The notes under the pieces were generated by a model. That model was given only the letters and a program-made list of their open reading frames with translations, did no database searches and had not been told where the DNA came from. Shown here piece by piece: positions 1 to 37,620 of a DNA stretch of 37,620 bases. Origin of the DNA: Thermodesulfobacteriota bacterium (lineage in GTDB: Bacteria > Desulfobacterota > BSN033 > UBA1163); assembly GCA_041082155.1 (NCBI GenBank), contig JBDOIB010000155.1:1-37620 (forward strand), given 5' to 3'. How positions within the stretch are numbered: the stretch's first letter is position 1; every line of letters begins with the position of its first letter. Both the position numbers and the translations under genes were made by a program.

Positions 1-465
<465 letters not shown>

Positions 466-511
466 ATTTTTTAGAAACAGAGACCCAAAACGAATAACCC
501 CTCTATTCTAT

Positions 512-523
512 TTTCAAAGAACA
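512..523 (-). promoter_or_regulatory. rrn leader boxA antitermination element
   Basis: Minus strand TGTTCTTTGAAA resembles the boxA consensus TGCTCTTTAACA and lies between the promoter and the 16S 5' end. Confidence 0.7.
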
Positions 524-543
524 ATGATATTCGCAATTTATAT

Positions 544-571
544 ATATTAAACCATAATTTTTTTTTGTCAA
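544..571 (-). promoter_or_regulatory. sigma70-type rRNA promoter
   Basis: TTGACA (571-566), 16-nt spacer, TAATAT (549-544). Confidence 0.7.
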
Positions 572-586
572 GAGGAAAAAAAGAAT

Positions 587-1849
587 TTAAAAATCTTTTT
601 TATTTTCAATTAGTTTAAATCGATGAAATTTTTTCTTACCGGCCCTCAACAAGATTTCGCCTCTCTCATCAAAATTATTTAAGGTAATCATTTGATCGAA
701 TTGCTCAATTCTTTTTTTATTAAGATACCCCCCTCCCTGAAGGATCAACCTTCTTGCTTCAGAGCTTGATTTTGAAAGTCCTGCCATCTCAAATAATTTA
801 AATATCGGGATTCCTTCTTTAATCTTTCTCACTTCAATAAAAGTGGTCGGGATGGCGTCTTCCCTCGCCTCCATTTCTGAAAAAAGGACTCTCGAAGCAT
901 CTCGGGCTTTTTCTGCCTCCTCTTCCCCATGGACAATCTTTGTGGCTTCAAAGGCCAAAACTTCTTTTGCCTTTCTGATCTCGGCTCCTTTTAATTTCCC
1001 ATATTCTCTAACTTCTTCCATAGGAAGGAAAGTGAATAAGGACAAGAATCTTTCTACATCTCGATCATCCGTATTAATCCAAAATTGATAATACTCATAG
1101 GGAGAGGTTCTATTAGGATCCAACCAGATAGCCCCCTTTTCTGTCTTTCCCATCTTTCTTCCATCCGCCGTCTTAATGAGTGGGAAGGTGATCCCGTAAG
1201 CCTGTTTTCCTTCGAGTCGGCGAATCAGATCGATTCCGGCAACAATATTTCCCCACTGATCACTTCCTCCCATTTGAATCAAACATTGATAATGTTTAAA
1301 GAGGTACCAAAAATCATAAGCCTGAAGGAGTTGATAATTAAACTCTATAAAAGAAAGGCCCGATTCTAAACGAATTTTAATGGATTCCGAGGCCAGCATT
1401 CGATTGACACTAAAATGCACCCCAATCTCTCTTAAAAAATCAATGTAGTTGAGTTTGGTCAACCAATCTGCATTATTCAAAAGAAGGGCTTTCCCTTCCG
1501 AAAAATCCAAAAAACGAGAAAACTGTTTTTTCTGTGCCTCTGCATTACGCTGGATCTCTTCATAGGTCAAAATCTGACGCATTTCATCTTTCCCGCTTGG
1601 ATCTCCTACCAACCCTGTTCCCCCGCCGATTAAAGCAATAGGACGATGCCCAAACCGTTGCATATGAGAGAGGGCCATAATGGGCACTAAATTTCCAACA
1701 TGAAAGCTGGAGGCCGTGGGATCAAACCCAATATAACAGGTCACCCTGCCTTCTAACAGTTCCGAGATTCTTTCTTCATCGGTCACCTGCTCAATAAATC
1801 CCCTCTCTTTAAATACTTCAAACACGGTCTTCTTTTCCTTCCCTTCCAT
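587..1849 (-). CDS. tyrS: Tyrosine--tRNA ligase
   Basis: YIGFDPTA, HIGH-like HVGN, GLVGDPSGK, QMGGSDQWGNI, KMSKS-like KMGKT, C-terminal S4-like domain ending RAGKKK. Confidence 0.97.
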   Translation of the reverse strand: MEGKEKKTVFEVFKERGFIEQVTDEERISELLEGRVTCYIGFDPTASSFHVGNLVPIMALSHMQRFGHRPIALIGGGTGLVGDPSGKDEMRQILTYEEIQRNAEAQKKQFSRFLDFSEGKALLLNNADWLTKLNYIDFLREIGVHFSVNRMLASESIKIRLESGLSFIEFNYQLLQAYDFWYLFKHYQCLIQMGGSDQWGNIVAGIDLIRRLEGKQAYGITFPLIKTADGRKMGKTEKGAIWLDPNRTSPYEYYQFWINTDDRDVERFLSLFTFLPMEEVREYGKLKGAEIRKAKEVLAFEATKIVHGEEEAEKARDASRVLFSEMEAREDAIPTTFIEVRKIKEGIPIFKLFEMAGLSKSSSEARRLILQGGGYLNKKRIEQFDQMITLNNFDERGEILLRAGKKKFHRFKLIENKKDF

Positions 1850-2645
1850 AGGTCGTTTCCCTCTCGTTCAGTGGGATTCGGAGTCTTTTGATATTCTTGG
1901 ACTTCCCTGTATTCTCATCCACCTCTACCATGACTCCTTGAAGTTCGATCTCTCCGGAGGCCACATCAAATTTCCACGGGATCTGAGTGAGAAAACGATC
2001 AAGGGCCACCTGTTTCCGGATCCCAATGACGGAATCCATAGGACCAGTCATCCCCACATCTGTGATATAAGCTGTTCCTTCATTGAGGATTCTATCATCA
2101 CAGGTTTGGATGTGGGTATGGGTTCCCAGTACTGCAGAAACACCCCCGTCCAAGAACCAGCCCATCGCCATTTTTTCTGAAGTGGCTTCAGCATGAAAAT
2201 CAACGATGATTATTAAAGTCTCCTTTCTCAACCTTTCAACTTCTTTCTCCCCTACCCTAAAAGGACAATCTAAATGTTTCATAAATACTCTTCCCTCTAA
2301 ATTAAGAACTCCAACCTTTTGCCCTTGCTTCGAGGAGAAAATTCCCGATCCTCTCCCTGGGACCTGTTCAGGATAGTTTGCGGGCCTCAAAATTCGGGTT
2401 TCTTCATTTAAAAAAGAGAGGATTTCCTTTTTGGCCCAGATATGGTTCCCAGAGGTCAGGACATCCACTCCCATTCCAAAAATCTCCATGGCAATCGCTG
2501 GAGTGATTCCCATTCCTCCAGCTGCATTCTCTCCATTGGCAATCGTGAAATCAACCTCATATTCCTCAACGATTTTCCCCAATAACTCACGAAGGGCCCT
2601 CCGTCCCGGTCTTCCAATAATATCCCCCACAAAAAGAATTTTCAT
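1818..2645 (-). CDS. ymdB: YmdB/TIGR00282-family metallophosphoesterase
   Basis: GDIIG, NGENAAGG, TSGNH, DFHAEATSEK, GTHTH, TDVGMTG motifs; conserved position downstream of rny. Confidence 0.93.
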   Translation of the reverse strand: MKILFVGDIIGRPGRRALRELLGKIVEEYEVDFTIANGENAAGGMGITPAIAMEIFGMGVDVLTSGNHIWAKKEILSFLNEETRILRPANYPEQVPGRGSGIFSSKQGQKVGVLNLEGRVFMKHLDCPFRVGEKEVERLRKETLIIIVDFHAEATSEKMAMGWFLDGGVSAVLGTHTHIQTCDDRILNEGTAYITDVGMTGPMDSVIGIRKQVALDRFLTQIPWKFDVASGEIELQGVMVEVDENTGKSKNIKRLRIPLNERETTYGREGKEDRV

Positions 2646-2693
2646 GTTAAAGAGTCCTGAGAGTTCGGAGATAAACCTCTATTGGTCTCCGAA

Positions 2694-4262
2694 CTACTTG
2701 GCAATATCTACCGAACGTGTTTCCCGAATAACGGTCACCTTAATTTGACCAGGGTACGTCAATTCCTTTTCAATTTTTCTGGCAATATCCCGACAAAGGA
2801 TCACAGATGCTTCATCTGAAATTTTTTCAGGCTGAACTATGACCCGGATCTCTCTCCCCGCTTGAATGGCATAGGATTTTTCAACTCCAGAAAAAGATTG
2901 AGCAATCCTTTCCAAATCCTCCAAACGTTTCACATAGGTTTCTAATGTCTCCCGTCTTGCCCCAGGTCTAGCCCCAGAAAGAGCATCTGCGGCAGCCACT
3001 AAGACATCCAATAGACTTTCAGGTTTTTCTTCCTCATGATGGGATAAAATGGCATGAACAATCAAGGGAGATTCTCCATATTTTCTTGCTAACTCTGCAC
3101 CAATCTTTGCGTGGGAACCCTCGACTTCATGATCCACTGCCTTTCCTATATCGTGCAAAAGCCCTGCCCGCTTTGCTTGTTTAATGTTGAGGCCCAGCTC
3201 AGCAGCCATGATTCCACAAAGAAAGGCCACCTCTAAAGAATGCTGATATACATTTTGGGCATAACTGGTGCGGTATTTGAGCCGCCCAATGAGTTTGATC
3301 AATTCCGGGTGAATCCCATGAACCCCAACATCAAAGGTCGCCTGTTCACCCGCTTCACGAATAGAAGCTTCTACTTCCTGTTCCACTTTCTGTACAATCT
3401 CTTCTATACGGGCGGGATGAATTCTTCCATCGCTGACGAGACGTTCTAAGGAAATCCGCGCAATCTCCCTGCGAATCGGATTAAAACCCGAAAGGATTAC
3501 CGCCTCGGGAGTATCATCAATGATTAAATCCACTCCTGTAGCTGCTTCAAGGGCTCGAATATTTCTCCCTTCCCTTCCGATAATCCTCCCCTTCATCTCT
3601 TCATTAGGGAGATTGACCACAGATACCGTTTTTTCTGCCACATAATCCCCTGCGTAGCGCTGAATAGCAAGGCTGATAATCTCCTTGGCCTTTTTATCGG
3701 CAATTTCTCGAGCTTCCTCCTCCATTCTTTTGATTTTTTTAGCAATTTCATGCTTGGCTTCTTCCTCCATCGATTCCATAAGCAGTCTTTTGGCTTCCTC
3801 TGCCGTCATCTTTGAAATGTTCTCCAATTGGATTCGCTGCCTCTGGAGAAGCTCTGTAACCTTCCTTTCCATCTCTTGGATCATTTTTTCCTGCTGGATC
3901 AAGGCCTTTTCTTTTTTAACAATGTCTCCCTCTCGAGTTTCGATAAGCTCCATCTTCTTATCCAAGTTCGACTCTCTTTGGGCAATTCGTCTCTCTAAAT
4001 TTTGAAGTTCCTGCCTCTTTTCACTTATCTCTTTTTCAAAAGCGGCCTTTTCTTGATAAAATTGATCTTTGGCACGAAGGAGGGCTTCCTTTTTAATAAT
4101 CTCAGCCTCCTTTTCTGCTTCTTCAATGATCCTCTTTGCAATCTCCTGGGCAGATTCAATCTTTGATTCAAAATATCTTTTTCTGGTCAGAAAACCGATG
4201 AGAGCTCCAAGAAAAGCGATAAGGAAAACAATCAGAATATAAACTCCAACAGATAGACTCAA
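2694..4262 (-). CDS. rny: Ribonuclease Y
   Basis: N-terminal TM helix, coiled coil, KH domain ([12 protein letters not shown]), HD domain (LLHDIGK). TTG start with AAGGAGGTG Shine-Dalgarno. Confidence 0.97.
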
Positions 4263-4351
4263 GGGTTATTCACCTCCTTTTAGATTCTCAAAAAATTTTC
4301 TGCGACCAGTTCTTTTCAAATCCCCTTAGGAATTTAAGACTCTTTCGAGTC

Positions 4352-4686
4352 TTGAAAAGAAAATGGGAGGGATCAAGATAGAGGAAAGGGTTCTCTTAGA
4401 AGAACCTGATAGGGGTGAGAAAATGAGTGAAGATGAGTGAAAAATTCTTTTCCTTCTTTTCTTATATTTCTAAACCGCATTCTTCTATGAAAGGGGAAGA
4501 AGAAAAATCCTCCTCGTTTAAACTCAGGCGGAGGGAGAGTTTCCTTCTTCACTACTTCCCTTTCAAAGAACTTAAGTAGAATCTCAATAATTTTTAAATT
4601 CAGAAGCGGAACCAACCTCATTTTTCTCATGTATCAGGTTATCTCTACTCCCCTTCTCTCTATCTTTCGTCCCATTTTTATTTCAA
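4352..4686 (-). ncRNA. Long rod-like structured RNA at the usual 6S RNA (ssrS) position; candidate enlarged/divergent 6S RNA
   Basis: Nested complementary blocks on the minus strand: TTGAAA..AAAATGGGA/TCCCATTTT..TTTCAA, AAGATAGAG/CTCTATCTT, AACCTGATA/TATCAGGTT, TGAGAAAA(A)TGAG/CTCATTTTCTCA, TGAAAGGG/CCCTTTCA, GAAGAAG/CTTCTTC. G-U pairs favour the minus strand. Lies directly downstream of zapA. Confidence 0.55.
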
Positions 4687-4697
4687 TCACTCCACCC

Positions 4698-5027
4698 TTA
4701 ACCTGTAATACTCAGTTTTTTGGGCTCTTTTCCTCCAATTTTAATATCTATTCTTTCAGCCAGATCCTTGGATTTGGACTCAATCTCTTGAAGAAGAATC
4801 ATTCTTTTTTCTCTCTCTTTTAAAAGATCATCGGCGATATTAAGGGCAGTGAGAATCGCCACATTGAGGGTAGAAACACTCCGCGTCTTTTTTAAAATTT
4901 CATTCGCTTTATCATTCACATACTTTGCCACTTCCTGAATATGCTTTTCTTCGGCATCGGTTTTTACCGTGTAAGTTTGCCCAAACACCTTAATTTCAAC
5001 TGTTCTCTCCTTTCCCATCTCCTTCAC
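4698..5027 (-). CDS. zapA: Cell division protein ZapA
   Basis: VEIKVFGQTY...VAKYVNDK...AILTALNIADDL, the ZapA signature; upstream of rny. Confidence 0.9.
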   Translation of the reverse strand: MKEMGKERTVEIKVFGQTYTVKTDAEEKHIQEVAKYVNDKANEILKKTRSVSTLNVAILTALNIADDLLKEREKRMILLQEIESKSKDLAERIDIKIGGKEPKKLSITG

Positions 5028-5053
5028 CCGATTTAGTCCATCTCCTCTCTAAG

Positions 5054-5266
5054 TTATAATTCAATTCCTTTCAGTCTTTGGAGGAGTTGGTCAATTCTCA
5101 ACTTCACTCGCTCACGATCTTGAGAGAGGAGTTCCATCTTTTTCTCAATTTCTAATCTTTTTTCCCTCTCTTCCTTAAGAGCAGAGAGGAGTCTCTCTCT
5201 TTCATCCACAAGGTCCTGATATTTGGCTAACAACTCGGAGATTTTCTCTTCGAGGTTTTCAAGCAT
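5054..5266 (-). CDS. zapB: ZapB-like short coiled-coil protein
   Basis: 70-aa heptad coiled coil (LENLEEKI...RIDQLLQRL) immediately upstream of zapA. Confidence 0.7.
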   Translation of the reverse strand: MLENLEEKISELLAKYQDLVDERERLLSALKEEREKRLEIEKKMELLSQDRERVKLRIDQLLQRLKGIEL

Positions 5267-5314
5267 AGATGATGATCCCCTTCGAAGTCCCTTTTGTCAG
5301 CCAGTATCTATTCC

Positions 5315-5343
5315 ATATTATTTCTTCACCCAAAAAAAGTCAA
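5315..5343 (-). promoter_or_regulatory. sigma70-type promoter for zapB-zapA-(RNA)-rny
   Basis: TTGACT (5343-5338), 17-nt spacer, TAATAT (5320-5315). Confidence 0.6.
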
Positions 5344-5384
5344 TCCTTCTAAAAAATGTTATCTCAGAAACGAAACCTACTGAT

Positions 5385-6486
5385 TTAGGCCGCATTTACA
5401 TTCAATAGATAAGCTTTCATGAACTCATCAATTTCACCATCTAAGACACGGTCGACCTGATAGATAATTTTATTGGTCCGGTGATCCTTCACCATCTTAT
5501 AAGGATGTAAAATATAGGAACGAATTTGACTCCCCCAAGCGATCTCTTTTTTCGAATTATGGAGTTCCCGTAACTTCTCCTCTTTCTCCTTCCGTTCCCT
5601 CTCGTAAAGTCTGGCCCTTAATATCTTTAGAGCCATGGCTTTATTTTTATGTTGGGACCGCTCATTTTGGCACTGAACGACGATTCCGGTGGGAAGGTGA
5701 GTGATTCGGACAGCAGAGTCCGTTTTATTCACATGCTGCCCTCCTGCCCCACTGGAACGAAAGGTATCCACTCTCAAATCCTTTTCATCAATCTCAATAT
5801 TTATCTCCTCTGGGACTTCTGGAATCACAAATACAGAGGCAAAAGACGTATGTCGTCTCGCCCCTGCATCAAAGGGAGAGATACGGACTAATCGATGGAT
5901 TCCCACTTCTGCCTTTAAATATCCATAAGCATACTTTCCATTGACCGTAAACGTTACATTCTTTATTCCTGCCTCCTCTCCGGGGAGGATATCCACAATT
6001 TGAGTCTGATACCCTCTCTTTTCTGCCCATCTCAAATACATTCTGAGAAGCATCTCGGCCCAATCCTGGGCTTCCGTTCCCCCTGCTCCTGCATTAATAC
6101 TTACAATGGCATTTCTCTCATCGTTCTCTCCCCGTAGCATCTCTCTAAATTCCATCTCATTGATAGCTTCTTCGCTCTGCTCAATCTTTTTAAGAAGTTC
6201 TTCAGCCTCTTTTTCATCATTCTGCTCCTCAATAAGTTGAAGAAGAACTTCCATCTCTTCAATCTCTTTCTTCTTCTCTTGCCAGCTCTGAAGGCCTTCC
6301 AAGAGTGAATTCCTTTCTTTTAAAATCTTTTGTGTGGCCTCCCCCCCCTCCCAGAAATTAGGCTCTGACATCATCTTCCCAATCTCATCCAATCTTTTTT
6401 CCTTTTTCTCAAGGTCAAAGATAGCCTCGCATAATTTCTAACCGATGATTTAACTCTTTCAGGCGCCCCCTAAGTTCCGTAATCAT
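5385..6486 (-). CDS. prfB: Peptide chain release factor 2, translated through a +1 programmed frameshift
   Basis: SPF and GGQ motifs. A short upstream frame (ATG 6486, [23 protein letters not shown]) ends in GAGG-CTAT-CTT-TGA-C at 6427-6414; the +1 frame continues [13 protein letters not shown] into the tracked ORF. Confidence 0.96.
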
Positions 6487-6584
6487 TATCATCACCCACT
6501 TTGTGATTCTTTATAATAAATTATTTAACATAATTTTAAAAAAAGTTAAATTATTTTTGTAATTTTTTGATATTATTGATTTTT

Positions 6585-7457
6585 TTATTTTTTAATAATT
6601 TTGGCTATCTCTTCACCCACGAGTGCTGGATTTTTAACCACCCGGACCCCTGCTTTTTCTAAAGCCTCCATCTTCTCTTGGGCTGTTCCTTTACCTCCGG
6701 AAATAATAGCTCCCGCATGACCCATTCTCCTTCCTGGAGGAGCCGTCAACCCAGCAATAAAGGCAACGACCGGTTTGCTGATCTCTTTTTCAATAAATTT
6801 GGCAGCTTCTTCCTCAGCTGTCCCGCCAATCTCCCCGATCATAATTAAGGCCTGGGTTTCGGGGTCTTTTTCAAAAAGTCGAAGAAGCTCTACATAATCC
6901 AATCCTATAATTTGATCTCCCCCAATTCCCACACAGGTAGACTGTCCGATTCCTTTTTTTGTCAATTGATCGACCACTTCATAGGTGAGTGTTCCACTCC
7001 TTGACATGATTCCAACAGGCCCCTTCTTATGAATATAACCTGCCATCACTCCGATCTTACATTTTCCTGGAGAGATAATTCCAGGAGTATTTGGACCAAT
7101 CAAATTGATCTTTTTCTTCTGAAGGTATTCCTTCACTTTAACCATATCTAAAGTAGGAATTCCCTCCGTTAAACAGACAATGAGAGGGAGATTAGCATCG
7201 GCTGCCTCTAGAATCGCATCAGCTGCAAAGGCTGGTGGGACAAAGATCGCAGAGGCATTCGCATTGGTCTCCCTTACGGCCTCTGAAACTGTATTGAACA
7301 CGGGAATTCCATCGACCTTCTGTCCTCCTTTTCCCGGAGTGACACCAGCCACAACCTTTGTACCATACTCCACCATCTGTCGGGTATGGAACATTCCCTC
7401 ATTTCCCGTTATTCCTTGAACCAAAACCTTTGTATTTTCGTCCACTAAAATACTCAT
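6585..7457 (-). CDS. sucD: Succinyl-CoA synthetase alpha subunit
   Basis: MSILVD start with AAGGAGG SD; [22 protein letters not shown], phospho-His motif RMGHAGA. Confidence 0.97.
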
Positions 7458-7470
7458 AGATATTCCTCCT

Positions 7471-8643
7471 TTATTCTCCAACCATTTTTAAAGCTTCCAC
7501 AACCTTCTGGGCTCCATCATACATTCCACTCGCTACCGTAAAGTTGAGTCCTGAGTCATTAAGAATCTTTCTTCCTTCCTCGACGTTTGTTCCTTCCAAT
7601 CTTACCACGATGGGAACTTTCACTCTCACCTCCCTTACTGCTTCTGTTACGCCTTTTGCCAGAGTGTCACATCGAAGAATTCCTCCAAAAATATTAATAA
7701 ATACCACCTTCACATCGGGATCGGACATTAGAATTTTAAACCCATTCTTTACCATTTCCACCGTGGCTCCCCCTCCTACATCAAGAAAATTTGCAGGTTC
7801 TGCCCCAAAGACCTTTATAATATCCATTGTGGCCATAGCAAGGCCTGCCCCATTTACCATACACCCCACATTTCCGTTAAGTTTAATATAGTTTAAATTA
7901 TATTTAGACGCCTCAATCTCTAAAGGCTCTTCTTCATGAAGATCCCTGAGCTCAACAATTTCTTTGTGCCGAAAGAGTCCATTGTCATCAAAATTCATTT
8001 TTGCATCCAAAGCAAAGAATTCTCCATTTTTTGTTTGGATAAGAGGATTGATTTCGGCAAGTAGACAATCCTTCTCATAAAAAACATTAAAAAGCCCGAT
8101 GATAACGGGTCTCAGTTTTCCGACTTCCACCGGTCCAAAGCCTAATCCATATCCAATCTTGTTCACCTGAAATGGCCTCAATCCTATTGAAGGATCGATC
8201 CATTCTTTTACAATCTTCTCAGGAGATTCAGCGGCAACCTTCTCAATCTCTATTCCTCCTTCCCTGCTGGCCATAATCACAGGTAAGGCTCTTGTTCGAT
8301 CAATAACGACTCCTAAATAGAGTTCCTCTTTAATGTCCATTTGTTCTTCGACCAGAATCTTCCGAACCACTTTTCCCTTTGGACCGGTCTGGGGAGTGAT
8401 GAGAGTCATCCCGATCATCTCTCTTGCTACTTTTTCGACCTCTGAGGGGGTGTGAACCACCCGGACCCCTCCTCCTTTTCCCCTCCCCCCTGCATGGATT
8501 TGAGCCTTCAGAACCATTGATTCAGTTCCAATCTCCTCTGAAACCCGCTTAGCCTCTTCTGGGGTTTCTACCACTCTTCCCTTTGGAACAGGAACCCCGT
8601 ATTGTCTGAGGATCTCTTTCGCTTGATACTCATGGATCTTCAT
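7471..8643 (-). CDS. sucC: Succinyl-CoA synthetase beta subunit
   Basis: [58 protein letters not shown]. Confidence 0.97.
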
Positions 8644-8792
8644 ATCTCCCTCCCTCGCTTAGTTAAAGAATTTCCCAATATTATAACGAATTTTTAAAAT
8701 CAAACAATATTTACTTAGAACACACCCCTTCATTTTATCCATAGAAATAGGAGTAGAAAGGAAATTTATGGAAAAGAAAGAGACAGAGGAAC

Positions 8793-10466
8793 TTAACGGA
8801 TCGTCCCAAGATAGTGTGTGGTAAGCTGACGTTCACGGACCTTGGGATTGGTATAGTCTGGAAGAAGCATTGGAGCCACACGATCGGTTACGATTCCTGC
8901 TTCTTCAAGCTCCCTGTGATATTTTCTGACATGGTCCAGGGTCAACTTTCCATCTTTAAATTTCTCTTTGGCATAAATGGCTGCGCTCTCTCCTGCAATC
9001 CTACCGAAGACACAGACATCCAGAAGAGAGTTTCCCATTAAACGATTCTCTCCATGAACTCCTCCTGTCACCTCACCCGCTGCAAAAAACCCTGGCAGAG
9101 AGGTTTCACATCGGCTATTATATTCTAATCCGCCATTCTGATAATGGAGGGTAGGATAGACCAGCATAGGTTCTTTTGAAATGTCGATTCCATATCTTTT
9201 AAATAGAATATATTTTCCAGGAAACTCTCTCTTCACTGTTCCTTCGCCCCATAACATATCAATCATCGGAGAATCCAACCAGACCCCCACTTTACCGGTA
9301 GGAGTAGGAACTCCTTTCCCAATCTCGGTACACTCCCGGATAAACGAAGCCGATTCTACATCTCTTGGTTCTCGTTCGTTGACAAATTGTTCTCCATCAA
9401 TGTTTAGAACATTTGCACCCGCCCCTCTGAATTTTTCCGTGATTAAAAGCCCCTCCGCTTGTTCGGGAAATACTGCTCCTGTAGGATGATATTGGACGGT
9501 ATGAAGGAAGCAGAGTTTGACCCCTGCTCGATATCCCATCACCAGTCCATCTCCGGTCGCCCCATAATGATTGGTTGTCATGAACCCCTGAATATGAAGC
9601 CTCCCTGAACCTCCTGTAGCCATAATGACCGCTTTTGCTTTAACCACGAGATATTCCTCTGTTTCCAGGTTATAAAGAACAGCTCCAGAGCAATGCCCAT
9701 GCTCATTCAATATCAGTTCAACCGCTGGAGAGAACTCAAGAACCTTTATTTCCTCGGGATGATTCCTCGCCTCATCCCGGAGTGTCCTCATAATCTCAGC
9801 TCCGGTAATATCCGCAGCATAATGCATTCGTTTTCGACAGGTTCCTCCTCCATGAAGGGTTTTGAGACGTCCATCAGGAAACTTTGTAAACATGCAACCC
9901 AGACTCTCTAACCAAGCTAAGACCTTAGGAGCTTCGGTGACTAAAGTATAGACTAATTCTGGATCATTTTTGAAATGTCCTCCTCCCATCACGTCCAAAT
10001 AATGAAAATAAGGAGAATCCTTTGTTCCTTTGGTCGCCGCTTGAATTCCCCCCTCGGCCATCATGGTATTGGCATCTCCGTGTCTGAGTTTTGTTGCGAT
10101 CAAAACCTTTACTCCCTTCTCCCGGGCCGTCAGCGCAGCAGCGGTGCCTGCTCCTCCTCCCCCAATAATCAGAACGTCTGTTTCATAAGCAATCTTTGCA
10201 AGGTCAATCAAATCTGGATTGACCCGACTCCGAGCTTCCAAAAGATTGACAATCTCGGGAGAGATTGCATAACCCTTGTTGACTCCTACCCGAATCTCTC
10301 GTCGTGCCCCTTCTACGAAATCAGGGTGATATTTTCTCAATCTCTCTTCCCTTTCTTTAAGGGAAAGCAGGGGAAATTCTTCTCCTCTTCTTTTCCTTTC
10401 AATTCTTGCTGGTCGAGTAGCCTCAACCCTTTTTATTAACTGTTTTAGTTCTGTAGTGTAGGGCAT
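8793..10466 (-). CDS. Fumarate reductase/succinate dehydrogenase-family flavoprotein (FrdA/SdhA/TfrA-like), atypical
   Basis: GGGGAG FAD motif, MAEGG, ATGG, QYHPTG, LITE, PRDV, PTLHYQNGG, HGENRLMGNSL. About 95-aa N-terminal extension, no covalent-FAD His, short C-terminus. Confidence 0.88.
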   Translation of the reverse strand: MPYTTELKQLIKRVEATRPARIERKRRGEEFPLLSLKEREERLRKYHPDFVEGARREIRVGVNKGYAISPEIVNLLEARSRVNPDLIDLAKIAYETDVLIIGGGGAGTAAALTAREKGVKVLIATKLRHGDANTMMAEGGIQAATKGTKDSPYFHYLDVMGGGHFKNDPELVYTLVTEAPKVLAWLESLGCMFTKFPDGRLKTLHGGGTCRKRMHYAADITGAEIMRTLRDEARNHPEEIKVLEFSPAVELILNEHGHCSGAVLYNLETEEYLVVKAKAVIMATGGSGRLHIQGFMTTNHYGATGDGLVMGYRAGVKLCFLHTVQYHPTGAVFPEQAEGLLITEKFRGAGANVLNIDGEQFVNEREPRDVESASFIRECTEIGKGVPTPTGKVGVWLDSPMIDMLWGEGTVKREFPGKYILFKRYGIDISKEPMLVYPTLHYQNGGLEYNSRCETSLPGFFAAGEVTGGVHGENRLMGNSLLDVCVFGRIAGESAAIYAKEKFKDGKLTLDHVRKYHRELEEAGIVTDRVAPMLLPDYTNPKVRERQLTTHYLGTIR

Positions 10467-10521
10467 AACAAAAGCCTCCTATTTTCTTCCCTTCGTTCAT
10501 GAATGAAGGTTAAGAAGAGAT

Positions 10522-11262
10522 TTAAAGATACGTTTTGTCTCTTGGTTCCCAGAATTCATCTGCCTGTTCCGGTTCGATCTCTCTTTCGTTATAAAGTTTT
10601 TTAAGTGTCTCCTCATCGGTATCCATCAGTTCCCTGAGCATCTGTTCATACTTCCCCCGGCGAACCTCTTCCACCATCTCGGCCAGATGTTCAGCCTTAG
10701 GAAGAATATATTTCCCGTAAAGTCGTCTTCCCAGGATTGCTACATTATACTGGCAGATCTCCGCAGGGCATCGAGCTGTGCAGAGTCCACACATGACACA
10801 GTCAAATGAGAGTTCGGCCAATCGAGCAATATCTCCCCTCATCGCCGCAGCGATGTAATCCATCACCTCGATATCCATTGGACAGGATTTCGTGCATGTA
10901 TTACATTGGAGACATCTCAGAACCTCAGGATAGTATTTTACGATGGTTTCGATCGAAGGCTTGATCTTTTCTATATCATACACACTTTTTGTCGCTGGAA
11001 AGAAAGGAATTTGAGCGAGATACATATTGGGTTGGACCACGGTCTGACAGGCCAATCCCACTTCGATTTTATAGCTTCCTGGGAATCGGTAAACAGTGCC
11101 ACAGGCTCCACAGATCCCTCCACGACAGCCACAGCCTCGAATCAATTGATATCCCGCATATTCCATCGCCTTTTGAATGGTCAGGGAAGAAGGAACTTCA
11201 TATCGCTTTCCCATGATAAATATGGGTACTAACTCTTCCTTTTTCGCTCCCTGTTCTTCCAT
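10522..11262 (-). CDS. FrdB/SdhB-like iron-sulfur protein ([2Fe-2S] plus 2x[4Fe-4S])
   Basis: GCGCRGGICGAC...LACQ, then CLQCNTCTKSCP and CVMCGLCTARCP; adjacent to the flavoprotein. Confidence 0.85.
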   Translation of the reverse strand: MEEQGAKKEELVPIFIMGKRYEVPSSLTIQKAMEYAGYQLIRGCGCRGGICGACGTVYRFPGSYKIEVGLACQTVVQPNMYLAQIPFFPATKSVYDIEKIKPSIETIVKYYPEVLRCLQCNTCTKSCPMDIEVMDYIAAAMRGDIARLAELSFDCVMCGLCTARCPAEICQYNVAILGRRLYGKYILPKAEHLAEMVEEVRRGKYEQMLRELMDTDEETLKKLYNEREIEPEQADEFWEPRDKTYL

Positions 11263-11319
11263 AGATCCCTCCCGCTTTTTACATAAAGCATAGGATTTAA
11301 AAATAGTCCTTTACATCAT

Positions 11320-12465
11320 TTAGATGGCCCCGGATTCGAGTTTGAGTTCATCTTCTTTGAAGGTGGCCACGGGGGGTGTTTCGTGGGGATCTCGTCCGGG
11401 CACGTAGTCGAACATCTTCTGGATCTTTTCTCCTACGCTTCGGAAGAGGATGGCGACTGGGAGCCGGCTTGGGCAGGCGCTTTCGCAGAGTCCGCATCCG
11501 ATGCAGGAGGTGACCATGTGGGACATCCGGATCAGGTGGAAGATGAGGGTATCGGTGGGCATGCGGATGGCTCCTTTGCGCTCGGCCCATCTTAAGAATT
11601 GATCCCCGTCGTGTTCGAAAACGGCGGTTCGAAAAACGCACTCCTTGCAGTAGCAGATCGGGCAGGCCACCATACAATTATGACATCGGATACAGGTGGA
11701 AAAAAGATCCAGAAAGGATCCCAACCCCTTGAGTTTCCCCCTGAACTCTTCAAAGGTTTCGTCCCTCTTTTTTATTCTTTTTCCTATCACCTTCCGAAGC
11801 ACTTCGTCTCTCTCTTTAGATCTTTCTGCTTCTTGCAGCCTCACCCCCTTTTCCTCCATCTCCTTTTCCAACCTCTCTTCAATCTCCAGTCCGATCTCTC
11901 TGTCTGTGGGATGGCCGTAGAGCTGGATCCAGAGGTCTGCTCGGGTGATGGGATACTCACAGATCTCGCAGGCCTTGCGAAAAGAGTAGCCCTCTGGGGC
12001 TGTCTCCTCCCCTTTCTCCATCCCTTTGAGGAGCTCTTGGAGAATCCCGTCACCTTTGCCTTCCTCCACCATCTTTGTATAATCATTTACTTCAAAAGTC
12101 CCGGGGCAGTCAATGCCGATGAGGAAGAGAGGATCCAGTTTCACCTGAAGGAACTTCGACAGTTCCACCATTGCCCGAATCTCGCAGGCCTTGAGGACCA
12201 GGGCGACCTTTTTGCTTAGGTTCTTGACCGAGAGATAGGAGGCCACCCTCGCGGACTGCACCGGCATGGTGGGAGAAAGCACGCAGAGCCCTTCCATCTT
12301 CTCAGGATCACGAACCAATGTCTGCACACTCCCCTGGCCCGAAGGAAGCCTCTTCGGCACAAGCACAGCCTCCACCACCCCTTTTTCCAAAAAGCTTCTC
12401 AGTAACCCTTGAAGGGCCTCCTCTCTCTTCCCTTCAGAAACCTTCAGCACCGCCTGCTTCGCCAT
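11320..12465 (-). CDS. FdhB/FrhB-family (F420 hydrogenase/dehydrogenase beta-like) iron-sulfur protein
   Basis: LKACEIRA, IGIDCPG, RKACEIC, CIRCHNCMVACPICYCKEC, CIGCGLCESACP; start moved to MAKQ (12465) on SD evidence. Confidence 0.8.
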   Translation of the reverse strand: MAKQAVLKVSEGKREEALQGLLRSFLEKGVVEAVLVPKRLPSGQGSVQTLVRDPEKMEGLCVLSPTMPVQSARVASYLSVKNLSKKVALVLKACEIRAMVELSKFLQVKLDPLFLIGIDCPGTFEVNDYTKMVEEGKGDGILQELLKGMEKGEETAPEGYSFRKACEICEYPITRADLWIQLYGHPTDREIGLEIEERLEKEMEEKGVRLQEAERSKERDEVLRKVIGKRIKKRDETFEEFRGKLKGLGSFLDLFSTCIRCHNCMVACPICYCKECVFRTAVFEHDGDQFLRWAERKGAIRMPTDTLIFHLIRMSHMVTSCIGCGLCESACPSRLPVAILFRSVGEKIQKMFDYVPGRDPHETPPVATFKEDELKLESGAI

Positions 12466-12494
12466 CTTCTCTCCTTCTCCTTTCTTTTTCTCTC

Positions 12495-12917
12495 TCAGGC
12501 ATTCCACAGCTGTCGCATGGGATTGGGTCCCATCTTCTTTAGCTCCTCCACCATCCGGGTCACTGTATCTGCAAACAGCTTCCCCTCACTGGCACTGATC
12601 CACCTCAGCCAGATCCGATCCTCGCTAAAACCCAGCTCCTTGAGAATCCCCTTGAGGATCGCCACTCTCCTTCGAGCCTTGAAGTTCCCGGTCTGATAAT
12701 GGCAGTCTCCGGGATGACATCCTCCGATCAACACCCCATCGGCTCCGTCAATCAGCGCCTTGAGCACATAGATCGAGTCCACCGCTCCGGAGCACATCAA
12801 ATGAATGATTCGAATATTCGGGGGATACTGCTGGCGAGTCGTTCCCGCTAAATCCGCCCCTGTATAGGTACACCAGTGACAAAGAAATGCAATAATCCGA
12901 GGCTCAAACTCTGCCAT
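12495..12917 (-). CDS. mvhD: MvhD/FlxD-family [2Fe-2S] adaptor subunit
   Basis: FLCHWCTYTGADLAG, LMCSG, GADGVLIGGCHPGDCHY, WISASEG. Confidence 0.93.
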   Translation of the reverse strand: MAEFEPRIIAFLCHWCTYTGADLAGTTRQQYPPNIRIIHLMCSGAVDSIYVLKALIDGADGVLIGGCHPGDCHYQTGNFKARRRVAILKGILKELGFSEDRIWLRWISASEGKLFADTVTRMVEELKKMGPNPMRQLWNA

Positions 12918-12945
12918 ACCGACCTCCTTCCCTCCCTCTGCCTGA

Positions 12946-15900
12946 CTAATCGATGGCTGAATCGAGAACCACCAGATTCAGACCCTTCTCAAAGTTCTGC
13001 TGCTGGGAGGCAGCATTGCGACAGGCCACCACACAGCTGCCACATCCCTCACAAAGCGCCTCCCTTACCTCCGCCTTCCCCTCCTCATTGAGCACCCTCG
13101 CCCCATAAGGACAAACCGTGACACAGAGACCACACCCACAGCACAACCTCGAAATCACATAGGCCCGATAGGGTTTCTCCTCTCGCCTTCCCTTCGAAAG
13201 AATCGCCCCGGCTCGGGCTGCCACGGCATTGCCCTGAGAGATGACCTCCTCCATCAAATTGGGCGAATGACATAACCCACAAAAGAACTTCCCCCGCTCC
13301 AGGGCATCCAGAGGCGCCGCCTTCGGATTGGGCTCCTTAAAAAACCCATCCGCATTGAGCTCCAACCCAAACATCTCTGCAAGCGCCCGATGATCATTTG
13401 GCTCAATCCCTGTGCTCAGAATCAATCGATCCGCAGGAAGATCCACCCGAGCCCTCAGGGCTGGATCAAACACCGAAACCCAAAGCCTTCCATCCTCCCT
13501 CATGACCTTGGGCTTCTCCTCCGGCTCATACCGAATAAAGATGACCCCCTTCTCTCTGGCCTCATGATAATAACTCTCATAAAACCCATAGGTCCTCACA
13601 TCCCGATAAAGCACATAGACCCTCACCTGCGGCCTCCACTGCTTCAGCCGAAGGGCATTCTTGACCGCATGAGCACAACAGATGCGACTGCAATAGGGAT
13701 GCTCCTCATCCCTCGAGCCCACACACTGAATCATCACGACCGAGCGGAGATCCCCGAGACTCTCCTTCTCGAAATGAAGCGCCCTCTCCAACTCTCGCTG
13801 GGTCATCACCCGCGAATCCTCCCCATAGAGATACTCCTTCGGCCTTATCTCTCTGCCACCGGTGGCCAGGATGAGGACTCCATGATCCACCACCTGCTCC
13901 CCTTCCACACTCCTCAGCCTTGTCCGATACCCCCCATCCCTCCTCTCGCTTCCTATGACCTCTGACCCTAAAAAGAGATGGATCAAGGGATGGGTAGTGA
14001 GCCTCTGGATAAGCTCCTCAAGGAATCGCTGGGGATCCCCTCCCCTTATCGTATAATAAGACCTTCTCGCATTGCCCCCTAACTCCTTCTCCCTCTCCAC
14101 CAGAAAGACCTCACAGCCCTGCTCCGCTAACCGAAGGGAGGCCGTCATCCCAGCCACCCCTCCTCCAACCACCAAACCCTTCCTCTCAACCGGATGAGAC
14201 CCCCTCCGAAGAGGCTGAATCCTCCTGGCCCGCTCCACCGCCATCCGAATCAATACAAAAGCCTTCTCCGTGGCCTCCCGCACAAGCCCCGGATGAACCA
14301 ACGCACACTGCTCCCCAATATTTGCATACTCGATCAGATAAGGATTAAACCCCATCCCCCTGGCCATCTCCTCCATCCTCTTGCGAACCTCCTTCAAAGA
14401 ACAACCCGCTATCACCAGCCGATTCAAACCCTCCTCCCCCATCTTTACCTTTATCGGATGAAGATCCTCAGAGAGATGGACTCTCTCGAGCTCTCCCACA
14501 TAAACCACCTCTCGAAGCCCCTTGACCCTCTCAGTCAACTCCTCCATCAAAAGATTCTTCCTCAACTCCTCTCCTCGATGGCAGATAAAGACCCCTATCC
14601 TCGGAATCTCCTCTCCCAGAGCCCCTTCCACAGGATACTCCCGCTCCCCCACGGAAGACACAGAAGAAAGAAAAGAGGCTGCCATCGCCGCCGCACTGGA
14701 ACCCTCCACCACCGTCTCCGGAATATCCCGAGGAGCCCGAAAAGCACCCCCAACGAAAATCCCCCTCACCGAAGTCTCCGCAGGACGAAACTCCTCCGTC
14801 TCACAAAAGCCCGAAACATTCAACCTCACCCCTAACCGCTCGGCCAACTCCCGAACCCCCTGAGGAGGAGTAAATCCCACCGAAAGCACCACCACATCAA
14901 ACTCCCTCTCCTCAAACGACCCATCCTCCTTCACATAGGTGATCAAAAGATTCTTCGACTGCTGAAGTTCCTTGATCGAAGAGACCGCACTCCGGATATA
15001 CTCAATCCCATACTGCCTCCTCGCCCTCTCATAATAACGCTCATAATCCTTCCCCATCGGACGAATATCCATATAAAACAGAGCCACCCGAAGATCAGGC
15101 GCCCGATCCTTCGCAATCATCGCCTGCTTGGTCGCATACATACAACAGATCGTCGAACAGTGGGGCTGACCCGAAGAAGGATCCCTCGAACCCACACACT
15201 GAATAAAAGCCACCCTCCCAATCCTCCTGCCATCCGAAGGACGAACCGGATAGCCCCCCGTCGGAGAAGAGGTCGAAAGAAGCCTCTCAAACTGAATACT
15301 CGTCATCACATTCCGATACCGACCAAACCCATACTCCCCCTTCCTGGCCGCCCAAAAGGGCTCAAACCCGAATCCCAACAGAATCGCCCCCACCTGAAGG
15401 AGCTCCTCCTCCCCCCTCATCTCCAAATCAATCGCCCCAGGCCCACACACCCTCACACACTCCCCACACCGAATACAACTCTTAGGATCAATCACCAGAG
15501 CATGAGGAATCGCCTGAGCAAATGGTAAATAGATCGCCTTGCGCCTCTCCAACCCTCCCCCAAACTCCCTCTCCACCTCCACCGGACAGACCTCCAGACA
15601 GGCCCCACAAAACGTACAACGCCCCGGATCCACAAACCGAGGCTTGTGAAACACCTTGACCCTAAAATCTCCCCCTCCTCCCTCCACCTCCCTTAACTCA
15701 CAATAAGGAAGAAGCTCTATGTTCTCATGAAGATGACTCTCATAAATCGGACAAAACGCAGGAGGCAGGGGACTCAAAAAACAGACCCCACAGGAATTCG
15801 TCGGAAACGTCCTGTCCAACAACGGAAAATACCCCCCAATCGCAGGCGCCTGATCCAAGAGAAACACCCTTCTGCCCATCTCCCCCAACAGAAGAGCAGC

Positions 15901-15957
15901 CTGCATCCCCGAAATCCCAGCACCCACCACTAAAACCGAACCCCTATCTCCCTTCAT
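12946..15957 (-). CDS. hdrA: Large HdrA-family flavoprotein with two fused HdrA FAD modules (1003 aa)
   Basis: Two GxGxxG FAD motifs (GAGISG, GGGVAG), two FIQC/MIQC-VGSRD...CSxICC motifs, an inserted ferredoxin domain in the first half and a C-terminal ferredoxin domain. Confidence 0.92.
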   Translation of the reverse strand: MKGDRGSVLVVGAGISGMQAALLLGEMGRRVFLLDQAPAIGGYFPLLDRTFPTNSCGVCFLSPLPPAFCPIYESHLHENIELLPYCELREVEGGGGDFRVKVFHKPRFVDPGRCTFCGACLEVCPVEVEREFGGGLERRKAIYLPFAQAIPHALVIDPKSCIRCGECVRVCGPGAIDLEMRGEEELLQVGAILLGFGFEPFWAARKGEYGFGRYRNVMTSIQFERLLSTSSPTGGYPVRPSDGRRIGRVAFIQCVGSRDPSSGQPHCSTICCMYATKQAMIAKDRAPDLRVALFYMDIRPMGKDYERYYERARRQYGIEYIRSAVSSIKELQQSKNLLITYVKEDGSFEEREFDVVVLSVGFTPPQGVRELAERLGVRLNVSGFCETEEFRPAETSVRGIFVGGAFRAPRDIPETVVEGSSAAAMAASFLSSVSSVGEREYPVEGALGEEIPRIGVFICHRGEELRKNLLMEELTERVKGLREVVYVGELERVHLSEDLHPIKVKMGEEGLNRLVIAGCSLKEVRKRMEEMARGMGFNPYLIEYANIGEQCALVHPGLVREATEKAFVLIRMAVERARRIQPLRRGSHPVERKGLVVGGGVAGMTASLRLAEQGCEVFLVEREKELGGNARRSYYTIRGGDPQRFLEELIQRLTTHPLIHLFLGSEVIGSERRDGGYRTRLRSVEGEQVVDHGVLILATGGREIRPKEYLYGEDSRVMTQRELERALHFEKESLGDLRSVVMIQCVGSRDEEHPYCSRICCAHAVKNALRLKQWRPQVRVYVLYRDVRTYGFYESYYHEAREKGVIFIRYEPEEKPKVMREDGRLWVSVFDPALRARVDLPADRLILSTGIEPNDHRALAEMFGLELNADGFFKEPNPKAAPLDALERGKFFCGLCHSPNLMEEVISQGNAVAARAGAILSKGRREEKPYRAYVISRLCCGCGLCVTVCPYGARVLNEEGKAEVREALCEGCGSCVVACRNAASQQQNFEKGLNLVVLDSAID

Positions 15958-15987
15958 CTCCTCACTACTCCATTTTTAAAATAAACC

Positions 15988-16833
15988 TCACTCCAACCCC
16001 AAAGACTCCAACAGAGGCCGAGGAGAAATCAAATGCTTCCCCCACCACCTCTGCCTCTCTCCCACCTCAAAGGCCAACCCCATCAACTCCGTAAAATAAA
16101 AGACCGGAAGCCCCAACTGCTGCCTCATCTCCAAATTCATCTGACATAACCCACAGGAGGTCACAATCGCCTGAGCCCCCGCCTCCAGAGCCATCGACAC
16201 AATCCTACCCACCATCTGCCTCACAATCGACCCATAGGTCATCGCTAAATCCGCCCCACAACAGTCCACCTTATAAGACCACTCCACCGGCTGCGCCCCA
16301 AGCATCCTCATCAACCGCTCCATCACCTGAGGATTCTCCGCATCATCAAACCCCGTCACCTTCGGATGACGAACCAACGCACACCCATAATAACACGCCA
16401 CCCTCAACCCCCGAAGAGGCCTCCTCACCCTCTCCCCAACCCTCTCCAAACCCACCCGATTCACCACCACATCCAAGAGTGCCAAAATCTCCAACGAAGG
16501 ATCATACCGAAAACCCACAATCTCCTCCACCACCCTCCGATCCCTCTCATCCCTCCTGAGCACATACTCCGTCCTCTTCAAATTACTAAAACACCCCGCA
16601 CACGGAACCACTAACCAAGATAACCCCGACCCCAAAGCCTTCGCTATCACCCGCGCAGGAAGACAAAGAGATAAAAGACGATTCAAACTATGGGTGGCCG
16701 CAGCCCCACAACAGTTCCAATCCTCCACCTCCACTAACTCCACCCCCAAAACCCTCAACACCTCCTCCGCCGATAACCCATACTCCATCGACGAAGAACG
16801 ATCCGTACAACCCGGAAAATACGACACCCTCAT
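15988..16833 (-). CDS. hdrB: Heterodisulfide reductase subunit B (copy 2)
   Basis: Two CCG domains: YFPGC/WNCCGA/PCAGC and YYGC/DCCGA/SCGLC; start MRVSY with GGAGG SD. Confidence 0.93.
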   Translation of the reverse strand: MRVSYFPGCTDRSSSMEYGLSAEEVLRVLGVELVEVEDWNCCGAAATHSLNRLLSLCLPARVIAKALGSGLSWLVVPCAGCFSNLKRTEYVLRRDERDRRVVEEIVGFRYDPSLEILALLDVVVNRVGLERVGERVRRPLRGLRVACYYGCALVRHPKVTGFDDAENPQVMERLMRMLGAQPVEWSYKVDCCGADLAMTYGSIVRQMVGRIVSMALEAGAQAIVTSCGLCQMNLEMRQQLGLPVFYFTELMGLAFEVGERQRWWGKHLISPRPLLESLGLE

Positions 16834-16872
16834 CCCAAACCTCCAAACCACCTAAATAAAATAAACCCCACT

Positions 16873-17454
16873 CTACTCTCCCTTCCTACACCTTTCAAAA
16901 ATCCTCCGAATCTCCTGCCTCCCCCTCACCACACTGGGAAACAATGGAAACTTCCCCTTAAAAAAAAGCCTCAACCCCGAACCCAACGACTCCCTCATCA
17001 AATCCCTACTCCTGAGCACATAATCCATCAACATCGTCACCTCATGAACCCTCCCACCCCTCCTCACACTCTCCATAAACGCCTCATGCAACAGATGAAT
17101 CCTCCTCTCCCTCACCTCCACCCCCTCCTCCAACGCCATCTCCCTAAGCGCATCCATCAACACCCCCACATGAATCTCATTCGGACACCGAGTCCCACAC
17201 GTCTGACAATACACACAAAACCATATCGCCCCACTCCCCAATACCTCCTGCCTCCTCCCCATCTGAATCATCCGAATCAACTGATTCGGCTTAATATCCA
17301 TATACGGAGCCGTCGGACATCCCGCCGTACACTTCATACACTGATAACATAACTCCAACCGCTCCCCACTCCTCCGCCGAACCTCCTCCAAAAAAGAACC
17401 ACCCAACTCCCCCATCCCTAAACCAACCTCCATCCTTCCCTCCATCATCTCCAT
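16873..17454 (-). CDS. hdrC: Heterodisulfide reductase subunit C (copy 2)
   Basis: CYQCMKCTAGCP and WFCVYCQTCGTRCP; upstream of hdrB; exact start uncertain. Confidence 0.9.
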   Translation of the reverse strand: MEMMEGRMEVGLGMGELGGSFLEEVRRRSGERLELCYQCMKCTAGCPTAPYMDIKPNQLIRMIQMGRRQEVLGSGAIWFCVYCQTCGTRCPNEIHVGVLMDALREMALEEGVEVRERRIHLLHEAFMESVRRGGRVHEVTMLMDYVLRSRDLMRESLGSGLRLFFKGKFPLFPSVVRGRQEIRRIFERCRKGE

Positions 17455-17469
17455 CCTCCAATAAGGCTT

Positions 17470-19419
17470 TTATATAAAGGTGTCAACCATTCGAAGGGTC
17501 TGAACCGATGATGAATTTCGTAGTTCACATGCAAAATTAGGACATGCAGCAATACAGGCCCCGCATCCTTGACAGAGGGCACCATGAACGATGGAGACTC
17601 CCCGTCGATAGTCCATCTCCCTTGCCTCATAGGGGCAAATTTCAACACAAATCCCACAACCACTGCAAATGGTTTCATCCACAAAGGCAATGAGCGGATC
17701 CTGAAAAAGTTTGTCCGTCGAAAGAAGGGCCTGGATCTTGCTGGCTGTGGCCGATGCCTGGGAGACGGTATCTGTAATATCTTTGGGACCTTGCCCACAT
17801 CCTGCCAGATAGATTCCTTTGGTCGAACTCTCCACGGGATAGAGTTTAATATGGGCTTCAGTCAAAAAACCATGTTTATCTACAGTGGCTCTTAATTTGG
17901 CCGCAAGCTCCTTCACTCCCTCAGAGGGAACGATCGCTGTAGCCAGAACCACCAGATCTGCACCAATCTCTATCCCTTTTCCAGTCAGGGTATCCACCCC
18001 CCAAACCTTAACCTTTCCATCCTCTTGAAAAACCCTTGACACCCGCCCCCTGAGGTAAAGAATTCCATTCTCTTCAATCGTCTTCTGAAGAAACTCCTCA
18101 TAACCCTTTCCATCCGAACGAATATCCATATAGAAGACATAGGGTTGACCATCCGGAACCTGTTCTTTGTACATCTTTGCCTGTTTTGCAGTATACATGC
18201 AACAGATTCTTGAACAATAAGGCATATAACGATCAGGATCTCTGGAGGCCACGCATTGAATAAAAACCATCTCCTTTGGAACCCTTCCATCAGAAGGACG
18301 GATGATTTTCCCTCGGGTAGGCCCATCAGGAGACAGCATCCGTTCAAAGGTCAGTCCATCGATGACGTCAGGAATCTCCCCATATCCATATTCTCCTAAC
18401 TTTTCGGTTGGGAAAAGGTCAAACCCGGTCGCTACGACAATGGCTCCAACCTTTTTTTGGATTCTTTCCTCGTTTTGATCAAATTGAATCGCTTTCCTTG
18501 GACAAACCTCTTCACACCTTCTACAGGTTTGATCCCTAAAGTATCGGCATTGAACCGGTGTAATCACAACCCGGTGAGGAATACAATGAGGATAGAGAAA
18601 ATCGATGGCCTTTCTTACTCCCAAACCTCTTTCAAAAGAAGAAGGGTACTCCATTGGACAGACTTCGATACAAAGGCCACACCCATCGCACTTGCTCCAA
18701 TCCACATAGGAGGCTTTCCTTCGCAATATGATCTCAAAATTTCCTATATATCCCTTTACCTCTTCCAGCTCTGAGTTATAAAAAACTTCAATCCTTGGAT
18801 GACGTTCTATCTCTGAGGCCTTAGCCAAAAGATTAGGAAGAGCTGGAGAAAGATCGGGAAAGGTTTTTGAGAGCTGGGCCATATGCCCCCCCAAGGCCGG
18901 TCCTTTCTCAACCAGAATAACTTCGTACCCTCCCTGGGCGAGATCGAGGGAGGCTGTCATTCCCGCAATGCCTCCTCCAATCACCAAAACATTTCTGTGA
19001 ATGCTCATCGCTAAGGGTTCGAGTTCTTCATTTCTTTTCACTTTCTCTAAAGTGGCCTTTATGATTTCTTGTGCCTTCCGGGTAGCTTCTTCCTTCTCTT
19101 TTTGATGAACCCAGCTACACTGCTCCCGAATATTAGCAATCTCACAGAGATAGGGGTTCATCCCTGCGGCCTTCACTGCCTTGCGAAAGGTATTTTCATG
19201 CATACTCGGCGAGCAACAGGCAACCACCACTCCCTCTAACTGCTTCTCCTGAATGGCCTCTCGGATAAGTTGTTGTCCGGGTTCTGAACACATATAGATA
19301 TAGTCGACACTATGAGAGACCTCCTCGATTTTGCCAATCTCTTCGGCCACTTTTTTCACATCTACTGTGCCCGCAATATTTACTCCACAGTGACAGATAA
19401 AAACTCCCAATCTCTTCAT
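17470..19419 (-). CDS. hdrA: Heterodisulfide reductase subunit A, full-length type (649 aa)
   Basis: GVFICHCG N-terminal domain, ACCSP, NIREQCSWVH, GGGIAG, inserted ferredoxin, FIQC...YCSRICC, C-terminal 2x[4Fe-4S]. Confidence 0.95.
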   Translation of the reverse strand: MKRLGVFICHCGVNIAGTVDVKKVAEEIGKIEEVSHSVDYIYMCSEPGQQLIREAIQEKQLEGVVVACCSPSMHENTFRKAVKAAGMNPYLCEIANIREQCSWVHQKEKEEATRKAQEIIKATLEKVKRNEELEPLAMSIHRNVLVIGGGIAGMTASLDLAQGGYEVILVEKGPALGGHMAQLSKTFPDLSPALPNLLAKASEIERHPRIEVFYNSELEEVKGYIGNFEIILRRKASYVDWSKCDGCGLCIEVCPMEYPSSFERGLGVRKAIDFLYPHCIPHRVVITPVQCRYFRDQTCRRCEEVCPRKAIQFDQNEERIQKKVGAIVVATGFDLFPTEKLGEYGYGEIPDVIDGLTFERMLSPDGPTRGKIIRPSDGRVPKEMVFIQCVASRDPDRYMPYCSRICCMYTAKQAKMYKEQVPDGQPYVFYMDIRSDGKGYEEFLQKTIEENGILYLRGRVSRVFQEDGKVKVWGVDTLTGKGIEIGADLVVLATAIVPSEGVKELAAKLRATVDKHGFLTEAHIKLYPVESSTKGIYLAGCGQGPKDITDTVSQASATASKIQALLSTDKLFQDPLIAFVDETICSGCGICVEICPYEAREMDYRRGVSIVHGALCQGCGACIAACPNFACELRNSSSVQTLRMVDTFI

Positions 19420-19452
19420 AAGTGGCTGTCTTACTTTATCTCTTTCTTCTCT

Positions 19453-20763
19453 TCAATTTTTTGCAAACAAGGCTTGGACCTTGCTTGCTGCTGCATTGGC
19501 ATGGGCCACTGTATCGGCAATATCTTTAGGCCCCTGGACACAGCCTGCTAAATAGATACCTTCGCGTTCAGTCTCCACCGGTCTCAGCTTCCTCTCTGCT
19601 TCGGTCAGAAATCCGTAGGAATCACTTTGAATCCCTAATATCTGAGCTAAGGTCTTTGCTTCCTGATGTGGGATGATCGCCGTAGCCAGAACAACAAGAT
19701 CGACAAGCACCTCTACCTTTTTCCCTGTAAGGGTGTCTACGCCCCAAACCACAATCTTTTCTCCCTCTCGGAAGATCCTTGAAACCCGTCCTCTTAAATA
19801 GAGAATCCCTTCCTCCATCGTCTGTTGAATAAATTCTTCATATCCTTTCCCCGTAGATCGAATATCCATGTAAAAGATATAGACCTGTCCCTCATGAACT
19901 TTATGTTTATACAGTCGGGCATGTTTGGCAGTATACATACAGCAAACCCTTGAGCAATAGGGCATATATCGCTCCGGATCCCTTGAGCCTGTACATTGGA
20001 TAAAAACAACCTCTTTAGGGACCTTTCCATCTGAAGGTCTTCGGATTTCTCCGTTTGTGGGTCCAGAGGCTGAGTTCAGTCTCTCAAAGGAAAGCCCATC
20101 GATCACGTCCGGTATCTCTCCATATCCATATTCTCCAAATCGTTCGATGGGCATCAGATCAAATCCGGTAGCAACAATAATCGCTCCGACCTTCTCTTCA
20201 ATGATTCGATCCTCTTGTTGATAATTGATTGCCCCGACCGGACAGATTTTTTCACACACCCGACACTTTTTCTCCAAAAAATAACGGCAGTGAGCAGGAT
20301 TGATGACGGGTTTATTGGGGACCGCTTGGGGAGAAAGCGTATAGATGGCCTTCCCCATCCCCATCCTTCGATCAAATTCAGATGGGTATTTAGAAGGACA
20401 TTTCTGTTGACAGAGACCGCATCCTGTACACTTTTCCCAATCGACATAGCTTGCTTTTTTAAGAATCTGAACGGTAAAATTTCCAGCTTCACCCTCTACT
20501 TTGACCACTTCTGAATAGGTATGAAGATGGATACGGGGATGCTGGCCTGTCTCAACCGTTTTAGGGGTAAGGGTACATTGGGCACAGTCAAGGGTAGGGA
20601 ATGTCTCGGAAAGCTGAAGCATTCGGCCCCCGATGGATGGTAATCTTTCCACCAGGAGGACCTCATATCCAGCATTGCCAATATCAATCGATGCAGTGAT
20701 TCCGGCAATTCCCCCACCGATCACCATCGCCCTTTTAATAAAACCATTCCCGGAAGAACCCAT
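19453..20763 (-). CDS. hdrA: Heterodisulfide reductase subunit A, short type (436 aa, QmoA-like architecture)
   Basis: GGGIAG, TFPTLDCAQC, inserted ferredoxin, FIQC...YCSRVCC, GPKDI; lacks the N-terminal and C-terminal Fe-S domains. Confidence 0.92.
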   Translation of the reverse strand: MGSSGNGFIKRAMVIGGGIAGITASIDIGNAGYEVLLVERLPSIGGRMLQLSETFPTLDCAQCTLTPKTVETGQHPRIHLHTYSEVVKVEGEAGNFTVQILKKASYVDWEKCTGCGLCQQKCPSKYPSEFDRRMGMGKAIYTLSPQAVPNKPVINPAHCRYFLEKKCRVCEKICPVGAINYQQEDRIIEEKVGAIIVATGFDLMPIERFGEYGYGEIPDVIDGLSFERLNSASGPTNGEIRRPSDGKVPKEVVFIQCTGSRDPERYMPYCSRVCCMYTAKHARLYKHKVHEGQVYIFYMDIRSTGKGYEEFIQQTMEEGILYLRGRVSRIFREGEKIVVWGVDTLTGKKVEVLVDLVVLATAIIPHQEAKTLAQILGIQSDSYGFLTEAERKLRPVETEREGIYLAGCVQGPKDIADTVAHANAAASKVQALFAKN

Positions 20764-20808
20764 CTCTCTCTTCTGCCTTCCTTCCCATGAAGAAGAACTG
20801 AATGGAGA

Positions 20809-21678
20809 CTAAATGAATCCTTTCCTTTTTAAAAAGGGAATTGGATCCACCGCATTCTGGTCAAACCCTAAGGCTTGAGGATCCAGTCCCATCGCCACTC
20901 CCAGGAGCTGAGTAAAATAGAGCACCGGAATCGTTTTGAAATCCAAGTGAGTCTTCAGGATATCCGATTGTTTTTGATCCAAGTTAAATGTACAGAGGGG
21001 ACAGGTCGAAACCACCACTTCGGCTCCTTGCTTCATCGCAGAAGTTAAAATTCGATAAGCACATTCCGTAGCCACCTCCGGAGAACCCACAGATTGAAAC
21101 GAGCCACAGCATTCAATCTTATATGGAAAATCGATAGGCTTTGCCCCTAATGATTCTAAAAATTCTTCGAAGAGGGTTGGCCTTTCTTTGTCATCAAAAC
21201 CCATTTCTTCAAAGGGACGGAGAAGCATACACCCATAGTATGGGGCCGCTTGAATCCCATTCAAAGGTTTTTTCACTTTTTCCTTGAGGGTTGAAAAACC
21301 AATCTCCTGTTTTAATATTTCAAGATAGTGTAAAACTTTCAGATCTCCTTGATAATTCATTTCCATAAATTGATTAATCTTCTCGCGTTTTTCTCCATCC
21401 CTCTGAAGTAAATGATTTGTCCTTTTAATGACATTAAAACAAATAGCACAAAGAGTCGTAAGGATTTCTCCCTGTTCCTTTGCTCTGGCTAAAATTCTTG
21501 CAGGAGGAAGAAGGGCCATGAGGTTATCTGTGGCTAAAGGAAAGGTGGCTCCACAACACGTCCAGTTCGGAAGTTCGACAAGTTCAAATCCGAGGAGGAG
21601 AGAACAATTTCGAGCCGTTTGATCGAAGTTCTTGGCTTTGGTATAGAGGGTGCATCCTGGAAAATAGAGATAATTCAT
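20809..21678 (-). CDS. hdrB: Heterodisulfide reductase subunit B (copy 1)
   Basis: YFPGC/WTCCGA/LCAIC and YYGC/ECCGS/TCPLC; start moved to MNYLY. Confidence 0.93.
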   Translation of the reverse strand: MNYLYFPGCTLYTKAKNFDQTARNCSLLLGFELVELPNWTCCGATFPLATDNLMALLPPARILARAKEQGEILTTLCAICFNVIKRTNHLLQRDGEKREKINQFMEMNYQGDLKVLHYLEILKQEIGFSTLKEKVKKPLNGIQAAPYYGCMLLRPFEEMGFDDKERPTLFEEFLESLGAKPIDFPYKIECCGSFQSVGSPEVATECAYRILTSAMKQGAEVVVSTCPLCTFNLDQKQSDILKTHLDFKTIPVLYFTQLLGVAMGLDPQALGFDQNAVDPIPFLKRKGFI

Positions 21679-21745
21679 AAGCAACTCCAAAATGACACAG
21701 GGCAGAGAGCAGAGCACATAGCCTTAAGCTCTATATGCCCTTCGG

Positions 21746-22159
21746 TTATGAAAGAAATTTTCTGAAACCGCTGATAAAGGCAATCTGAGGAACTCTTTCT
21801 AAAAATCCTTCTGGAAATTCAGAAATCTGAATGTAGTCTTTTCGTTCCTTCTTCCGCAGGATGATCATCCGAAGGGCATCCATCACTCGAGCAATATCAA
21901 TACCCTTAGGACATCTCGAACTGCATTGAAGGCAGGAAGCACATAGCCAGAAGGTATTGACTGAAAGGGCCTCCTCCTCCAGTCCCAACAAAGTGTATCG
22001 AATCACTTCGTGAGGTCCAATGTCCATGGCAAATGCCACGGGGCAGCCGGCGGTACAATTTCCACATTGATAACAGGCAAAGAGATTCTGTCCACTGATC
22101 CATTCCACTTTTTTTGCGAACTCATTATGAACTTTCTCTCTGGATAATTCAATTTTCAT
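21746..22159 (-). CDS. hdrC: Heterodisulfide reductase subunit C (copy 1)
   Basis: CYQCGNCTAGCP and WLCASCLQCSSRCP. Confidence 0.92.
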   Translation of the reverse strand: MKIELSREKVHNEFAKKVEWISGQNLFACYQCGNCTAGCPVAFAMDIGPHEVIRYTLLGLEEEALSVNTFWLCASCLQCSSRCPKGIDIARVMDALRMIILRKKERKDYIQISEFPEGFLERVPQIAFISGFRKFLS

Positions 22160-22175
22160 AGATTCTCCCTATGAT

Positions 22176-22733
22176 TCAGGATCTCTTATATCTTTTCTCT
22201 CCCTCTATATAAAGATCATTCCCCTCGACATCATTGATGACGATTACTGGAAAATCTTCAACCTCTAACCTCCGGATGGCCTCAGGACCCAAGTCTTCAT
22301 AGGCGACGATCTCAGCCCGTTTGATTCTTTTGGCTAAGAGCGCCCCTGCTCCACCTGTGGCTGCAAAATAGACCGCCTTATACTTCTTCATTGCCTCCTT
22401 CACCGGATCAGACCGCATTCCTTTCCCAATCATTCCTTTCAGTCCCTTTTCAATTAAGGCAGGAGAGTAGGCATCCATCCGATAACTCGTCGTGGGCCCC
22501 GCGGATCCGAAGACCCTTCCGGGCGGAGCAGGAGTCGGTCCCACATAATATATAATCTGCCCTCTAATGTCAAAAGGAAGTTCTTTCCCCTCTTTGATTA
22601 ACTCAAAGAGTCTTTTATGGGCTGCATCCCTTCCTGTGTAGAGGATTCCACTGATGAGAACTCGATCTCCAATTCTCAACCTTTCTACATCCTCTTCCCT
22701 GAGAGGCGTCTTTAAACGAATGGGCTCGGGCAT
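22176..22733 (-). CDS. Class I (Fe-S) fumarate hydratase, beta subunit
   Basis: TGRDAAH, YYVGP, GPTTSYRM, MIGKG, TGGAGAL, DLGPEA; start moved to MPEPI on SD evidence. Confidence 0.92.
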   Translation of the reverse strand: MPEPIRLKTPLREEDVERLRIGDRVLISGILYTGRDAAHKRLFELIKEGKELPFDIRGQIIYYVGPTPAPPGRVFGSAGPTTSYRMDAYSPALIEKGLKGMIGKGMRSDPVKEAMKKYKAVYFAATGGAGALLAKRIKRAEIVAYEDLGPEAIRRLEVEDFPVIVINDVEGNDLYIEGEKRYKRS

Positions 22734-22761
22734 CTCTCCTCCTCTCTCCCAATCTCTCCCT

Positions 22762-23601
22762 TTAAAGGATAATCTCTTTATGTCGATGGGCATGGCATTG
22801 AATATTGACAGCCAGAGGAAAACTGGCAATATGACAAGGCATCATCAAGAGATGAACCGCCAGAGAAGTCGTTCTCCCTCCCAATCCCTGGGGCCCTATT
22901 CCAAGCCGATTGATCTCTTCAAGAAGTTCAGACTCCAATCGGTCTAATTCGGGGTCAGGGTTTCGGCTTCCAAGGGGCCTTAGTAGACTCTTTTTTGCGA
23001 GAAGTGCGGCCTGTTCAAAATTTCCTCCAATCCCTACCCCAATGATCGTTGGGGGACAGGGATTTGAACCTGACTCTTTCACTCGCTCGACCACATATCT
23101 CTTAATGCCTTCAATGCCATCGGAAGGGGTCAGCATCACGACTCGACTCATATTTTCACTTCCCCCACCCTTTGGAGCCACAATCAGCTTTACCTTATCC
23201 CCAGGAACAATTTCTAAATGAAGAATCGGAGGAGTATTATCCCCTGTATTGGCCCGGCTGAAAGGATGGCACATAGATTTTCTCAGATATCCCTCTCGAT
23301 ATCCTTGTCTCACCCCTTCAAAGATGGCTTCCTTTAAATCTCCCCCAACAAAGTGAACCTCCTGCCCCACTTCAAGAAAGATGACGGCTACTCCTGTATC
23401 CTGACAGATAGGAACCTTTTCTTCCTTTGCAATACGGGCATTCTCCTTCAATTCCTTGAGAATCTCAATGGCCAAGGGAGATTCTTCCTTCTCAATGGCA
23501 CGATCAAATGCCTGAAGGACATCCTCACCCAAATCGGTGTTGGCTTTGATGCAAAGTTCCCTGACCTTTTCGGTAATCAATCTTACTTCGACCTGTCTCA
23601 T
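22762..23601 (-). CDS. Class I (Fe-S) fumarate hydratase, alpha subunit
   Basis: PICQDTG, YLRKS, NTGDNTP, KGGGSEN, NPCPP, GPQGLGG, NIQCHA. Confidence 0.92.
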   Translation of the reverse strand: MRQVEVRLITEKVRELCIKANTDLGEDVLQAFDRAIEKEESPLAIEILKELKENARIAKEEKVPICQDTGVAVIFLEVGQEVHFVGGDLKEAIFEGVRQGYREGYLRKSMCHPFSRANTGDNTPPILHLEIVPGDKVKLIVAPKGGGSENMSRVVMLTPSDGIEGIKRYVVERVKESGSNPCPPTIIGVGIGGNFEQAALLAKKSLLRPLGSRNPDPELDRLESELLEEINRLGIGPQGLGGRTTSLAVHLLMMPCHIASFPLAVNIQCHAHRHKEIIL

Positions 23602-23618
23602 TTCGTCTCCCTGTAGAG

Positions 23619-24563
<945 letters not shown>

Positions 24564-24591
24564 TTAAAATAAGTTCTCTGACCTTTAATCC

Positions 24592-25680
24592 TTACAATGG
24601 GTACTCAACTTGGAAGGATGTTTCATTTAAATCTTTGGGTTCCACCTGATACCCTTTGAGAGAATAACCACAGGTCTTTCGAATGACCAGCTCAGGTTTT
24701 AATAATATTTCTTTTGGGGGTCCAGTTTCAATCCCTTCAATCCTCTTTACCAATAATTCGGTAGCTATCGCCCCCATTTCAAACTTTTTCTGACCAATGG
24801 TCGATAAATCAATCCCTTTGACACCTGAAAGTTCAATGTCATTGAACCCAATGAGGGCTATTTCTTCAGGGATTCTTACCCCTTCCTCGATGAGGGCCTG
24901 ATACACTCCAATAGCCATGTAATCATTTGTGGCAAAAATAGCACTCGGAGGTTCAACCATAGAGAGAAATCTCTTCCCTCCTTGATATCCAGATTCTCTT
25001 AAGAAGTTTCCCTCCAAAAAGTATTCTTCCCGTTGTTCAATCCCATAGGCCTTAAGTGCCTTTTTCCCACCTTCCAAACGTTCGTACCCTACGGAGGAAT
25101 CGGAGGAACCTCCTACCACACCAATTCTTTGATGCCCTAACCGGATCAGATGCTCCACCGCCATGTATCCACCCAAAAGATTATCGACTCCCACATAATC
25201 GATCTTTTCCTTCACTTTGGGGTGATAGGTTCTGCGGTTCACCAGAATGATAGGGAATCCCTCATCCGCCAGTTCTATAATATTGGGGTCCCCGATATGA
25301 GCAGAGGTAAAAATAATTCCATCCACCCCTTTACTTCTGAGCATCTCGATGTATTGTTTTTCGGTGGAGAGATCATAATTGGTACTACAAAAAATAATGT
25401 TATATCCCAATTGTCTGGCAGTCGTCTCAATTCCTTGTGAGAGTTCGGTATAGAAGGGGTTAGCAATCGTGGTAATGACGAGGCCTATGGTTTTGGTTCG
25501 CTTCATCACCAGACTTCGGGCAATGAAGTTAGGTCGATAGTTGAGCTGCCTGGCAATCGAAAGGATCCTCTCTTTTGTTTCAGGTCTGATCCGAGATTTA
25601 TTATTCAGCGCTCTTGATACAGTAGTATGAGAGACATGGGCCAATCGGGCAATGTCTTTGATATTGACCTTCTTTTTCAT
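24592..25680 (-). CDS. LacI-family transcriptional regulator
   Basis: IKDIARLAHVSHTTVSRALN HTH, YRPNFIARSL hinge, periplasmic-binding-like domain (ATNDYMAIG, IGFND). Confidence 0.95.
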   Translation of the reverse strand: MKKKVNIKDIARLAHVSHTTVSRALNNKSRIRPETKERILSIARQLNYRPNFIARSLVMKRTKTIGLVITTIANPFYTELSQGIETTARQLGYNIIFCSTNYDLSTEKQYIEMLRSKGVDGIIFTSAHIGDPNIIELADEGFPIILVNRRTYHPKVKEKIDYVGVDNLLGGYMAVEHLIRLGHQRIGVVGGSSDSSVGYERLEGGKKALKAYGIEQREEYFLEGNFLRESGYQGGKRFLSMVEPPSAIFATNDYMAIGVYQALIEEGVRIPEEIALIGFNDIELSGVKGIDLSTIGQKKFEMGAIATELLVKRIEGIETGPPKEILLKPELVIRKTCGYSLKGYQVEPKDLNETSFQVEYPL

Positions 25681-25700
25681 TTTTAAATTCGATGAACAGA

Positions 25701-27188
25701 TTATGCTTTGGCTACTTCTGCTTTGGCCTTTGCGATGGCTTCATCCTCCCGTTTCACATCTTCAAGAGTCTTAGGTTTCAATTTTTCAGGAATGGGCTCC
25801 AGGCCATACTTCCATTTTAAGAATTGTATTCCTGTCTGGGGGAAAAGAGCACAGATCAGAACATCATACAGATCTCTGGCTAATCCCTTGGTCTCCTCCT
25901 TCACCTTCTCAAGCTCTGGCTCGATCAAGTCTGCAGGCCGACAGGTAATAGGTTCGGTTCCTTTTTTATACCCCTTTAGAACAAGTTTTCTAATCTCCTC
26001 AGAGATTGGAACGGGGGATCTCCCGTAGAGCCCATAGACATAATCTTGTGTCTCTTTGGAGACCATTTTATACCGACCGAACAGGGTATTAAGGACTGCC
26101 TGGACTCCTACAATCTGGGAGGTCGGAGTGACAAGTGGAGGATATCCTAAGTCTTTTCTGGTCTTCGGAAGTTCTTCATAAACCTCATTGATTCGATGGA
26201 GGGCCTTCTGTTGCTTGAGCTGGCTGACCATATTTGAAATCATTCCACCAGGAATCTGATGTCTGAGGACGTTGGTATCAATCACAGCCATCTTGGTCGT
26301 ATCAAGAAAATCACGATATTTGGGTGCAATGGTTTCCAGATATTCTCCCAATTTCAGTATCTTCTCGAGACTGAGGCCGGAATCCCACGGGGTTCCTTCC
26401 AAGGCCACAATAATAGGTTCCACCGCGGGCTGAGAGGAACGAAGGGCAAAGGGAGCCAAAGCTGTATCAATAATATCCACTCCCGCTTCGATCGCCTTGA
26501 GGTAAGTCATCGAAGCCATTCCACTGGTGTAATGGGTATGGAGTTGAATGGGAATCTTAACGGTCTCTTTTAAAGCCTTCACTAGCTCATAAGCGTCATA
26601 GGGAGCTAATAATCCAGCCATATCTTTAATACACAAGGAGTCTGCCCCCATATCCACTAAGATTTTTGCCTTTTCTATATAGTAATTCAGATTATATACG
26701 GGTCCTCCCATTCTCCTTTCTGTTAATGAATAACAGATCGTTCCTTGAATATGTTTTCCACATCTTTTAATCACTTTAAAAGGAGTTTCAAAATTCCTTT
26801 CGTCATTGACAGCATCGAAACATCTAAAAATATCGATCCCTACCTCAGCTGCCTTTTCAATAAAGGCCTCAGCTACATCATCAGGATAGTTTCGATAACC
26901 CACCAAATTTTGCCCTCTCAGGAGCATCTGAAAGGGAGTTCGGGGCATGAGTTTTTTTAATGTCCTCACCCTCTCCCAAGGATCTTCTGCCAAAAATCGG
27001 TGAGCCACATCAAAGGTGGCTCCTCCCCACATCTCCACGGAGTGGAATCCTATCTGATCCAGTTCTTCAGCAATCGGGATCATATCTTCGGTTCTCATTC
27101 TCGTGGCCAGCGAAGATTGGTGACCATCCCTAAAAGTAGTATCTGTTATTTTTATTGGCTTCTTTGGGATTTTTTCCATTCCTTCCAT
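25701..27188 (-). CDS. Pyruvate/oxaloacetate carboxyltransferase (PycB/OadA/transcarboxylase 5S-like), no biotin-carrier domain
   Basis: RDGHQS, EMWGGATFD, MLLRGQNLVGY, IKDMAG, LHTHYT, QIPGGM, PLVTPTSQIVG; no EAMKM motif. Start at ATG 27188 after AAGGAG. Confidence 0.92.
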   Translation of the reverse strand: MEGMEKIPKKPIKITDTTFRDGHQSSLATRMRTEDMIPIAEELDQIGFHSVEMWGGATFDVAHRFLAEDPWERVRTLKKLMPRTPFQMLLRGQNLVGYRNYPDDVAEAFIEKAAEVGIDIFRCFDAVNDERNFETPFKVIKRCGKHIQGTICYSLTERRMGGPVYNLNYYIEKAKILVDMGADSLCIKDMAGLLAPYDAYELVKALKETVKIPIQLHTHYTSGMASMTYLKAIEAGVDIIDTALAPFALRSSQPAVEPIIVALEGTPWDSGLSLEKILKLGEYLETIAPKYRDFLDTTKMAVIDTNVLRHQIPGGMISNMVSQLKQQKALHRINEVYEELPKTRKDLGYPPLVTPTSQIVGVQAVLNTLFGRYKMVSKETQDYVYGLYGRSPVPISEEIRKLVLKGYKKGTEPITCRPADLIEPELEKVKEETKGLARDLYDVLICALFPQTGIQFLKWKYGLEPIPEKLKPKTLEDVKREDEAIAKAKAEVAKA

Positions 27189-27227
27189 TTTTTTCACTCC
27201 TTTCAAATCAATTTTATGATTTAATGC

Positions 27228-27239
27228 GTTAACGTTAAC
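27228..27239. promoter_or_regulatory. Putative LacI-family operator
   Basis: Perfect palindrome GTTAACGTTAAC with central CG, overlapping the predicted transcription start. Confidence 0.75.
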
Positions 27240-27242
27240 ATC

Positions 27243-27272
27243 AAATTAACATTAAAATAAACCCTTTGTCAA
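27243..27272 (-). promoter_or_regulatory. sigma70-type promoter of the C4/Hdr cluster
   Basis: TTGACA (27272-27267), 18 nt, TGn-TAATTT (27248-27243), AT-rich UP-like region upstream. Confidence 0.65.
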
Positions 27273-27349
27273 GAAAAAAAGAAATTTTTGTTTACATTTT
27301 AATTTTTTTTTAAAATTCAATAACTTAAAAAATATTTAAAAATTTTTGT

Positions 27350-27685
27350 TTAATGAAGAATTCCATCGGTCTGGGGCCTTATTTTAAAAGGACCTTCCCA
27401 AGGGTGTTTGATTTCCTCTATAAATCTATCTCGACAGCTTTTACAAAGCACTAAAGTGAATTCTTCATAAACCTCTTTCTCTAACTCTTCAGCATCTCGA
27501 CCTTCGACCTGTTCAAACAATTTTTTTAATTGATCATCGACACCTTCTTCAGGTTCTATTAAATAACCATCAAAACCCGCAAACACTTCGATGCTCACAA
27601 CATAGGAAAGACTTCCGGGTGGAAGTTCCTTCCCGCATCGAAAACATTTCGTCCGACTTATTTCTTCCAATCCTTGATCTTTCAT
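27350..27685 (-). CDS. Hypothetical protein with two CxxC pairs (possible zinc ribbon)
   Basis: CFRCG near the N-terminus, LCKSC near the C-terminus, acidic middle; GAGG-type SD; directly downstream of trmFO. Confidence 0.75.
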   Translation of the reverse strand: MKDQGLEEISRTKCFRCGKELPPGSLSYVVSIEVFAGFDGYLIEPEEGVDDQLKKLFEQVEGRDAEELEKEVYEEFTLVLCKSCRDRFIEEIKHPWEGPFKIRPQTDGILH

Positions 27686-27699
27686 TTCCTCTTCCTTCC

Positions 27700-29007
27700 T
27701 TAAAGATTATATTTCTCCTTCCATTTACTTAATTCTTCCAATGCCCGTTGACCCAATAAAATCCGTTTCCGACGGCCCCTGACATTTTCCCTCAGGGGAG
27801 GAAACAGCCCAAAATTGATGTTCATAGGTTGAAAAGGAAAATTTTTATAATGACAAATATAATGGAGTAAAGCACCAATAGCAGTGGTTCGTGGAGGAAA
27901 GATAGGATCCTTTCCCTGAAGATGGCGAAGTGCATTTAAACCGGCTAAAAGTCCCATTGCTGTGGATTCTAAGTAACCCTCCACTCCTACAATCTGGCCT
28001 GCCATATAGAGGTGAGGCTGAGTTCTTAATTGGAGAGAGGGAAGTAATAATCGCGGAGAATCGATAAAAGTATTTCGATGAACAGAACCCCATCGAACAA
28101 ACTCCGCTTCTTCGAGACCGGGAATCATCCGAAAAATTCTCTTCTGTTCGCTCTGCTTTAATCGAGTCTGAAATCCTACGAGGTTATACAGGGTTCCAAA
28201 CTCATCCTCCTGTCTGAGTTGAACGACAGCAAAAGGTTGCCTCTTCGTTCTTGGATCCATGAGGCCTACCGGACGAAGTGGACCAAAGGCCAAAGTCTCT
28301 TTTCCTCGAATAGCCAGTTCTTCAATAGGAAGGCATCCCTCAAAGAGATATCTTTTTTCAAAATCCCTCAACTGAACTTTTTCGGCACGAACCAATTCAT
28401 CTACAAATCGATAGTAAGTCTCCTCATCCATTGGACAATTGAGATAATCTTCCCCTCCCCTACCGTATCTTGAAGCTCGAAACGTCTTTTCGAGGTTAAT
28501 GGATTCATAAGTAATAATGGGTGAGATGGCATCATAGAAAAATAGATTCCGATCCCCTGTCACCTTCTGGATTTCAATACTTAAGGCTTCAGAGGTAAGA
28601 GGGCCTGTGGCAATGATCGTTAAACGGTCTTTGGGCAATGATTTGACTTCTTCTCGTATAATCTCTACTCCCTCAAGGTTTTCTATGATTTGGGTGATTT
28701 TCTTTGAAAATTGTTCCCGATCGACAGCCAAAGATTCTCCTGCAGGGACTCGGGTCTCTCTGGCTATTTTTAAAATAAGAGAATCGAGCAGGTGGAGCTC
28801 TTCCTTTAAGATACCGGAGGCATTTTCAAAGGATTCTGATTTTAAGGAGTTACTACAGACCAGCTCTGCAAAGTAAGGGGACCGATGAGCGGAAGAGTAA
28901 ACGGTAGGTTTCATCTCATAAAGAATGACTCGGCCTCCTCTTTTGGCAATCTGCCAGGTGGCCTCACACCCGGCCAGGCCTGCTCCAATGACCGTGATCG
29001 ATTCCAT
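27700..29007 (-). CDS. trmFO: FAD/folate-dependent tRNA (uracil-54)-methyltransferase
   Basis: GAGLAG, ELVCSNS, FYDAISP, YLNCPM, FEGCLPIE, FGPLRPVGL, VGFQTRL, HRNTF, GVEGY, FQPMNINFG. Confidence 0.96.
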   Translation of the reverse strand: MESITVIGAGLAGCEATWQIAKRGGRVILYEMKPTVYSSAHRSPYFAELVCSNSLKSESFENASGILKEELHLLDSLILKIARETRVPAGESLAVDREQFSKKITQIIENLEGVEIIREEVKSLPKDRLTIIATGPLTSEALSIEIQKVTGDRNLFFYDAISPIITYESINLEKTFRASRYGRGGEDYLNCPMDEETYYRFVDELVRAEKVQLRDFEKRYLFEGCLPIEELAIRGKETLAFGPLRPVGLMDPRTKRQPFAVVQLRQEDEFGTLYNLVGFQTRLKQSEQKRIFRMIPGLEEAEFVRWGSVHRNTFIDSPRLLLPSLQLRTQPHLYMAGQIVGVEGYLESTAMGLLAGLNALRHLQGKDPIFPPRTTAIGALLHYICHYKNFPFQPMNINFGLFPPLRENVRGRRKRILLGQRALEELSKWKEKYNL

Positions 29008-29253
29008 CAGCTTTATTTTATGTCTTCTTTACTCGATTTGCAAACCCTATGGGTTACTCCTCGGGTCGAAGGTTCTACGTCCTTCTTAGGTGGTGAATAG
29101 ACCCTTTAGGAATTGAAGTTAATCGGAAAAGAAATACAAAAATTTCAGGACTACCCGGCTGACCAAAGAGAGATCATAGGATCAAATAAGAAGGACGTCT
29201 GAGGAAGGATCAAGGGTGGGATTCTCGAGGGAAGACGTTGATCTCGAAGGGAA

Positions 29254-31473
29254 CTATTCTGACACCCGATATCCGCAATCTTTATTGGGGCACCTTTTTG
29301 AAATTCCAGAGCGGGTTGGTTTCTCAACCAAAAATGGAAAATTACATTGGGGGCAATGTTCCGGAATGGGTTTATCCCAGAGGGCAAAGGTGCATTGGGG
29401 ATAATTGGAACAACTGTAGAAGACCTTCCCTTTTCGACTCTTTCGCTCAACGATTACACCGTCACAATTCTCCTGAGGGCAAGCCACTCCAGTGGTCAGG
29501 GATTGGGTAAATGTGCAGGTGGGATAATTGGAGCAGGCTAAAAATCTTCCAAACCTCCCATTTTTGATGACCATGGAACTTCCACACTGTTGACACCGGG
29601 CATTGGTTTCTTCAACTAATTCCCCCGTTTCATTTAAATCTTTGGTATAACGACACTCGGGATATTTAGAGCAGGCCAGGAAATACCCTCTCTTTCCCCA
29701 GCGTCGGACCATCTTCGAGCCACAGCGCTCACATTTCTCTTCTGTTGGTATCATCTCAGCCTTCATATTTCTCATGGAAACCTTGGCCATCTCAAGATCC
29801 TTCCTGAAATGGGAATAAAATTCCCGAAGCGTTTCCACCCATCCTTTCTTTTCCTCTTCGATTTGATCTAAATTTTCTTCCATCTGAGCTGTAAATTCCA
29901 CGTCAAAAATCTCTGGAAAATGAACAACCAAAAGATCATTGACCACAAATCCCAATTCGGTTGGAACAAATCTTCCCTTCTCCAACCGTACATATCCTTT
30001 TTCTTTAATCGTGCTTAAGATGGTCGCGTAGGTAGAAGGTCTTCCAATTTCCTTTTCTTCTAATTCCTTAATCAAAGTCGCTTCCGAAAATCGATAGGGA
30101 GGCTGAGTGAAATGTTGTTTTGGGGTGAGGGCTAACAGTTCCAGCACTTCCCCCTCTGAAAGGGGAGGCAAGGATTCCTCTTTGTCCCCTTCATGATTAT
30201 CTTCACTCTCTACATAGAGGGCCATAAATCCTAAAAAGAGGGGGATAGAACCTGTAGTGTTAAAGAGGGCCTCACCCGATTGGATCTCCACCTGGGTTTG
30301 GAGAAAACGAGCCGAAGCCATCTGGGAAGCCACGAACCGGTCCCAGATCAATTTATAAAGCTCAAATTGGTCTTTGGTGAGATGGGGCTTGATCTTTTCT
30401 GGCTCAAGCTCCATCGAGGTTGGCCGGATGGCTTCGTGAGCTTCTTGTGCTCCCTTGCGACTCCTGTAAAGATTGGGTTTGGGTGGGAGGTAGGTTTCTC
30501 CAAACTGCTTTTTGATCCATTCCCTCACATGATGGATCGCCTCCGTGGAGACCCGAACCGAATCCGTTCTCATGTAGGTAATCAACCCCACTTGTCCCAT
30601 CTTTCCGAGACTCACCCCTTCGTAAAGCTCCTGGGCAATCCTCATCGTCTTCTGCGCGGAGAAGTTAAGTTTCCGAAAAGCCTCCTGTTGAAGTCGACTG
30701 GTGATGAAAGGAGGAAGAGGATGCCTTTCTCTCTCCTGTTGAATGATTTTGGTGACAATAAATGGATGCGATTCCAATGCCTTTTTGATGGCCATCGCTT
30801 CCGTTTCATTGGCAATCTTGGCTTTCTTACCTTTCCATTTCACCAATTTGGCATCGAAAGAGGTCGGGGAAACTTTTCCTCTAAGAGTCGCGGTAAGAGT
30901 CCAGTACTCCTCTGGAATGAAATTCTGAATCTCCCGTTCTCTTTCGCAGATGATTCGAACAGCTACCGTTTGAACGCGACCGGCACTCAGCCCTCGTCTC
31001 ACTTTCTCCCAGAGAAGAGGACTGACCTGATAGCCGACCAGTCGATCCAAGATCCTTCGGGCTTGCTGGGCTTCATATTTGGAGGGCTGAAGCTTTCCAG
31101 GTTTCTGAAGGGCTTCGAGAACTGCTTTCTCTGTGATTTCGTGAAAAAGAACCCGATGGATATTCTTCCCTTTCTCCCCGATCTCTTCAGCGATATGCCA
31201 GGCGATGGCTTCCCCTTCCCGATCGGGGTCAGGGCCCAAGTAGATATCTTTCACCTCTCGACTGGCTTTTTTTAATTCTCTTATAATTTTGGCCTTGCCG
31301 GGGAGGATGACATAATGGGGTTTAAAATCATCCTCAATATCCACTCCCAATTCATTTTCCGGCAGATCTTTGATATGCCCCACAGAAGCCTTAATGAGAT
31401 ATTCATTTCCTAAAAATTTTTGAAGCGTTTTGACTTTGGTAGGAGATTCAACAATCAGAAGTCCTTTAGGCAT
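29254..31473 (-). CDS. topA: DNA topoisomerase I
   Basis: IVESPTK, DPDREGEAI, SAGRVQ, ITYMRTDS, QEAHEAIRPT, GRPSTY, C-terminal C4 zinc ribbons. Confidence 0.97.
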   Translation of the reverse strand: MPKGLLIVESPTKVKTLQKFLGNEYLIKASVGHIKDLPENELGVDIEDDFKPHYVILPGKAKIIRELKKASREVKDIYLGPDPDREGEAIAWHIAEEIGEKGKNIHRVLFHEITEKAVLEALQKPGKLQPSKYEAQQARRILDRLVGYQVSPLLWEKVRRGLSAGRVQTVAVRIICEREREIQNFIPEEYWTLTATLRGKVSPTSFDAKLVKWKGKKAKIANETEAMAIKKALESHPFIVTKIIQQERERHPLPPFITSRLQQEAFRKLNFSAQKTMRIAQELYEGVSLGKMGQVGLITYMRTDSVRVSTEAIHHVREWIKKQFGETYLPPKPNLYRSRKGAQEAHEAIRPTSMELEPEKIKPHLTKDQFELYKLIWDRFVASQMASARFLQTQVEIQSGEALFNTTGSIPLFLGFMALYVESEDNHEGDKEESLPPLSEGEVLELLALTPKQHFTQPPYRFSEATLIKELEEKEIGRPSTYATILSTIKEKGYVRLEKGRFVPTELGFVVNDLLVVHFPEIFDVEFTAQMEENLDQIEEEKKGWVETLREFYSHFRKDLEMAKVSMRNMKAEMIPTEEKCERCGSKMVRRWGKRGYFLACSKYPECRYTKDLNETGELVEETNARCQQCGSSMVIKNGRFGRFLACSNYPTCTFTQSLTTGVACPQENCDGVIVERKSRKGKVFYSCSNYPQCTFALWDKPIPEHCPQCNFPFLVEKPTRSGISKRCPNKDCGYRVSE

Positions 31474-31494
31474 TTAAGAGTTTCCCTTTCCTCT

Positions 31495-32595
31495 TTATAT
31501 CTTTTTACTAAAACATTTTCCGGGCCACTGAATAATCAACCCTTTCAATTCTAAATTTAATAAAAGGCTCGAGACTTTTCCAGGATCAAGACCGCTTTCT
31601 CGAATAATCGTATCGATATGTAAAGGGGTCTCTTTCATTTGTTCATAAATCTGTCTTTCCTCTGGGGTGAGTTCTGGACCTGAAGGCTCATGTTCTTTTA
31701 ATTTCTCTTTTTCCATTTTCCATTGGGGAAGAATCTCCTCCAGAATATCTCCGCTTGATTCGATCAATTTGGCCCCCTGACGGATTAGCAGGTGAGTGCC
31801 CCGGCTTCCTTTTGTTCCTATATTTCCTGGAACTGCGAACACTTCTCTCCCCTGTTCTAAGGCATAGTGAGCGGTAATCAACGACCCGCTCTCCTCACTG
31901 GCCTCCACGACGACGACCCCAATGGAGAGTCCGCTGATAATTCGATTCCGTTTTGGGAAATGGCTCCCATCTGGGGGAGAGCCCATCGGAAATTCACTGA
32001 GCACGGCTCCATGTTCGATAATCCTCTTAAAAAGAACTCGATTCTCTGAAGGATAGACGCGATCTACCCCACAGCCTAAGACCGCAATCGTTCTTCCTCC
32101 GGCGGAAAGAGCGCCCAGATGAGCTACGGAGTCAATTCCCCTTGCCATCCCGCTTACGATCGTGATTCCTTGAGAGGCTAATTCTTGACTTATCTTTTCA
32201 GTCACCCATCTCCCATAGGGTGAGGTTTTCCGACTTCCAACAATCGCAACAGCGAGCTCATCCTCTTTTTTCAACTCCCCCCGCATATATAGAATGGGAG
32301 GAGGATCATAGATTTCTCTGAGACGTTGGGGATAGATTTCATCGTTTAAGGTGATGACCTTCCCCCCAATCTCGTGGATTAAAGAAAGCTCTCGATAAAC
32401 CTTATGTTGAGAAGGACCCTTCAGAATTTCATTGGCGACCTTCTCATTTAGACCTTCAATATTTAATAATTCCTTTAAAGAAGCCTGAAAAACAGCCTCC
32501 GGGGTTTTAAATTGTTCCAAAAGTCTTTTGATGAGGACACTTCCTAATCCAGGAACGAGATTTAATGCCACCCAATAAAAAGGATCTTCAACCAT
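31495..32595 (-). CDS. dprA: DNA-processing protein DprA
   Basis: AIVGSR, VSGMARGID, FPKRNRIISG, SGSLITA, GREVFAVPG, C-terminal winged helix. Confidence 0.96.
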   Translation of the reverse strand: MVEDPFYWVALNLVPGLGSVLIKRLLEQFKTPEAVFQASLKELLNIEGLNEKVANEILKGPSQHKVYRELSLIHEIGGKVITLNDEIYPQRLREIYDPPPILYMRGELKKEDELAVAIVGSRKTSPYGRWVTEKISQELASQGITIVSGMARGIDSVAHLGALSAGGRTIAVLGCGVDRVYPSENRVLFKRIIEHGAVLSEFPMGSPPDGSHFPKRNRIISGLSIGVVVVEASEESGSLITAHYALEQGREVFAVPGNIGTKGSRGTHLLIRQGAKLIESSGDILEEILPQWKMEKEKLKEHEPSGPELTPEERQIYEQMKETPLHIDTIIRESGLDPGKVSSLLLNLELKGLIIQWPGKCFSKKI

Positions 32596-32648
32596 CTCGA
32601 AGCACTCTTTTTGAAAATCTTTTATAAAATATAAAGTCTAAAATGACA

Positions 32649-32688
32649 AAAAAGCTTTGAAGACATTTTTTTGTCTTCAAAGCTTTTT
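32649..32688. terminator. Intrinsic, probably bidirectional, terminator hairpin
   Basis: Perfect 17-bp inverted repeat AAAAAGCTTTGAAGACA-6nt-TGTCTTCAAAGCTTTTT downstream of the LysM gene. Confidence 0.8.
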
Positions 32689-32718
32689 AAATAATTTTAC
32701 TTTAATGGGATTCGTATT

Positions 32719-33513
32719 TTACTGGGTATTGTTTTCCATTCGCTCTTTGTCGTAAGGTTGAACCATATCCCCTTTCCCAATATAATCAAAGGCCTCAATG
32801 ATCTTGGCTGTATAAAAATTTCCAAATTGGTCAATGATCTGGATATTTCCGGTAATGTTATACTTTCTTCCTACTTTTTTCTTGGTGAGTGGATCCACAA
32901 TGACATCTGAGGCCCGAAAAAGGGTATATTTATTTCCCACTGCCACAGACTCTTTGGTCTTGAAGGCTAAATAGGCAATATCTCCTTCGGACATAAGGTT
33001 CTTTCCTTCTTTACTATCCAGGACGACTCCAATCCCAGAATAATGGAGATCGCCAATGAATCCCGCCGACCTAATTTCGGGAAAACCAACCCTCTTTTTT
33101 TCAGGAGGAGCGATCGGTTTCGCCTCGATTTTGGGTAAAACAGGAGGTTCTGGCTTTTCTTCTCTGGGAGGTGGTTCCACTTTCTTTTCTACCACTTTTT
33201 CTACCACCTCTTTCGGTTTCTCTTCAATCATTTTGGGAGGCTCCTCTTTTTTTACTTCTTCAAAGGGAGAGAGACGAAGGGGATTCCCTGGATAGATCCA
33301 GTGGGGATTGGTGATATAAGGATTCCTTTGCCACAATTTAGGCCACAAAAAAGGGTCTTTAAGAAACCGATTGGAAATATCCCAAAGCGTATCACCCCTT
33401 TTAATGGTATAGATGCCCTCTTCCTCCTTTTTCTCTTGGGCATTTGTTGTAAAAACGAAAAAGAATAAAACAACTAAAGTCAAAATAAGACGAATTCCCA
33501 TCCATCTTTTCAT
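32719..33513 (-). CDS. Exported LysM peptidoglycan-binding protein, TsaP-like
   Basis: Signal peptide, YTIKRGDTLWDIS...WPKLWQRNPYITNPHWIYPG LysM domain, Pro/Glu/Lys linker; upstream of dprA, as is typical for TsaP-like genes. Confidence 0.85.
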   Translation of the reverse strand: MKRWMGIRLILTLVVLFFFVFTTNAQEKKEEEGIYTIKRGDTLWDISNRFLKDPFLWPKLWQRNPYITNPHWIYPGNPLRLSPFEEVKKEEPPKMIEEKPKEVVEKVVEKKVEPPPREEKPEPPVLPKIEAKPIAPPEKKRVGFPEIRSAGFIGDLHYSGIGVVLDSKEGKNLMSEGDIAYLAFKTKESVAVGNKYTLFRASDVIVDPLTKKKVGRKYNITGNIQIIDQFGNFYTAKIIEAFDYIGKGDMVQPYDKERMENNTQ

Positions 33514-33826
33514 TTTGGTCTCCTCCTCTTTGGGCTGGTCAATCACCATGGGTGATTGATGATTAAGATTATTCCTTCATAAGCCCTAATAGCCTAAAAC
33601 TTTAGATTTAAATTTAAAAGACTAAAAACACGTCTATAATTAGCCCCTTCGCTCCTTTTTGTCAAGAAAAATATGCAGCAATATTTATACCAATTTACTT
33701 CTCATTTGAACTATCTGGCGAAAATTATTGAATATTTTGCATTATTTTGTGAAGATCCAGTCTTTATCTCCTTCTAAAGAGTGGACAATTTCTATACAGC
33801 AGGTAAAATTTTTTGGGCAGGATCAT

Positions 33827-33855
33827 TTGACAATCAGAGTATTCTTTGGTATTTA
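33827..33855 (+). promoter_or_regulatory. sigma70-type promoter candidate
   Basis: TTGACA (33827-33832), 17 nt, TGn-TATTTA. Confidence 0.5.
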
Positions 33856-33878
33856 CGATTAGAGTTTAATGAAAAGAT

Positions 33879-34589
33879 ATGGATATCCCCCTTTCCAATG
33901 ATGAAACCTTAGATACTTTCTTCAATGGGAAGTTAAAAATCATCCAAAAAAAGAAGGGTTATCGATTTTCGATTGATGCCCTCCTGATCAGTGAGTTTGT
34001 CCATCTTCGAAAAGGGGAAAGAGTCATTGATCTTGGAACTGGATGCGGAATTCTCCCCCTTCTCCTTTCTCAGACGAGTAAAGCGAAATCCTTCATTGGA
34101 GTTGAAATCCAAGAAGACTTAGCAGAGTGTGCTCGAAAGAATGTCAGACTAAACCATCTGGAATCGATGATCTCAATTCTTCATCAGGACTTCAGAGAAT
34201 TAAAAAGTGTTTTTCCTTCCGGCTCTTTTGATGTGGTGATTTCAAACCCTCCTTACTGGAAGAACCGAACAGGAAGATTGAACCCTTCCATCCAAAAAGC
34301 AATAGCGAGACATGAACTGAAAGGAACTCTGGAGGATTTAATCTCTATCGCTTCTTATCTCTTGAAGCATAGAGGAAGGATCTACCTCATCTTCACAGCC
34401 CAAAGGGTAGTCGATCTCCTGGTCGCCTTACGAAAAGAGAACATCGAACCAAAACAATTACAGCTGGTCTATCCTCATCCCAGAGAAGAAGCAAAATTTG
34501 TGCTCGTGGAAGCAATGAAATCCAGTGGCATCGAATTAAAAATTTTGCCTCCTTTAATCCTCGATTCCGATCATCATCGATCTTTATAA
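33879..34589 (+). CDS. tRNA1(Val) (adenine-37-N6)-methyltransferase family (YfiC/YabB)
   Basis: GYRFSIDA, DLGTGCG, GVEIQ, NPPY, ARHE. Confidence 0.88.
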   Translation: MDIPLSNDETLDTFFNGKLKIIQKKKGYRFSIDALLISEFVHLRKGERVIDLGTGCGILPLLLSQTSKAKSFIGVEIQEDLAECARKNVRLNHLESMISILHQDFRELKSVFPSGSFDVVISNPPYWKNRTGRLNPSIQKAIARHELKGTLEDLISIASYLLKHRGRIYLIFTAQRVVDLLVALRKENIEPKQLQLVYPHPREEAKFVLVEAMKSSGIELKILPPLILDSDHHRSL

Positions 34590-34633
34590 AATTTTTTGAC
34601 AACTCCTTATAAATGGGATAATTAAAATAAAAA

Positions 34634-35647
34634 ATGAAGGAAGTGGGAAAATCCATTCTAAATTATAAAGACAGTCATCTCCATTCTATCCTTGAATGGA
34701 TGGGAGACGAATTAGGAAGGGTGGATGAGGAGATCCGAAAGAACCTGAAGTCTAATGTCCCCATCATTTCAATTATTGTGGAACACCTTCTTCAAAGTGG
34801 GGGTAAAAGACTTCGTCCTCTTCTCCTCATTCTTTCGGCAAAGCTCTGCGGGTATCAGGGGGAAGAACATATTCCCATGGCAAGTCTCATTGAATATATT
34901 CATACCGCGACCATTCTTCACGATGATGTTGTGGATCACGCAGAATTAAGAAGAGGAATCGAATCGGCCAATTCGAAATGGGGAAATGAAGCCTGCGTCC
35001 TGGTCGGCGATTTCCTATTTACAAAAAGTTTTTCCTTAATGGTAGAAAATGGAAATCCAAAAATCCTTCAGGCCATTTCCCATGCCACCACGCTCATGGC
35101 CGAAGGAGAATTGGAAGAACTCATCAAGACCAATGACCTTACCCTTACAGAGGAGGAGTATCTCTCTATCATCATCCGCAAAACGGCTGTTCTTTTCTCC
35201 GCAGCAACCCGCATCGGGGCTATCTTAGGGAAAGTGAGCGAGGAGAAAGAGAAGGCCTTATCTGAGTTCGGGATGAATTTCGGGATTGCCTTTCAACTGA
35301 TCGATGACGCTCTCGACTATGCTTCCAGAGAAGAAGAGTTTGGGAAAAAGATAGGAATCGATCTTCAAGATGGGAAGGTTACCCTCCCATTAATCTATAC
35401 CCTCAGATACTGCAATCCTGAAGAAAAGACCTTCATTCAAAGGGTAATGGATTCAGACCTATTGGAAAAATCATCCTTTCTTGAGGTCGTGAAGATGATT
35501 GAGAAGTATAAGGGTTTGGATTATACTTATCAGAGGGCAGGGCAATATGTGGAAAAGGCAAAAGAACATCTTTTTTCATTTCCACCTTCAGCGGAAAAGG
35601 ATGCGCTCTTTCTTCTCTCGGATTATGTCCTTGAGAGAAAACTATAA
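34634..35647 (+). CDS. Long-chain polyprenyl diphosphate synthase (IspB-like)
   Basis: GGKRLRP, HDDVVD...RRG, KTA, FQLIDDALD, GK..G.DL.DGKVTLP. Confidence 0.93.
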   Translation: MKEVGKSILNYKDSHLHSILEWMGDELGRVDEEIRKNLKSNVPIISIIVEHLLQSGGKRLRPLLLILSAKLCGYQGEEHIPMASLIEYIHTATILHDDVVDHAELRRGIESANSKWGNEACVLVGDFLFTKSFSLMVENGNPKILQAISHATTLMAEGELEELIKTNDLTLTEEEYLSIIIRKTAVLFSAATRIGAILGKVSEEKEKALSEFGMNFGIAFQLIDDALDYASREEEFGKKIGIDLQDGKVTLPLIYTLRYCNPEEKTFIQRVMDSDLLEKSSFLEVVKMIEKYKGLDYTYQRAGQYVEKAKEHLFSFPPSAEKDALFLLSDYVLERKL

Positions 35648-35662
35648 ATTAAGGAGTAAAAG

Positions 35663-35995
35663 ATGGAAGTTAAATCAAATTTGATTCATGTAAATGACCG
35701 TAATTTTACCTCAGAAGTTCTTCAATCGGATATTCCGGTGCTTGTGGACTTCTGGGCGACTTGGTGCGGCCCCTGCCAGGCCATCAGCCCCATCGTCGAA
35801 GAACTTGCAAAGGAATTTCTTGGAAGGGTAAAGGTCGCAAAATTAAATGTGGATGAAAATCCGGTTACGCCAAGCCAATACGGGATCCGTGGAATTCCTA
35901 CACTCATTCTTTTTAAAGATGGAAAGATTCTGGATCAGATTGTAGGATCTGTGCCAAAATCCCGTTTAAAAGCAATGGTGGAAAAAGCCCTTTAA
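35663..35995 (+). CDS. trxA: Thioredoxin
   Basis: VDFWATWCGPC, GIPTL. Confidence 0.96.
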   Translation: MEVKSNLIHVNDRNFTSEVLQSDIPVLVDFWATWCGPCQAISPIVEELAKEFLGRVKVAKLNVDENPVTPSQYGIRGIPTLILFKDGKILDQIVGSVPKSRLKAMVEKAL

Positions 35996-36099
35996 TATTA
36001 TTTCGAATTTCCAGTTTTTTTACTTTATTAAATTAAGGTTCCTCCTTCTTTTCCCTCGTGGCTAAATGAAGCCTGAAACATCACCCCACTGCCGGGGGC

Positions 36100-36702
36100 T
36101 TATCTCCTTTTCTCTGCTCTTTCTCGATCCAAAAATTGAAGATACCCTTCGATGACCTTCTGAGGGTCTAAATGAAGGAGTTTGGCATAAGCCTTCAAGA
36201 ACCCTTTTAGATAGACCAAGGGAGGAAGCTTGGGGACATCTTCCTCTTCAATCGCTTGAAGAAATTTTATATGAATCTTTGTTTCCTCCGATACCGATTT
36301 AAGATCGATGCCCAATCGTTCCCGAACCTCTTTCAAGGTTTTTCCTCGATAGTCGATATCTCCCACATGGAGAGTAAGTTCCTTGAAAGAAAGGGGGGTT
36401 TCTTTTTCTTCATCTTTTTCAATCTTTCGCGGCTCCTCTTTTCTAAAGGACCGCTTTATTTTTTCTCGATGGACTTCATCATACTCTTTCCGGGTCGCTT
36501 CATTCATAAGAACCCGATAGGCCTCCTCAATGATTTCCTGAATTTCCTGAATCTCTTCTTTTGAAAAAAGGGTGTAGATGGCTAAGGAGTCATGTCGAAA
36601 GGTTTCCTTGGCATGTTCATAAGCCTTCTGGATCTCTTTGGGAGTGGCTTCGGGGGTGATTTCTAAGATTTCATAGTAAGTCTGTTCGTTAATCCACCTC
36701 AT
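36100..36702 (-). CDS. J-domain-like plus RodZ-like helix-turn-helix protein
   Basis: TYYEILEI...EIQKAY...EAYRVL...RKEYD J-like fold without HPD; C-terminal LKEVRE...TKI...LQAIE...YLKGFLKAYA HTH. Confidence 0.8.
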   Translation of the reverse strand: MRWINEQTYYEILEITPEATPKEIQKAYEHAKETFRHDSLAIYTLFSKEEIQEIQEIIEEAYRVLMNEATRKEYDEVHREKIKRSFRKEEPRKIEKDEEKETPLSFKELTLHVGDIDYRGKTLKEVRERLGIDLKSVSEETKIHIKFLQAIEEEDVPKLPPLVYLKGFLKAYAKLLHLDPQKVIEGYLQFLDRERAEKRR

Positions 36703-36706
36703 GGCT

Positions 36707-37618
36707 CTATTCAGCCGTGGGAGCTTTCACCTGGGAGTGAAGCAATTTGGAGGCGATTTCAGAAATACATTGGGACGCCCTGCACCGCTCATTCTCAAGG
36801 ATAAGGGGCCGTCTTTTCCGAATGGAATTCCCAACCTCCTGATCATAAACGACATAACCTAAATAATGAAGATGAATCCCGAAATATTTCTGACAGGCAC
36901 TTCGAATTGAAAAACCCATCTCTATATCCTTTTTGGACTGAACCTGATTTAATATGAGATTGGGTCGAAACGCTTCGGTCTCTTCAGCCATCCGGTCTGC
37001 ATCCTCTGGATTTAGTCTCTTTGCCTCCCGAAAAAGCTCATAGGGATGACGGATCCCTTCTTCATTCTTCCCGTTCATCGCGTGATCGATCAGGGATTTA
37101 ACCGAAAGGGAGGAAACCGACTGGCGAAGTCTTCTATAAAAGGCACTTTTAAGAAAACGATAGGTATTTTCGATCGAGGTGGGCTCTGGGGTGACCACCA
37201 GGATTCCACCATCGGACATCAGAAAGAAGTCAAGCACACTGACGGCATTACCTCCTCCTAAGTCCACAATAATGTAATCTCCTCCGAGGGCACGAATCGC
37301 ACGGAGAAGCTTTTTTCTCTGAAGACTCTTTACATCTGCTGAATTAAGGAGGTCCTGGGTTCCTGTAAGAAGTCGGAGGTTAGGAATTCCAGGCGAGATC
37401 AGGACATCCTGAAGGTTTATGACTTTCTTCTGAATAAAGTCAGAAAGGGAAGGGAAAGGGGGACTAATGCCTAAAAGGGTATGAAGATTTGCTCCCCCTA
37501 AATCGGCATCCACCAAAATGACCTGAGCTCCTAATTTTGACAGGCAGATCCCCATATTGGCAGCCAAAAAACTCTTTCCGCTGCCTCCTTTTCCTCCGCC
37601 AATCGTCCAGAGGGCCTG
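36707..37618 (-). CDS. MinD/FlhG/ParA-family ATPase (5' end beyond the window)
   Basis: Frame is open to the window edge (QALWTIGGGKGGSGKS, deviant Walker A), VDADLGGANLH, VVTPEPTSIENTY. Confidence 0.88.
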   Translation of the reverse strand, partial: QALWTIGGGKGGSGKSFLAANMGICLSKLGAQVILVDADLGGANLHTLLGISPPFPSLSDFIQKKVINLQDVLISPGIPNLRLLTGTQDLLNSADVKSLQRKKLLRAIRALGGDYIIVDLGGGNAVSVLDFFLMSDGGILVVTPEPTSIENTYRFLKSAFYRRLRQSVSSLSVKSLIDHAMNGKNEEGIRHPYELFREAKRLNPEDADRMAEETEAFRPNLILNQVQSKKDIEMGFSIRSACQKYFGIHLHYLGYVVYDQEVGNSIRKRRPLILENERCRASQCISEIASKLLHSQVKAPTAE

Positions 37619-37620
37619 TT

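What the first reader, a model, noticed from the sequence alone, without database searches (positions are those of the whole stretch)
13300..17460. Extreme, graded strand asymmetry confined to the second Hdr module
The plus strand becomes strongly C/A-rich (by hand: 4 G and 8 T in 16801-16860; 4 G and 7 T in 15421-15480; 3 G in 17101-17160), so the coding strand is G/T-loaded at synonymous sites. The proteins shift too: HdrB copy 2 has about 5 Lys and 28 Arg versus about 21 Lys and 10 Arg in copy 1, yet frames and catalytic cysteines are intact. The bias starts abruptly at ~17455 and appears to fade toward 13000-11300. Coding-strand A>G plus C>T is the signature of deamination on persistently single-stranded DNA. 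This could reflect a localised mutational process (R-loop, strand-displacement replication, conjugative transfer) or a donor genome with extreme skew.
Basis: partly seen in the sequence, partly recalled or inferred. Interest (0 to 1): 0.75.

Follow-up and report, generated by a model that had tools for sequence, protein, structure and literature searches.

The report
Operon-anchored G+T loading of sense strand
In a hot-spring bacterium, one half of an energy-metabolism operon has lost nearly all A and C from the silent positions of its coding strand. The loss starts sharply at the first gene and fades over about six kilobases, which is far stronger than any described bacterial strand bias, and its cause is still open.

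Summary
Third codon positions are 94% G or T in HdrC2, 92% in HdrB2 and 82% in the 1003-aa HdrA, against a genome mean of 54% (SD 5%). Onset is abrupt at 17465, between the HdrA649 stop and the HdrC2 ribosome-binding site. The bias then decays steadily over about 6 kb, also within a single gene.

It is not an assembly artefact. Two other species of the genus and three metagenome contigs carry the same tract and boundary. It is not a foreign insert either: the whole two-module cluster is syntenic across the family, and protein trees place the tract genes where the flanks sit.

Every more distant orthologue examined has ordinary composition. Against the conserved family consensus, the tract shows A>G 80 vs G>A 10 and C>T 36 vs T>C 6 at codon positions 1+2.

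It is not confined to this module (the por operon and others share it), and it is not hypermutation. Silent divergence is lower than in the flanks. G also gains through transversions. One real gene carries the mirror image.

Best reading (about 0.45): a 5'-anchored, strand-asymmetric mutation/repair bias on the usually non-template strand. Selection on the sense strand is the main rival.

The parts
17455..17469 (-). Junction: 15-nt spacer with the ribosome-binding site, between the HdrA649 stop (17472-17470) and the HdrC2 start. The composition change point is at 17465.
   Evidence: Other genera have a 50-90 nt spacer here, often with terminator-like palindromes; the three species of this genus have 15-35 nt.
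16873..17454 (-). HdrC-like 4Fe-4S dicluster subunit of module 2; third-position G+T .94
   Evidence: Pfam Fer4_17/Fer4_8. Composition. G001 .83 and G002 .86-.87.
15988..16851 (-). HdrB-like subunit of module 2 with two CCG domains; third-position G+T .92; 5 Lys and 29 Arg
   Evidence: Pfam CCG, E 3.9e-26, 2 stretches.. Orthologues.
12946..15957 (-). Fused HdrA-like flavoprotein/ferredoxin, 1003 aa; third-position G+T .82, falling from about .9 at the 5' end to about .75 at the 3' end
   Evidence: Pfam Pyr_redox_2 and Fer4..
12495..12917 (-). MvhD/FlpD-type subunit; third-position G+T .65 (G001 .70, G002 .74)
   Evidence: Pfam FlpD, E 1.5e-51..
11320..12507 (-). FrhB-like Fe-S protein, 395 aa, at the tail of the tract. 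G+T .66 at its 5' end. Its last ~95 codons show the opposite pattern: C3 .50-.58 and T3 .04.
   Evidence: Pfam Fer4 and a weak FrhB_FdhB_C match..
17470..19419 (-). HdrA-like 649-aa gene of module 1, directly upstream; ordinary composition (third-position G+T .58). It marks the sharp boundary.
10522..11262 (-). Fe-S subunit next to the FAD-binding fumarate-reductase-like gene (8793-10466), directly downstream; ordinary composition (G+T .52)

Best explanation
The tract records a long-running, lineage-specific mutation/repair bias that is asymmetric between the two DNA strands. It is anchored at the 5' end of a transcription unit and weakens with distance. On the affected strand, here and in most islands the non-template (sense) strand, A and C are lost and G and T accumulate.

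The most likely physical basis is that this strand is more exposed as single-stranded DNA, in transcription bubbles or R-loops. Alternatively or in addition, the template strand may be preferentially repaired. Either way, damage to the two amino bases (A>G, C>T, C>G) becomes fixed on one strand, while the reverse changes (G>A, T>C, which arise on the other strand) are suppressed. The hot-spring habitat would amplify such chemistry.

Purifying selection keeps the proteins working. The bias therefore saturates silent sites and drags tolerant amino-acid sites along (Lys to Arg and similar).

Shown here: the composition, the sharp 5' onset, the gradient, restriction to the genus, vertical descent, the directional substitution spectrum, and recurrence at other operons.

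Inferred only: that transcription sets the anchor and the polarity, that single-strandedness or strand-specific repair is the cause, and that temperature matters.
For: 1. Direction. At codon positions 1+2, against sites conserved in 80% or more of 15 other genera, the tract in this genome shows A>G 80 vs G>A 10 and C>T 36 vs T>C 6. The flanks show 26 vs 35 and 22 vs 3. The same genes in control lineages G012, G015 and G005 show A>G vs G>A of 22/15, 16/13 and 27/27.

2. Proteins are dragged along. Lys falls from 6.4% to 3.0% and Arg rises from 5.8% to 10.5%, with AGG making up 90 of 155 Arg codons. Protein divergence from the family, relative to divergence among family members, is 1.55, 1.56 and 1.33 for HdrC2, HdrB2 and HdrA, against .86-1.20 for the flanks. 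The stem branch of the genus is .23 for tract proteins against .099 for flank proteins.

3. The gradient depends on distance. It crosses gene borders and is significant inside one gene in all three species. The por island also fades inside its last gene.

4. The two spacers 16852-16872 and 15958-15987 inside the tract contain 0 C in 51 nt.

5. The bias is still running, and at a second operon. Changes specific to this genome in the por island are A>G 32 vs G>A 5, C>T 20 vs T>C 8 and C>G 14 vs G>C 2. The upstream flank gene shows 9/14, 10/7 and 1/1.

6. Per-site rates fit strand-specific suppression rather than hypermutation. Changes toward G/T run at about 1-1.7 times the flank rate, and changes toward A/C at .13-.6 times.

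7. Four IS110 transposase genes that are only 25-39% identical to each other (one pair 89%) all carry the bias. Translational optimisation does not explain that.

8. A real gene, methylmalonyl-CoA mutase, carries the exact complement at four-fold sites: C .66, T .05, G .10, A .20. It has the same genus restriction and the same lineage ranking. A DNA-strand process explains this better than a single mRNA-level selection.

9. Runs holding 79% or more of the sampled words number 7, from 2 studies, and all are labelled hot springs metagenome; one may be the source.
Against: 1. At four-fold sites the purine share rises from .49 in the flanks (.38-.50 for the same genes in 15 other genera) to .59-.62, and T does not rise. 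In this lineage T>G is 31 against G>T 5 at third positions. Deamination does not produce these changes.

2. The bias is concentrated in reading frames. It starts at the ribosome-binding site or start codon in Hdr2 and por. Non-coding flanks of high-bias ORFs (10 upstream and 9 downstream stretches of 80 nt) have G+T of only .55 and .59, against .50 for other genes. In the IS110 elements it stops at the ORF ends.

3. The ribosomal-protein operon, rpoBC and groEL have ordinary composition.50-.62. Simple transcription level is therefore not the determinant. Expression was not measured.

4. No conserved promoter was found at the junction. The TTGACA at 17486-17481 occurs only in this genome.

5. 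No gene loss explains the genus-specific onset. EndoV, UDG, RNase HI and Rho were each found in 4 of 4 genomes of the genus, and there is no extra cytidine-deaminase-family gene.

6. The mirror-image gene needs an extra assumption, such as antisense or convergent read-through transcription.
Confidence: 0.45

Rival explanations
1. Selection on the nucleotide make-up of the sense strand or mRNA. Transcripts that are rich in G and U and poor in C and A might be favoured in a subset of operons. Possible reasons are escape from Rho loading on C-rich untranslated RNA, escape from RNases, or chemical stability of RNA at high temperature. Selection would be strongest near the 5' end, because an early failure costs all downstream genes.
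For: - The bias is concentrated in ORFs and starts at the RBS or start codon.
- G gains from all three other bases, including T>G 31 vs G>T 5.
- Silent divergence is reduced: two-fold sites .119-.187 against .188-.291 in the flanks.
- Substitutions toward A/C are suppressed.
- Well-translated housekeeping operons are unaffected.
- Rho is present in 4 of 4 genomes of the genus.
- The state has been kept through 12-17% nucleotide divergence.
- The spacers inside the tract lack C.
Against: - Holding 94-96% G+T at hundreds of silent sites, and driving amino-acid replacements against protein constraint, needs strong selection per site. That is hard to credit for a bulk-composition trait.
- The mutase gene shows the complementary pattern, so its mRNA is C-rich and U-poor.
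- Module 1, 15 nt upstream in the same gene array, is untouched.
- Signalling kinases, transposases and nucleases share the bias.
- No specific out-of-frame motif is depleted beyond codon usage; ACA occurs 5 times in 4449 nt.
Confidence: 0.25
2. A DNA-strand process not set by transcription. One strand would be repeatedly single-stranded from a fixed entry point near 17465, through nick-primed strand displacement, replication restart or directional resection. This is the vertebrate-mitochondrial type of gradient.
For: - Sharp start plus a distance-dependent gradient.
- Loss of the two amino bases on one strand.
- The mirror-image gene shows that polarity can sit on the template strand.
Against: - Of the ORFs I looked at, 31 carry the bias on the sense strand with third-position G+T of .70 or more. 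Only five bona fide cases carry it on the other strand: the mutase, its adenosyltransferase neighbour, a PHO4 fragment, an HD-domain ORF and the FrhB-like 3' end. A process blind to gene orientation should give a more even split.
- Several separate islands each start at an operon start.
- No relaxase, Rep or nickase gene lies in the window.
- The neighbours are colinear in all relatives.
Confidence: 0.12
3. A translational 'codon dialect'. A regulon would be recoded to NNG/NNU codons so that its translation depends on C34/G34 tRNAs or on a particular tRNA-modification state, or so that it escapes a ribosome-dependent mRNA endonuclease that reads A or C in the A-site codon.
For: - Near-total avoidance of AAA, GAA and CAA: NAA codons are 1.3% against 35.7% in the flanks. 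NAC is 1.8% against 7.5%.
- Confinement to ORFs.
- The set mixes metabolic, mobile and defence-like genes.
- C34 isoacceptors are present for Lys, Arg, Gly, Leu, Pro, Thr, Val and Ala.
Against: - Amino-acid composition shifts as well, and AAG is a permitted codon yet Lys halves.
- There is a gradient within one gene.
- RelE/ParE-family toxins: 0 matches in G000, G002 and G003 and 2 in G001 (one of those two contains stop codons), while 11 of 12 other genera of the family have them. HigB-like toxins: 0 of 4 genomes of the genus.
- tRNA-Glu(CUC) and tRNA-Gln(CUG) were not found in this incomplete assembly.
- The mutase mirror image.
Confidence: 0.08
4. Import or repeated gene conversion from a donor lineage with extreme skew, replacing the native module 2 at gene boundaries.
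For: - Higher G+C (.52-.55 against .45) and atypical codon usage.
- The boundary sits at a gene junction.
- In an independent run, one short contig end leaves the window sequence at exactly 17460, and the tract has more summed contig depth than its flanks (222 against about 180).
- Many other biased ORFs sit on short contigs with mobile genes.
Against: - The cluster is syntenic in 20 other-genus genomes.
- Tract proteins nest inside the family at the same place as flank proteins, with the same within-genus topology.
- Tract and flanks have co-diverged among three species.
- No closer or skewed donor appeared among the 80 loci whose HdrB2 composition I computed: 38 of the 80 genome loci and 42 of the 80 metagenome loci kept. 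Every sequence at 75% identity or less has G+T of .43-.66.
- Directional change continues in this lineage.
- A single import does not give a smooth 6-kb gradient.
Confidence: 0.06

Closest known systems
Transcription-associated mutational strand asymmetry. This covers non-transcribed-strand cytosine deamination in E. coli and the G+T excess on the sense strand of mammalian transcripts that starts at the TSS and fades downstream. Both are recalled from Beletskii & Bhagwat 1996, Green et al. 2003 and Touchon et al. 2003. Reviews PMC2031905 and PMC10030826 were seen only as search listing and abstract start.
   Same: - Sign of the bias (G+T on the sense strand).
- 5' anchoring and decay with distance.
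- Reverse changes are suppressed rather than forward ones greatly raised.
   Different: - The magnitude is an order larger (third-position G-C skew +0.9).
- It is limited to a few operons, while presumably highly expressed housekeeping operons are normal.
- It is concentrated in ORFs.
- It includes transversions toward G.
- One gene carries the mirror image.
Vertebrate mitochondrial strand asymmetry, with a gradient in time spent single-stranded (recalled; also named as closest known in scan notes e1-2133362 and e1-2625761)
   Same: One strand loses A and C through A>G and C>T, with a positional gradient. Amino-acid usage is dragged along.
   Different: - Here it is a 6-kb piece of a bacterial chromosome, not a whole replicon.
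- No replication origin or strand-displacement system is evident.
- Polarity mostly follows gene orientation.
Replication-strand-specific codon usage: G/T-ending codons on the leading strand in Borrelia (recalled) and in Lawsonia intracellularis (PMC2671203, search listing and abstract start only)
   Same: Preference for G- and T-ending codons caused by a strand-specific mutational bias.
   Different: - Those biases are chromosome-wide, modest, and flip with gene orientation relative to replication.
- Here, neighbours on the same strand 15 nt away are ordinary.
Promoter-anchored somatic hypermutation by AID, and R-loop-linked GC skew at promoters (recalled). This is a 'works like' comparison only.
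   Same: - Starts just downstream of a transcription start and decays over kilobases.
- Targets the displaced non-template strand.
- C>T together with C>G outcomes.
   Different: - No hypermutation here: silent divergence is not raised.
- No extra deaminase gene was found.
- The time scale is evolutionary, not somatic.
Hdr-coupled soluble fumarate reductase gene clusters. This concerns the gene content of the tract; scan notes e1-1410042 and e1-3840202 describe the same cluster type on other DNA.
   Same: Two HdrABC-like modules, MvhD, an FrhB-like protein and a soluble FAD/Fe-S fumarate-reductase-like pair, set among malate dehydrogenase, fumarase and succinyl-CoA synthetase genes.
   Different: The gene content is ordinary for the family. 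Only the nucleotide composition of module 2 is unusual in this genus.

Membership tests
Transcription-associated strand asymmetry | Excess of G+T over A+C on the sense (non-template) strand of the transcribed region | tested here: met
Transcription-associated strand asymmetry | Onset at the transcription start site | tested here: inconclusive
   Onset is at 17465, in a 15-nt spacer. No conserved promoter was found. The transcript start is unknown. RNA was available only as contigs, which cannot show starts.
Transcription-associated strand asymmetry | Decay with distance along the transcription unit | tested here: met
   and for por.
Transcription-associated strand asymmetry | Strength scales with transcription, so the most expressed genes are the most affected | tested here: not met
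   Ribosomal-protein operon, rpoBC and groEL.50-.62. Expression itself was not measured, so this rests on the usual assumption about these genes.
Transcription-associated strand asymmetry | Present equally in non-coding transcribed sequence | tested here: inconclusive
   Spacers have 0 C in 51 nt but keep their A. Flanks of biased ORFs have G+T .55-.59 against .50. This is far weaker than at four-fold sites.
Replication-strand codon bias (Borrelia/Lawsonia type) | Bias shared by all genes on the same replication strand and reversed on the other | tested here: not met
   Genes on the same strand directly up- and downstream are ordinary.
Horizontally acquired island | Phylogeny incongruent with the flanks, or a break in synteny among relatives | tested here: not met
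Horizontally acquired island | Atypical composition with sharp borders | tested here: met
   The 3' border is gradual.
Translational codon optimisation | Same preferred codons as ribosomal-protein genes, and no change in amino-acid composition | tested here: not met
Localised hypermutation | Raised substitution rate at silent sites relative to the flanks | tested here: not met
   Two-fold silent sites run at .42-.64 times the flank value and four-fold sites at .74-.97 times. Strain-level difference is 16 in 4196 nt, against 18 in 4526 and 10 in 2604 in the flanks.
Toxin-resistant mRNA (escape from a RelE/HigB-type A-site endonuclease) | The cognate toxin family is present in the lineage that shows the recoding | tested here: not met
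   PF05016: 0 matches in G000, G002 and G003 and 2 in G001. PF05015: 0 of 4. Other toxin families were not tested.
HdrABC/MvhD-type module (gene identity) | HdrB with two CCG domains, HdrC with a 4Fe-4S dicluster, HdrA with FAD and Fe-S domains, and MvhD | tested here: met

The most novel reading that the evidence does not exclude
Thermophilic prokaryotes may have a self-reinforcing, operon-targeted strand asymmetry. Once a nascent transcript becomes G-rich and C-poor, it would evade Rho and form stable R-loops. The displaced non-template strand would then lose still more A and C, so a subset of operons runs away to almost pure G/T at silent sites and recodes its proteins on the way. This would be an evolutionary-scale analogue of promoter-anchored somatic hypermutation. 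It would also link this bacterial case to the G+T-skewed, promoter-anchored tracts that earlier notes of this scan report in hot-spring archaea.
Probability: 0.2. Interest if true: 0.88.

Novelty: new variant of a known kind. Interest (0 to 1): 0.8.

Why it matters
Strand asymmetries in bacteria are normally weak, chromosome-wide and tied to replication. Here a bias strong enough to remove 95% of A and C from silent sites acts on single operons. It also rewrites tolerant amino-acid positions in conserved redox enzymes. It is anchored at their 5' ends, arose in one hot-spring genus, and is still running in one lineage.

If the cause is mutational, it gives a natural read-out of which DNA is single-stranded or preferentially repaired in a slow-growing thermophile, and it shows mutation pressure overriding protein constraint locally. 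If the cause is selective, it reveals an unrecognised layer of mRNA-level constraint.

There are practical consequences either way. Such tracts mimic horizontal transfer in composition-based screens. They distort trees: IQ-TREE flagged this genome's tract proteins as compositionally deviant. They also break stationary substitution models.

Tried and rejected
- Assembly chimera: rejected. G001 (87-89% nt identity) and G002 (79-83%) are colinear over the whole window. Two metagenome contigs close to G002 (L210, L211; about 95% nt identity to it) are colinear with the window and with G002 across the junction; a third, L212, carries HdrB2 with the same bias. A contig of an independent study covers 17431-18102.
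- Loss of deamination or R-loop control genes: not found. EndoV, UDG, RNase HI and Rho were each found in 4 of 4 genomes of the genus. The dCMP/cytidine-deaminase family has 3 matches per genome, as in the relatives.
- Escape from RelE/ParE or HigB-like toxins: unsupported.
- Avoidance of a short motif such as ACA beyond codon usage: none seen against 200 synonymous-codon shuffles.
- Conserved internal promoter at the junction: none. In the scan of 10800-18200, promoter-like sites were no more frequent than in shuffled sequence (6 against 4.0 ± 2.0).
- Unusual tRNA set: 43 tRNAs, nothing unusual.
- RNA evidence. RNA-library contigs of one study (X9) covered module 2 but hardly module 1. Those of another study (X8) covered both. 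Contigs cannot rank expression or show starts, so I draw nothing from this.
- Loose contig end at 17460 and higher summed depth over the tract in run X2. These may come from co-occurring relatives and I could not follow them up.
- Separating mutation bias from selection with pairwise silent distances: the observed values fall between my rough expectations for the two models and lie near saturation, so the result is inconclusive.
- G003, the fourth genome of the genus, has no match to window 6500-24600 above 73% nt identity over about 200 nt. It says nothing about the tract.
- porG: my first guess at its frame was wrong. Its position comes, and only the skew profile was read for it.
- Literature: four full-text searches found no description of operon-limited extreme G/T loading. 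I saw only listings and abstract starts and read no paper in full.

Full report
**What is there.** The window is contig C119 of a 2.96-Mb, 491-contig assembly with 44.5% G+C. Record titles of relatives place it among uncultured Syntrophaceae-like deltaproteobacteria (Thermodesulfobacteriota). Seven runs hold 79% or more of the sampled words of the tract. They come from 2 studies and are all labelled hot springs metagenome; one may be the source.

Almost all genes from 587 to 33549 lie on the minus strand. The core is a cluster known from this family:
- malate dehydrogenase and fumarase;
- HdrC1-HdrB1 and two HdrA-like genes (module 1);
- HdrC2-HdrB2, a 1003-aa fused HdrA, MvhD and an FrhB-like protein (module 2);
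- a soluble Fe-S/FAD fumarate-reductase-like pair and succinyl-CoA synthetase.

Two earlier scan notes on other DNA describe this cluster type.

The 600-nt window at 16801 has the most extreme GC skew of 9119 windows in the genome. The seven most extreme keto-skew windows are all in the tract, at -0.35 to -0.46 against a genome SD of 0.067.

The skew sits at third codon positions. G+T is .94 in HdrC2.92 in HdrB2.82 in HdrA1003.65 in MvhD and .46 in the FrhB-like gene, against about .55 in every flanking gene. The genome mean is .542 with SD .050 over 2618 ORFs.

Codon usage is nearly binary:
- AAA 1 / AAG 44
- GAA 4 / GAG 144
- CAA 0 / CAG 40
- TAC 0 / TAT 48
- GAC 2 / GAT 45
- AGG makes up 90 of 155 Arg codons.

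The change point is at 17465, inside the 15-nt spacer between the stop of the upstream HdrA gene and the ribosome-binding site of HdrC2. From there G+T at third positions falls steadily.96.90.94.85.90.84.81.76.77.62.61 and .40 per 500 nt. The trend is significant inside the single HdrA1003 gene in all three species.

**It is real and old.** Two other species-level genomes of the same genus are colinear with the whole window, G001 at 87-89% nt identity and G002 at 79-83%. They carry the same tract with the same boundary. Three metagenome contigs at 87-88% protein identity have G+T of .92-.93 in HdrB2. A contig of an independent study covers 17431-18102.

Every more distant orthologue I examined is ordinary:
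- 20 genomes of other genera give .46-.62 for HdrB2.49-.60 for HdrC2 and .43-.57 for HdrA.
- 36 of the 38 genome-collection loci I computed (38 of the 80 kept) give .43-.66. The other two are the records of G001 and G002.
- 39 of the 42 metagenome loci I computed (42 of the 80 kept) give .53-.66.

No intermediate state was found.

**It is native, not imported.** The two-module arrangement is syntenic across the family and class. In trees of 13 genomes, tract proteins and flank proteins both place the genus as a clade nested in the family, with the same inner topology. Only the branches differ: the stem is .23 against .099, and this genome's tip is .085 against .031.

Protein divergence from the family, relative to divergence among family members, is 1.55, 1.56 and 1.33 for HdrC2, HdrB2 and HdrA. 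It is 1.10 for MvhD, 1.23 for the FrhB-like protein and .86-1.20 for the flanks. This is the same 5'-to-3' order as the silent-site bias.

**Direction of change.** I compared codon positions 1+2 with sites conserved in 80% or more of the other genera. The tract in this genome shows:
- A>G 80 vs G>A 10
- C>T 36 vs T>C 6
- C>G 26 vs G>C 19
- T>G 16 vs G>T 8

The flanks show 26/35, 22/3, 7/15 and 5/4. G001 and G002 show the same asymmetry. Three control lineages show none in the same genes. Lys falls from 6.4% to 3.0%, Thr from 5.2% to 2.5% and Ile from 6.8% to 4.2%. Arg rises from 5.8% to 10.5%.

Polarised with the two sister species, third positions in this lineage change A>G at .44 per A site and G>A at .028 per G site. 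The flank values are .135 and .143. G001 is relaxing instead, with G>A 61 and T>C 36 against A>G 10 and C>T 11.

**It is not hypermutation.** Pairwise silent divergence in the tract is lower than in the flanks. Two-fold sites give .119.120 and .187 against .188.283 and .291. Four-fold sites give .31-.37 against .32-.49. Amino-acid divergence is 1.6-2 times higher. At strain level, an independent run differs at 16 of 4196 tract positions, against 18 of 4526 and 10 of 2604 in the flanks.

In this lineage, per-site changes toward G/T run at about 1-1.7 times the flank rate, and changes toward A/C at .13-.6 times. This fits either selection at silent sites or suppression of changes that arise on the template strand. 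My rough two-state expectations could not separate the two, because the sites are near saturation.

**It is not confined to this module.** In all, 31 of 2618 ORFs have third-position G+T of .70 or more. I annotated the 40 highest outside the window with Pfam. The first twenty hold four IS110 transposases, two thiolases, pyruvate/2-oxoacid:ferredoxin oxidoreductase alpha and beta, an HdrD-like Fer4+CCG protein, two SNF2 helicase fragments, PRiA4_ORF3, DUF6788, a papain-like peptidase and six proteins with no family. The next twenty hold glutamate dehydrogenase, an acyl-CoA ligase, another thiolase, PAS histidine kinases, aromatic amino-acid synthesis genes, nucleases and others. Many sit on short contigs of a bin with 6.65% estimated contamination, so I verified only some.

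The por operon on a 35.7-kb contig is embedded among ordinary genes of the same orientation. Its bias starts at the porD start codon (porD .83, porA .80-.81, porB .78) and fades inside porG. It is again specific to the genus.81 here and .67-.70 in three congeners, against .51-.61 in 11 other genomes. It is still increasing in this lineage. The changes are A>G 32 vs G>A 5, C>T 20 vs T>C 8 and C>G 14 vs G>C 2, against 9/14, 10/7 and 1/1 in the upstream gene.

The four IS110 genes are only 25-39% identical to each other (one pair 89%), yet all are at .76-.82. The bias stops at their ORF ends.

**What it does not track.** The ribosomal-protein operon, rpoBC and two groEL genes are ordinary at .50-.62. 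Non-coding flanks of biased ORFs are only slightly shifted, at .55 upstream and .59 downstream against .50. The spacers 16852-16872 and 15958-15987 inside the tract hold 0 C in 51 nt but keep their A. EndoV, UDG, RNase HI and Rho are present in all four genomes of the genus, and there is no extra deaminase-family gene.

**Two facts that plain deamination does not cover.**

First, at four-fold sites the tract has A .07, C .15, G .55 and T .24, against .27.24.22 and .26 in the flanks. The purine share is .59-.62 in all three species, against .49 in the flanks and .38-.50 in the same genes of 15 other genera. So G gains from C and T, and T does not gain.

Second, a bona fide methylmalonyl-CoA mutase gene on another contig (Pfam E 3.8e-234) shows the exact complement at four-fold sites: C .66, T .05, G .10 and A .20. 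Six other genera have C .33-.40, T .15-.25 and G .19-.28. The genus restriction is the same, and again this genome is the most extreme. Per-site rates are T>C 9/257 against C>T 5/438, and G>A 15/348 against A>G 8/409. G001 and G002 are relaxing, with C>T 17-18 against T>C 3.

The last ~95 codons of the FrhB-like gene in the window have the same mirror flavour, with C3 .50-.58 and T3 .04. A promoter-like match points into that segment from the downstream spacer on the plus strand, at 11278-11307. It is one of 6 matches where shuffled sequence gives 4.0 ± 2.0, so it is only a lead.

**Reading.** The sharp 5' anchor, the distance-dependent decay across and within genes, the loss of the two amino bases from one strand and the dragging of protein composition all point one way. 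So do the recurrence in unrelated genes, including transposases, and the mirror image on a template strand. Together they suggest a DNA-strand process rather than codon-level selection.

The polarity follows the sense strand in 31 ORFs and the other strand in only about five real cases. That argues for transcription as the usual organiser. I therefore favour a transcription-anchored asymmetry in damage or repair, amplified at high temperature, with confidence of about .45.

The concentration in ORFs, the transversions toward G, the untouched housekeeping operons and the missing promoter are real difficulties. They keep selection on sense-strand or mRNA composition alive at about .25. One-off import, replication-strand bias, translational optimisation and RelE/HigB-toxin escape were each tested and found wanting.

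**Context from this scan and the literature.** Earlier notes of this scan, on other DNA and unchecked by me, report promoter-anchored G+T skew and related strand-skewed islands in hot-spring archaea. They are leads, not evidence. They suggest the bacterial case here may belong to a wider thermophile phenomenon. Four full-text searches returned general work on replication- and transcription-linked skews but no description of an operon-limited bias of this size. I saw only listings and abstract starts.

Noticed in passing
G000:C75:5019-~7900 (locus L290 620-3504): The por operon (porD-A-B-G, 2-oxoacid:ferredoxin oxidoreductase) is a second island of the same kind. Third-position G+T is .78-.83. 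It is specific to the genus and strongest in this genome, and it fades inside porG.
   Followed up: yes
G000:C38:5520-7734 (loci L181, L190): Methylmalonyl-CoA mutase and the neighbouring corrinoid adenosyltransferase carry the complementary bias. Four-fold sites in the mutase are C .66 and T .05. It is specific to the genus and strongest in this genome.
   Followed up: partly
window 11320-11620, and 11278-11307 on the plus strand: The 3' end of the FrhB-like gene flips to a C-rich, T-poor third position. A weak promoter-like match in the downstream spacer points into it on the opposite strand.
   Followed up: partly
window 17455-17469 compared with loci L145-L164: Other genera have a 50-90 nt spacer between module 1 and module 2, often with GC-rich palindromes followed by T runs (terminator- or REP-like). 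The three species of this genus have only 15-35 nt. Loss of this element coincides with the lineage that shows the bias.
   Followed up: partly
window 17460 (run X2): In an independent study, one short contig end leaves the window sequence exactly at the composition boundary and continues with 45 AT-rich letters. Summed contig depth is also higher over 11.2-17.6 kb (222-371) than over the flanks (about 180). A co-occurring relative with a different upstream context is possible.
   Followed up: no
locus L212 (metagenome contig, 2130 nt), position 1400 = window 15563: A contig with a G002-like HdrB2 (G+T .93) departs from all three genomes about 130 codons into HdrA1003. It continues with ordinary-composition sequence. 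This could be an insertion, a rearrangement or a misassembly.
   Followed up: partly
G000 contigs C445, C415, C219, C5: Four IS110-family transposase genes, mostly only 25-39% identical to each other, all have third-position G+T of .76-.82. Their non-coding flanks are ordinary.
   Followed up: partly
G000 to G003 compared with other genera of the family: RelE/ParE-family toxin genes were found in 11 of 12 other genera of the family. In this genus they were found in only 1 of 4 genomes, and one of that genome's two copies contains stop codons. HigB-like toxins were found in 0 of 4.
   Followed up: partly
G003 (fourth genome of the genus): There is no high-identity match to window 6500-24600, so the whole succinyl-CoA synthetase/fumarate reductase/Hdr/fumarase region is missing from this 97%-complete bin. 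It was either lost or not binned.
   Followed up: no
window 5385-6392: The release-factor-2 ORF is 335 aa and starts at TTG. It is shorter than usual, as expected if the usual programmed +1 frameshift near the 5' end of prfB is present (recalled, not examined).
   Followed up: no
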